NCBI RefSeq assembly: GCF_963921235.1
Contig: NC_086107.1
Location: 109,804,001 to 109,868,000 of the forward strand
Source of the DNA: Mobula hypostoma
Taxonomy: Eukaryota
Direction: 5' to 3'
Length of the DNA stretch: 64,000 nucleotides
Shown here: positions 1 to 64,000 of the stretch, in pieces
How positions within the stretch are numbered: the stretch's first letter is position 1
Layout of the letters: every line of letters begins with the position of its first letter
Translations under genes and position numbers: made by a program
Notes under the pieces: model-generated
What the model saw: the letters and a program-made list of their open reading frames with translations, nothing else
Told to the model about the DNA's origin: nothing
The model's database searches: none

Positions 1-518
1 GGCAATGAATTCCACAGATTCACCACCTCCTGGCTACAGAAATTCATCCTCCTCTCTGTTCTAAATAGACGTCCCTCTATTCTGAGGCTGTGCCCTCTGG
101 TCCTCGACTCCCCTAATGTAGGAAACATCCTCTCTAGTCCTGACTAAGGGTCTCGGCCCGAAACATCGACTGTACCTCTTCCTAGAGATGCTGCCTGGCC
201 TGCTGCGTTCACCAGCAACTCTTATGTGTGTTGCTTGAAACTCCAGCATCTGCAGATTTCCTCGTGTTAACGTCCTCTCTACGTCCACTCTACCTAAATC
301 TTTCAAAATTCGGTCTGCTTCAATGAGATTCGCCCCTTCATGCTCCTAAACTCCAGCGGGTTCAGGCCCAGAACCATCATGATTAACCCTTTCATTCCTG
401 GGATGATTCTCGTGAACCTCTCAAGTACCAACACCTCCTTTCCCTCTCCCCATGGGGGGGAGGGGGAGCTCGGTGCGGTATCCCGGCGGGACGATGCGCT
501 GCCCACAAACCAACTTAC

Positions 519-640
519 CCGGACCATGATCATCTTCTTGTTCCAGGGCCTACCATCGGGATCAGGCCAAAGCTCTCCAAAGCACAACCAAATCGTGTAC
601 TGCGGAGAGCCGCCGGTGGAGTTCACAAAGTCATGGAGCT
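519..640 (-). CDS. IRF3: IRF3 exon 8, IAD C-part; the final exon (pLxIS/serine cluster) lies outside the window
   Basis: Reads (E)[40 protein letters not shown]. cttcctctgcag| ... CGG|gtaagt; 122 nt, phase 1 to 0. Confidence 0.93.
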
Positions 641-2373
641 CTGCAGAGGAAGAGTAGAATTTAGTCATTCAATCCGGGCCGCCAGTGGCTTTAAACATCT
701 TTCAAATCTGCTGAAGTAGGTGTGGGTCCCCTTCCTGGACAACTGCTCTCTGCCTGGTGAAGGTGGTCCCAGGCTAGCTGGGAGGAAACACCAGAATTTA
801 CACCGGTAACAATGAGAGACCAGAAATATACTCAGACACCACTTTATAAGGTACACCTGATCCCAGGAGATCAGCAGTTTCTGAGATACTCAAACCACCC
901 CATCTGGCACCGACAATCATCTCACAGTCAAAGTCACAAAGATCACGTATCTTCCCCATTCTGATGTTTGGTCTGAACAACAACTGAACCTCTTGACCAT
1001 GTTGGCATGCTTTCACGCACTGAGTTGCTGCCACATGATTGGCTGATTAGTTATTTGCAACAACGAGCAGGTGTACCTAATAAAGTGGCCACCGGGCGTA
1101 TGTTCGAATTGCACTGTATTTTGTAGGTGGAACACAAAGCTGACACAAGAGTGGGGTGAGTGAATTCTGATGGTGGTGAATGAGGTACCAATCAACAGAA
1201 CGTCTCTGTCTGAGGTGGTTCTGTTTGTCCCAGGGTTATTGGAGTTGTGTTCACCCAGGTAAGTAGAAATTATCCTGCTTCACAGCTGGCCTGAAATGGA
1301 CTTCATCAAGCAGTCCTTAGGCTGTAACCTGAAACTGAAGGTGGGCACTCGAATATGGTTCATGTACCCAATGCTCTAGATGGTGGGATGGAGATACGTC
1401 TCACCAATGGAGGTGTAAGGCACTCCTTCCCTCCGCTAGCCTCCACCTGCTTAGCCCCCCAATCAGGGTCACGTCAAGCCATGGGAGCAGGTGGTGGATG
1501 GTCGTATGAGCAACCGGTGCAGATCACAAGTCCTGGTTATGCGACCGCTGACGCCAGGCAGACAATCTCTGAAGAGTATTGATAATGGCTGGGGTCACCC
1601 GATTTGTAAAGACACCGTCCAGAACGAGGCAATGGCATATCACTACTGTAGAAAAATTTGCCAAGAACGATCATGGTCATGGAAAGGCGCCGTATTGCAC
1701 AGCTGATAACGAGCGAATAAACCCAACGTTACCCATTTCACAACATACAGCCTACTGGCTTGCAGCTAAGGGAATCCGGCCTGAGTTACACACACAAAAT
1801 GCCGGAGGAAATCAGCAGGTCAGGGAGCATCTACAGAAAAGAATAAACAGTTAACCATTTGGGCCGAGACCCCTCTTCAGGACAGGAAAGGAAGGGGAAG
1901 ACACCAGAATGAAATGGTGGGAAAGGGGAAGGAGGACAAGCTAGGAGATGCAGGTGAAGCCAGGAGGGTGGGAAAGGTAAAGGGCGGGAGACAAAGGAAT
2001 CTGAGAGGAGAGAAGAGTGGACCATGGGAGAGAAGGAAGCAGGAGGGAGGTGACAGGCAGTCGAGGAGAAGAGTTAAGAGGCCAAAGTCGGAATAGAAGA
2101 AGAGGGACTGAAAAAAATTACCAGAAAGAGAAATCGATGTTCATGCCATCAGGTTGGAAGCTTCCCAGACAAAATATGAGGTGTTGCTCCACCTCCTGGA
2201 GTAGGGCAGAATGGCCTTTGTCCATGTCATATTCCCTTATATTCAGAATCTTTCAAATGTGACCCGATGCAGGTCAACATCTGACATGTGACCTTTGAGC
2301 CAATGGCGCAATGGACACGCGCCGGCTGTCTTGACATTGCTCTGGAGACCACCATGCTATGGACTTCACCCAC

Positions 2374-2742
2374 CTTTGCTGAATTTCGCCAGGCCATGGA
2401 GGACAGTGAAGCTCCTGCTCGAAATTTCCTGAGGCTCGCAACTGGTGGGGTCTTGACCCACTGACCAGAAGACCTTACAGCTGCCGTAGCGCTGGACGTA
2501 AATCTGGTTCTGCTGTACCTCCAGCGTCAGTCCCTGGCCAACTCGCTCCAGCAGTTTGTTGGTGTACTTGATCTGCCGCTGGTCACTCAGCGGCGTCGAG
2601 GTGGGATCTGGGAACCAGACGTCCTGCAGGTAGGGGAAGGAGGACTGCGAGGAGTAGGAAAGACGGAAGCCGTTGGGGTTCCTCACTATTTCCTTCTGGA
2701 CCTTTCTGCCGCGATAGTAGATCGAGACTTCAAAGTCCGTCA
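2374..2742 (-). CDS. IRF3: IRF3 exon 7, IRF association domain (IAD)
   Basis: Reads (V)TDFEVSIYYRGRKV...VWFPDP...LSDQRQIKYTNKLLERVGQGLTLEV...IYVQRYGSCKVFWS, a classic IAD sequence. tttctctttgcag| ... AAAG|gtgggt; 369 nt, phase 1-1. Confidence 0.95.
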
Positions 2743-5700
2743 CTGCAAAGAGAAACGAGTTCTACCTCAATGTCTCTTCCAAAGCATTCAGTGTTAACAG
2801 ACTGCTTCCAGCCAAATTTGGGTCCGGAATTCTCAACCCATGGCATAACACGGGCAGTGCGGTAATGTAGCGGTTAACGCAACGTCTTACGGTACCAACG
2901 ATCACCGATCGGGGTTCAATTTCTGCCACTGTCTGTAAGTCTCCTGTGACTACACCAGTTTCCTCTGAATATAAAAGCAAGGATGTAATGTTGTAACTTT
3001 ATAAGGCATTGGTGAGGCCTCACTTGGGAGAACTGTGAGCAGGTTTGGGTCTCTATCTTAGAAAGGAAGTGGACAGGGTTCGGAGGAGGCTCACGAAAAT
3101 GATTCCAGGATTGAATGGTTTGTCATATGAAAAGCACTTGATGGCTCTGGGCCTGTACTCAATGGAATTCAGGTGGTGACCAATTTGAAACCTATCGAAT
3201 GATGACAGGTCTCGACAGAGTGGACGTGGAGAGGATGTTTCCTATGGTGGCAGAGTCTAAGACCAGAGTTCACAGCCTCAGAATAGGGGGGCGTCCTTTT
3301 AGAAAGGAGATGAAGAGGAAGTTCTTTGGCCAGAGAGTGGTGAATCTGTGGAATTTGTGGCCACAAGCGGCAGTGGAGGCCACCTTTATGTATATTTAAG
3401 GCAGAGGTTGATAGATTCTTGATTGCTCCGAGCGTGAAGGGATACGGGGAGACGGCAGGAGGTTGGGGCTGAGAGGGACAACGGATCAGCCATTATGAAA
3501 TGGTGGAGCCGACTCGATGGGCCAAACGGCCTGATTCTGCTCCTGTATCTTACGGAATCCTGGTCTCACAGCTGTTGCTGTGAAGCGTTACGCCAGTCAC
3601 TACGCTGCCGTGCACATGCAACTCAGACTAAAACAGAGAGATAGATGCTATGCCACAGCAGTATAACCAAACCTCAGTATTGTGAAAACAACAGGCTACA
3701 AAGCCCACTTACAAAATGCTATCAACGTCAGTGTTGTGCCAGTGAAAACACATCACTTTTAAGAAGAGGCACTTCACACTGGTGCCATGGTAACGTAGTA
3801 GTTAGAGCAACGCTATTACACCTCAGGGCATTCCGAAGTCCAGAGCTCAATTCTGGCGCCATTCTGTAAGGAGTCCCTGTACGTCCTCCCCATGGAATGC
3901 GCGGGTTTTCTCCGACAGTCCGAAGAGCATAGAAGAGTTTACAATTATATAAAGCCCAGGCATTCGGAGGGCACACCACTACTGAACAGTGCACGGATGA
4001 TGTCTCCTCGCACGGTGACCAAACGTTTGCAAATGCATTGCCGAGATTGGAGAACAGCTCAAGCCCAAGTCCAGAGACCCGCCGGGTAGGTCAACTGGTC
4101 ATCGCAAACTGCCCCGTGATTAGTTTAGGGCTAATCGGGGTTTGTCGGGGGTTGCTGGGGCGGGGTGTGGCTCGAAAGGAATGGGGAAGGCCGACTCCAC
4201 ACTCTATCGCTTAACAAGCAGTTCACTCCAGAAACTCAACCTAGCATCTCAAAGCACACGTTGCACCCAACGCACTTTCTGCAAAGAGCGCACAGCATTC
4301 CCCGTGGAACGCTCCTTTTCCTAGAGGAATGTTAACACCTGACTCAGGAATTCTATCACCAAGCGAAGTTTGGGGTGGTACAAGAAAAAGAGAAGAAAAA
4401 GGGTGAAATAGGGAGAGAGCGAACAACTATCTCAAACTCAGAGCCACTATCCCATGAGATTGGTTGCAACTAGAATTACAGGTCAGAATCAGAATCAGGT
4501 TTACTATCACCGGCATGTGTTGTAAAATTTGTTAACTTAGCAGCAGTACTTCAATGAAATACATAATATAGAAGAAAAATAAATAAATTACAGTATATGT
4601 ATATTGAATAGATTAAAAATCGAGCAAAAACAAACAATATACATTAAAAAAGTGAGGTGGTGTTCATAGGTTCAATGTCCGTTTAGGAATCAGATGGCAG
4701 AGGGGAAGAAGCTGTTCCTGAATCGTCATAGGTTAAGGGTGGAAGGTGAAATACTTAAAGAAAACCTGAGAGGAAACGTCTTCATTCAGAGGATGGTACA
4801 AGCACAGAGTGAGCTGCCAGTAACATTAAAGAGAAGTTTGGAGGGCTATGGTCAAGGAGCAGGTAGATGGGAATCGGCCGGAGCTCCCAAAGTTTTTTAA
4901 TGTCATGGACCAGTACCATTAAGCAAGGTGTCTGTAGACCCCAGGTTGGGAACCCCTGGACTAGGCAGAAAAACAAGTCAGCATGGACTAGATGGGCTGA
5001 AGGGCCTGTTTCTGTGGTGTGATGCTCTATCACTCCACGGCTAACGATAAGGTACTTTGCAAAGAGTTCTGGCATCTAGAGGTGGGGGGAACGGAGCGGA
5101 CAGCAACACGTGTGCCGCAGCTGAGGGGAAGTGCTGGGGACACTCAGTGGGTCAGGCAGCGTCTGAGAGGGAAAACGAGAAAACAAGTTAGCCTGGCAGA
5201 GTTTCTACGCTGGAGATACCAAGGTTCAGATCCGCTGACACCACCTTTCATTGCTTCCAGTTGCCAAAATCTTTCTATCTTCCATTTCCCTCCCACCCTA
5301 ACCTGTTCGTCTGCAGTCCAACAAAAGTTTGGGGAACACCATGTTCCATTCAGACCCTATTGTGGTTCCAGTACTAAATTCAGCAATTTCAGGTAACACA
5401 ACTTTCCTAAACTGAGCAGTTCTCTCTTCACAAACCCGGCCTAATTTATTGGTTTAGAGATACACGGTGCTACCGGCCCTTCGAGCCACGTCTCCCAGCA
5501 ACCCCCCGATTTAACACTAGCCTAATCACAGGACAATTTACGATGACTGACCGGCATGTCTTTTGGACCGTGAAACCAGAGCACCCAGAGAAAACCCACG
5601 CACTCCACGGGGAGGACGTACAAGTTCATGACAGATGACATCGGAATTGAACTCTGAACTCTAGTGTCGCACTAACCGCGAATGATGAACCGCCCATTTC

Positions 5701-7085
5701 TGCCGTTCCCCCTTCCCAACAGATTCCAACAGCAGATCAGGCGGGACCTGCATTTCACATCTCTCTCCAGGACTCAACAACCTGATGAAGACAGAGCTCT
5801 GTAAACGGCAGGATGAGATGAGAATTCCAGCCTCCCTCCAACGGGAAGACCCCCTTTATCCTGTTCAGCACGACTTGGCCTCCAGAGCTGCCTGTGGCAA
5901 TGAACTGCAGAGATTCACCACTCTCTTGCAAAAGAAATCCCTCCTCGTCTCTGTTCTAAAAGGATACCCCTCTATTCTGAGGCTGCGTCCTCCGGTCCTA
6001 GACTCTCCCACTATTGGAAACATCCTCTTCACATCCATTCCGTCAAAGCTTTTTGCCATTTGATAGGTTTCAATTAAGTCACCCCCTCATTCTTCTGGCC
6101 CAGAACCATCAAATGCTCTTCACATGACAAGCTGTACAATCCTGGAATCATTTTTTGTGAATCAGTTTTGCAGAGGGAACTTACAAGGATGTTGCCTGGA
6201 TTGGAGAGCATGCCTTATGAGACTAGGTTGAGTGAACTTGGCCTTTTCTCCTTGGAGCAGCAGAGGATAAGGGGTGACCTGATAGAGGTGTATAAGATCG
6301 TGTGGATTGCCAGCGGCTTTTTCCCCAGGGCTAAAATAACTAACACGAGGGGACATAGTTTTAAGGTTCGTGGAAGCAGGTACAGAGGGGATGTCAGGGG
6401 TAAGTTTTTCACACAGAGTGGTGGGGTGCATGGAATGCACTGCTGGCGACAGTGGTGGAGGCGGATACAATAGGGTCTTTAAAGAGCCTTTTAGATAGGT
6501 ACATGGAGCTTAGAAAAATAGAGGGCTATGCGGTAGGGAAATTCTAGGCAGTTTCTAGAATAGGTTACGTGGTCGGCACAACATTGCGGGCCGAAGGGCC
6601 TGTTATGTGCTGTAGTTTTCTATGTTCTATATTCTATGAACACGCTCCAGTGCCAGCATTTCCTGTCTTAGTTAAGGGGCCGCAAATTGGCTCATGATAC
6701 TCCAAGTGAGGCCTCACCGGTGCCTTATAAAGTCTCGACTTTACATCCTTGCTTTTATATTCTGGTCCTCTCGAAATGAATGCTGACATCGCATTTGCCT
6801 TCCTCACCATCGACTACACCTGCAAATTAACCCTTAGAGAATGCTGCACAAGGACCCCCAAGTCCCTTTGCGCCTCAGATTTATGAATTTTCTCTCCTGG
6901 TCAGCTGCCAGTTTGCAGCTTTTCCTTTTATTTCTGGTTTCCAGCATCTGCAGTTTTATTTTCCATTTTGCCATCACACGATCAGCAGAGCTACGGGCTA
7001 CGACTGGCTAGGGACTAACTCCGCCAGCTGAACACGCACTCAAGCAACGCACGGGGCGACGGTGAAACCAAAGGTGGGGACTAAC

Positions 7086-7331
7086 CGAGCACCCGGTCCG
7101 GAAAATACTCCTTCATCTGTGCTTTGAACTCGGTCGTGCTCGGAATCATGGCACTGGGGTTTACGTCCAGGGTCGGCGTTGCCCAAGCGCCGTCTGCCGC
7201 CGCGCCAAGGTCAGGCAGAGGGGTTGGGTTTGCTTGGCTCTGACTAGCTGGAGGCATAGCTTGGAATGGAGAATAGCTGGGGATATTCAGCGCCAGCCCC
7301 GCGTCATCCAGAGGCACTTGATTACTGGGTC
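7086..7331 (-). CDS. IRF3: IRF3 exon 6 (proline-rich linker to IAD)
   Basis: ctctcttatttcag|GA CCC... reads (G)PSNQVPLDDAGLALNIPSYSPF...EFKAQMKEYFPDRVL, ending CTCG|gttagt. 246 nt, phase 1-1, open frame. Confidence 0.85.
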
Positions 7332-7408
7332 CTGAAATAAGAGAGGCAACGTTAGATTGGCTTGCAGATATCCCACTCAATCTAAGGCACTGCCAAGATG
7401 TCAATTCT

Positions 7409-9017
7409 TTTTTTTTGTAATTTATTTTTTATTGAATTTCATCATCAAACAAACATCTCCATATGATGTATTTCAGATACTGTACATATAATCATATTTG
7501 TCACAAATCTCCACATAATATTTATCTGAGGTATACACTTATAGAAAGGAGAGGAAAGAAAGAACAATCAAAAGAAGAAAACTATGTACAAAGTAGGAAG
7601 TGATCTTTTTTTTACAACATATTCATTGACTTGTGAGAATAAAATCAGGCCTATGAGGTGTTATGTAGTTAAACCATTTTTTTCCAGCATGAATAAAATT
7701 GTTCCAACTTATGATTAACAGATGCTGTTATCTTCTCCATTTTGTAAATGTCCATTGTAATTTCCATTCATACATTTAGAGCTGGGCTCTCCTGTGATAA
7801 CCATTTCCTGGTAAGAGTCTTTTTACCAGACACCAGCAGTACATTCATTAAATATTTATCTCTTTTCAACCATTCTTGAGGTATATACTCAAATTAATGG
7901 TCTTACTCTCGAAGGGTATTTCACATTTAAAGATGTCTTGTAGGGCATTATGTATCCCACTCCAATAGCCTTTGATAACAGGGCATTCCCAGAAAATATG
8001 ATAATGGTTTGCATTTTGATTTCCACAATTTCTCCAGCAAACAGGGGGGTTGTTATAGAAAAGTACAGCACAGCACAGGCCCTTTGGCCCGCAATGTTGT
8101 GCTGACCCTCAAACCCTGCCTCCCATATAAGCCCCCACCTTAAATTCCTCCATATACCTGTCCAATAGTCTCTTAAAACTTCACTAGTGTATCTGCCTCC
8201 ACCACTGACTCAGGCAGTGCATTCCACGCACCAACCACTCTCTGAGTTAAAAACCTTCCTCTAATATCCCCCTTGAACTTCCCACCCCTTACATTAAAGC
8301 CATGTCCTCTTGTATTGAGCAGTGGTGCCCTGGGGAAGAGGCGCTGGCTATCCACTCTATCTATTCCTCTTATCATCTTGTACACCTCTGTCATGTCTCC
8401 TCTCATCCTCCTCCTCTCCAAAGAGTAAAGCCCTAGCTCCCTTAATCTCTGATCATAATGCATACTCTCTAAACCAGGCAGCATCCTGGTAAATCTCCTC
8501 TGTACCCTTTCCAATGCTTCCACATCCTTCCTATAGTGAGGCGACCAGAACTGGACACAGTACTCCAAGTGTGGCCTAACCAGAGTTTTATAGAGCTGCA
8601 TCATTACCTCGCGACTCTTAAACTCTATCCCTCGATTTATGAAAGCTAACACCCCATAAGCTTTCTTAACTACTCTATCCACCTGTGAGGCAACTTTCAG
8701 GGATCTGTGGACATGTACCCCCAGATCCCTCTGCTCCTCCACACTACCAAGTATCCTGCCATTTACTTTGTACTCTGCCTTGGAGTTTGTCCTTCCAAAG
8801 TGTACCACCTCACACTTCTCCGGGTTGAACTCCATCTGCCACTTCTCAGCCCAATTCTGCATCCTATCAATGTCTCTCTGCAATCTTTGACAATCCTCTA
8901 CACTATCTACAACACCACCAACCTTTGTGTCATCTGCAAACTTGCCAACCCACCCTTCTACCCCCACATCATAATGGGATTTCTGAGAGGGTGTAATAAA
9001 ATATCTCATCAAGTTTT
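7409..9017 (-). mobile_element. 5'-truncated L1/Tx1-type LINE with poly(A) tail, interrupted by a CR1
   Basis: 14-bp TSD AAGATGTCAATTCT (7395-7408 and 9018-9031). Minus strand encodes a CWRNCGNQNANHYHIFWEC zinc knuckle and ORF2 C-terminus, followed by AATAAA and an A tail. Confidence 0.85.
8055..8968 (-). mobile_element. CR1 LINE 3' fragment (RT C-terminus, frame intact)
   Basis: KFADDTKVGG...NWAEKWQMEFNPEKC...[20 protein letters not shown], plus CR1 3' UTR. Confidence 0.92.
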
Positions 9018-11232
9018 AAGATGTCAATTCTGGATGACCTGTCACCTGCAACCCTTCTAGACATGGATAAGCAGGGCATGACAGACTTCCCACGGACAGA
9101 TCACAGGCACCCAAAGTTCACGTTACACAGAACATAAACATAACAGTACAGTACAGGCCCTTCAGCCCACAATGTTCTGCCGGATTTTAATCTACTCTAA
9201 GATCTACCTAACCCTTCCTTTCTTCATAGCCCTCCAGTTTTCTTTCCTCCATGTGCCTATCTAAGAGTATCTTCAATGCCCCCTTAAGTATTACCCTATC
9301 AACTTGGATGGCAAATTCAAGGGGTCTTTACATGTCTTCCCAAAGCTGAGATCAGGGCACCAAGCAGCCTGACCGCTGGGGTTCTCAATCATTCTGTTTT
9401 TCTGAACGGGGAACCTGTGTGATTCTAGGAGGAAACTTCTTCCATGAGTGTCCCTAACTCAGCTGAACTGTCCCTCACCTCACCCGTCATTCCCCTCCCT
9501 TCTCCTACCTCCGACAACAGAGCTTGCTATTCAGTAGAGAGAAAGGGAAGCTTCTATCTCCTGTGCCCACTGCTTTTCTTCCCCCACCCCCATCAGCGGC
9601 TGAGGCAAGATTCTGGTCCCCAATAACATGAGGAAGAGAGGAGGCCATTCAGCCCATTGTGTGTGTTCCTTTAATGAATGGAAGGGCGGATAGTGTGTTC
9701 GGTTTCCTCAGTTCGTACTAACCAGAACCTTGCCTAGGCTAAGGTTCCCAGTGGTTGGTATCAAAATTGTCAGTGGCACAGTAGCGTTATGCTACTGCAG
9801 CGCCAGGGACACGAGTTCAATTCCAGCCGCTGTCTGTACGTTCTCATGACCGCGTGGGTTTCCTCCAGGTGCTCTGGTTTCCTCCCACAGCCCAAAGACG
9901 TACGGGTGAGTAGGTTCATTGGTCACATGGGTAACTGGATGGCCAGAAGGGCTGGTTACTGTGCTGTATCTCTAAATGGGGTGCCTAGGGAGGGGTAACA
10001 CCGAACACACAAAATGCTGGAGGAATCAGAGGGTCAGGCGGCATCTACGGAGGGGAATAAAGCAGCTGACAGAGGAGGGGCACACGAGGGAGGTGATCAG
10101 AGCCGAGAAGAAAAAGGGAAGGAGGAGGGAAATGGAAAAGGAGAGAAGTGGTTCCATTTCCCATTCTGGCACCCCTCCTCCTTCTCCTTTTCCCATGGTC
10201 CACTCTCCTCTCCTCTCCTCTCCCATCAGGTTCCTCCCTCTTCAGTCCTTTACATTTTCCACCTATCACCTCCCAACTTCTCGCTTTATTCCCCCTCCTC
10301 CACTTGGCTTCGTCTATTGCTGCCAGCTTGTACTCCTTCCCCTCCCCCCACCTTCTTTTCCGGCTTCATCCCCCTGTCCTTTCCAGTCTCGATGAAGGTC
10401 TCGGCCCGAAACGTCAACTGTTTATTCCCCTCCGTAGACTCTGCCTGACTTACTGAGTTTCTCCAGCACTTTGTATGTGTTACCTGGATTTCCAGCATCT
10501 GCAGAAACTCATGTTTATGATCTCACTAAACTTTTTTTCTTTGAACTCTCTCCATTGAAAGCCAAAGCTGGCATCTATGCCTAAACGGCACCAATTGCCA
10601 GGGGTGGCCACAGCGAACGGAGGCACACATAGTGGTTAGCACGGAGTTTTACAGGACCAGGGACCCAGATACAATTCCTGCCACTGCCTGTAAGGAGTTT
10701 GTACGCTCTTCCCGCGACGCGTGGGTTTCCTCCGGGTGCTCTGGTTTCCTCCCACAGTCCAAAGATGTACGGTCGGTAGGTTAACTGTAAACTGTGCCAT
10801 GATAAGGCTAGGATTTGTAAACACAAAATAATCTGCAGATGCTGGGGTCAAAGCAACACTCACAACACGCTGACGAACTCAGCAGGTCGGGCAGCATCCG
10901 TGGAAACGATCAGTCAACGTTTCGGGCCGGAACGTCGACCAATCGTTTCCACGGATGCCGCCTGACCTGCTGAGTTCCTCCAGCGTGTTGTGAAGGCTAG
11001 GATTTGATTGGCTGGGCGGCATGGCTCGAAGGGCCCATTTTCAACTCCACCTGAATAACTCACTGAAGCGTTTCAGAAGTACGGTACAGTTTTCCATCTG
11101 TTGCTCGCCCTGCCTCTGTCCTAACCACACTGTAAAATGGAGACTTGGAGCAGTGATGTACGATTCACCTGATGGTTCAGTGGCCCAGCAACAGAAGCAG
11201 ACCCAAGACAAAATCGAACATCATCTAGGTAC

Positions 11233-11284
11233 CTGGTATTTGGCTGAAAATCCTCAGACCACTCAGACTGCTCTCCAGAGTTGC
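11233..11284 (-). CDS. IRF3: IRF3 exon 5 (putative NES-containing mini-exon)
   Basis: cttttgttatttcccgcag|GCA... reads ATLESSLSGLRIFSQIP(G), ending CCAG|gtacct. 52 nt, phase 0 to 1, supplying the phase bridge needed between exons 4 and 6. LESSLSGLRI fits the L-x3-L-x2-L-x-I NES pattern at roughly the position of the IRF3 NES. Confidence 0.7.
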
Positions 11285-12775
11285 CTGCGGGAAATAACAA
11301 AAGAGACGATTACACACAAACCACGGAGGCAGGAGGCTGCTTGGATTAAAGCAGCAGCCATCATCAGGGACCCCCACCATCCAGGTCATGCTCTCTTCTC
11401 GCTGCTGCCATCAGGAAGAAGGTGCAGGAGCCTCGGGACCCACACCACCAGGTTCAGGGACAGTCATCACCCCTCAACTATCAGGCTATCGAACCAGAAG
11501 AGATAACTTCATGCAACTTCACTCTCCCCATCATTGAACTGTTTCTACAATCTATGGACTCACTTTGAAAGACTCTTCATTTCATTTCCTCGATATTTAT
11601 TGCTTATTTATTATTATTTCTCTCATTTTTATTTCCACAGTTTGTTGTCTTTTGCACATTGGTCGTTGGGTGCGGTATTTTACTGATTCTGTTAAGGTTC
11701 TTGCATTTACTGAATATGCCAGCAAGAAAATGAATCTCGGGGATGTACAGTACCCATCATCATAGCTTGTCGCACCAGACAGCCAGCCACTCTAGTGTTG
11801 TTTGGTTCATGCTGAGCAGGTCAGCGTCAGCTAAATCAGGTGAGAGTGGGCAGTTGTGCAGAACTTGTTCAAGGTACAGTACTGAACAACAGTCTTAGGC
11901 AGATATTTATAGCTAGGGTGCCTAGGACTTTTGCACAGGACTGTAGTGATTTTGTGTATTGCACTGTACAGCTGCGGCCAAAAAAAAATTCATGTCGTAC
12001 ATGAGTGATGATAAACCTGATTCTGATACGGGTCTCTATTGTGGACTGAGAGTGGGAAGGGGGCAGGGAGAGGGGAATCATGTTGGGAAAAGGGGAAGGG
12101 AGAGGGGAGGGAGCGGGAAGCACCAGAGAGACATTCTGTAGTGATGAATAAACCAATTGTTTGGAATCGTATGACGTTGCCTGGAGTCTCAGGGCTTGGG
12201 GTATGTCTGCACCCGTGCCTGGCACTCCTTCTCTACCACCTGTCCCACACCCCTCCCACGGCACTCCACCCTCGCCATTCCCAACGTCCTTTGCTCCTGC
12301 CAGATTAACAAACTCGCCCTCCATTCCACATTGACAAATATAATACCGTGCAAAAGTTTTAGGCTCCCTAGCTAAATATATGTGCATAAGATTTGTGCTC
12401 AGTTCTGTATGTCATCAGTGGGTTGCAGCACGATGCAACTCGAAGGCCGGAAGGACGGACGGGCCTGTTCCGTGCTGTACCTCTACATAAACACTAAGTG
12501 AATATGTTTCAATGTCTGTATTTCATCTTCTGCCCAGGCACGTCGCAGCATTCCGAAGTCGATATCAAATTCTCCAGTACTATACTTTGATAATTAATTT
12601 ACTTTGAACTTCTAATTTAGGTTGAGCAAGCTGGGGCTTTTCTCTTTAGGGCAGAGGAGGATGAGAGGAGACTTGATGGAGGTGTACAAGATGTTAACAG
12701 GCATAGACTGAGTGGACTCCCAGAAACTTTTCCCCAGGGAGGAAACGGCCAAAGCAAGGGGAGATCTTTTTAAGG

Positions 12776-13540
12776 CAGGGGTCCCCAACCTTTTTTGCAT
12801 CGCGGACCGGTTTAATATTGACAATATTCTTGCGGACTGGCCAACCGGGGGCGGGGGGGGGGGGTTCAAGTAGGGTTAAACTCAACATGTCTTTTACAGT
12901 TAGGGTTGCCAACTTTCTCACTCCCAAATAAGGGACAAATGTAGCAGTCAAATCCCGGGACACTTGTATTTACCCCAGGAAAGACTACCATGACCATGAA
13001 GCCTTGTGCGGGCACCTGTGTGCACATGTGTGACGTGCACATATATGTGACGTGCCCATGCGTGTACGTGCCGATTTTTTTCCCCCACAAATCGGTCTTG
13101 GCATAATCTTCCCGACTACACTGTACATACATTATTTCTACTTTATCTATGTTGTGTATTTATCATATCATTCCTGCTTTTACTATATGTCAGTGTTATT
13201 TTCAGTTTTGTCTGTTATTTGGTATGATTTGGTAGGTTATTTTTTGGGTCTGGGAACGCTCAAAAATTTTCCCCATATAAATTAATGGTAATTGTTTCTT
13301 CACTTCACGCCATTTCGGCACGAAAGGTTTCATAGGAACGCTCTACCTTAGCGGGGGAAATACGGGACAAGAGCGGTCCCTTATGGGACAAACGAATTCA
13401 GCCCAATATACGGGACAGTTGGCAACTCTATGTTCAAGTTCAACAGTGCGTGACAGGGAATGAGGAAAGGTGCAGCTGACTCATCGTTTCCTCGCGGCCC
13501 GGTAGCACATGCTCTGTGGCCCAGTGGTTGGGGACCGCTG
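12776..13540. mobile_element. Non-autonomous hAT element with nested TIR element (12901-13430), inserted into a CR1
   Basis: TIRs CAGGGGTCCCCAAC / GTTGGGGACCGCTG; 8-bp TSD TTTTAAGG (12768-12775, 13541-13548); internal TAGGGTTGCCAACT...AGTTGGCAACTCTA. Confidence 0.85.
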
Positions 13541-15049
13541 TTTTAAGGTGACTGGGGGAAAGTATAGGGGGATGCCAGAGGTGAGTTCTTTACACAGAGA
13601 GCGGTAGGAGAGCAGAACTCCTGCCAGGTGTGGTGGAAAAGGTAAATACAACAGGAACAATTTTAAAACTCTTCAATAGACATCAGGGATGTCTCAGAGT
13701 AGGATAAAAGGCCAGCACAACATTGTGAGCTGAAAGTCCTGTACTGTGCTGTAAGTTCATTGTTAATTTCTACACAGGAGTGCGATGCTACTGCAGCGCG
13801 GGGCGTCAAGTGTTCTGAGTTCAAATCCAGCACCCTCTGTAAGCAAGCTTGCATGTTCCTTCCCGTGGCGAAATGGGTTTCCTCCGGGGGCTCCGGTCTC
13901 CTTTGGGTGCTCCAGTCTCCTCCCACAGTTCAGAGATGTACCAGTTAGTAGATTAATTAGTCACTGTAAACTGCCCCCTGATTAGGCTAGGGTCGTATCG
14001 GTGGGTCCCAGCATGGCTCAAAGGGCCGGTTCCACACTGTATCTCAAAATAGAACTAAATAAATTTCAATGTCAATTCTTCATCTTCTTTCTGACATGTT
14101 GCAGCCTGCCGGACTTGATACTGAATTTTCCAACTTCAGGTAACTCACTTTCTCTGTGTCACATCTTGCCATTTCGACTGTAGTTCATACATCTGCAATA
14201 TTGTCTCAACATTTGCTCTTTCCACTTGTGCAGCCTGACGTTCCATAGCCCCCCACCCTCCATCAGCAACACATTTGTCCCTGTGATACACCAGGCGCAT
14301 TACCACCCAACGGCTGCCCCCCGGTGGCGCAGTGGTTAGCACGAGGCAGGGATCTCCAAGGGACTGTGGAGTTGGAGAGAACTGATACTGCCATTCAGAG
14401 AGACTCCAAAACAAATGTACAATATTCACTAATGCAAGGATATAAGAAGGAGCACTTCCACAGGAACGTAGCATCCATCATCAAAAAACCCATCATCTCT
14501 TCTCGCTGTTGCCATCAGGAAGAGGGTACAGGAGCTTCACGTCCCACACCAGCAGGGTCAAGAACAGTTATTATCCCTCAACCATCAGACACCCAAACCA
14601 GCGTGGATAACTTCACTCACCTCGACACCAAACTGATTCCACAACCAAAGGACTCACAAGAACTCTACAACTCACGTTGTGACTATCATTTATTTTAGAG
14701 ATTCAGCACAATTTGTCTTCATTTGCACACTGACTGTTTGTCAGCCTTCGTTTGAGTGTAGTTTTCCAATTATTCTATTGTATTTCTTTGTTCTAATGTG
14801 AATGCCCGCAAAAAAGTGAATCTCAGGGAAGTATATCTTGATGTACACGTACTTTATTTATTTAAAGATAACTGCACGAAACAGGCCCTTCTAGCTCGAT
14901 GAGCCACACTACCCAACAACCCAGCTACTTAATGCTAGCCTAATCGCAGGACAACTTATAATAGCCTATTAGCTTTCGGTATGTCTTTGGACTGTGGGCA
15001 CGGGGAGAACGTACAACGTACAAGCTCCTTACAGACTGTGCCCACATCG

Positions 15050-15290
15050 GGCAGCGCGGTAGCGTAGTGGTTAGCACAACGCTTTACAGTGCAGGTGATC
15101 CGGGTTCAAATCCTGCCTCTGCCTGTAAGGAGTTTGCACGTTCTCCCCGTGACTGTGTAGGTTTCCTCCAGGTTCTCCGGTTGGCAGATTAATTGGCCAT
15201 TGTAGGATGCCCTGTGATTAGGCCAGGATTAAATCGGTATATTGCTGGGTGGCGGGGTTCTAAGGGCCGGAAGGGCCTCCTCCACACTGT
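15050..15290 (+). mobile_element. tRNA-derived V-SINE-like element (representative of many copies, e.g. ~2852, 3782, 9775, 13790, 61510)
   Basis: A-box TAGCGTAGTGG, B-box GGTTCAAATCC, conserved core GGAGTTTGCACGTTCTCCCCGTGAC...GGTTTCCTCC. Confidence 0.75.
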
Positions 15291-17279
15291 AATAGCGTTG
15301 TGTGAAGCGCAACGTTATTGTGGTGCTTCCTTTGGTAATAAATGTACTTTGAACTTTGCAACAAATCCAATGGAGGAAACTCTCTACCTGCTCTGAGCTT
15401 TTCAGGCTGTCAATTTGATATCCATAAGCTCCACACTGTCCTCATTGTAATGTAACACCAATTCCACACCACCCCCCCCCCCCGTCCCCTCTCCAGCCAC
15501 CCACCACTCCCAAGGTTGCAGGACAATAGCAAAGCTATTACTTTCAGGATTGTGGAACCTGTGGTGGAGGCAGATACACTAGTGAAGTTTAAGAGACTAC
15601 TAGACAGGTATATGGAGGAATTTAAGGTGGGGGGGGTTATATGGAAGGCAGGGTTTGAGGGTCAGCACAACATTGTGGGCCGAAGGGCCTGTAATGTGCT
15701 GTGCTATTCTATGTTCTATTATTCCCACAGGGAATGCTAGAAGTGAAGAGCGAAGGTAGGATTAGGAAAAAGATGCTGGAAATCTGAAATGGAAATTTAG
15801 GGAAAAAAATGCTATAATCCTCAGCAGGTCAGGCAGCGTCTGTAGAGAGAGAATGAGAATTAATCTTTCAGCTGAGTGAGAATTAAGCTCTCATCACGGC
15901 GGAAAAGCCAGACCTGGAGAGATAACTGCTGCCCTCTCTGGAGGTGCTGCCTTTCCAGATCTACAGCGATTGACCGCAAGAAACCACTGTGGAAGGAGTT
16001 AACCTGCTCCTGTAAGGAGTCTGTACGTTCTCCCCATGACCGGGTGGGTTTCCTCCCACAGTCCGAAGACCTATCAGTTGGTAGGTTAATTGGTCATTGT
16101 AAATTGTCCCATAATTAGACGAGGTCCCATAATCAGGGGTTGCTGGGCAGTGCGGCTTGAAGGGCTAGAACTGTCGAGACAATGCTGTGTCCCAACACAT
16201 AAATAAATAGTAAATAATACATCACTAGATACATAGAGAGAAAGAGGGAGATAGAGAGAGAGGTAGTGGAGGGAGGAAAAGATGGCGCGACGCAGCACGC
16301 GCGGCCGTTCCGAATGATATCAATATGCATTAACTAGGGGCCGTGCACAATCCTGATTTGATGGAGACAGATGTGAGCACGGAGGAACATCTGGAGAAAC
16401 TTCTGCAATGCCCGCTTCGCTGCCGCTGCTGCTGTGCGATCGAGAATCTCTAGAGGGGAAGGCCCCAAATCCTCGGCTTTGCCTATTGCCTGTTGCCGGG
16501 GCCGGGGTCGAAGCGCTCGGCAGAGCTGGTCGGAGGCTCGGAGTTTTTGGACGGAGTCGGACTGTGGTCGGATGTTTCCAGGATGCTGCATCGGCAAGTT
16601 TGCGGTGCTGGAGGTTCACCGTCTGCGTGAGATGATGGGACTTTCGAGAGACTTTGAGACTTCACTGTGCCCATGGTCTGTTCTTATCAAATTACGGTAT
16701 TGCTTTGCACTGTTGTAACTATATGTTATAATTATGTGGTTTTTGTCAGTTTTTCAGTCAGTTTGTCATGTTTCTGTGATATCATTCTGGAAAAACATTG
16801 TATCATTTCTTAATGCATGCATTACTAAATGATAATAAAAGAGGACTGCATGTCCTCATAATCTAAAATGGATAGAGACAGAGAGGGAGAGAGAGATAAT
16901 GAATGAATTTCAGGGCTGTACATGGCGACATATATGTACTTTGATGAGGGTTTGCAGTAATTCTGTTTTTATTTTCAGTTTTAAGCAATGGTGGGTAAAC
17001 GTACAAGACAAAAAGGGACAATATGTTAATTATGTGCCTGTATGTAAGCGAGAGTATCTGTCATGTGTGTGTGTGTGTGTGTGTGTTGGGGGGGGAGAGA
17101 CTCACAGGAAGACTGAACATGAGTTTACATCTCCACATGTGAAGCATGGAGCAGATGGGCCGAATGGCTCTGTCTGGAGCAGCAAATAAACTCCACCAGC
17201 TCTCCCAGTTCACAGACCCAATGCAAGGAGCCTCCCATAAAAGGCCTAAAATCAATACAATCCCGCGCTCTTGCCGTAC

Positions 17280-17374
17280 CGTGTTAGGAGGTGCAGGTAG
17301 GGACACATGGTTGACATCCGCGACAGGGAGCTTCACCTCTTCCTCCTCATTGCTGCTGGCATCGGATTCCAGGT
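17280..17374 (-). CDS. IRF3: IRF3 exon 4 (acidic/proline linker)
   Basis: ttctttctccacag|AC CTG GAA... reads (D)LESDASSNEEEEVKLPVADVNHVSLPAPPNT, ending ACG|gtacgg. 95 nt, phase 1 to 0, compatible with exon 3. Confidence 0.8.
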
Positions 17375-20300
17375 CTGTGGAGAAAGAACACTGGAAATGC
17401 AGTGAAATGCAATTAAGGGTCAGAAGCTGACAAGTCTCAAATCCAGACGAGCAAGTGTGACAGTTACTCAGTCTCTGCTGCCCTCATAAGTTACAAGATT
17501 GTTTAACGTCGTTCCCTGAACACAAGTGTACGGAGAAGAAGATAATTGTTACTCTGGATCCAATACAGCATAAAAAACACTCAAAGAATAAAGAACATAG
17601 TAATATTAAAAAATACAATAAATATAAATACATAAGATAGCCTAGCACATAATTGTCGGCCCAGATCAGAGGCGATGCAATCGGCAATTGCCTCTGATCT
17701 GCGCCGACCTTTACGGGCCGGGCAGCACTTAATTTATTAGCGTGTTTATTTCAGCTTTTTTCTTAAAGACATGCTGGGTGCCTCCCGGCTACTGCTGCGT
17801 TCTTTGTGGCAATGTATCGGGTCGGCGGCCCGGAGGGTGGGGGCCACTGCACCACCCAGCCCGCGACGACTCAGTCTAACACACCATCATCAGTGAGCTC
17901 AGCGCTGTTTTCCCAATTCCGGTAAGTGATACTACACTGTACATACATTATTTCTACTTTATATAGGCTGTATATTTTTACGTGTTATTTGGTAGATTTG
18001 GCAGCTTCGTAGTTTAAAGGTTACTGGACAGCGCGTTTATACCAACAGCGCTTGCGTGAGATTTTCGCTACGGAGATCTGTGCAGGCAATCGTTGTACGG
18101 AAGTATTTCTACTTTATATAGGCTGTGTATTTATCATATCATCCCTGCTTTTACTATATGTTACTGTTATTTTAGGTTTTATGTGTTATTTGGCAAGATT
18201 TGGTAGGTTATTTTTGGGTCTGTGAACGCTCAGAAAACTTTTCCAAAAAGATACATGGTAATTGCTTCTTCGCTTTACGACATTTCGGCTTACGAACCGT
18301 TTCATAGGAACGCTCTACCTTCAGATGGCGGGGGAAACCTGTAATAAAGTAGTGGTGGAGTTAGTGGGTGGAGGTGTTGATCAGCTTTACCTCTTAGGGG
18401 GAAGGAACTATTTTTGAGTCTGGTGATGCTGATGTGAATGCTACACAAGACCACAAGACATTCGAGAAGAATTAGATCATTTGGCCCATCGACTCTGCTC
18501 CGCCATTTCATCATTGCTGATCCATTTTCCCTCTCAGCCCCAATCTCCTGCCTTCTCCCTGTAAGCCTTCATGCCCCGACCAATCAAGAATCTATCGACC
18601 TTTGCCTTAAATATACCCATTGACTTGGTCTACACAGCTGCCTGTGGCAACAAATTTCACAGATTCACCACTCTCTGGCTAAAGAAATTCTTCCTCATCT
18701 CTGCTCTAAAATGATGTCCCTTCTATTCTGAGGCTGTGTCCCCTGGTCCCAGACTACCCCAACAGAGGAAACATCCTCTCCTCAGCCACTCTATCAAGAC
18801 CTTTCACCCTTTGATAGATTTCAATTAGGTCACCCTCATTCTTCTGAATTCCTGTAAATTCAGGCTGAGAGCCATCAGACGCTCTTCACATGACAAACTG
18901 CTCAATCCTGGAATCATTTTCATGAACCTCCTCCAAACCCTTTCCAGTTTCAACACATCCTTTCTACGATCAAGAGCCCAAAACTGCTCCCAATACTCTG
19001 TGAGGCCTCGCATTGACAAGACATCTTTGCTTTTATATTCAGTCCTCTCAAAATGAATTCAGATTTTTAAATTTTCTCTCCACTTAAGAGAAGTCAACCC
19101 TTTCATTTCTTCTAGCAAAATACACTTCCCGACACTGTATTCCATCTGCCACTTCTTTGCCCATTTTCCTAATCTAAGTCCTTCTGTAGACTCTCTATTT
19201 CCTCAAAGCTACCTGCCCCTCCACCTATCTTGGTAACGTCTGCAAACTACAAAACTATTAATTCCAACATCCAAACCATTGACATATAACGTAAAAAGCA
19301 GCCCCAACACAGACCCCCATGGAACACCACTAGTTACCGGCCGCCAACGAGAAAAGGCTCCCTTTATTCCCACTCTTTGCCTCCAGCCAATCAGCCACCG
19401 CTTTATGCATGCTAGTATCTTTCCTTTAATACCATGGGATCTTAACATGTTAAGCAGCCTCCTTCCTAATGGGAGTAGGACGAACAGTACAGAATCACAG
19501 CAAAATTTGTCCTCACACCAGTCCTCAGTGAGAGGTCAGCTGTGCAAAGAATGAACAGCCATCTTGGGCATTAACATCTGGGGGGGATCTGTACTGGGCC
19601 CAACACATCGACCCAATCACAAAGGATGCAGGCCAGCAGCTCTAAGAAAGTTTGAGGAGATTTGGTATGTCACCAAAGATTCGTGCAATATCCACACTCA
19701 TACATTGGACTTCTCCGTGGATTGTCACCTTGTCGCGGTGGAGAAGCTTGTGTGGTCCTGTGATCCCGAGAGCCGTCTGGAGCTATGCTCCTGGTAGGGT
19801 CACCCATGGCGGTAAGATCGAGGGTGAGGTCCCTGACAAAGAACAATCCAACCAAGACCTCAACGGAGGAACAGGTGGACGAAGTTACTTGGAACTCAAC
19901 GGCTGTGAAGGCGGATGATGGCTGCAACAAATCCATCAGCTCCAATCGTCGTGGTTTCCATGCCATTGGAATTAGTTGGTTGATTTGTGAAGTATCGTGT
20001 GCTTCTTGGAGTGCAACATCAAGTACACGTTAAACAAATACACGGACAGGCGTCTTCGCTCTGTGGGCCACTTCTTCAGAACGAAGACCATCATCCTTGA
20101 CCTCGAGGGATAGCCACGATGACAACGACATTGGAGAGCACCCTAACCGAATGCATCACAACCTTGTATGGAGCCTCCAACGCACAGGATCACCAACAGC
20201 TGCAGAGGGTTGTAGATTCAGCCAGTTCCATCACGGGTACGACCCTCCCCACCATCAAGGACGTCTTCAAAAGGCAGTGCCTCAAGGCCCTCCCCCTGCA

Positions 20301-20579
20301 GGGCATGCCCTTTTCTCATTACTACCACAACGAAAAGGTACAGGAGCCTGAAGACTCACACCAACAGTTCAGGAACAGCTTCTTCCCCTCTGCATGTTCC
20401 ATGAAAACTGCCTACTCCCATCGACTTGTACCCAGACCATAGCCCTCCAAACCCCTGCCATCCATGTACCTATCCAAGCTTCTCTTAAACTATGAAACTG
20501 AGCTCCCATAGAACAACCAATCTAATGTTACCAATAATAAAACTGAATCTCTCTCTCATTCAGTAACCTAAGGTTATTT

Positions 20580-21032
20580 AGTTTCTCCCCTTCCTGTGTT
20601 TCTCTCTTATCCCATTTCTGTCCATAAAAGAGAGGGAGATCCTGCTTCATTTCTCTCCACCTCCTTCACTCACTCTAGCCCCGCTCTGAACCTCCCTCTG
20701 TCTCAACATTATCCCTCTCCCTCCATTCCCCTCTCCCCATCTCTTTCACTTCCTGTTCCTCCCTCACCCTCTCCCCATCCCTCTCTCAACCTGTTCCTCT
20801 CTCCCCATTTCTCCCTCTGCATCTCGCCTTCGCCCCGCCGTTCCTCTCTCCCAAACCTCCCTCAACCCGTCACCATCCCCTTTTCCCTCATTGTCATACT
20901 CTTCCTGTTCCTGCCTCCCCTGTAATCCCTCTCTCTGTTCCACTCTCCCCCCATTCCTCTCTCCATTTCCCCCATCTGCCTTTCACCTCCTCGCTCTCTC
21001 TCTCTCTCCCCCTCTCCCTCTCCCTCTCTCTT

Positions 21033-21076
<44 letters not shown>

Positions 21077-21078
21077 AG
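20580..21078. repeat. Polypyrimidine / (CT)n low-complexity tract
   Basis: Almost purely C/T on the + strand, ending in (CT)n. Confidence 0.9.
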
Positions 21079-23125
21079 CATCAGCACCCCACCCTTCCAA
21101 GCTCTGGTATGCCGTGTATTTTCAGACGGACGTGGAAGTTCCAAACGGACAGATCTCCTCGCTCAAGTTTCTGGACGTGCACACCATCCATTCTCAGGCA
21201 AAGAGCTCTCTGGGGGTGCCACCGTTTACCACAGTGGTAGTAGAAATAGAGGCAACACAATCAGGGACAAAGAACCCTCCCCCCAACCCCCGGGCAGTGA
21301 CCAGGACAACCTTTTCCCCACCACGTCCATAGGCTCTTTTAATCTCTCAGTCGTGACCATAAGACATAGGAGCAGAATTAGGCCATTCAGCTCATCGAGT
21401 CTGCTCTGCCATTCCATCACGGTTGATCCTGGATCCCTCTCAATCCCATACACCTGCCTTCTCGCCATATCCTTTGGTGCCCCAACTGATCAGGAAACTG
21501 ACCTGAGCCTGCATGATGCTTGGGATTGTTCTGCCTCCCACTCTCACACTCTATTCTCATCCCTCCCCGTCTCCCCCTCCAAACTTACCATCATTCTCAA
21601 TGTTGCCACAATGATCCATCCCGTACCGCAAGATGCTACTTATTAGATTAGATTCAACTTTATTGTCATTGTGCCGAGTACAGATACAAAGCCAATGAAA
21701 TGCATTTAGTATCTGACCAGAAGTGCAAAGAATAGTGTTATTTACAAAATAACTGTGAATAAAAAGTAAGTGCTACAGCACACAAATATGAAAGTACTGA
21801 GACAGTACAATATGGGTGCAATACTGCTTAGCGCTGTGATGTGAGGTTCAGCAGGGTCACAGCCTCAGGGAAGAAGCTCTTCCTGTGCCTGCTGGTGCGG
21901 GAGCGGAGGCTCCTGTAGCATCTACCGGATATGAGAGTAAAAATTATTAGAGCATGAGGTCTTGCAAATCCAAAGCAACACAGACAAAATGCTGGAGGAA
22001 CTAGGGAAGTGGTCTCTTCCAAAAGAAAAGGGACTTCCTCTACTTTTCCTTTTGTGAAGGACAGAAGGCCAGAGGTTCAGAAGATGACCAGGTGAGTGTT
22101 TTTAAAAGGATACAAGATATATAGAAACGATAACAGGGTGTCGGGGAGCGGGGGTAGTTTGGTCTGGCCGAGGTGGGATGTCCCGTTATTACAAAAGAAT
22201 TAGAATTCCATTTGAAATCTCGTTTTGCCATTACCAGTGACAAGACAGGTGTTAGTAGATTCTGCTCAGGTTTAGACTGGGCAGATGATGTCAGTTTAAT
22301 GTGTGATGTAATGGAAGGCGAGGTTTCAAATGGTATCAGTGAATTTCAAAACGGTACTGCGGCCAGCCGGGACAGCCTGGCTCTGGCTGATAGTTGTATT
22401 TCTTCAGATGTTGGTGGGTGGCTTAGTAAGTCTGCAAATGATATAGAGATTGGTGCTGTCGTGGAGAGCATACAAGGCTGGCAAAGAACATAGCAGGGTA
22501 TGAATCGCTTGCAAATATGGGCAAAGAATCGGCAGATGGAGTTTAACCTGGTCAAATGTGAAGTGTTGCACCTTGGTAGATCAAACGTAAAGAGACAGTC
22601 CACTGACTCTTAACAGTGCTGACGAGCAGAGGGATCTTCAGGTCCAAGTTCATGGCTCATGGCTAGTAGTTCAGAAAGCATATGGCATGCTTGCCTTTAT
22701 TAATTGAGGCACTGAATTTAAAAGTCAGGAAGTGGAACCGGAAGAGAGGGAGAGGGGGTGAAGTAGATTGATGATTGGTTCTCCTCCTTCCCTTTCTTCC
22801 ATGGTCTACTGTCCTCTCCTACCAGATTCCCCCTTCTCCAGCTCTTTATCTCTTCCACCAATCAACTTCCCAGCTCTTTACTTCACCCCTCCCCCTCTCC
22901 CAGTTTCACCTATCACCTTCCACCTTGTACTTCTTCCTCCCCACCCCCAGCTTCTCACTCTGACTTCTTCCTTCCTTTCCAGTCCTGAAGAAGGGTCCTG
23001 GCCTGAAAATTCGACCATTTATTCTTTTCCATAGACGCTGCCCGACCTGCTGAGTATTTTGAGCAACATACATCAAAGTTGCTGGTGAACACAGCAGGCC
23101 AGGCAGCATCTATAGGAAGAGGTGC

Positions 23126-23161
23126 AGTCGACGTTTCAGGCTGAGACCCTTCGTCAGGACT
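23126..23161 (-). ncRNA. Minimal hammerhead motif, sense to IRF3 intron 3
   Basis: AGUCCUGACGAAGGGUCUCAGCCUGAAACGUCGACU; core intact. Confidence 0.6.
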
Positions 23162-24097
23162 AACTGAAGGAAGAGTGAGTAAGAGCACCTCTTCCTATAG
23201 GTGCTGCTTGGCCTGCTGCGTTCACCCGCAACTTTGATGTATGTTGCTTGAATTTCCAGCATCTGCAGAATTCCTGTTGTTTGCTGAGTATTTTGTATGT
23301 GTTGCTCTGAATTTCCAGCAACTGCAGAATCTCTTGTGTTTATATCTAACAGTCTGGGGGTCAGTACCCGCAGATAGAACAACAATTACTCTGGACAACC
23401 ACTGGAATGACGTCGACCACTGAGACAAGGCCACTTTTGAGCTCACACAATGAAATGATTAAGACTTAGGAACGATACGCAAGGGTGAACATGACCAGAC
23501 AGAGATGCAAAGAGATTCTGTAGATGTTGAAAATCTTCAGCAGCACACACAAAATGCTGGAGGAACTCAGCAGGTCAGGCAGCATCTATGGAGGGGAATA
23601 AACAGTCGACGATTTGGGCTGGCAGCTCTCTCAGCCCAGAATATCAACTGTTTATTTCCCTCCACGGATGCTGTCTGACCTGCTGAGTTCCCCCAGCATT
23701 CTGGGCGTGTTGCCCAGTGGGAGGATTTTGCTCGTGGATGCAGTATTCCTGTACTGTCAGTTCAAAACTCCCGGGAAAAAAAAAAGGTTAATTCATGGCT
23801 TTCTTATCCCTGCAACTGTTTAATATTTTGGGAAGCCCCTCTTGGTGTTGGATGTGCACAAAATAATTCAGAACCCTTGATCATGAAACGTTGATACATT
23901 GCACCCACAGGCATCCATCACTGAAAACAAGCTCCACCGCCTACTAATCAGATTTTTTCAATATGTGATTTTAAAAAAAAGTCAAATATGATTGCTGGAC
24001 ACGTCAGGTGATGTTCATGATATCACACTACCACCACTACTCAAGACACTGGAGTAAGACAGAGCATGGGTTTTAAATACTGCCAAACCAAATACAG

Positions 24098-24622
24098 AGT
24101 GGCCACTTTATTAGGTACCTGTATATCTGCTCGTTAATGCAAATATCTAATCAGCCAATCATGTGGCAGCAACTCAATGCATTAAAGCATACAGACATGG
24201 TCAAGAGCTTCAGAGTAGACATCAGAATGGGGAAGAAGTATGATCTAAGGGACTTTTGAGTATGGAATGATAGTTGGTGCTATCATTCTCAGTCTGGTAT
24301 CTCAGAAACAGCTATCTTCTGGGATTCTCATGTACACAGACTCTAGAGTTTACAGAGAATGGTGTGAAAACAAAAAAAAACATCCAGTGAGCAGCAGTTC
24401 TGTGGGGAAATGAATGCCTTGTTAACGAGAGAGGTCAGAGGAGAATGGCCAGACTGGTTCAAGCTGACAGGAAGGCGACAGCAACTCAAGTAACCACACG
24501 TTACAACAGTGGTGTGCAGAAGAGCGTCTCTGAATGGATGGGCTTCACCAGCAGACCACGAACAAATGCCCAGTGGCCACTTTATTAGGTACAGGAGTTA
24601 CTTAATACAGTGGCCACTGAGT
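24098..24622. mobile_element. Non-autonomous Tc1-like element (representative; other copies ~830-1100, 34105-34625, 35475-36015, 46090-47680, 61760-61970)
   Basis: Shared terminal motif AGTGGCCACTTTATTAGGTAC; residual 'MIVGARWGGLSISETADLLG' transposase N-terminal HTH-like text in related copies. Confidence 0.75.
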
Positions 24623-25818
24623 AAATGAACAAACAGGGAGCTATCTGTCTTTCAGTATTAGATATCTGTGTAGATCACTTGGAAGTAGCACTTGGGTGAT
24701 AAGCAACACACACAAAGTGCTGGTGGATTGCAAACCAAGAATGCAGTTAGTCCTGCGAAGGGTCTCAGCCCGAAACGTCGACTGTACTTCTTCCTAGAGA
24801 TGCTGCCTGGCCTGCTGCATTCCACCAGCATTTTGTGTGTGTTGCTTGAATTTCCATCATCTGCAGATTTCCTCGTACTTGGGTGATAACATTGCTTAAG
24901 AAAATAATTTCATTTGAAACTATCCACTTCAATCACACCAGCATCTCGGAGTCAAACCCAGATATAATAAACTTCATACAAGGAGATTAGGCTTAGAGGA
25001 CTTGGAGATACAGGGCTTGTTTTGCTGTTGTTGTTTTGTTGCTTGTTAGGGCGTATTCTGGAGTTATGATATATAGCAAATATTAATTTCAACAGCAATC
25101 AGTCATCAGATCTGAACATGGACTGTAGACTGAGTTTAAGTGCAGCTCAGGACATGTTTTTTTTTGGAGCTGCAGAATGGGGGTTGATTGCAAACCAAGA
25201 AACACCCCATTAACCTGAGATGTCTGCATATGCATGAAAGCAGCCCAGAGTCAGTGGCGCTTCACATTTGTTTTGGGTGTCTGAGTGTTTGTGTGAAGAT
25301 CTATGTGTTTGAAAATTAACACACACAAAATGCCAGAGGAACTCAGCAGGTCAGGAAGCATCTATGGAAAAGATGCTGATACTTCATACTTTATTGCCGC
25401 CAAACAATTGATACCAGAACGTACAATCATCACAGCGATACTTGATTCGACAGATGCTGCCTGACCTGCTGAGTTCCTCCAGCACATTGTGTGTATTGCT
25501 TTGGATTCCCATCAGCAGCAGATTTTCTTGTACTTGTGTTTTTAAATTATATGTAATTCAAAGGATACGTTGTAACTATAGAATTGTTCTGCAGTTACCT
25601 GTGATCTTTAACACATAAAAAAATCATGTAATATCGGGTCAGGGGGCCTCTTCTAAGAGTATCTCCAGTATGATACCTGCTTGTTTTGCTGAATAAAGAC
25701 TTCGATATCACCAGCTTGAGTGTCTCTCCAGTGACTTCATTCACAGTCACAGCCGTAGCCGTGCTCTGCTGGCACCAGAATGTGTGGCGGCACTTGTGGG
25801 TTGCCCCAGAACATCCTC

Positions 25819-26507
25819 TTCTTCTTATTCTACTATTTCTGGCTGTTTAGACGCATCTAGGCGTATCACAGCCCTCCGCAGGATGTATAATTAATCACAG
25901 AACTTCAAGGGACTCAAATTCTCGAATACAACCTAGTCTCACGTATAAACTGAACAATAGACTCTTCAATCAGACGTTGATTCTCTTGATGGCCAAACAA
26001 AGATTGAATAGAAAACCAAAATAAATTTAAGCCAGATAGCCTCTTGAACAACATGCTTCTTTCAATTTTGTATCGATTACAGCTCATCAAAACATGCTGG
26101 ACTGTCTCTGGACTACCACGGTCACATAATCCAGTAGGATGTTTTCCCATTATCTTTAAATAATAATTTAGCCCACAATGCCCCAACCTAAGTCTTGTAA
26201 ATTTCACCATACCTCTACGACTTAAAAGGTAACAGTCTGAGACCTTTTTAACTAGTGCGTGACTAGAAAAATAATGCCTGCCCCTTAATTCATTTTTCCA
26301 ATCCTCCTGCCACTTCTTCTCTATACCTTTTTTAATCCTACTTCTCAATTCTGCTCTGCCTAGAGGAACTCTAATTTCTACTTGCCTGCTCTGTAAGGAA
26401 GACTTTGCAATGCCATCCACAATTTCATTTCCCTCCACCTCAGCATGCCCAGGTATCCATGAAAATCTAACTGCACAACCCATCTTCCCTACTCTAAACA
26501 ACACTTT
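25819..26507 (-). mobile_element. RNase H-bearing I/Nimb-type LINE 3' fragment, copy 1
   Basis: Near-identical to the 46.4-kb copy; TSD CAGAACA(T/C)CCTC at 25807-25818 and 26508-26519. Confidence 0.85.
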
Positions 26508-28224
26508 CAGAACACCCTCGAATGTGTTGGTTGTTAATGCAAACGACACATTTCATTGTGTGTTTCACTTCGGTACAGATGAGTGACAATAAGTAATTTT
26601 GAATCTTGCAGTAAATAAATTTGAATCTGGAGAAGAAAATGAAAATATTGCCTCATTGTTATTTTGCTTGTGATTTAACTTTGCTATGCCTGATGCCTGC
26701 TTGTATTTTTATATAATCACACACACACATATAGTAATTACAGTAGAGTTGCTTCTGTATTTTTCTGTAAGGTTCCAAGCTTTCCTGGCGATTTTCGTTT
26801 TTATTTATTTACTGAGACACAGTGTGGAGTAGACCATTTGAACAGCACTGCCCAGCAACCCCCCAGTTCACCCCGAGCCTAATCACAGTGACCGACTAAC
26901 CTACTAAACGGTACGTCTTCAGACTGTGCGAGCAAACCCACGCGGTCACAGGGAAAACGTACAAACTCCTCACGGGCAGTGTCGGGAATTGAACCCGGGT
27001 CGCCTGTACTGTGAAGCGTTGTGCTGACCATTACGCTGCTGTGCTGCCCGGTTAGTTGTTACCGATGGAATTTTGTTTATCTCTGGCACAGTATAGAAGA
27101 CCACAACTACTGGACTGGATTTTATTTATGTTTTTTAAAGCAACCATCCCTAAGGATATTCCGACAAAAACATCAGTATCTTTGATCTTTCAGTACAAAG
27201 AGGTGGAAGAAAGCAGGGATAAAGCAGTCCATTTAATAACAGAGGTATCATCCCAACATTAATCTCTCCTGGTAATCTTTTTTCTCATTCCCCCACCCCC
27301 TGCTCTTCTTCCATTCCCCATTCTGGCCTCTACTCCTCACCTGCCTATCAGCTCCCCCGTAACCCTCCTCCTTCCCTTTCTCCCATGGTCCACTCTCCTC
27401 TCCTATCAGATCCCTTCTTTTCCAGCCCTTTACCTCTCCCACACCTATCACCTTCTAGCTCGTTCTCTTCCCTCCCCCACCTTTTTATTCTGGCATCTTC
27501 CCCCTTCTTTCTCAGTCCTGCAGAAGGGTCTCAGGCCAAAACGTCGACTGTTTATTCATTTTCATAGATGCTGCCTGACCTGCTGAGTTCCTCCGGCATT
27601 TTGTGTGCGTTGCTCTGGATTTCCAACATCTGCAGAACCTCTTGCGTCTACCATCAACTCCTGCCTTCAAATAGGCCCTCCTGACCCTTCAAGCCGCACC
27701 CCCCGATTTAACCCTGGCCTAATTGTGGGACAAGTTACAAAGACCAATTAACCCACCAACCAGTACGTCTTTGCACGGTGGGAGGAAACCCACGCGGTCA
27801 CGGGGAGAACGTACAAACTCAAGGGCAGCGGCAGGAATTGAACCTGTGTCGCTGGTACTGTAAAGTCTGAGACACAGAAGAGATTCTGCAGATCCTGTGA
27901 GCAACACACACAAAATGCTGGGGGGACCTGGCAGGCCTTTCTAATCAAGCAGGATAACACCTCAGCCTGTCAGAGAATTGTCTCCGTGATTAAATAGCGC
28001 TAGGGTATGTTTTGCCTGAGAGAGGATCCGAACACTGGATATGTTGACGACATGATTCCGTTCAACCGAGGAATGTGCCCTCTTGTTGAAGGGGAATGAG
28101 CTTTAGATAAACTCCCTGTGTCTCGTTAACAACGATGGAGAGAATAGCTTCGCACAGTACCGTCAAACACTGTTCCTGAGCCGATACTCTCATTGTCCCA
28201 CTGCACTGGTCGCTACCATCAGAT

Positions 28225-28261
28225 TTTTGACACACAAAACGTTTGGACAAAGTGTTTTAAT
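28225..28261 (-). terminator. Poly(A) signal of the intronic terminal exon
   Basis: Minus strand reads ...gacaaATTAAAacactttgtccaaacgttttgtgtgtc: ATTAAA (28256-28261) followed by a GU-rich element, ~185 nt after the stop codon. Confidence 0.65.
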
Positions 28262-28445
28262 TTGTCAGGTAAAACGGATGCAAAAATAAAAACGAAATAC
28301 CAACATCTAATAAATTAGTTTATAGTTGCTCTTGTGAATGCCTTGCAGCTAACATCCAGTCTACCCTGTTACCTTGGTAACCTCACTTGGGGCACTGGTG
28401 CACTTTAGCCGAGGCCCCTACTATGTACCAGCAACTAGGGGGCGA

Positions 28446-29716
28446 CTACTTTGTCATACTAGTGCCCAGAGGAGAGTGTTCGATTTTGCCGGAAGTCTGG
28501 CGTGGCCGTTTCAATGCCCCAGAGCCTGTGGGAGGTTGTTCTGTTGTGCCAACACCCTGGGGCGGCTGCTTGTTTATCTTGGTGTATGTCCGCAGTGGGC
28601 GCCCGTGGCGACCTCTGGGAGAGCAGGGTTCCAGCGCGCTGCCATCGGGGGCTGTGGCACGGGACGCCTTGACGTGGGACACGGGCAAGGGCTTTGCCCG
28701 AGGGGAGAAGCTGATGCCGCGAGGGAGGACACTGGTCCGGAGAAGCGGAACGCCGCTGGGCCTCTCCCGGGGGCGGGCGGCCAGCTCCCTGCAGATCTGC
28801 TGCGTCCCCGACTGCACCGCGTCCGTCAGAGACTTCAGGCCGGCGCCGATCCCCACCACCAGGTCCCGCAGGACAGCCGTCTGCTCCCGCAGCGCCGCCG
28901 TGTTCTTCCGGGAGGTGGCCCTCTGCTCGCGCAGGGCGGCGATCTGCTCGTGCTGGAGGGCCAGCTGCTCCCGCGCGGCCTCCCTCTGTTCGCGGAGGAG
29001 GGCGACCTGCTCCCGGACGGCCTCCCGCTGCTCCCTCATGACGGCCACCTGCTCCCGGCTGACGGCCAGCAGCGCCCGGCTGGGGTTACCCTGGGCCTCC
29101 ATGGAGGCGCAGAGACTTTGAACAGCCTCCTCCTGCGCCTCCATGGAAGCCAGGACCCGGTCCATCAGCCGCTGCATCGCGGCAGCGTCCGTGCCGGTCG
29201 GAATGGAGCTGCGTATCACCTCCACGCTGGAGCTGAGGCTGTCCTGGCTCCAAAGGACCTCCTGTGCAAGGTTGGAGACCGACACCTCCATACTCCTGGC
29301 CATCTCCTGCATCCTGTCTGAAAGGCTAGATAACGAGCCAAGCATTTCGCCGTGCATCTGCACCAGCCTTTTCTTGAATGCCTCCCTGTCAAAGTTCTCG
29401 CTCAGGTCCTCCGGGGCAGTGCTGCTATGCGGACTCTCTCGCCGGGGGGCCTGCACCTCACTTTCCCTTTGCTTCTTGGCTGGCTGCAGCCCACTAGTGC
29501 CAGCGACGTCGCGATGGGAAGTACGACCCTCCAAGAGCTTGTCCTCTGCCTTCAGGGTTGCACTGTCCGAAAAGGCGCTCAGAGATAGGTGCCATGACGT
29601 GAGGTGCCCCTCTTCCTCCATATCTTCCTCAGAGACCTCCTCCTCCTCCTCCTCCTCATCCTCTTCCTGCTTTTGTATCTGATCTGAGGATGATGGTGAA
29701 TTTCCCTCCGGAAAGT
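28446..29716 (-). CDS. Intronic 423-codon terminal exon (acidic tract, helical region, REQ-heptad coiled coil); predicted alternative last exon of IRF3
   Basis: Uninterrupted GC-rich ORF; acceptor ctttttctttatcattgcag|AC (phase 1, same as IRF3 exon 4); stop TAG at 28446-28448; poly(A) signal downstream. Confidence 0.8.
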
Positions 29717-32700
29717 CTGCAATGATAAAGAAAAAGAGCATGGCTACTTATATTGCAGGGTTCCCGGATGGAAAGTAGCCAACAGTCTGCCACCCGGTGG
29801 CGGCCCTCTGTCATTGCAGCGAGCGGAGCGCAGGATCTCCGCAAAGATTTTGCGTGCCCTCCTCCTGTGCCCCCAGTGCAAGCCGGAACCCAAAACTCAC
29901 GCAACGCAGTGCTAGATGGCCCGCGGCAGTCTGCAAGGAGTTTCTACGTTCTGCCCAAGACCTCGTGGGTTTCCTCTGGCTTCCTCCCATGTTCCAAAGA
30001 CGTACCGGTTAAGATTAGTAAAACTGTGGGCGCGGTTAGTTGGCGCCGGAAGTGTGGCGACACTCGCGGGCTGCCCCCAGCTCGTCCTCGGACGGTGTTG
30101 GTCGTTGACACAAAACGACGCATTTCACTGTACGTTTCGATGCAGGACCACAAGACACAGGAGCAAAATTAAACCATTCATCCCATCGAGTCTGCTCCGC
30201 CATTCCATCATGGCTGGTTCATTTTCCCTCACAACACCATTCTCCTGTCTTCTCCCCGTAACCTCTGACGCCCTTACTAATCCTGTCGGCCTCTGCTTTA
30301 AAAACACCCAATGACTTGGCCTCCGCTGCCTTCTGTGGCCATGAATTCCACAGATTCACCACCCTCTGGCTAAAGAAATTCCTCCTCATCTCTGTTCTAA
30401 AGGGACGTTCTTCTATTATGAGAACAAAGGCCAATACTGTGACGTGTACACAGGACAAATAAAACTAATCTTTATCTTTGCTTTTGATTCATTAAGGGAG
30501 ATAGGGGCTATGAAGGGCCTTAAGGAATGGCAAATCGGATGTGTTTAGCCCTCCCTCTGCGATAACTTGGGCTTGGGGATTGGCTGTGTACAGAGGGGAT
30601 TCTTTCTTCTTGCCCAGTCTGAGGGGGAAGGACAGCCTAAGAGGCTTCCCACCTGCCGGCCAGACCACCAGCGATCACTGGAAAACTGTGCCTGAAAGAT
30701 AAGGGGGGAACACACATAAAATGCTGGAGGAACTCAGCAGGCCAGGTAGCATCTCGCAAAAGAGTAGTCTACGTTTCAGGCCGAAACTCTTCGGCAGGAC
30801 CCTAAAACGTCGACAGCACTCTTTTCCTAGATGCTGCCTGGCCTGCTGAGTTCCTCCAGCATTTTGTGTGTTGCTCGGATTTCCAGCGTCTGCAGATTTT
30901 CTCCTTTGAGATAAAGGGGGAAAGTCTTTTACAGAACGGTCCTCTGCTTGATCTACGTAGGTGTCAGTTCGTCTGTCGCTCAGCACGGGAGCATGCGCCT
31001 GCATTGCGTGCATGAGGTGAAGGTTTGCAAGGGGCTCCAAGTCGTCGACGCATTTGAGACGCAGCTCAGAGTGCTGACATTAGCTGCAATCTTTGCACTT
31101 CTGTCTGCAAAGCTCTGTTTTCCTTCAGATCGCACTCCCAGCAGACGGCTGTCCGTCCAGTCCTACCAGCTACAACCGAGCTTAAACCTCGAAAGCCTCT
31201 TGATACCACACCCCAGTGCATTCCATCCACCGGCTTGGGTGGGGTTTAATCCACTGGGATGACCGGTATTATACAGGGATCACTCCGTGTCCACTCCCCT
31301 CCCTCAACAGACCACATGGCCATTTTTCAGCTACCCTGGCACACGATCTCCATGGCTTTAGAACCTGCATCATACACCTGACTGGGAAACACTGCCTGAG
31401 GGAAACAAAACTGTACCGACATACTCGGACCCCAATCGAAAACTGTGACCCCAATGGCCCATTATTGATCAAAGCAGTGAGACATTTTAACGTGGCTATA
31501 TGGTCTGAAAGAACAGAGTTTACTCCTCTCCATCGATGCTGCCTGACCTGCTGAGTTTCTCCAGCATTTTGTGTGTGGATATTTCTTTGATTCTCTCTTC
31601 TTCTTGAACAATCGTTATTTCTGCTTCCCCACCTCCTCTAAGATGCTTAGTTTCCCCCCATACACACCGCACTCCTATCAACTCCCTCTCTCTCAAACCC
31701 ACCACCCCTCCTTCCCCTATCCACTGCCACTTCCACCACAGCTCCCGCTCCATCCCTCATGTGCCACGAGTCCTCCCTCCCCATTCACCGTCTCACCCTG
31801 ATGACCCACCTTCACATTCCCCTGGCGTCCGACCCCTTACTAACCTCTTCATCCCACTCCACCCAACCAAGTCTACACACCAAGCCCACCTACCTGAATT
31901 CCTCCCATGTTTTTCCAACCCCTTAATATTGTTATAGCTGGGAGTGATAATGGACACAAGCTCCCACTGCCAACTTAATGCTCCCGTTGACGTGCGCCTC
32001 AAATAGCCCCTGATAACCAAGACCACCTCCTGGCCTTCACATGCAGCTTCGCTACTAAGCCCCAGGTGGGCTGTTTCTACCGAAAGGAGAGGGCAAAGGC
32101 GGGTTACTGGTGCCGTAAAACCAGTCGCTTCGGGCAGACGGAGCTCATTGTGGTTGGCAGCTCGTTTAGGAGAAGGCAAACTCTGATCTCAAACCTCCGC
32201 TGCCTTGCGGCTACACCCACTCACGGGGAAGGCTTCGGGAGTAAACCCCCGCGAGGGAAAAATCTGGAAATGGAGTCCCTAAGGCAGCGCTACGTTGAGC
32301 TCAACGCTGACTGGCAACTCCTGAGACGCTGCTGGTACCAAACTGTATTGGTCTTTGCCGTTCCTCTGGACTCATCAGGTGTGGAGAGGGGGCAACAGCT
32401 TGCTCTCCAGATGGTACTGCCCTGGCTTGTGTATCTAGACAGCTAGGACTCAACATCCATGGTCAGCCCTGACTGACGGAAGCCTCCCAGCCCTTCCTCC
32501 CTCGATGAGGGGCAGAGTTAGCTCAAGGGCCCAATGATCGTCCCCTGCTCATGCCTTCCAAGGCCCCTCCTCCTCCATCACGCTGCGTCTCCCTCCCTGC
32601 AGGCGGAATTCAACCGGGAGCCTTGTGAAGTGACACACTTTGGAACAAACTTGAAAGCGGGGAACACGGCAGAATCCTTAGCAGTGTGGACGACCGGAGA

Positions 32701-34821
32701 GATCTTGTGGTCTATATCCACAGGTCTCCAAAGTTGATAGGAGTGGTTCAGGTGGCTTCCGTTATTCAGGGGCTGAAGGCCGTGAGGTAACACCGCGACT
32801 CGGCAAAACTCTGGTTAGACCATGGTATTGTGTTCTGTTCTGCTCACCCCGTTATAGGAAGGAAGTGGAAGCTTTAGGGAGGGTGCGGAGGAGATTTACC
32901 AGGAGGCTTCCTGGACTACAGAGCAGGTTTTATGAGGATCGGTTGAGCGAGCGAGGTGTCTTCTCTTTGGGGGAAAAGGAGGTGACCTGACATAAGGTGT
33001 ACAAGATGACAAAAGGTACAGATAAGAGTAGACAGCCAGAGACTTCTTCACAGGGAGGAAATGGCTAATACAGCAGGGGAAAATTTTAAGATGATCAAAG
33101 GAAAGTATGGGGGGGGGGGGACATCAGAGGTAGGTTTTTTAACATAGAGTGCATGAAGATCAAGGAATGCACTGTTGGGGGTGATGGTACAGGTTAGTAT
33201 ATTAGGGACATTTAAGACACTCTTCAGACACGTGGATGAAAGAAAAGTGGACGGCTATGTGGAAGGGAAGAGTTAGATTGATCGTAGAGTGGGTTAAAAC
33301 GTGAACACAACATACAGGCTGAAAGGCCTGTACTGTGTTGTATTTGCTACCCTCCACTCCATCTCCATCAGTCATTCTACTGGGAAGTCCCTGTCATAAG
33401 ACACAGGAGCAAATTAGGACATTCAGCCCTTCGAGTATGCAATGCCATTCCCATCACAGTTGATCGATTATCCCCCCTCGACCCCATTCCCCTGCCTTCT
33501 CCCCACAACCAATCAACCTCCGCTTTAAATGGACCCAAAGACCTGGCCTCCACAGCCGTTCGTGGCAGTGAATTGTACAGATTCCCCGCCCTCCGGCTGA
33601 AGAAATTCCTCCTCGTCTCGGTTCCACAGTGGTGTCCTTCTACTCTGAGGCCATGCCCTCGGGTTCTAGTCTCACCCAGAACAGGAAACATCCTCTCCAC
33701 GTCCACTCTACCCCGGCCTTTCAACATCCCATAGGCTTCAATAAGATTCACCCTCCCTTCCATTCTTCTCCAGTAAGCACAGGACCAAAGACGTCAAACA
33801 CACCTCGTACGTTAACCGTGAGCCTCCTCTGGACCCTCTCCAATGCCAGCGCATCCTTTCTTAGAAACGGAGCCCAGAACTGCTCAGTGCCCTCTTCAAG
33901 TTTCTATCTAGTCATTGATGACAGAATGAGATTTGACAAGAATTGCGTGGGATCTCTGCAGTCTGTGGAAGTGGGGGAGCTAGAGTCAGACGCCATCTAC
34001 TAGACAAAATGCTAAATCAAAGCCCTTTATGCTCCATCAGACAGGTGTCAGAGATCACACTGCTTACCCTTTACTTGGTCTTAAAGGCAGATTAATGCGC
34101 TGCACTCAGTGGTCCCTTTAATAGGTGCACCCGCTCGTTAATGCAAATATATAATTAGCCATTCGCTCGGCAGCAACTCCATGCATAAGAGCACGCAGAC
34201 ACGGTCAAGAGGTTCAGCTGCTGTTCAGACCAAACATCAGAATGGGGAAGAAACGTGATCCCAGTGACTTTGTGCAATGATAGCTGGTGCCAGATGGGGT
34301 GGTTTGAGCATCTCAGAAACTGCTGATCTCCTGGGATTTTCACACACAACAGCCTCTAGAGTTTACAGAGAACGGTGCGAAAAACAAATAAAACACCCAA
34401 TAAGCAGTTCCAAGGGCGAAAATGCCTTGTTAATGAGGGAGATCAGAGGAGAATGGCAAGACAGAAAGGCAACAGTAACTCAAATAACCACACGTTACAA
34501 TGGTGTGCTGAAGAGCACCTGATGTCGAAACTTGAAGTGGGTGGGCTACAGCAGCAGAAGACCGCAAGCATACACTCAGCGGCCACTTGATTAGGTCCAG
34601 GTGGTACCTAATAAAATACCCAGAGAGCATCATCACAGTAACCTTTTAAGGAACTGACTGCCCATCCTCCATAAGGGTAACCGCCAGGTTAGAGCAGACT
34701 GTTTGTACCCCAAACAATTCTCAAGTCAGAGAGGCAGACTGAGTTGCCAGGCAGCAGAAGATGCCAGCAGGTCTATCCTGCTCGTCACTCAAACGCTCCA
34801 TCGCACGTACAGATTTTAACG

Positions 34822-34980
34822 CACGTTGGACGCTCGTAACTTGGGGAGAACCGATTGTGTTTCTTGGATTTACTGTGAATGCGCGAAAGGAAGTGAATCT
34901 ACACGTTGGACGTTCGTAACTTGGGGAGAACCGATTGTGTTTCTTGGATTTACTGTGAATGCGCGAAAGGAAGTGAATCT
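34822..34980. repeat. Tandem duplication, 2 x ~80 bp
   Basis: CACGTTGGACG(C/T)TCGTAACTTGGGGAGAACC...GGAAGTGAATCT repeated at 34822 and 34902. Confidence 0.9.
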
Positions 34981-35276
34981 TGGGGTTGTACGTGGTGACA
35001 CATATGTTGTTGTTGTTCCTTCGCGCGCCTTCTGGGCATTTCTGCTGTATCTGACGCATTTGTCTATCTTTCCACGAGGCCGAGTGGCTAGCTCGATGCT
35101 CAGCCCAGCACGGGTGGAAAGCGCGCAAGCAAGGAGCTGGCCGGATTCGAACTCGGGCCCACTCGCCCCGCAGTCCGGGTGCGGATGCCACGACACCACC
35201 AGCCAGCGTTAACTTCTATGTGCTTTGATAATAAATTTAACTTTGAACTTTGGAATGACAGACTGAGGTTACTCAC

Positions 35277-35448
35277 CGGAGTTATGGATCTCGTAGATCA
35301 AGTGGGGGTCGAGGGGATCACTCCTGTTGTCCTGCACTCTACGGAAATGCTTCTTTCGTGCTAAAGCACTTCGGAAGTTTCTCTTCCACACAGGGGGATT
35401 TGGAGCATCGATTCCTACTCTGTACCGGCCACTGGCTATTGCCCAAGC
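35277..35448 (-). CDS. IRF3: IRF3 exon 3, DNA-binding domain C-half
   Basis: Reads AWAIASGRYRVGIDAPNPPVWKRNFRSALARKKHFRRVQDNRSDPLDPHLIYEIHNS. WKRNFRSAL is IRF3-type (IRF7 has KTNFRCAL). 172 nt, cttcgcag|GCT ... TCCG|gtgagt, phase 0 to 1. Confidence 0.95.
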
Positions 35449-37345
35449 CTGCGAAGCATACAAAAACATGTTAGCATCTGCTCAGGTACCTCCTGTACCT
35501 AATAAAGTGGCCACAGATTGTACGTTCATGGTCTTCTGCTGCTGTAGCCCATCCACTTCAAGGTTCGATGTGTTGTGCGTTCAGAGATGATCTTCCGCAC
35601 GCCGCTGCTGCAACGGGTTGTTATTTGAGTTACTGTCGCCTTCCTGTCAGCTTGAACCAGTCTGGTCATTCTCTTCCAACCTCACAGGGCATTAACAAGG
35701 CCCACAGAACTGCCACGCACGGGATGGTTTTTGTCTCTCACACCATTCTCTGTAAGCTCTGGAGAGTGGTGTGTGTGTGTGTGAAAATCCCAAGAGCTAA
35801 GCAGTTTCTGAGATACTCAAACCACCCCATCTGGCACCAACAGTTAGTCCTCGGTCAAAGTCACTTAGATCACATTTCTTCCCCACTCTAATGTTTGGTC
35901 TGAGTAACAACTGAACCTCTTGACCATGTCTGCATGCTTTTATGCATTGAGTTGCTGCCACATGATTGGCTGATTAGATATTTGCATTAACGAGCAGGGT
36001 ACTTAATAAAGTTGCCTGCGTATATACGATAACACTGCAATTAAACTGTTACATACAGCATACGCGGAGCAAGAACAACAACAACAGTACGATTAAACAT
36101 TTTTGCTGAATCATACTAGCAACTGTACACACTGGTCAATTTACCTGCTCGAGTGACAAACCGGACCCACCGTAATGAAAATATGCACCCGCGAAAAGAG
36201 ACGTAGAAGTTCCGTGCGTAGAAGACCCAAATGATTTACCGTGCAATTGGCCACACTTGCAAGAAGAGGACCACAACCTTGTCGTTGGGTTTGGAGACGC
36301 ACGAGCCTCAGTGACCCGGACAGCTATGCTGGCTGGAGTCAGGGCTTTATGCTTTGGCTCTTGGTAGGGTCACCCATGCCAAACAGGTCAAAGGGCGGAG
36401 GCCAGACTAAAAGTGGTCCACCGGTCCTCCAGGTTCGGGGGTTCAGCTCAGGGCTAACAACCCTGACTGATAAAACAAAATTGTTACGAAAACAGCAATG
36501 AAGAATGCTTCTACATCGGAGTGTGATGGTATTCCTGAGTCTCCACCCGGGACTTGCATGAGTGACAGTAGTGAAAACCGAAAGGAGGCTACTGACAGGA
36601 TGAAGGAAGCCCTGAACAGCTCCAGAGATGGAGGACCTTCATTGCTGCCCTAAACTCCAGTGGCGTATCAAGCAGTAACTAACTGTTTGATACGCCACTG
36701 CTCAGTCTCACAATCAATTCGATACAGATCATAAATGTCTACAACAATGCACTGTTTTTTCTTAAAATGAAGTAACATTACTTCCCAATATTAAGTCAAA
36801 CAAATCTTTTTTAAATATTACAAAAAGAGAAAACGCTCGTCTAAAATGCAGAGAAACTGCTGGAAATCCGAACAAACAGCGCATCGGTTTAAAACCCCAT
36901 GCTGTTGGAGGGAGCGTGTTAGCATGTTTATCAGAAAAATCTGAAAAAAATACTCAACCTGTCAGGCAGCACCTGTAGAGACTGAGACAAAGTTAATGCT
37001 TCAGGACAATGAAATTCCCTTTATTCTCCTTCTCTCAAACAAAATGTGTTTACTTATTTATTTAGAGACACAAGGTGGAACATACCCTTCCGACCTACCG
37101 AGCTGCCCCACCCAACAACCCACCAATTTAACCCTAGCTGTTGGAATCAGTTGTTTTTATTTGTTTTTAAATAAGATATTAGTTGAATTAATGCAAGACT
37201 AAAGTCATAGCTTTTATTTCTAACAAACATGGATACTTTCAGAACGCAAACAACAGGAATTCTGCAGATGCTGGAAATTCAAGCAACATACATCAAAGTT
37301 GCTGGTGAACGCAGCAGGCCAAGCAGCATCTATAGGAAGAGGCGC

Positions 37346-37381
37346 AGTCGACGTTTCAGGCTGAGACCCTTCGTCAGGACT
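37346..37381 (-). ncRNA. Minimal hammerhead motif, sense to IRF3 intron 2
   Basis: Same sequence as the 23126-23161 copy; core intact. Confidence 0.6.
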
Positions 37382-37624
37382 AACTGAAGGAAGAGTGAGT
37401 AAGGGATTTGAAAGCTGGAGGGGGAGGGGGAGATGCAAAATGATAGGAGAAGACAGGAGGGGGAGGGATAGAGCCGAGAGCTGGACAGGTGATAGGCAGA
37501 AGGGGATACGAGAGGATCACGGGACAGGAGGTCCGGGAAGAAAGACGGGGGGGGGGGACCCAGAGGATTGGTGCCAGATGGGCTGGTTTGCTGATTCCTG
37601 GGACTTTCACGCACAATCATCGTA

Positions 37625-38400
37625 TAGTAGAGTCATACTTTATTGATCCTGGGGGAAATTGGTTTTCGTTACAGTTGCACCATAAATAATTAAATAGTAA
37701 CAAAACCATAAATAGTTAAATAGTAATATGTAAATTACGCCAGGAAATAAGTCCAGGACCAGCCTATTGGCTCAGGGTGTCTGACCCTCCAAGGGAGGAG
37801 TTGCAAAGTTTGATGGCCACAGGCAGGAATGACTTCCTATGACACTCTGTATTGCATCTCGGTGGAATGAGTCTCTGGCTGAATGTACTCCTGTGCCCAC
37901 CCAGTACATTATGTAGTGGATGGGAGACATTGTCCAAGATGGCATGCAACTTGGACAGCATCCTCTTTTCAGACACCACCTTCAGAGAGTCCAGTTCCAT
38001 CCCCACAACATCACTGGCCTTACGAATGAGTTTGTTGATTCTGTTGGTGTCTGCTACCCTCAGCCTGCTGCCCCAGCACACAACAGCAAACATGATAGCA
38101 CTGGCCACCACAGACTCGTAGAACATCCTCAGCATCGTCCGGCAGATGTTAAAGGACCTCACTCTCCTCAGGAAATAGAGACCATGCCAGACCATGTTGC
38201 AACCAGTCAGTATACTCTCCAACACACATCTAGAGAAGTTTGTCAAAGTTGTAGATGTCATGCTAAATCTCTGCAAACTCCTAAGGAAGCAGAGGGGCTG
38301 CCGTGCTTTCTTTGTAATGGCACTTGCTTGCTGGGCCTGGGACAGCTCCTCTGAAACGATGACACCTACGATTTTATAGTTGATAATCCTTTCCACCTCT
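37625..38400 (-). mobile_element. Rex1/Babar or L2-like LINE 3' fragments (two joined pieces)
   Basis: LYFLRRVRSFNICRTMLRMFYESVVASAI...HPLH...RKSFLPVAIKL, an RT C-terminal motif set. Confidence 0.75.
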
Positions 38401-38421
38401 GATCCTCCAATGAGAACTCGT

Positions 38422-39283
38422 CAATATATAAAAGGCCACATTGGGAGCACCGGACGCAGTATATCACCCCAGCCGACTCAGAGGTGAAGTGTTGCCTCAC
38501 CTGGAAGGACTGTTTGGGGCCCTGAATGGTGGTAAGGGAGGAAGTGTAAGCCCCAAACAGTCCTTCCAGGTGAGGCAACACTTCACCTCTGAGTCGGCTG
38601 GGGTGATATACTGCGTCCGGTGCTCCCAATGTGGCCTTTTATATATTGGCGAGACCCGACGCAGACTGGGAGACCACTTTGCTGAACACCTATGCTCTGT
38701 CCGCCAGAGAAAGCAGGATCTCCCAGTGGCCACACATTTTAATTCCACATCCCATTCCCATTCTGATATGTCTATCCATGGCCTCCTCTACTGTAAAGAT
38801 GAAGCCACACTCAGGTTGGAGGAACAACACCTTATATTCCATCTGGGTAGCCTCCAACCTGATGGCATGAACATTGACTTCTCTAACTTCCGCTAAGGCC
38901 CCACCTCCCCCTCGTACCCCATCTGTTACTCATTTTTATGCACACATTCTTTCTCTCACTCTCCTTTTTCTCCCTCTGTCCCTCTGAATATACCTCTTGC
39001 CCATCCTCTGGGTCACCCCCCCCCGTCTTTCTTCCCGGACCTCCTGTCCCATGATCCTCTCGTATCCCCTTCTGCCTATCACCTGTCCAGCTCTCGGCTC
39101 CATCCCTCCCCCTCCTGTCTTCTCCTATCATTTTGCATCTCCCCCTCCCCCTCCAGCTTTCAAATCCCTTACTCACTCTTCCTTCAGTTAGTCCTGACGA
39201 AGGGTCTCGGCCTGAAACGTCGACTGCGCCTCTTTCTATAGATGCTGCTTGGCCTGCTGCGTTCACCAGCAACTTTGATGTAT
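38422..39283 (+). mobile_element. Penelope-like element 3' part (GIY-YIG endonuclease) with 5' inversion
   Basis: GVIYCVRCSQCGLLYIGETRRRLGDHFAEH...RLEEQHLIF.LGSLQPDGMN; inverted duplication at its 5' end. Confidence 0.9.
39190..39225 (+). ncRNA. Minimal hammerhead motif at the Penelope 3' end
   Basis: AGUCCUGACGAAGGGUCUCGGCCUGAAACGUCGACU; core intact. Confidence 0.6.
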
Positions 39284-40692
39284 GATACTTTCAGAACAAA
39301 TTGTTTTGCGTCCCCTTACCAGCAGAAACGTAGTTTATCAGTTACATCATGGTTTCATTTTTCATTGACTCACTGTTAACACATGATACGCCTGTGCATT
39401 TCCATTGGTCCCTCCTAAACTCAGGAATTTGCGTGATCTCGAGTATGAAAGTGCCAGTGTTTGCAAAAGCCTATCTTTGGATCACCTTTGCTCCTTCGCT
39501 TCTGACCTGGTTTCACGTGCTCTACATCTGCTCCTTTAAACTTCAAACTAAACGACTGCAAAGCAGCAAAGTTTCCTCTCATTCTTGGGACTCGGGGATC
39601 GGAAAAGTCACCGAGATCCCACTGCAGCCTAACCACGGGGCAATTTACAATGACCAATTAACCGACTAACCGGTACAGGGGGGAAACCAGAGCACCTGAA
39701 AGAAACACACACACACACACGTGGGAAGAACATACAAACTTTCTTACAGAGGACGCTGGAATCGAACTCTGAGCTCCCACTCCCCCAGCTGTAACAGCGT
39801 TGCACGAACCACTATAACACCCACTGTATATCTCTAATATCCTCACTCAGAAGATAGATTACTGAGCTGAGTTAGAGCCATCATGGGTACCAGCCTCTGC
39901 CATATCCAAGACATCTAGGAGCGGTGCGTCAGAAAGCTGGCTTCCATCATTACGGGCCCCCACCACCCAGGACACGTCTTGTCCTCATCGTCGCATGAGG
40001 AAGGAGGTACCAGAGCCTGAAGGTACACACTCAGCGATTTAGGAACAGCTTCTTCCCCTCTGCCAACTGATTTCTGAACGGACCTTGACCCATTAACACG
40101 ACCTCACTACTTTTTTTAAAATTTCTGTTTTTGCACCATATATCAGGGATGCATCTTGCCCTAACCATGGACTTTTTACTCTCCTCCCATCCGGTAGGCG
40201 CTACAGGAGCCTCCGCTCCCGCACCGGCAGGCACAGGAAGAGCTTCTTCCCTGAGGCTGTGACACTGCTGAACCTCTCATCACAGCGCTGAGCAGTATTG
40301 CACCCATATTGTACTGTCTCAGTACTTTTAATTTGTGTGCTGTAGCAAATTTTTTTGTTCGCAGTTATTTTGTAAATAACACTATTCTTTGCATTTCTGG
40401 TCAGATGCTAAATGCATTTCATTGGCTTTGTATCAGCACAATGACAATAAAGTTGAATCTAATCTAATCTATTTTAATTTAACTATTTAATATGCACATG
40501 TATACTTACTGTAAAATCAGGTTTTTTCCCCTATATTTATCTATCGCATTGTACTGCTGCCAGAAAGTTAACAAATTTCACGATATATGCCGGTGATATG
40601 CAACTTGATTCTGAAATACTCTCTGACTCGCCGCAGATGCTGCCCGACTGTCTACGACTATTGCCAGCATTTTGTTTTTACTTTAGCGTTAC

Positions 40693-40857
40693 CTCAAATA
40701 TCTTGACATCATCCGAGGAGATGTTCTGTCTCAAGCAGTGTTTCCAAGGAATCCTGAACTGTCTCTTCTCTTTATTTACCCAGCAGAGGCCGGGGTACTG
40801 GCCGCTATCTACTTGCGTGATGAGCCACGGACACAGCAAAGGCTTCTGGGAACTCAT
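40693..40857 (-). CDS. IRF3: IRF3 first coding exon (exon 2), DNA-binding domain N-half
   Basis: Reverse complement reads MSSQKPLLCPWLITQVDSGQYPGLCWVNKEKRQFRIPWKHCLRQNISSDDVKIFE, containing three of the five IRF tryptophans. 165 nt; acceptor ttttcactctcttcccagcag; donor GAG|gtaacg, phase 0. Absent from the ORF track. Confidence 0.95.
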
Positions 40858-43259
40858 CCTGCTGGGAAGAGAGTGAAAATAATGGAGGCGGGGGTCAGAA
40901 AGACATTAAGAATATAAAGGAGTGTGAGCACAAGCCCTTGTCACCCTGTCCGCCCTCTTCTATAATTCAACATTTCCCTTGTTAAATACAGATCAGGCCT
41001 GTTCCTCCCGGAATCTCATTTTCTAATTGGGATTGAAACTGAACCACTTTTACTGACAGGAGAAGGGGCAAAGGTGGGTTACTGGGCGCCTTAAAACCAG
41101 TCGCTTCAGGACGATGGGACTTGACAGCCGTGGTTGGCAGCTCATCCAGAAGTAAAACTCTGATGTCAAACCTCCGCTGCCTTGTGGCTACACCCACTCC
41201 TGGGGAAGGCTTTGGGAGTAAACCCTGAGGATAAACCCAGAGCTGAAGTCCCCAAGGCAGTCCTACATCGAGCTCAACGCTGACTGGCAACTCCTGCCAA
41301 ACCGTAAGGGCCTCTGCCCTTCAGATGCGTGGAGAGGGGGAGCTTCCTGCACGGGCAACAGCTTGGTCTCCATATCCTACTGTCCTGGCCTGCGCATCAT
41401 GTAGACCCCAACCACAGCGGGTGTCAGAAACAAGAAAAAAACTCTGCAGATGCAGAAAACCCAAGCGATGCTGGAGGAACTCAGCAGGCCAGGCAGCTTC
41501 TATGGAAAAGAGTACAGTCGATGTTTCAGGCCGAGATCCTTCAGCTGGACGTCATAAGTTGGGATCAATTCCTGCTAAGGTCAATGGACGAACTATCCAA
41601 ATGGACTCTGGTTAATTGGAACACATTTGGGACCAGAACATTTTGCTCCAATTAGCCAAAGTTTCACAGAAATTGTTGGAGGAATAAAAAAGACAAACTA
41701 TCGCTTAACTGAGAAACAAATTAGGCTTCTAAATAAAATACTGGACAAATTAGACTATCAATATGACTACAGTACTATAGAACTGTGTATTCGTTCCCAA
41801 TAGTTATTGATGGAGGAATTCATCTGGCGTGTACACACTGCCGTGTTCTTTTTATTAACAGTAAATGAACAAAATCAGTGCAGACACCGAGAGCAGATAA
41901 GAGAATAGCTTTGTTGCCTCCCTGCATGAAGTCAAAATAAAGAAAGCAAAATGATGGAAAAATCACAGCTTTTTGAATCGACGTCTGTCGGCCCAAATGG
42001 ATAACATAACGCAACTGACATTATTTAAAAACTGCTCACTCTGTAATGTCTAACGGCCACACAAGCGCACACGAGTGACACTAGTTAGAAACTGTTTAGT
42101 AACAGTCTCCTGTCCCAATTAAGCGGCATTGTGTCCCAAATAAACGAAGGGAATCTCGGCGATTTTCTCGATTAGTTTTCCGGTAAGTTCTGTAACACAT
42201 TGCTCGAAGAAACAATCTCTGATGCAACCAAAAAGAAGCCACATTGGCTCTACTGTAAGACCAGAAGACAGAGAAGCAGAATTAGGCCATTCAGCCCATC
42301 GAGTCTGCTCCATCATTCAATCATGTCTGATTTATTTTCCCTCTCAATGGTTCAATATCAGATAATGTATACAGTTTACAACCTGAATTCCTTACTCTTC
42401 ACAAACATCCACAAAACAGAGGGAAAAAAACAAAGAATGACTGAAAAGCATTAGAACCCCAAAGCCTCCCTCCCCCTCCCATGCACAAACTGCATCAACC
42501 CTCCCTCTCCTCTTTCCCCGCTTGCTTCAGCAAAGGCATCAACAACTCTCCCACTAACCCCCTCCACCGTGCAAGTAAAAGCCCCCAGACACCAGGTTTC
42601 GGAGTCTGTCAAAAACTACAGTCCATCCCAACAGTTTGACCTCTCAACAGACCCTCTCTCTCTCTCACTAAAGAGGGAGAGATTATCGCTCCTGTGAGGG
42701 GGGAGGCCAACGGCTCGCTGTTTTAATCTGCAGTGTCGCTTCCTCGAGCTCTCCTGCCTTCTCCCCGTAAACTCTGACACCTTGACTCATCAAGAACTTT
42801 GTTTGGACTTTGAGGAGATTTGGTATGTCACCAAAGACTCCGGTAAATTTCTGTGGAGGTACAGTGGAGAGCATTCTGGCTGGCCTGCTACGGTGTCTCC
42901 AATGCACAGGATCCCAAGAGGCTGCAGAGCGCTGTAGACAAGACCAACTGCACCACAGGCACAAAGCTCCCCTCCATCCACAGCACCTTCGACAGCAGGT
43001 GCCTCAACAATGGGGCATCTGTTATTAAAGACCCTCACCCTTCGGAACATGCCATCTTCTCATTGCTACGATTACAGGAGCTTGAAGACCCACACTCCAT
43101 GTTTCAGGAACAGCTTCTTCCCCTCCGCCATCAGATTTCTGAATGGACAATGAACCCAGGTACACTACCTCACCATTTTTCTTTTGGCTCTCTTTTTGAC
43201 CTAATTATTTTATTTATACATATATATTTATTTATTTTTGTAATTTGTTTTTTAATGTA

Positions 43260-43630
43260 GGGTGTCAGGGTGGAGATACGTCTCTACCAAAGGAGGTGTA
43301 AGGCTCTCTTTCCCTCCGCTAGCCTGCAGGTCACCCTTGGGCAAGGAGCAGCACCTCTTTGCCCCCAGTCAGGGTCATGTGAAGGCATGGGCGCAGGTGG
43401 TGGATGGTCGTATGAGCAGCTGGTGCAGATCACAAGTCCTGGTTATGCGACCACTGACACCAGGCAGACAATCTCTGAAGAGTATTGGTAATGGCTGGGG
43501 TCACCCGTCTTGTAAAGACACTGTCCACAAGGCAACGGCAAACCACTTCTGTAGAAAGGCTTGCCAAGGACAACTGTGGTCCAAGATCATGATCGCCTAC
43601 GTCACACAACATGGCCATCATGATGATTAT
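43260..43630 (+). mobile_element. Short RTE-derived non-autonomous retroelement (second copy ~1380-1710)
   Basis: Two closely similar ~350-nt copies with short repeat tails. The RTE assignment rests on recalled 3'-end similarity and is unverified. Confidence 0.55.
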
Positions 43631-44189
43631 GTTGTACAGCTGCCGCAAAGACAACAAATTCCACAACGTAAACCTGATTCTGATTTGCATACCACTAATT
43701 CTTCAATACATTTGCTAGCTTTGTTTGACAAATCAACATGTAGGTTCAAATCTCCCGACAATTACAGTTCCCTATTATGATCTGTGCTACTGAAAAGGTC
43801 ACATTTGGGTTGGGGGGGGCGGGAATTAAGACAACTCCTAACTGCGTCTCCTTTCCTGATCTCATGATTCATGATCTCAACCCAAAGCCATCCACTACCT
43901 CTAAATCACAACTCAACACCAATCTGATACTTTCTGGATTAATCGTCGTCACATTTGGTCTGTTCTTTTGAAACAGTGCTGAAACCCTCCCCCCAGTAAT
44001 CAGCTATTTGTGTCGTAATCTCTTCAATCTTACTGTGACCATCTTGATTTGAACAACTGATTTTTTTTTAATATAGTCTACACTAATTGCCTCTGCACTG
44101 AATAGTTTTGCCCCATCCCCACCTTGTCAATCCTCCACCCCCTCACAATACTGAAAAAATCTAGGATTTCCTTTCCTCTCTTCCCCACC

Positions 44190-44672
44190 GTTAAAAGGGG
44201 TGCTCCCTCCCCTAAAAAAATTGCCCTCTCCACCCTTCTCTAAGAGGAGCTTCACCCCGCCCTTCTTTCAAGAGCCCTTCCCTTCTAAGGACACCCTCTT
44301 TCGCCCTCCCTCCACTTTCCTTCCCTCCTCTAAAGGAACACTCCCACCCTCCCCCTCTTCCTTCTCTAAAGGGGATGCTCCCTTCTCCCTCCCCCTCCCC
44401 CTCTTCCTCCTCTAAAGGGGACGCTCCCTTCTCCCTCCACTAAAGGGACGCTCCCACCCCTCCCCCATCCCTCCTCTAAAGGGACGGTCCCCCTTCCGTC
44501 TCCCTCCACTAAAGGGGCGCTCCCCACCCTCCTGCTTCACACAGCCTCCTCACTCTAAAGGGACGCTCCCTCCTCCAAAGGGGCGCTCCCCCTTCCGTCT
44601 CCCTCCACTAAAGGGGCGCTCCCCCACCTTCTTGCTTCACGGAGAGCCTCCCCGCTCTAAAGGGGCGCTCCC
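44190..44672. repeat. Degenerate minisatellite (core CTAAAGGGG[A]CGCTCCC), G-rich on the IRF3 sense strand
   Basis: About a dozen degenerate copies of the core separated by C-runs. Confidence 0.8.
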
Positions 44673-44676
44673 TCAC

Positions 44677-44930
44677 CTACGGGCTCTCAGCCCGACCCCA
44701 ATCCCCACCGGAGAGCCGCCGCGCCGTTCGGAAGCGGCCGCCGCCGGACACCGGAGCCGACTCGGCGGGGACCCACCTGCCAGGGACGTCCCGGCTCGGC
44801 GCCGCGATCCACTTTCACTTCGCTGTTCCCCACCTGGCGCCAACCGCCCGGATGTCCCGCCTTCCCCCGAGCATCACTTCCGCCAGCTGGGAGCATCGAG
44901 GAAGTTCCTCTCGGATAGAGTGTAGTTTTG
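44677..44930 (-). promoter_or_regulatory. IRF3: CpG-rich IRF3 promoter / putative non-coding exon 1
   Basis: CpG-dense non-repeat tract upstream of the ATG exon. Candidate donors TAG|gtgagg (44677/44676) and CAG|gtgggt (~44777); ETS-type motifs GCGGAAGTG (44875-44883) and CCGGATGT (44848-44855). Confidence 0.65.
44810..44823 (-). promoter_or_regulatory. IRF-E/PRDI-like element GCGAAGTGAAAGTG
   Basis: 13/14 match to the IFN-beta PRDI element GAGAAGTGAAAGTG, located inside the promoter CpG tract. Confidence 0.65.
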
Positions 44931-46353
44931 TCCGCACAAGCCTGCCCGTGTCTCTCCCCTCCACAGCACAGTTCCAATCTGTACAGGAGTCACCAGATGC
45001 CAGAATACGAAGCAACACGCAAGATCAGGCAGCACCAATGGGGGAAATTCATCTCCTCAGATGCTGTATGGCAGAGGCCTCCCAGTCCCACACCCCCTAT
45101 CCTTTCACATGACCATCTACTCCCCTTGACTGTCCTGCACAGAATCAGAGTAAAGTCCAACACAGCCCAGCTAACCGGTACCAAACCATTTAAACTGCCT
45201 ACTCATATCAACCTGCACTGGGACCGGAAACCTCCATACCCTTACCATTGACGTGCAAACCAATCCAAACTCCTGAGACGTTGAGATCAGGCTTGCAATC
45301 ACCACAAAGATGATAAAATCCGCAGATGCTGGAAGTCCAAGCGACACACACTTGCCAGGCAGCATCTTTAAGGAAAAAAAGTGCAGTTGACATTTCAAGC
45401 CAAAACCCTTTGGCGGGACTTGGTGTCTGTTGCATCCACCACTTGTGCTGGCAGCTCTTTCCACACTCTTACCTCTCTCTGAGTGAAGAAGTTTCCCCTC
45501 ATGTTCCCCTTAAACTTCTCACCTTTCACTCTGAACCCATGACCCGTGTAGTCCCACCCAACCTCAGTGGGAAAAGCCTGCTTGTACTTACCCTATCTAT
45601 ACCCCTCATAATTTTACATACCTCTATCAACTGCACTCTCAATCTTCTACTTTTCACAGAAACTATCTGGACTCAGGAGGTTCTGCAGATGGTTCAAATC
45701 TTGAGCAACATTCACAAAAAAAAACAATTTTAGAAGAATGGGGGGGGGGAGGGTTTTCGTTGAAACATATCCAATATTGAAAGGCCCAGATAGAGTGGAT
45801 ATGGAGAGGAAGTTTCCAATAGTGAGTCTAAGACCAGAAGGCACACCCTTAAAATACCAGGAGCTCCATTTAGAACAGAGATGAGGAGGGATTTCTTTAG
45901 CCAGAGGGTGGTGAATCTGTGGAATTCATTGCCACAGATGACTGTGGTGGACAAGTTATTGGGTACATTTAAAGTGGAGTTTAATAGATTTGATTAGTCA
46001 GGACATCAAAGGTTATGGGGAGAGTAGGGTTGAGAGGGATAATAAATCATCCAGACTCACTGGTGTTGATGTCCTTGAAGGAATCTACGTTCAGTAGCCA
46101 CTTTACGAGGTGGCTTTCTGCTGTAGCCCAGCCACTTCAAGCTTCAATGTGTTGTGTATTCAGAGATGCCCTTCTGCACACCACTGTTGTAACATGTGGT
46201 TATTTGAGTTACTGTCACCTTCTTGTCAGCTTGAACCAGTCTGGCCATTCTCCTCTGACCTCTCTCATTAACAAGGTGTTTTCACCCACTGAACTGCCGC
46301 TCACTGGATTTCTTTTGTTTTGTTTTTTGCACCAGTCTCTGTAAACTTTAGAG

Positions 46354-47427
46354 CAGCGATTCCCAACTTTTTTTATGCCATGGAGCCTTACCTTCTTCTT
46401 CTTCTATTTCCGGCTGTTTAGATGCATCTAGGCGTATTACAGCCCTCTGCAGGATGTGTAATTAATTATAGAACTTCAAGGGACTCAAATTCTCGAATAC
46501 AACCTAGTCTCACGTATAAACTGAATAATAAACTCTTCAATCAGATGTTGATTCTCTTGATGGCCAAACAAAGATTGAATAGAAAACCAAAATAAATTTA
46601 AGCCAGATAGCCTCTTGAACAACATGCTTCTTTCAATTTTGTATCGATTACAGCTCAGCAAAACATGCTGGACTGTCTCTGGACTACCACGGTCACATAA
46701 TCCAGTAGGATGTTTTCCTATTATCTTTAAATAATAGCTTAGCCCACAATGCCCCAACCTAAGTCTTGTAAATTTCACCATATCTCTACGACTTAAAAGG
46801 TAACAGTCTGAGACCTTTTTAACTAATGGGTGACTAGAAAAATAATGCCTGCCCCTTAATTCATTTTTCCAATCCTCCTGCCACTTCTTCTCTATACCTT
46901 TTTTAATCCTACTTCTCAATTCTGCTCTGCCTAGGGGAACTCTAATTTCTGCTTGCCTGCTCTGTAAGGAAGACTTTGCAATGCCATCCACCATTTCATT
47001 TCCCTCCACCCCAGCGTGCCCAGGTCTCCATGAAAATCTAACTGCACAACCCATCTTCCCTTCTCTAAACAACACTAAGAGAATCTCAATAACTATGTCA
47101 GGACGAGCTTTTGATTTACTCCCTTTTATAGACTCTAAGGCAGCAGCAGAATCCGAACAGATGATAACCCTACGTGGTCAAGAGTCTTCTATCCACCATA
47201 AGGCCCAGAGGAATGCTAGTAATTCTGTTGCAAAGACAGAAACACCATCTGAAACCCGGTGACCAATCTTAACTCCAAGTTGAGACACATACATCCCAAA
47301 TCCTGCCCTGCTGCTCTCTGGGTCCACTGAGCCATCAGTAAAAATCTTCAGATAAGATCCCCATTTATTATTTACATATTCATTTGTGATCAAGCCTTAC
47401 CTTAAACTGAGGAGTTGGGAACCCCCG
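46354..47427. mobile_element. hAT-Charlie-type MITE split by the Nimb-like LINE
   Basis: TIRs CAGCGATTCCCAAC / GTTGGGAACCCCCG; 8-bp TSD CTTTAGAG / CTCTAGAG. Confidence 0.75.
46395..47392 (-). mobile_element. RNase H-bearing I/Nimb-type LINE 3' fragment, copy 2
   Basis: IFTDGS...VSVFATELLA...W(R)PGHAGVEGNEMVD...TRLRLGHC...ETVQHVLLSC; (GAA)n tail; 11-bp TSD AGCCTTACCTT (46384-46394, 47393-47403). Confidence 0.85.
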
Positions 47428-49233
47428 CTCTAGAGTCTATTGTGCATGAAAATCCCAGGAGTCCAGCAGTTTCTGAGGTACATAAACCACCCCATCTTGA
47501 GCCAACAAGCATTCCACATTCAAAGTCACCTTGATTGCATTTCTTCCCCATTCTGCTGTCTGGTCTGAACAACAACTGAGCCTCTTGACCATGTCTGCAC
47601 TAGTTGCTGCCACATGATTGGCTGATTAGATATAAATGAGGTGTACAGGTGTACCTAATAAAGTTGGCATCTGAGTACATCTTTCTGCTATATGAAGCAG
47701 GGATCCTGGAGATTCATCCAAGGGATGGGAAAATATGAAGCCATTCATTTTGGAAGGGGTGAATTTGAAGGCAGAAAGCAGGGTTAATGCAGGATTCTTG
47801 CTAGTGTGGAGGAACAGACAGATCTTGGGGTCCACGTCCATAGATGCCTCAAAGATGCCGTGCAAGTTTTTAAGAAGGTGTATAGTGTGTTGGCCCTCCT
47901 TACAGGATGGAGTTCAAGCACTGTGAGGTAATGTGGCAGCTCTATAAAACCCTGGTTAGACCACACTTGGAGCATTGTGTTCAGTTCTGGTCACCTCATT
48001 ACCGGAAGGATGTGAAAGCTTTAGAGAGGGTGCAGAGGAGATTTCCAAGGATGCCACTTGGACTAGAGGATAGGTGAGTTAGCGAGGGCTTCTCACTTTG
48101 GAGTGAAGGAGGATGAGAGGTGACGACAGAGGTATAGAAAACACTAAGAGGCATAAATAGTGTGGATGACCAGAGACACTTTCATCGGGTGAAAATGAGG
48201 GGGCATAATTTTATGGTGATTAGAGGAAAGTATAGAGGGGATGTCGGAGGTAATTTTTTCCCACACAGAGGGTGGTGGGTGCATGGAAAGCCCTGCCAGG
48301 GCTGGTAGGAGACATTTAAAAGACTCCTAGAGTCTTATATGGATGATAGAAAAATGGAGGGCTATGTAGGAGGGGTTTTAAATTGATCTTGGAGTAGGTA
48401 AAAGATCAGCACAACATTGTGGGCTGAAGGGTCTGTACTGTGCTGCAGTGTTCTATATACTTAGGCAGGTAGATCAGCTACGAGAGTAAGTGAACAGTCT
48501 AACCTTTGGATTACTTGGAAGAATGGCACAGAGCCAGGTTACCGTCATCAGGTTTTAAGTCCCACTACATTACTTCCGAGTATCCCTTTAAATAATCACT
48601 GAGAGTCTTCTCTCTATCGTTAACTGACCCGTTTCCTCATTTCAGGGCAATTGGGGATGGGTGACCATTGTCAATGGTGTTGCAGGAAGGAAGATATTTT
48701 TAAAAATCTAATTCAAGATAGCACCACACAAGTTCAACAGCGAAGCAGTAAAACCAGTCGGGCCAAAACATTCCAAGAAATGGGCCAAGTTATTTACTGG
48801 TCTGTTCTGGATCTGGATCAGAATCCATCCTGTTCTTGTGAAGGTGGCTGGGTGATGGAGCAGAAATGGGACTGCAAGTAAGTCAGAACAATTTTAGATG
48901 CTCTTGGAACAAGTACAAGGTTCTGATCGATTCTGCTTTTGCAGGACCACGGCCAGGAGACCCTGTCTCAAAGTGCTGATCCTGCTGATGGTGGCTTCCT
49001 TCCTCCAAGTCGCAGAGTTCTTCCCGGCAGCAAGCAGGTGAACCGAGCTGTCGGGGGCAGGGATTTTTCAAAGGTATTCCTGTTCTTGTCTTTCTAAATG
49101 TTTTCAGAGACACGAAGCAGTTTCTCCAAACTTCATGGTGTCTCCATTCATTTTGTAGAGTCTCATAGTGCTGAAGGAGGCCATTTGGCCCATTGAGGTC
49201 TGCACTCAGCAAAATTAGCGAGACCATAAGACA

Positions 49234-50059
49234 AGCAACACACATCAAAGTTGCTGGTGAACGCAGCGGTCCAGGCAGCATCTCTAGGAAGAGGTACAGT
49301 CGACGTTTCGGGCCGAGACCCTTCGTCAGGACTAACCGAAGGAAGAGCTAGTAAGTGATTTGAAAGTGGGAGGGGGAGGGGGAGATCCAAAATGATAGGA
49401 GAAGACAGGAGGGGGAGGGATGGAGCCAAGAGCTGGACAGGTGATTGGCAAAAGGGATATGAGAGGATCATGGGACAGGAGGCTCAGGGAGAAGGAAAAG
49501 GGGGAGGTGGGGGAAAAAGCCCAGAGGATGGGCAAGGGGTATAGACAGAGGGACAGAGGGAGAAAAAGGGGAGAGAGAGAGAAAGAATGTGTGTATAAAA
49601 ACAAATAACGGATGGGGTACAAAGGGGAGGTGGGGCATTAGCGGAAGTTAGAGAAGTCGATGTTCATGCCATCAGGTTAGAGGCTACCCAGGTGGAATAT
49701 AAGGTGTTGTTCCTCCAACCTGAGTGTGGCTTCATCTTTACAGTAGAGCCCATGGATATACATGTCAGAATGGGAATGGGATGTGGAATTAAAATGTGTG
49801 ACCACTGGAAGATCCTGCTTTCTCTGGCGGACAGAGCGTAGGTGTTCAGCAAAACGATCTTCCAGTCTGCATCGGGTCTTGCCAATATATAGAAGGCCAC
49901 ATCGGGAGCTCAGTTAGTCCTGACAAAGGGTCTTGGCCCAAAACGTCGACTGTACCTCTTCCTAGAGATGCTGCCTGGCCTGCTGCATTCACCAGCAACT
50001 TTGATGAGTGTTGCTTGAATTTCCAGCATCTGCAGAATTCCTCGTGTTTACGTTTTTAA
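49234..50059 (-). mobile_element. Penelope-like element fragment with inverted terminal repeat
   Basis: Same family as the 38.4-39.3 kb element; flanked by 13-bp direct repeat AGACCATAAGACA (49221-49233, 50060-50072). Confidence 0.85.
49298..49333 (-). ncRNA. Minimal type I hammerhead ribozyme motif (Penelope-associated); best copy
   Basis: AGUC-CUGACGA-A-GGGU(CUCG)GCCC-GAAA-CG-UC^GACU: complete core, stem I AGUC/GACU, stem II, palindromic minimal stem III. Confidence 0.7.
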
Positions 50060-51080
50060 AGACCATAAGACATACAGGCCAAATTAAGTCATCGAGTCTC
50101 TTCCACCATTCCACCACAGCCAATTTATTATCCCTCTCAACCCCATTCTGCAGCCTTCATTCTGCAACGTTTGACAGCCCCGACTAATCAAGAATCATCA
50201 ACCCCCACTCTAAAAATACTCAGTGACTTGGCCTCCACAGCCGTCCGTGGCAATGAATTCCAGATTCACCACTCTCTGGTTAAAGAAATTCCTCCTCGCC
50301 TCTATTCTAAGTGGATGCCCCTCTATTTTGAGGCTGTGCCTTCTGGTCCTAGAGTCCCCCACTACAGGAAGCACCCTCTCCACATCCACTCTATCTAGGC
50401 CTTTTAATGTTTGATAGGTTTCAATGAGATTGCCCATTTATTTTGGTACAATATCAGAGAACGTAGACAGTACAGAACCTTAAATTTGTATTCTTCAGAC
50501 ATCCACGAAACAAGAGATCCAATAAATTGAACGATAGAAGCCCCCATTCCACCCACCCTCCGCACAAGCAGAAGCACCGACTTCCACCCACCTCCCCCCC
50601 CCCACGCAAGCATCAGCAGAAGCCCCCAAAGAGACCTTGATCCAGAGTCCAACTACTGTCAATAACCCAGCACCATGGTATCACAGACAGGCTCTCTCTC
50701 TCCAGCGAGGGAGAAGTTGCTCTACTACAATGAGAGCAGGAGACCAACAACTCGCTGTTCCAATGTTACAATCTTCCACGTTGCTTCGGAAACACACCAC
50801 CTGCTGTCTCATTGGCTCAGTCTCCCATGACGCTTCATTCTTCTGAACTCCAGGGTAGTCCCAGTGCCATCAAATGCTCCTCACGTTAACCCCATCATTC
50901 CTGGGATCATTCTCGTGAACCTCTTCTGGACCCTCTCCAATGCCAGCAAATCCCTTCTTGGCTACAGGGCCCAAAGGACAGATGATAACTGATTCTAGTA
51001 CAGAACTGGAGGAATTAATAAAATCAAGCGTAAGTGTTGAGTCCTTCAAGAGGACCTTAACCTTGTTGTGGTTTGGAGGC

Positions 51081-54000
51081 TCGTGTGCCAGGGTCAGGGA
51101 TGTCTCTGATCGTGTCCACGATATCCTGAAGTGGGAAGGGGAACAGCCAGAGGTTGTGGTACATATTGGTACCAACGACATCAACAAGAAAAGGGAGGAG
51201 TTTCTACTACAGGGAGTTAGGAAGGAGGTTGAGAAGCAGGACCACAAAGGTAGTCATCTCCGGATTACTGCCTGTGCCATGTGACAGTGAGTATAGGAAT
51301 AGAGTGAGGTGGAGGATAAATGCGTGGCTGAGGGATTGGAGCAGAGGGCAGGGATTCAGAATTCTGGATCATTGGGACCTCTTTTGGGGCAGGAGTGACC
51401 TGCACAAAAACGACGCGTTGCACTTGAATCCCAGGGGGACCAATATCCCAGCAGGGAGGTTTGCTCAGGCTACTGGGGAAAGTGCAAACTAGGATTGCTG
51501 GGGGGTGGGAACCAAACTGAAGAGACGGAGGAAGAGGTGGTTAGCTCACAAATAGAGAAAGCTTGCAGTCAGTGAGAGAGGGAGGATAGGCAGGTGATAG
51601 AGAAGGGACATGTTCAGACCGATGGTTTGAGATGTGTATTTTAATGCAAGGAGTATTATAAACGAAGCAGATTAGAGTGTGGATCAGTACCTAGAGCTAT
51701 GATGTTCTGGCCATTACGGAGACTTGGATGACTCATGGCAGGAATGGTTACTTTGAGTGCCAGGCTCGAGATGTTTCAGAAAGGACAGGGAGGGAGGCAA
51801 AAGAGGTGGGGGCGTGGCACTGCTGATCAAACACTTTTCTGCATGGAGGGATTGTCTATGGAGTCTCTGTGAGTGGAAGATAGGAACAGGAAGGGGTTAA
51901 TAACTCTGCTGGGTTTAAATGGGGTGGAGTTTGTTAGGTGTGTTCAAGAAGGTTTCTTGACACAATATGTAGATAAGCCTACAGGAGGAGAGGTTGTACT
52001 TGATCTGGTATTGGGAAATGAACCTGGTCAGGTGTCAGATTTCTCAGTGGGAGAGCATCTTGGAGACAGTGATCCCAATTCTATCTCCTTTACCATAGCA
52101 TTGGAGAGGGGGATAGGAACAGTCAAAGTTTACTTGGAGTGAGGAGAAATATAAGGCTATCAGGCAGGAACTTGGAAGCATAAATTGGGAACAGATGTTC
52201 TCAGGGAAATATATGGAAAATGTGGTGTGGAGTTCTGCATAGGTATGTTCCAATGAGACAGGAAAAGGATGGCAGGGTACAGGAACCATGGTGTACAAAG
52301 GCTGTTGTAAATCTAGTCAAAAAAACTAAGTAATGACAGAGATCTAGAAAATTATAAGGCTAGCAGGAAGGAGCTTAAGAATGAAATTCAGAGAAGCAGA
52401 AGGGGCCATGAGAAAGCCTTGGCAGACAGGATTAAGGAAAACCCCAAGGCATGAGAAGAGCAAGAAGATAAAACATGAGAGAATAGGACTAATCAAGTGT
52501 GATAGTGGAAAAGTGTGTATAGAACCGGAGGAGATAGCAGAGGTACATAATGAGTACTTTGCTTCAGTGTTCACTGCGGAAAAGGATCTTGGTGATTGTA
52601 GGGATGACTTACAGTGGACTGAAAAGCTTGAGCATGCAGATATTAAGGAAGGGGGTGTGCTGGAGCTTTTGGAAAGCATCAAGTTGGATAAGTCACCAGG
52701 ACCACATGAGATGTACCCCAGGCTACTATGAGAGGCGAGGGAGGAGATTGCTTAGCCTCTGGTGATGATTTTTGCATCATCAATAGGGACAGGAGAGGTT
52801 CAGGAGGATTGGAGGGTTGCGGATGTTGTTCCGTTATTCAAGAAAGGGAGTAGAGAGTGTCCAGGAAATTATAGACCAGTGAGTCTTACTTCAGTGGTTG
52901 GTAAGTTGATGGAGATCCTGACAGGCAGGATTTATGAACATTTGGAGAGGCATAATATGATTAGGAATTGTGAAAGGCAAGTCATGCCTTATGAGCCTGA
53001 TTGAATTTTTTGAGGATGTGACTAAACACATTGATGAAGGTAGGGCAGTAGATGTGGTGTATATGGATTTCAGCAAGGCATTTGACAAGGTACCCATGCA
53101 GGGCTTATTGAGAAAGTAAGGAGGCATGGGATCCAAGGGGACATTGCTTTGTAGATCCAGAACTGCCTTGCCCACAGAAGGCAAAGAGTTGTTGTAGACA
53201 GGTCATATTCTGCATGAGGTCAGTCACCAGTGGTGTGCCTCAAGGGATCTGTTCTGGGACCCCTACTGTTCGTGATTTTTATAAGTGACCTGGATGAAGT
53301 GGAGGAATGGGTTAGTAAATTTGCTGATGACACAAAGGTTGGAGGTGTTGTGGATAGTGTGGAGGGCTGTCAAAGATTACAGCGGGACATTGATAGGATG
53401 CAAAACTGGGCTGAGAAGTGGCAGATGGAGTTCAACCCAGATAAGTGTGAGGTGGTTCATTTTGGTAGGTCAAATATGATGGCAGAATATGGTAAGACTC
53501 CTGGCAGTGTGGAGGATCAGAGGGATCTTGGGAGTCCAAGTCCATAGCTGCTGCACAGGTTGACTCTGTGGTTAAGAAAGCATATGGTCCACTGGCCTTC
53601 ATCAATTGTGGGATTGAGTTTTGGAGCCGAGGGGTAATTTTGCAGCTGTATAGGACTCTGGTCAGACCCCGCTTGGAGATCTGTGCTCATTTCTGGTTGC
53701 CTAACTACAAGATGGATGTGGAAACCATAGAAAGGGTGCAGAGGAGATTTACAAGGATGTTGCCTGAATTGGGGAGCATGCCTTATGAGAATAGGTTGAG
53801 TGAACTCAGCCTTTTTTCCCTTGGAGCGACGGAAGATGAGAGGTGACCTGATGGAGGTGTGTAAGATGATGAGAGGCATGGATCGTGTGGATACTCAGTG
53901 GATTTTTCCCCGGGGCTGAAATGGCTAGCACGAGAGGGCACATTTTTAAGGTGCTTGGAAGTAGGTACAGAGGAGATGTCAGGGGTAAGTTGTTTTTTTT

Positions 54001-54187
54001 TAATGCAGAGAGTGGTAAGTGCGTGGAATGGGCTGCCAGCGACGGTGGTGGAGGCGGATACAATAGGGTCTTTTACGAGACCCCTGGAGCTCAGAAAAAT
54101 AGGGTAACCCCAGGTAATTTTTAAGGTAAGGGCACAGATTTGTGGGCCGAAGGACCTGTATTGTGCTGTAGGTTTTCTATGTTTCTA
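51081..54187 (+). mobile_element. Long decayed CR1 LINE (ORF1 SGNH-esterase, ORF2 endonuclease/RT fragments)
   Basis: VVVHIGTND...LHLNPRG (ORF1 esterase); ADVVPLFKKG...NYRPVSLTSVVGK; GSVLGPLLF...FADDTK. Many frameshifts; TTCTATGT-type tail. Confidence 0.9.
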
Positions 54188-56039
54188 TTACCTGGAGAAC
54201 TATGATGGCTGGAGTTGGGGCTTTATATTTGGCTCTTGGTAGGGTCACCCATGCCAAACAGGTCAAAGGGTACAGGCTAGACTGAGAGTGGTCCACCAGT
54301 CCTCCAGGCTCGGGGATTCAGCTCAGGGCTAACAACCCTGACTGCTCAAAACAAAACAAAACTGTTGCAGAGACATCAATGAATAATCCGTCTACATCTG
54401 AGTGCGATAGTACACCTGAGTCTCCACCCAGGACTTGCATGACTGACAGTAGTGAAAACAGAGCAAACTACTGACATGATGAAGGAAGCCCTGAACACCA
54501 CTGGAGTTGGAGGACCTTCATTGCTGCTCTGAATGCCAGTGTAACAGGCAGTAAGAGAGAAGTCTTGAGTCAGACAGGAAAATACGTGTGTTCCACCTTT
54601 CCTGCAAAGGCAGCAATAGCCAAGATCCATGTGTCTTCATGGCACATGGGTGAAATGTAATTTCAAGTGGAGAGAGATAATGGCAGATGGAAATAAGTTG
54701 GGCTTCCCTTGAGAAGAACTATCCAAAGGAGGCACCAAACAGTGCCGAGGGATTGTATATCCACAGGGAAAGTCAGGAGCAGGGAAATATCAAGGAGTTG
54801 GGAAGCATTGAAAGAATTGTGGAAGAAAATGGGAAGACTGGACGAGGGAAAGCAAAATGAAACTCAATAAAACTGCACGTTAGAATTTGGAAATTAACTA
54901 CCGACACTGAAAAAGGTATTTAGACAGACACCAGATACATGAAGGGAGTAAAGTGACGTGGATCATATGCAAGCAGATAGGTTTAATTTCATTTGGGATC
55001 AATGTCAGCGCATTCATCAAGGACCAAAGGACCTGTTCCTGTGCTGGATTGTTCTAACACTGAAAATATTGTTTAAACTCAGGTAAGTCAGCGGCTGTGG
55101 AGAAAGAAACAGTATTATGTTTCAGGTAAATGTCCCTTCATCAGAAATAGATCACCAACCCGAAACATTAACATTCGATGGAAATGAGATGAGAAGGAGC
55201 AACACACACAAAACGCTGGAGGAACTCAGCAGGTCAGGGAGCATCTACAGAGGGGAATAAAGAGCTGACATTACAGGCTGAAACCCTTCATCAGGACCTA
55301 AGTGGGGTTATCTCTTTATGGGCAGAGGGAAGGGTACATCATGGTAAAAACCCCTCCCAACCACTGAGCACACCTACATGAAATGCTGTCGTAGGAAAGC
55401 AGCATCCATCATCAGAGATCCTCACCACCCAGGCCATGCTCTTTTCTTGCTGCTGCCATCAGGTAGAAGGTACAAGAGTCTCAGGTCTCACAGCAACAGG
55501 TTCAAGAAGTTACTACCCCTCAACCATCAGGCTTTTGAACAGTAGAGGCAGATCACACAGTAGTGGAGTTAGGAAACCTTGACAGAGGGTGGATGAATTC
55601 TGGACTGCACAAACAGCAATTGATTTTTGAGTCAATTACAAATTCTAAGTCTGAGATTGCCAGACAATAGAAATAAATCAGTCAAAGATAAATGGAGTGG
55701 GATCCATTTATCCCAATATCCCGGATAAATGACCCCGACCTGGGCCATACCCTCCAAATATCCGGACCTACATCTCGGTTTTTTTTGCACTACCTTACTT
55801 TCCATTTTTCTATTTTCTATTTATGATATATAATTTACATTTTTAATATTTACTATCAATTTGTAATCCAGGGAGCGGGAAGCGCAGAATCAAATATCAC
55901 TATGATGATTGTACGTTCTAGTATCAATTGTTTGGCAACAATAAAGTATTAAGTATCTCCATCACTGGCTGAAGAGACCTTACTTTCTTTCTCCTCTCCA
56001 GGATGCTGATGACTCCAAGAAAAAAAAATCTTTTTCTTC

Positions 56040-57379
56040 TATTTTTACTGAACATTTTTATTAGTTGTTTTTAAAAAAAGACTGGAACCAGGAAGAAATG
56101 GTGGCTTGACTGGGCGAGGCAAAGGTTGAACGGTGGGATCTACAGGGATCAAGCAAACCGTCACCAACACTCAAATCATTGGCCTGCTCTTTAGTTCAAA
56201 TTCTGACTGGCCTTTCCAACCCCTCCATTTTATTTCCTCGTGATGGGGTATATTGTCACTCTTCTTCAAATTGCATCCAACCTTTCATCAGAAGTATCTT
56301 AGACTTCTCAGCTATCTTGGTAAAGTGGAGATGAATGCACTTTGCACACTGCCCCCCTCCCCCACCCCGCCATTTTAAAAATGCCCTGATAGCGTGAACA
56401 AAGCCTTAGGCCTCAGGCCTCAGAGCCCACCAACCGAGACAAACAATCCACAAGAAATTCCAAATGCCCATTAAAAATTAAAAGGAACAATGAATAAAAC
56501 ATACTTCAACACAAGAATATTTGTCCACATAACTGTTATATTATCAGTCATTTCCAAATATAAATAGTTGATAAGCCAATCTGCTAACCCTTACATGCTC
56601 AGCCACCTCAAAACTATTTTTTTTATTAAAAAAGTGTTCTCTATAGAATAATCTTAATTTTTCTTTAGCCAATGCTAAAATGTACCAAAAAAATTCTTGT
56701 TTTTAAAAAGTTAACATTTTCAAGTATACTCCCCACCCACCCTCCCCACCCTCAGCACCACAACTACCCACAGCTTCGACCTCTGACCGACTGTAAACAA
56801 AGACAAGACCCGGGGAGGACACAATGGCATCTGGTTAATATTCACTTTTTTTTCTACCACACCTACATTAACAACATGCACCGCAATCCTTAGAATGGCA
56901 GCTGAAGGCCAAAGGTTGAGCCTGAGGAGGCCGAGTTCCAATAGTGTTACCACCATAAATCACACCCTATTAAATAAAAATTAGCTGCCGTTATTCTGTC
57001 AGCATTAGACACAGCTTCAGTACAAAAAATGCCTCGATGACCTTTTGTAAGGAACCTCCTGGCTCCCACAACCGACACAGAAGGAAATCCAGTCCCGAGG
57101 AAGGCCGCAGGGCGGGGATCACTTTAGACGAGCCCTCTGCTGTTCTCAAGCAGGCATCTGACATCGAGAGGAGGATTTTTTTAAAAAACAGATAAAACAA
57201 ATAACAAAAAAAAAATTGCAGAGAGACTGTCATGTGCATCCTGCTATGGCTTTTGGTGTTGTGATATGCTGTAGAATTCCTCATCTTCCGTACTGGGATA
57301 CACATTAGCTAGTAAAAAAAAAGGAAGAAAAGGCATATGGGGCACTTCCTCACATCGTGGAGCCTTTTGCTTGTAAAAG
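56040..57379 (-). other. Probable terminal exon / 3' UTR of an unidentified upstream minus-strand gene
   Basis: TE-free 1.3 kb; pyrimidine-rich acceptor ending ...ctcccacag|CTTTT at 57379; U-rich UTR-like composition; AATAAA on the minus strand at 56057-56062 with a U-rich downstream element. Confidence 0.55.
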
Positions 57380-58150
57380 CTGTGGGAGGGGGGGAAAAAA
57401 AATCAGAAAACAGGTTTTAATTGCTGATGGCAACAAAGAGAATTTACAGTCAGATTTCCACCCACTCCCAATCCTGCTGCTTCTGACACCTAGCACAAAT
57501 GAGGCAGCTATTCACCACCTCCACTCACATTAATGTATTCCATAGTCTCTTGTCTGATGCTCACTCTCCTAAGGCAAAGGGCAGGCAGACCTGAATGATT
57601 ACAGGGGTGGGGTGAGGGGGGCAAACAGGATGAGGAACCTCCGAGATGCACAACTGTCACAACCTCAGCAGGATCGTTTCCAGGCCAACTTAAATTCCAG
57701 ATAGGGGGAGGAAAATAAAGGGGAGATTCCAGAGAGTCAAATCAGAATCCGGGGGATAAAAGAATCATTTCAGCAAAGATCTGATGGGCTGAATGCCCTT
57801 CCTTAGAGGTGTAAGCATTCTACACTACGTGAAGGGAAGTAAAGAAGAGACAGCAGGGCGTATCAACAGTAAGTGTCAGGGAGATTGAAAATCTGTCCAA
57901 GTGGTGCCACAACAACCTCACTCAATGTCGGCAAAACCAAGGATTATTGACATTAGGAGAAGGAAACTGAAGATCCATGAGCCAGTCCTCATCGATGGAT
58001 CAGAGGTGGAGAGAGTCAGCAACTTTAAATTCTTCCGTGTTGTCATTTCAGAGGATTTGCCCTGGGACCAGCAAGTTGGTGCCATCACGAAGAAAGTACG
58101 TCAGTGCCTCTACTTCCTTAAAAGTTTGGGAAGATTCAGCATGACATCTA

Positions 58151-59310
58151 CAACGCCTATAACATGTATTCTCCCACCCTGAAAGTTTTCATGTTTTATT
58201 CTTTTACAAAATCACCAAGGAAATGGAAAGAATGTGGCGCAGCTGTAAATCTGACTAGAGCAGGTCATCCTCAAAAACTGAGTGACCGTGTAAGGAGACT
58301 AGTGAGGGAGACCACCAAGAGACCTACGACAACTCTGGAGGAGTTGCAAGCTTCAGTGGCCGAGATGGGAGAGACTGCCCGGGTGCTTCACCAGTCGCAG
58401 CTTTATGGGAGAGTGGCAAAGAGAAAGCCACTGTTGTAAAAAAAAACTCACATGAAATCTCGGCTAGATTTTGCCAGAAGGCATGTGCGAGACAGACTCC
58501 GAAGTCAGCTGGAAGAAGGTTCTATGGTCTGATGAAACCAAAATTGAGCATTTGGACCATCAGACTAAACGCTATGTTTGCTGTAAGCCAAACACTGCAC
58601 ATCATCAAAAACATACCAACCCTACCGTGAAGCATGGTGGTGGCTGCATAATGCTGTGGGGATGCTTCACTGCAGCAGGCCCTGGATGGCTTGTGAAGGT
58701 AGAGGGTAAAATGAATGCAGCGAAATACAGGGAAATCCTGGAGGAAAACCTGATGCAGTCTGCAAGAGAACTGTGACTTGGGAGATTTGTTTTTCACTAA
58801 GACAATGATCCCAAGGATAAAGTCAAAACTACAATTAAAAACAAGAAAGTTTATGTCCTGGAGTGGCCAAGTCAGAGTCCAGACCTCAATCCAATTGAGA
58901 ATTTGTGGCTGGACTTGAAAAGGGCTGTTCACTCACAATCCCTATGCAATCTGACAAAGCTTGAGCAGTTTTTTTTTAAAAGAATGGGGGAAAATGTCAG
59001 TGTCCAGATCTGCAAAGCTGATAGAGACCTATCCACACAAACTCAAGGCTGTAATTGCTAACAAAAGCACACCTACTAAATACTGACTTGAAGGGGGTGA
59101 ATACTTATGCAACCAATTATTTTGAGGTTTATATTTATAATTAATGAAGATCACTTTGTAGAGAACTGTTTTCACTTTGACACAAAGGGGTCTTTTTCTG
59201 TTGATCAGTGTCAAAAAAGCCAAATTAAATCCACTGTGATTCAATGTTGTAAAACAATAAAATATGAAACCTTCCAAAGGGAGGGGGTGAAATTTTTTTT
59301 ATAGACACTG
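58151..59310 (+). mobile_element. Decayed Tc1/mariner transposon
   Basis: WKKVLWSDETKIE...PTVKHGGGCIMLWGCF and WPSQSPDLNPIENLW fragments; imperfect TIRs flanked by TA; inserted in a LINE fragment. Confidence 0.9.
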
Positions 59311-62300
59311 TAAAACATGGACAAACATCTATAGGTATGTGTTGGAGAGTATATTGACTGGTTGCATCACGGAAGCACCAACTCCCTTGAACGGAAATCC
59401 TACGAAAGGTAGTGGATACAGCCCAGGCCATCACAGGTAAAGCCCTCCCCACCATTCAGCACATCTATATGGAGCATTGTCGCAGGAAGGCGGCATCCAT
59501 CATCAGAGATCCTCACCACCCAGGTCATGCTCTCTTCTCACTGCTGCCATCAGGAAAGAGGTACAAGAGCCTCAGGACTCACTACCAGGCTCAGGAACAG
59601 TTATTACCCCTCAACCATCAGGCTCCCTGAAACAGAGGGGATAACTTCATTCAGCCCATCACTGAACTGCTCCGACAACCAATGGACTCCCTTTCGAGGA
59701 CTCTTCAGCTCATGTTCTCAATAGTTATGTTTGTATATCTTTTGTAGTTAGTTTGTCGTCTTTGCACATTGGTGGTTGTCCATCCTGTTGGGAACGGTCT
59801 TTCATTGATTCTATGTTTCCTGCATTTACCGCAAGAAAGTGATTCTCAGGGTTGTGTATGGTAACAAATATGCACCTTGATAATAAATTTACTTTGAACA
59901 TCAGAGGCAACTCCAGCTTCCATTAATGGTCTGGTGAACTGAACACATCCACTTTAGCTTCATTCTCCAAACACCATGTCTTAAAGAGAGGAATCGGTGG
60001 AAATGATCTGTAGTGTTTGTGAGGAAAGAAACAGAGTTAACATTTCTGGTCAAGGACCTTTGGTGCAAGATCCAATAAACCTGAAGCACAGACTCTTCCT
60101 CCCCACGTAGATGCCACCTGATCATCTGAGAATTACCAGCATCTTCTGCGTCATTTCCATACTTCTAGCATCCATGGTATTTTGCCTTAGTAAAGTGAAA
60201 GGTCACTCCATTGTCCGCAACCAATCAGTAACTCTCGCATCAGGCAGTTCGATGGCTGTTACAGCAGCAGCAGTCATCTTGTTTGCTATTCAAACCACAG
60301 GAGCAGCAATTTCCCCACAATGGGAGGTTAGTCCCACCATTTTCATGTGGCATTGTAGCTCTTGGTGATGGTGACGTAGCTTTAGGGCACGTTCAGGAAA
60401 AGTTCTATTTGTCATTGCAGATTGGGGCAGATTTCAGACTTCAATCCCAGTGTCCTTTGCAAGGAGTTTGTATCTTCTCCCCATGGAATGCATGGGTATT
60501 CTCTGGGTCCTCCAGTTTCCTCCCAAAACGTAATGGTTAACTGGTCATTGTTAAGTGTCCCATGATTAGTTTAGAGTTAAATGGGTGGCACAGCTTGAAG
60601 GGACTGTTCCCCTCTGCATCTCAAAACAAATAACTGAACGGATAAACTCATCTCGGGCTTCCAGCTGGGTACGGGTATCGATTATAACCTACGTTTTGAT
60701 GACTAACTCTGCCATCTTCATCAGGGATAATGACTGGCAGCCCAAGAAGAGTTTATTCGTCATATACGCCGGGAAAGCACCAAATCCTTTTACAAATGAA
60801 TAGACCTTTGGCAGACATGTTCTTCTATTCTCAAGGAGGCTGACCGAGTTAATAGCAATTGAGGCAAAGCAAGTTAAAATACGAACCATTTTATTGCATA
60901 ATGGATTAAACATACATGGATGATGAGTGAGATGATAGATTTTTGGTTGAGTGACTTTCATTTCTGGTACAAAACACAAATATAAAAGCAGGAATAACAA
61001 TGGTCACCAACTGTAAACTCAAGTACGGATAAAGAATCAAGTGTCCTGGTGCAGTGTATAGATGGGAGGGGAGGGCTGCTCAGTTCACAATCTTCCCACT
61101 GCTCAACGCACACAGTGTCCGCGCCTCACTTTCAGAACTCGTTTCGAGATTTAAAAAGGTTCATATGAGTCACGCAAGTACACAGCGGGAGACAAGCACA
61201 TGCAAAGCGACAATGTGGATGGTCAGACACGCACCAGAGAGCTGCATGGAGATGGCCACAAGAATGTTGCTTTTAAACGGGTGAGACTAGCTGGTGCAGT
61301 TGTAAATGTACAGCTGAGCACAGCAGCGTGCTAATTCAAAGTGAGAGCTCTATAGAACTCTACAGAGGCAGGTACAGGCACAGCCCTAAGGGAATTCACA
61401 TGAATAAGAGGGAAGTGTACACATACTGAAAAGGGGTGCAAGACACTTAGATACACACACACACACACACACACACCAATCCCATATGCTAAAGATAACA
61501 TGCGACGCCAGGCATCACAGTTGCATAATGGTTAGTGCAACACTATTACAGCTCGGGGCAGAGTTCAGAGTGCAACCCGGGCATCCTCTTTAAGGAGTCT
61601 CTGTACCCATGGAACTTGTGGGGTTTTCTCAAGGTCCTCTGGTTTCCTCCCACAATCCAAAGACGTATCCGGAAGGTTAACTGGTCACTGCAAATTGTCC
61701 CATCATTAGGTTAGGGTTAAATCGGGGTTGTTGGGGGCTGCTGGGCGGCTCGAATCAGCAGGTTCTCAGGCACTCAAACCATCCCGTCTGACACCAGCAA
61801 TCATTCCATGTTCAAAATCACTTCGATCACTTTTCTTCCCCATTCTGATGTTTGGTCTGAACTGAACATCTTGACATGTCTACATGCTTCAATGAGTTGT
61901 GTTGTCGCCATGTGATTGGCTGATTAGATATTTGCATTAACGAGAAGGTGTATCTAATAAAGTGAGCATGGAGTGTATATTACAAGTGGTGTATAATGAA
62001 GCACCAGTCTAGTGAGCATTAGAATAGTCAGGCCTAGGGTCACAATGGCATGGATTGAAATTTCAATAATGGAGGGACAATGATGGAAGTGGAAATAACA
62101 CCATCTGAGATCGAACAGTACACAGAGTTGAAAATTCAGCTTGGGAATAGCCGGCTTCAAGCCATCAGAGTGGCCAGAAGGGGTTGGAATTGGTGACAGG
62201 CTGGGAATGGATGTTCACCTGCATAACTAGAGCTTCACACGGAACTGGAGGCAACGCGATGGAGGAGACCTGACGAAGGGTCTCGACCCAAAACATCGAC

Positions 62301-64000
62301 TGTACTTCTTCCTATAGATGCTGCCTGGCCTGCTGCGTTCCACCAGCATTTCATGTGTGTGGTTCAAGACCTCCATGTGGCTGGAAGTGATCAAGATGCA
62401 GCAGGCAGTTGTGCAACAAGGGGGCCAAGGACATGGCTGCTAGGTTGAAGGTTCTACCCGAGCCGACTGCCTGCCCCTCTTCTGGGGCTACATTTGTGCC
62501 ATACTGCATGCGATCACTATGGATATAGCGGGGAAATTCTTTAGCCAGAGAGTGGTGAACTTGTGGAATTCATTGCCACAGGCAGCCGTGGAGGCCAAAT
62601 ATTTAAGGCAGAGGCTGATTGGTCCGGGCACGAAGGGAAACGGGGAAAAAGGCTGGAGATTGGAAAAGAAAACAGATGAGCCGTGATGAAATGGTGAAGA
62701 TTCGATGGGCCAAATGGCCTAATCTGCTCCCACATTGTTCATTTCAATTTCAACATGATTTGTGTTTTTTTTCCTTTCTCATGTGCAACAGGTATTGGTC
62801 TTTTAATTCTATTTAATTGTGTTCTTTCAAGTTTTCTTGCTTTGTAAGCAGACAAATCACAAGGCGTACAATTTATACATTCTTTGATAATAAATGTACT
62901 TTGAATCTTTGAATATTTTAAGGTGTTATGGCCTTATTTCCAGGAATGGTGGGCCCCCGCAGGGAATATAGATGGAAATAATTGAATTACCACCTATATT
63001 AACAGTACTGGAATCCCTAACCTTTGTATGCATTTTGTGTTTAAGTTTTGTAGGTTTGTAAATAAAAAGGGCACGTCTGCAGACTTGAGGAAATGATGTT
63101 CAGGAACGGAAGAGGAGCAATGAAGCTGCCCGAGACCCTTAGCTCCAATCTTGCAGAAATGAAAACTGAGCCAGGGCAATCCCAATGAATTGGACAATGA
63201 AGAAGAGGCAATGGAATTCTACTGCAACAAAGAACAACACGGGTATAGAGACTCATTCATAGAGGTCAGTGTGCACACATGTACACACATGACATACAAA
63301 GAGGAAACATACACACACACACACAGACTTGTGCACAAGCATACTCCCACAGGAACCAAAGCTCTACTTATTCACCCTGAGGCTAGAACCTGCTCTGTGG
63401 GGTATTGCCGTCAGATCTACCACACACAAATGCAGAAATGATCCCACCACCAGCTCGTTCTACATCACTATCAGTTCTCACCACCGTATATGAGTTACAG
63501 TTTAGTCCCCGTCATTCATATCACAATCAGCTTCCTCGTCCTCGCCCTTTATCCAGCATGCAGCATGCACAAGGATTCAAATGTCAAACAGGAAAGACAA
63601 AATGACTACAGATTAAGAAACCAATAACTTTTACAGTTTTTTTTTTAAAAAACACTTTCAAGTTTCAAAACAAGTTATTTCCACTTTTCCTGGCAACATT
63701 AAATGCTTCCATTTGGTTTAGAGTCCACTTCGTCTCAGAGTAATCCCACTCTGTAATGTATTCTCCGCTATTTCCCTCAATTCTTCCCTATCCCAACACT
63801 CCCTTACAAGGGGGGCAAGTTACTGCGTCCAATTTACCAACAACTCCACTCATCTTTGGGATTGGTTGGGATGAAGCGGGTGCACTCAGAGGAAACCCAT
63901 GCAGCTACGGAGAGAACGAGCAAACTCCACACAGAGAGCAGCGGAGGTCACGATACAATATGGGTCGCTGGCACTGTCTGACACCGTGTAAGGTCACTCA

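What the first reader, a model, noticed from the sequence alone, without database searches (positions are those of the whole stretch)
28235..35448. Hidden alternative last exon turns IRF3 into a DBD + coiled-coil chimeric protein lacking the IAD
Seen in sequence: IRF3 exon 3 ends in phase 1 (TCC G|gtgagt). About 5.5 kb into intron 3, on the same strand, a strong acceptor (ctttttctttatcattgcag|AC) opens a stop-free 423-codon exon in the matching phase; it begins G|AC (Asp), as does the normal exon 4. The exon ends with TAG, then ATTAAA and a GU-rich element. An intact, CpG-rich 1.27-kb ORF among mostly decayed repeats suggests either selection or a recent origin. I found no separate promoter or first exon for it. 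Predicted product: ~535 aa (112-aa IRF3 DBD with KR/RK NLS, acidic tract, helical region, coiled coil), lacking the NES, IAD and TBK1-phosphorylated tail. Inference: a constitutively nuclear, phosphorylation-independent ISRE binder (repressor or constitutive activator) chosen by intronic polyadenylation. This would be a lineage-specific switch in interferon control that I do not recognise as described.
Basis: partly seen in the sequence, partly recalled or inferred. Interest (0 to 1): 0.92.

Follow-up and report, generated by a model that had tools for sequence, protein, structure and literature searches.

The report
IRF3 isoform with captured helical exon
In rays and skates the antiviral master gene IRF3 carries, inside its third intron, an old borrowed exon that can replace the whole signal-receiving half of the protein with a long helical module, giving a second, so far unstudied form of IRF3.

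Summary
Exon 3 of an IRF3 gene (minus strand, 35448-35277) ends in phase 1. A strong acceptor at 29716 opens a 423-codon exon (stop at 28446) in the matching phase. Joining the window's exons gives a 535-aa protein identical to a RefSeq model of Mobula hypostoma named only "uncharacterized protein isoform X1".

The same DBD-plus-module models exist in 7 batoid species, next to normal IRF3 isoforms. Transcript-like contigs from 4 runs (3 organisms) cover the exon and all stop exactly at 29716. Their graph pattern fits a branch after exon 3.

The exon is single-copy in the 3.5-Gb genome, so it is not a recent transposon insertion. It derives from the last exon of an elasmobranch Myb/SANT-like ("MYPOP-like") gene family, with the same phase-1 acceptor. 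It has been inherited vertically since before skates and rays split. Among rays it is about as conserved as the IRF3 IAD.

The fold model is a disordered acidic tract, a roughly 210-aa antiparallel helical hairpin with 10 heptads, and a disordered tail.

Function is inferred, not shown: most likely a phosphorylation-independent, nuclear ISRE competitor.

The parts
40693..40857 (-). First coding exon of IRF3 (ATG at 40857; residues 1-55 of the DBD), donor GAG|gtaacg
   Evidence: tblastn with P0008 and P0004. Donor read. The joined CDS equals P0004.
35277..35448 (-). IRF3 coding exon 2 ('exon 3' of the finding): residues 56-112 of the DBD, with KR at 77-78 and RKK at 86-88. Phase-1 donor TCCG|gtgagt. 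Shared by both isoforms.
   Evidence: Contigs of 4 runs lie on 35277-35450 and carry exactly 2 further letters past the donor.
29717..29738 (-). Polypyrimidine tract and AG of the alternative acceptor (ctctttttctttatcattgcag)
   Evidence: Read. The paralogue on contig C40 has the same layout, ttgtttgtttcccatttcag|AC.
28446..29716 (-). Alternative terminal coding exon: 423 codons plus TAG, residues 113-535 of the chimeric isoform
   Evidence: Contigs of 4 runs end their fit exactly at 29716. Single copy in the genome. Orthologues in 7 batoid species.
29402..29716 (-). Part coding the disordered acidic tract (exon residues 1-105), including the GAG-repeat poly-Glu run at about 29636-29668
   Evidence: AlphaFold2 pLDDT below 50 for residues 4-105. 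TRF 3-nt repeat.
28773..29401 (-). Part coding three long helices (exon residues 106-170, 176-208, 214-314) modelled as an antiparallel helical hairpin; the best conserved part
   Evidence: pLDDT 78-90. (weak matches to chemoreceptor and SMC hairpins only). (Mobula-Hypanus identity 95% and 92% in these regions).
28848..29057 (-). Ten heptads (REQVAVM REQREAV ... RDLVVGI) inside the third helix. The array is a 21/42-nt tandem repeat whose copy number differs between rays and skates.
   Evidence: Heptad print-out. TRF periods 21 (7 copies) and 42 (2.7 copies) at 28923-29070. Expanded array in P0015 and P0013.
27830..28445 (-). 3' untranslated region as far as contigs follow it, with ATTAAA at 28261-28256 and a GT-rich run at 28240-28229. 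The true 3' end is not determined.
   Evidence: signals. (X1 contig 27830-29716, X5 contig from 28195, X10 contig 27824-28267). A SINE-like repeat starts near 27870.
17280..17374 (-). Normal IRF3 exon 4 (cag|ACC..., Asp-Leu-Glu-Ser, acidic), the competing acceptor for the exon-3 donor
11233..11284 (-). Normal exon 5 (ATLESSLSGLRIFSQIPG), the Leu-rich stretch where the NES of IRF3 is expected. It is absent from the alternative isoform.
   Evidence: tblastn 100% to P0008 residues 142-159. Borders read. The NES assignment is by position only and is recalled from the human protein.
516..7368 (-). Normal downstream exons with the IAD (about 7330-7087, 2743-2375, 647-516). The last exon lies beyond the window's start.
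   Evidence: tblastn. PF10401 hits at 2369-2761 and 306-668.

Best explanation
SHOWN. This is the IRF3 gene of a devil ray. Its product is identical to a Mobula hypostoma RefSeq model. The phase-1 donor of the last DBD exon has two acceptors to choose from.

- Exon 4 at 17374 gives normal IRF3, with linker/NES, IAD and a Ser-rich GASSL tail.
- A terminal exon at 29716, 5.5 kb into the intron, carries its own stop and poly(A) signals.

The second choice gives a 535-aa protein with four parts:
- the complete IRF DBD (1-112, including the basic KR/RKK patches);
- a roughly 105-aa disordered acidic tract;
- a roughly 210-aa antiparallel helical hairpin containing 10 heptads;
- a roughly 105-aa disordered basic, Pro-rich tail.

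The exon was captured once, before skates and rays diverged. Its source was the last exon of an elasmobranch Myb/SANT-like (PF13873, 'MYPOP-like') gene, whose acceptor has the same phase and the same first residue. It has been kept open ever since.

INFERRED. The isoform lacks the NES but keeps the DBD-borne nuclear import signals, so it should sit in the nucleus without stimulation. It lacks the IAD and the phospho-acceptor tail, so it cannot be switched by TBK1-type kinases, cannot pair with IRF3 through the IAD and cannot recruit CBP/p300 through it. I expect the hairpin to supply constitutive self-association.

My commitment is that the isoform occupies ISRE/PRD-type sites and acts mainly as a competitor that sets the threshold of, or damps, IRF3-driven interferon induction. 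Its amount would be set by the splice and polyadenylation choice in intron 3.
For: Gene models
- The joined window exons equal P0004 with 0 differences.
- DBD-plus-module models are present in Mobula hypostoma, M. birostris, Hypanus sabinus, Hemitrygon akajei, Pristis pectinata, Rhinoraja longicauda and Amblyraja radiata. In 5 of the 7 a normal IRF3-like isoform with an identical DBD was listed beside it. For M. hypostoma the normal exons are in the window itself. None was listed for Hemitrygon or Amblyraja.

Transcript-like contigs
- In 4 of 4 runs laid (3 organisms, 3 studies) one contig covers the exon, ends its fit at exactly 29716 and has 28 more letters beyond.
- In the same 4 runs the exon-3 contig stops exactly 2 letters past the donor.
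- The alt exon and exon 4 share exactly their first 2 letters, AC. A 31-word assembly graph would give 2 and 28 at such a branch.
- The contigs respect the exon borders, so they are spliced RNA.

Constraint
- Identity of M. birostris to Hypanus / Pristis / Rhinoraja is 88.9 / 70.6 / 47.2% for the alt exon. It is 81.1 / 72.5 / 60.3% for the normal C-terminal part, and 84.7 / 77.7 / 66.0% for the IAD alone.
- The frame is open in all 7 species, and the helices are the best-kept part.

Origin
- The exon is single-copy at DNA level in the 3.48-Gb assembly.
- A paralogue on contig C40 matches at E 1.5e-22 and 39% identity. It sits behind Myb_DNA-bind_5 exons and has the acceptor cag|AC.
- The module is found in shark Myb proteins.
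- In the tree the IRF3 modules form one clade with 100/100 support and species-like inner order.

Fold
-.

Analogy for the direction of the effect
- Mammalian IRF3 isoforms that keep the DBD but lack IAD parts (IRF3-nirs3, IRF-3e, mouse IRF-3a) compete at the IFN-beta promoter and lower induction (passages of PMC8636596).
Against: - No protein, localisation, DNA-binding or reporter data exist for this isoform. Every functional step is inference.
- The 28 unlaid letters of the alt-exon contigs were not displayed, and the 35277-to-29716 joint is not among the 15 joints shown (1598 more were cut). The junction is therefore inferred from contig geometry plus the RefSeq models, not read directly.
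- The runs are labelled RNA only by the tool's guess.
The monomer model has a mean pLDDT of only 59.
- The long acidic tract next to the DBD could equally be an activation domain. That would reverse the sign of the effect.
- The tail, and against skates the whole module, diverge faster than the IAD: 47% against 60-66% identity.
- No dN/dS could be computed, because no DNA from other species was available.
- The Amblyraja model uses the exon as an internal cassette (DBD + module + IAD), so the terminal-exon form may not be the only form, or in skates the main one.
Confidence: 0.55

Rival explanations
1. Same isoform, opposite sign. The chimeric protein is a constitutive, phosphorylation-independent activator. 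Its DBD binds ISREs and the poly-Glu acidic tract works as an activation domain, keeping a basal set of interferon-stimulated genes on without infection.
For: A roughly 105-aa disordered tract with a run of Glu/Asp directly follows the DBD and is kept in all 7 species (VSEEDME is invariant). The parent Myb family has the same acidic stretch between DBD and helices, a common layout of activators (general knowledge).
Against: The known IAD-less IRF3 isoforms that were assayed are inhibitory (PMC8636596 passages). The one named relative of the parent family, MYPOP, is reported as a repressor, though through its DBD, with its C-terminal part inactive in that assay (PMC6265261 passages). Normal exon 4 also codes an acidic stretch, so acidity at this place is not special to the isoform.
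Confidence: 0.2
2. In at least some batoids the exon works mainly as an internal cassette. A donor inside it joins to exon 4, giving DBD + module + IAD: a regulated IRF3 with an extra oligomerisation arm. The terminal-exon form would then be a by-product.
For: The Amblyraja radiata model P0015 (935 aa) reads DBD, module, then the normal exon-4 sequence and the IAD in one frame. At the homologous place the window has AGA G|GT (28613-28611) in phase 1, which would be in frame with exon 4 (own reading).
Against: This is a single gene model in 1 of 7 species. In the window the putative donor GTCGCC departs from the GTRAGT consensus (recalled) at four of its six positions. All ray models seen, and the second skate (Rhinoraja X1), are terminal-exon forms. 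Contigs in 4 runs run through this place into the 3' UTR.
Confidence: 0.1
3. The exon is a tolerated remnant of a Myb/SANT-like gene that landed in the intron. The chimeric transcript is splicing noise without a selected function.
For: The exon comes from another gene family. Its tail and repeat number drift. No functional data exist.
Against: The 423-codon frame is open in 7 species spanning the skate-ray split. Among rays it is as conserved as the IAD. The helices are 95% and 92% identical between Mobula and Hypanus. The tree follows the species. Other copies of the module in the same genome have decayed with 1-9 stops, which shows what neglect looks like.
Confidence: 0.08
4. The exon belongs to an independent nested gene with its own promoter and first exon inside IRF3 intron 3, not to IRF3.
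For: The parent family has Myb exons upstream of this exon. The Hypanus isoform X2 (P0005) starts from another first exon.
Against: tblastn with Myb exons of the paralogue and of shark relatives finds no credible remnant in the window at E up to 1. All 7 species' models join it to IRF DBD exons, and P0005 still contains IRF exon 3. The exon-3 contigs branch 2 letters past the donor in 4 of 4 runs, as expected if exon 3 feeds two acceptors.
Confidence: 0.04
5. A recent, passive insertion of a transposable element whose ORF is still intact only because it is young.
For: The exon is GC- and CpG-rich and sits among decayed repeats. The intron holds SINE, reverse-transcriptase and RNase H fragments.
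Against: The DNA search of the whole 3.48-Gb assembly finds one full copy. The other 11 of 12 matches cover only the GAG repeat, query positions 43-108. Orthologues sit in the same gene in skates and rays. No transposase family was found among 26 ORFs in 20 kb around the C40 paralogue, only a BTB zinc-finger gene and reverse-transcriptase fragments.
Confidence: 0.01

Closest known systems
RefSeq gene models 'uncharacterized protein LOC134354096 isoform X1' (Mobula hypostoma, XP_062918922.1) and its counterparts in M. birostris, Hypanus sabinus, Hemitrygon akajei, Pristis pectinata, Rhinoraja longicauda and Amblyraja radiata
   Same: This is the same object. The window's joined exons give the M. 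hypostoma model exactly. The other models are its orthologues.
   Different: They are automatic predictions without name, domain description, origin or function. The link to IRF3 shows only in the sister isoforms' names.
IAD-less or IAD-damaged splice isoforms of mammalian IRF3 (IRF3-nirs3, IRF-3e, mouse IRF-3a, IRF3-CL)
   Same: One IRF3 gene makes, by alternative processing, proteins that keep the DBD but lose the activatable half. Those assayed compete at the IFN-beta promoter or hold IRF3 back (PMC8636596 passages).
   Different: Those arise by exon skipping or shifted splice sites within IRF3's own exons. They add no foreign domain and are described from single species or tumour cells. 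Here a foreign 423-codon terminal exon with its own poly(A) signal replaces everything after the DBD, and it is kept across Batoidea.
Elasmobranch Myb/SANT-like (Pfam PF13873, named 'MYPOP-like' by one source) proteins with the same C-terminal module, such as P0070 and P0074 of Pristiophorus and the paralogue on contig C40 of this genome
   Same: The whole alt exon, from the phase-1 acceptor and first Asp through the acidic stretch and helices to the start of the tail, is homologous to their last exon.
   Different: Their DNA-binding part is a Myb/SANT domain, whereas here it is an IRF domain. The IRF3 copy sits on a long branch (0.67 changes per site) and has an inserted heptad array. Whether mammalian MYPOP shares the module was not tested.
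New transcription factors made by exon capture or exon shuffling, such as host-transposase fusion genes (bioRxiv 10.1101/2020.05.07.082677; only the start of the abstract was seen in the listing)
   Same: A ready-made exon with its own splice acceptor lands in an intron and is spliced to the host's upstream exons as an alternative isoform, giving a new domain combination.
   Different: There the captured part is usually a transposase DNA-binding domain, and the host gives the effector domain. Here the host gives the DBD and the captured exon gives the non-DBD part. No transposon link was found for the source family.
IRF2-type antagonism of IRF1/IRF3 sites (recalled textbook knowledge, not checked here)
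   Same: An IRF DBD without an activatable IAD that sits on the same DNA elements and limits interferon gene induction.
   Different: IRF2 is a separate gene with its own repression domain. Here the antagonist-like protein would come from the IRF3 gene itself.

Membership tests
IRF family / IRF3 orthologue | N-terminal IRF tryptophan-pentad DNA-binding domain (Pfam PF00605) | tested here: met
   The proteins equal or orthologous to the window's product carry PF00605 in the precomputed table. Residues 1-112 are 100% identical to the IRF3-like isoform P0008.
IRF family / IRF3 orthologue | The same gene also encodes the IRF association domain (PF10401) and a C-terminal Ser-rich GASSL-type tail, and its nearest named relatives are IRF3 | tested here: met
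   PF10401 at 2369-2761(-), E 1.3e-26, and at 306-668(-), E 1.1e-9. tblastn to P0008 finds these exons, and P0008 ends ...GIGASSLRSDEMNLQ. Among the 64 hits the nearest named relatives, from sharks to tetrapods, are called IRF3 or IRF3-like (one shark model is named IRF5-like). The GASSL motif is named in the abstract of PMC7066157, seen in the listing.
Alternative last exon (skipped terminal exon with intronic polyadenylation) | Upstream exons shared with the main isoform; own acceptor, in-frame stop and poly(A) signal inside an intron | tested here: met
Alternative last exon (skipped terminal exon with intronic polyadenylation) | Transcripts that join the shared donor to the alternative acceptor and end downstream of it | tested here: inconclusive
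   Contigs of 4 of 4 runs end at 29716 with 28 extra letters, and the exon-3 contigs end 2 letters past the donor. This is the pattern expected, but the joint's letters and the 3' end were not displayed. Contigs cannot show ends.
Myb/SANT-like PF13873 ('MYPOP-like') family | Myb_DNA-bind_5 domain | tested here: not met
   No Myb exon was found in the window by tblastn at E up to 1. The Pfam scan of the exon gives only weak coiled-coil-type hits below cut-off. The isoform is not a member of the Myb family as a protein.
Myb/SANT-like PF13873 ('MYPOP-like') family | The family's C-terminal last-exon module (acidic stretch plus helices) with a phase-1 acceptor | tested here: met
   The C40 paralogue matches at E 1.5e-22. 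Profile hits to P0069, P0070, P0072, P0074 and P0076 have E 3.7e-26 to 1.3e-16 over profile positions 13-245. PF13873 is present in P0070, P0074 and the L010 exon 1. The acceptor is cag|AC in both.
Dominant-negative IRF3 isoforms | Keeps the DNA-binding domain and lacks a functional IAD | tested here: met
Dominant-negative IRF3 isoforms | Lowers IRF3-driven IFN promoter activity | not testable with these tools
   Needs reporter assays.
Coiled-coil oligomerisation domain | Heptad periodicity and long helices | tested here: met
   Ten heptads. DNA repeat of period 21/42 nt. Helices 106-170, 176-208 and 214-314 at pLDDT 78-90.
Coiled-coil oligomerisation domain | Self-association | not tested
   Complex prediction was queued out and then declared unavailable. 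No result.
Transposable-element insertion or TE-derived exon | Many dispersed copies, or a transposase/RT context | tested here: not met
   One full DNA copy in 3.48 Gb. A small family of module exons exists, some intact and some decayed. No transposase family was found near the C40 paralogue.

The most novel reading that the evidence does not exclude
Batoids carry, nested in IRF3, a second selected transcription factor: an IRF DBD on a constitutively self-associating helical module. It would give the interferon system a kinase-independent arm, either tonic or feedback control of ISRE sites, set purely by a splice/polyadenylation choice. The module itself would be a portable effector/oligomerisation exon that elasmobranch genomes have attached repeatedly to unrelated nucleic-acid-binding domains: Myb/SANT, IRF in batoids, a SAMD1-type winged helix in a cow shark, and possibly KH in a whale-shark model. 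In the IRF3 and SAMD1-type cases it would take the place of the host's own oligomerisation domain (the SAMD1 side of this is recalled).
Probability: 0.3. Interest if true: 0.8.

Novelty: new variant of a known kind. Interest (0 to 1): 0.62.

Why it matters
IRF3 is the switch that turns virus sensing into interferon production, and its control is thought to rest on phosphorylation of the IAD and tail. A whole vertebrate clade appears to have kept a form of IRF3 that keeps the DNA-reading half and swaps the switch for a helical module from another transcription-factor family. The age of the skate-ray split, roughly 200 million years, is recalled and was not computed here.

If the isoform is active, interferon thresholds in rays and skates are partly set by RNA processing rather than by kinase signalling. 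That would be a clean natural experiment on what an IRF3 DBD does when made dimeric and nuclear without activation.

It is also a clear, datable case of a new transcription-factor architecture made by capture of a terminal exon whose intron phase happened to match. Comparative studies that keep only the isoform most like the human one would miss it (method passage of PMC11841930).

Tried and rejected
- Pfam scan of the exon: only sub-threshold coiled-coil-like hits (DUF2968, GAS and others). No named domain.
- ESM Atlas: no usable hit for the whole exon or for residues 100-320.
- Foldseek against the PDB: no match at E up to 0.001. The best rows are generic antiparallel helical hairpins, the Thermotoga chemoreceptor 3g6b_B at E 2e-3 and SMC arms. 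They are used only to describe the shape.
- First Pfam scan for IAD exons: none found, but I had left out the ORFs below 2919, where the IAD lies. It is void as evidence and was corrected. One search failed on too many items.
- The look-up of sequencing runs: no RNA holder is on record. All 13 runs are RNA only by guess.
- Contig depths. The alt-exon contigs have mean word depths of 10.6 / 8.2 / 10 / 6.2, against 42 / 25 / 43 / 22 for the exon 2-3 contigs. The tool warns that such depths cannot rank parts of a gene, so I draw no usage ratio from them.
- dN/dS: not computable, as no DNA of other species was at hand. One search displayed 5 coding differences. Three are at third codon positions (28605, 29334, 29448). 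Two are first-position replacements (28463 Thr531Ala, 29102 Met318Val) that match P0001. That is too few for a test.
- Complex prediction for two copies of exon residues 105-320: queue full or not sent on, declared unavailable. No result either way.
- Harbinger or other transposon origin of the parent family: no transposase among 26 ORFs in 20 kb around the C40 paralogue. Not pursued further.
- Equivalent of the Hypanus alternative first exon (P0005): no credible match in the window.
- Earlier notes of this scan: nothing.
- Literature. Searches listed no paper on such an isoform. I saw listings only, plus passages of PMC11841930, PMC8636596 and PMC6265261. The find in PMC13187161 returned nothing. 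Subscription journals and supplements were not seen.

Full report
WHAT IS THERE

On the minus strand the window holds most of an IRF3 gene. tblastn with the IRF3-like isoform of Mobula birostris (P0008, 454 aa) places the exons as follows:
- first coding exon at 40857-40693;
- second DBD exon at 35448-35277;
- normal exons at about 17374-17280, 11284-11233, about 7330-7087, 2743-2375 and 647-516.

The last exon lies beyond the window. Pfam finds the IRF association domain at 2369-2761 (E 1.3e-26) and at 306-668 (E 1.1e-9). My first scan missed it only because I had left those ORFs out.

The DBD exon ends AACTCCG|gtgagt, in phase 1. The acceptor ctctttttctttatcattgcag|AC lies 5.56 kb downstream, at 29716. 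It opens a frame that runs to TAG at 28448-28446. This is the longest stop-free frame in the window. None of 2000 shuffles of the region reached its length.

Joining 40857-40693, 35448-35277 and 29716-28446 gives 535 residues with 0 differences from P0004. P0004 is the RefSeq model 'uncharacterized protein LOC134354096 isoform X1' of Mobula hypostoma.

THE EXON IS ALREADY IN PUBLIC GENE MODELS AND IS OLD

A search with the exon alone found three protein clusters, all with an IRF domain in front: M. birostris (98% identity), Hypanus sabinus (88%) and Pristis pectinata (69%). The clusters also hold M. hypostoma and Hemitrygon akajei.

A search with the DBD alone gave 64 hits. It showed that M. 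birostris, Hypanus and Pristis each have both an 'uncharacterized protein isoform X1' (DBD plus module) and an 'IRF3-like isoform X2/X3' (DBD plus IAD). It added two skates:
- Rhinoraja longicauda, with X1 of 483 aa and X3 of 456 aa;
- Amblyraja radiata, with a single 935-aa model.

No DBD-plus-module model from a shark appeared. The shark models in that list all carry both PF00605 and PF10401. Neither the word-based search (4 hits) nor the profile search over 1.84 billion representatives (49 hits) found an IRF-plus-module protein outside batoids. Electric rays could not be judged, because only a normal Narcine isoform was listed.

EXPRESSION

The run index listed 13 runs holding the exon, none on record as RNA. 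I laid the contigs of four of them on 17000-36000. They were X1 and X2 of organism A, X5 of organism B and X10 of organism D, from three studies.

In all four runs one contig covers the exon and its fit ends at exactly 29716, with 28 letters left over:
- X1: 27830-29716, 4 differences;
- X2: 28456-29716, 0 differences;
- X5: 28195-29716, 27 differences;
- X10: 28443-29716, 29 differences.

In all four runs another contig lies on 35277-35450. It has exactly 2 letters beyond the donor and 168 or 293 letters beyond the acceptor side, so it is spliced to the upstream exon.

The alt exon starts ACT and exon 4 starts ACC, so they share exactly two letters. In an assembly graph of 31-letter words, a branch after exon 3 plus AC would leave the exon-3 contig 2 letters past the donor. 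It would give each branch contig 31-1-2 = 28 letters of exon 3. The word size is the one the index uses; that the contigs were built with it is recalled.

The numbers fit in four of four runs. This is good indirect evidence that exon 3 feeds both acceptors in RNA of three organisms. It is not a read-out of the joint. The 28 letters were not shown, the joint table was cut, and contigs cannot show transcript ends.

The 3' end is therefore open.

NOT A TRANSPOSON; WHERE THE EXON CAME FROM

A DNA search of the whole 3.48-Gb assembly finds one full copy, the window's own. The other 11 of 12 matches cover only the GAG repeat.

A protein search finds a diverged intact paralogue on contig C40 (E 1.5e-22, 39% identity over exon residues 33-219) and five weak copies with 1-9 stops. 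A second search adds intact module exons on C22 (two copies) and C52, plus more decayed ones.

The C40 locus is a small gene. Its upstream exons encode a Myb/SANT-like domain (PF13873, E 1.1e-12), and its last exon is the module. That exon is entered through ttgtttgtttcccatttcag|AC, which has the same phase and the same first Asp as in IRF3.

The profile search finds the module (profile positions about 13-245) in shark proteins:
- behind a SAMD1-type winged helix in Heptranchias (P0069);
- behind KH domains in a Rhincodon model (P0076);
- in several models without another domain.

The remaining hits match only the REQ heptads, and I treat them as composition.

No Myb remnant is left in the window. 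No transposase family lies within 20 kb around the C40 gene.

In a maximum-likelihood tree of the core module (17 rows) the seven IRF3 copies form one clade with 100/100 support on a long branch (0.67). Inside it are the skates, the sawfish, and the stingrays with the devil rays. The Myb-type copies of sharks and of Mobula form the other clade.

The simplest reading is one capture of a family member's last exon in the sense orientation in IRF3 intron 3, before skates and rays split. It was made productive by the chance match of intron phase.

CONSTRAINT

Percent identity of M. birostris to three other species:

| Region | Hypanus | Pristis | Rhinoraja |
|---|---|---|---|
| DBD | 97.3 | 84.8 | 83.0 |
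| Alt exon | 88.9 | 70.6 | 47.2 |
| Normal C-terminal part | 81.1 | 72.5 | 60.3 |
| IAD plus tail | 84.7 | 77.7 | 66.0 |
| Linker | 75.0 | 62.9 | 50.4 |

Within the exon the helices are best kept: 95% and 92% identity between M. hypostoma and Hypanus, against 87% for the acidic tract and 81% for the tail.

Among rays the module evolves like a constrained protein. Towards skates it diverges faster than the IAD, and its heptad array changes in length.

No dN/dS was possible. M. hypostoma and M. birostris differ at 10 of 423 residues.

THE PROTEIN

AlphaFold2 with 17 aligned sequences gives a mean pLDDT of 59. Exon residues 4-105 and 318-423 are disordered. Three helices (106-170, 176-208, 214-314) have pLDDT 78-90. 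Foldseek finds nothing significant, and the nearest shapes are long antiparallel helical hairpins.

The third helix holds ten clean heptads (REQVAVM, REQREAV and so on). They are encoded by a 21/42-nt tandem repeat.

The DBD part carries KR at 77-78 and RKK at 86-88. That these are the nuclear import signals is recalled from human IRF3. The Leu-rich stretch of exon 5, where the NES is expected, is absent from the isoform, as are the IAD and the GASSL tail.

HOW IT MOST LIKELY WORKS

Shown:
- two acceptors compete for one donor;
- the upstream acceptor ends the message early;
- the product is a full IRF DBD on a foreign helical module.

Inferred:
- nuclear residence without stimulus;
- insensitivity to the activating kinases;
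- no IAD-mediated pairing or coactivator binding;
- self-association through the hairpin;
- occupation of IRF3 sites.

I favour a competitor or damper role (0.55). Every assayed IRF3 isoform that keeps the DBD and loses IAD function is inhibitory (PMC8636596 passages).

The main rival is a constitutive activator using the acidic tract (0.2). A cassette use of the exon, as in the Amblyraja model, is possible in skates (0.1). The window has a phase-compatible but weak G|GT at 28613-28611. Noise (0.08), a nested independent gene (0.04) and a young transposon (0.01) are poorly supported or refuted.

In the module's two clearest fusions it follows a DNA-binding domain. In IRF3 it takes the place of that protein's own oligomerisation domain, the IAD. 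SAMD1 normally ends in a SAM domain (recalled), so the same may hold there. This is why I expect the module to self-associate, but the one tool that could have tested this was unavailable.

COMPARISON AND NOVELTY

As a sequence it is already public, as unnamed automatic models. I found no paper on it in six searches (listings only). One comparative IRF study that used the Atlantic stingray states that it kept only the isoform most like the human one (PMC11841930, method passage).

It works like the known IAD-less IRF3 isoforms. It arose like exon-capture fusion genes (bioRxiv 10.1101/2020.05.07.082677, abstract start only).

It differs from the first group in carrying a foreign, folded, clade-wide conserved module. 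It differs from the second in that the host supplies the DBD and no transposon is involved.

I file it as a new variant of a known kind, of solid interest to comparative immunology. The function is still to be shown.

Noticed in passing
P0015 (Amblyraja radiata model); window 28611-28616: The 935-aa skate model reads DBD, module, then normal exon 4 and the IAD in one frame, so it uses the exon as an internal cassette. At the homologous place the window has AGA G|GT in phase 1, followed by a poor donor sequence (GTCGCC).
   Followed up: partly
P0069 (Heptranchias perlo, 540 aa) and P0076 (Rhincodon typus model, 566 aa): The same module follows a SAMD1-type winged helix (PF21524, E 1.2e-25) in a cow shark and KH domains in a whale-shark model. 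These may be further independent captures of this terminal exon, or may be model fusions. In the Mobula genome a SAMD1-type WH lies on C81, and no module hit was listed on that contig.
   Followed up: partly
G000 C40:116982944-116983498, C22:148937911-148938441, C22:152163006-152163503, C52:57374557-57374817 (loci L010, L022, L023): A small family of intact module exons exists in the same genome (open frames of 234, 303, 431 and 119 aa), besides about ten decayed copies with stops. Only the C40 copy was shown to follow Myb/SANT exons.
   Followed up: partly
P0005 (Hypanus sabinus isoform X2, 500 aa): A model that starts from another first exon, skips the first DBD exon and so joins half a DBD to the module. 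No counterpart of that first exon was found in the window.
   Followed up: partly
window 28353-29321 and 28381-29121, plus strand: Open frames of 322 and 246 codons run antisense to the alt exon, with no Pfam match. They are most likely a by-product of the GC-rich, repeat-rich coding sequence.
   Followed up: partly
window about 27760-27870 and 29800-30110, minus strand: SINE-like repeats flank the exon on both sides. One has a tRNA-like ggttcaattcc box and a ...gtgggtttcctcc... core. Contigs break there, which hides the real 3' end of the transcript.
   Followed up: no
P0007 (Pelodytes ibericus, 925 aa) and P0026 (Gastrophryne carolinensis, 901 aa): Two frog 'IRF3' models are about twice the usual length and carry both IRF domains. 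P0007 scored highest of all against the DBD. They may be tandem or fused models. Not examined.
   Followed up: no
window 51130-51489 (+), 58122-59058 (+), 53218-53544 (+), 8176-9015 (-), 25917-26552 (-): Other content of the window: a GDSL-lipase-like ORF fragment (PF13472, E 2.5e-8), Tc1/mariner remnants (HTH_Tnp_Tc3_2, DDE_3), and reverse-transcriptase and RNase H fragments in the introns and upstream.
   Followed up: no
window 29102 (codon 318): Contigs of runs X1, X5 and X10 read C where the window has T (Met318Val). One run of the same organism as the best holder differs from the assembly here, so the site is probably polymorphic.
   Followed up: no
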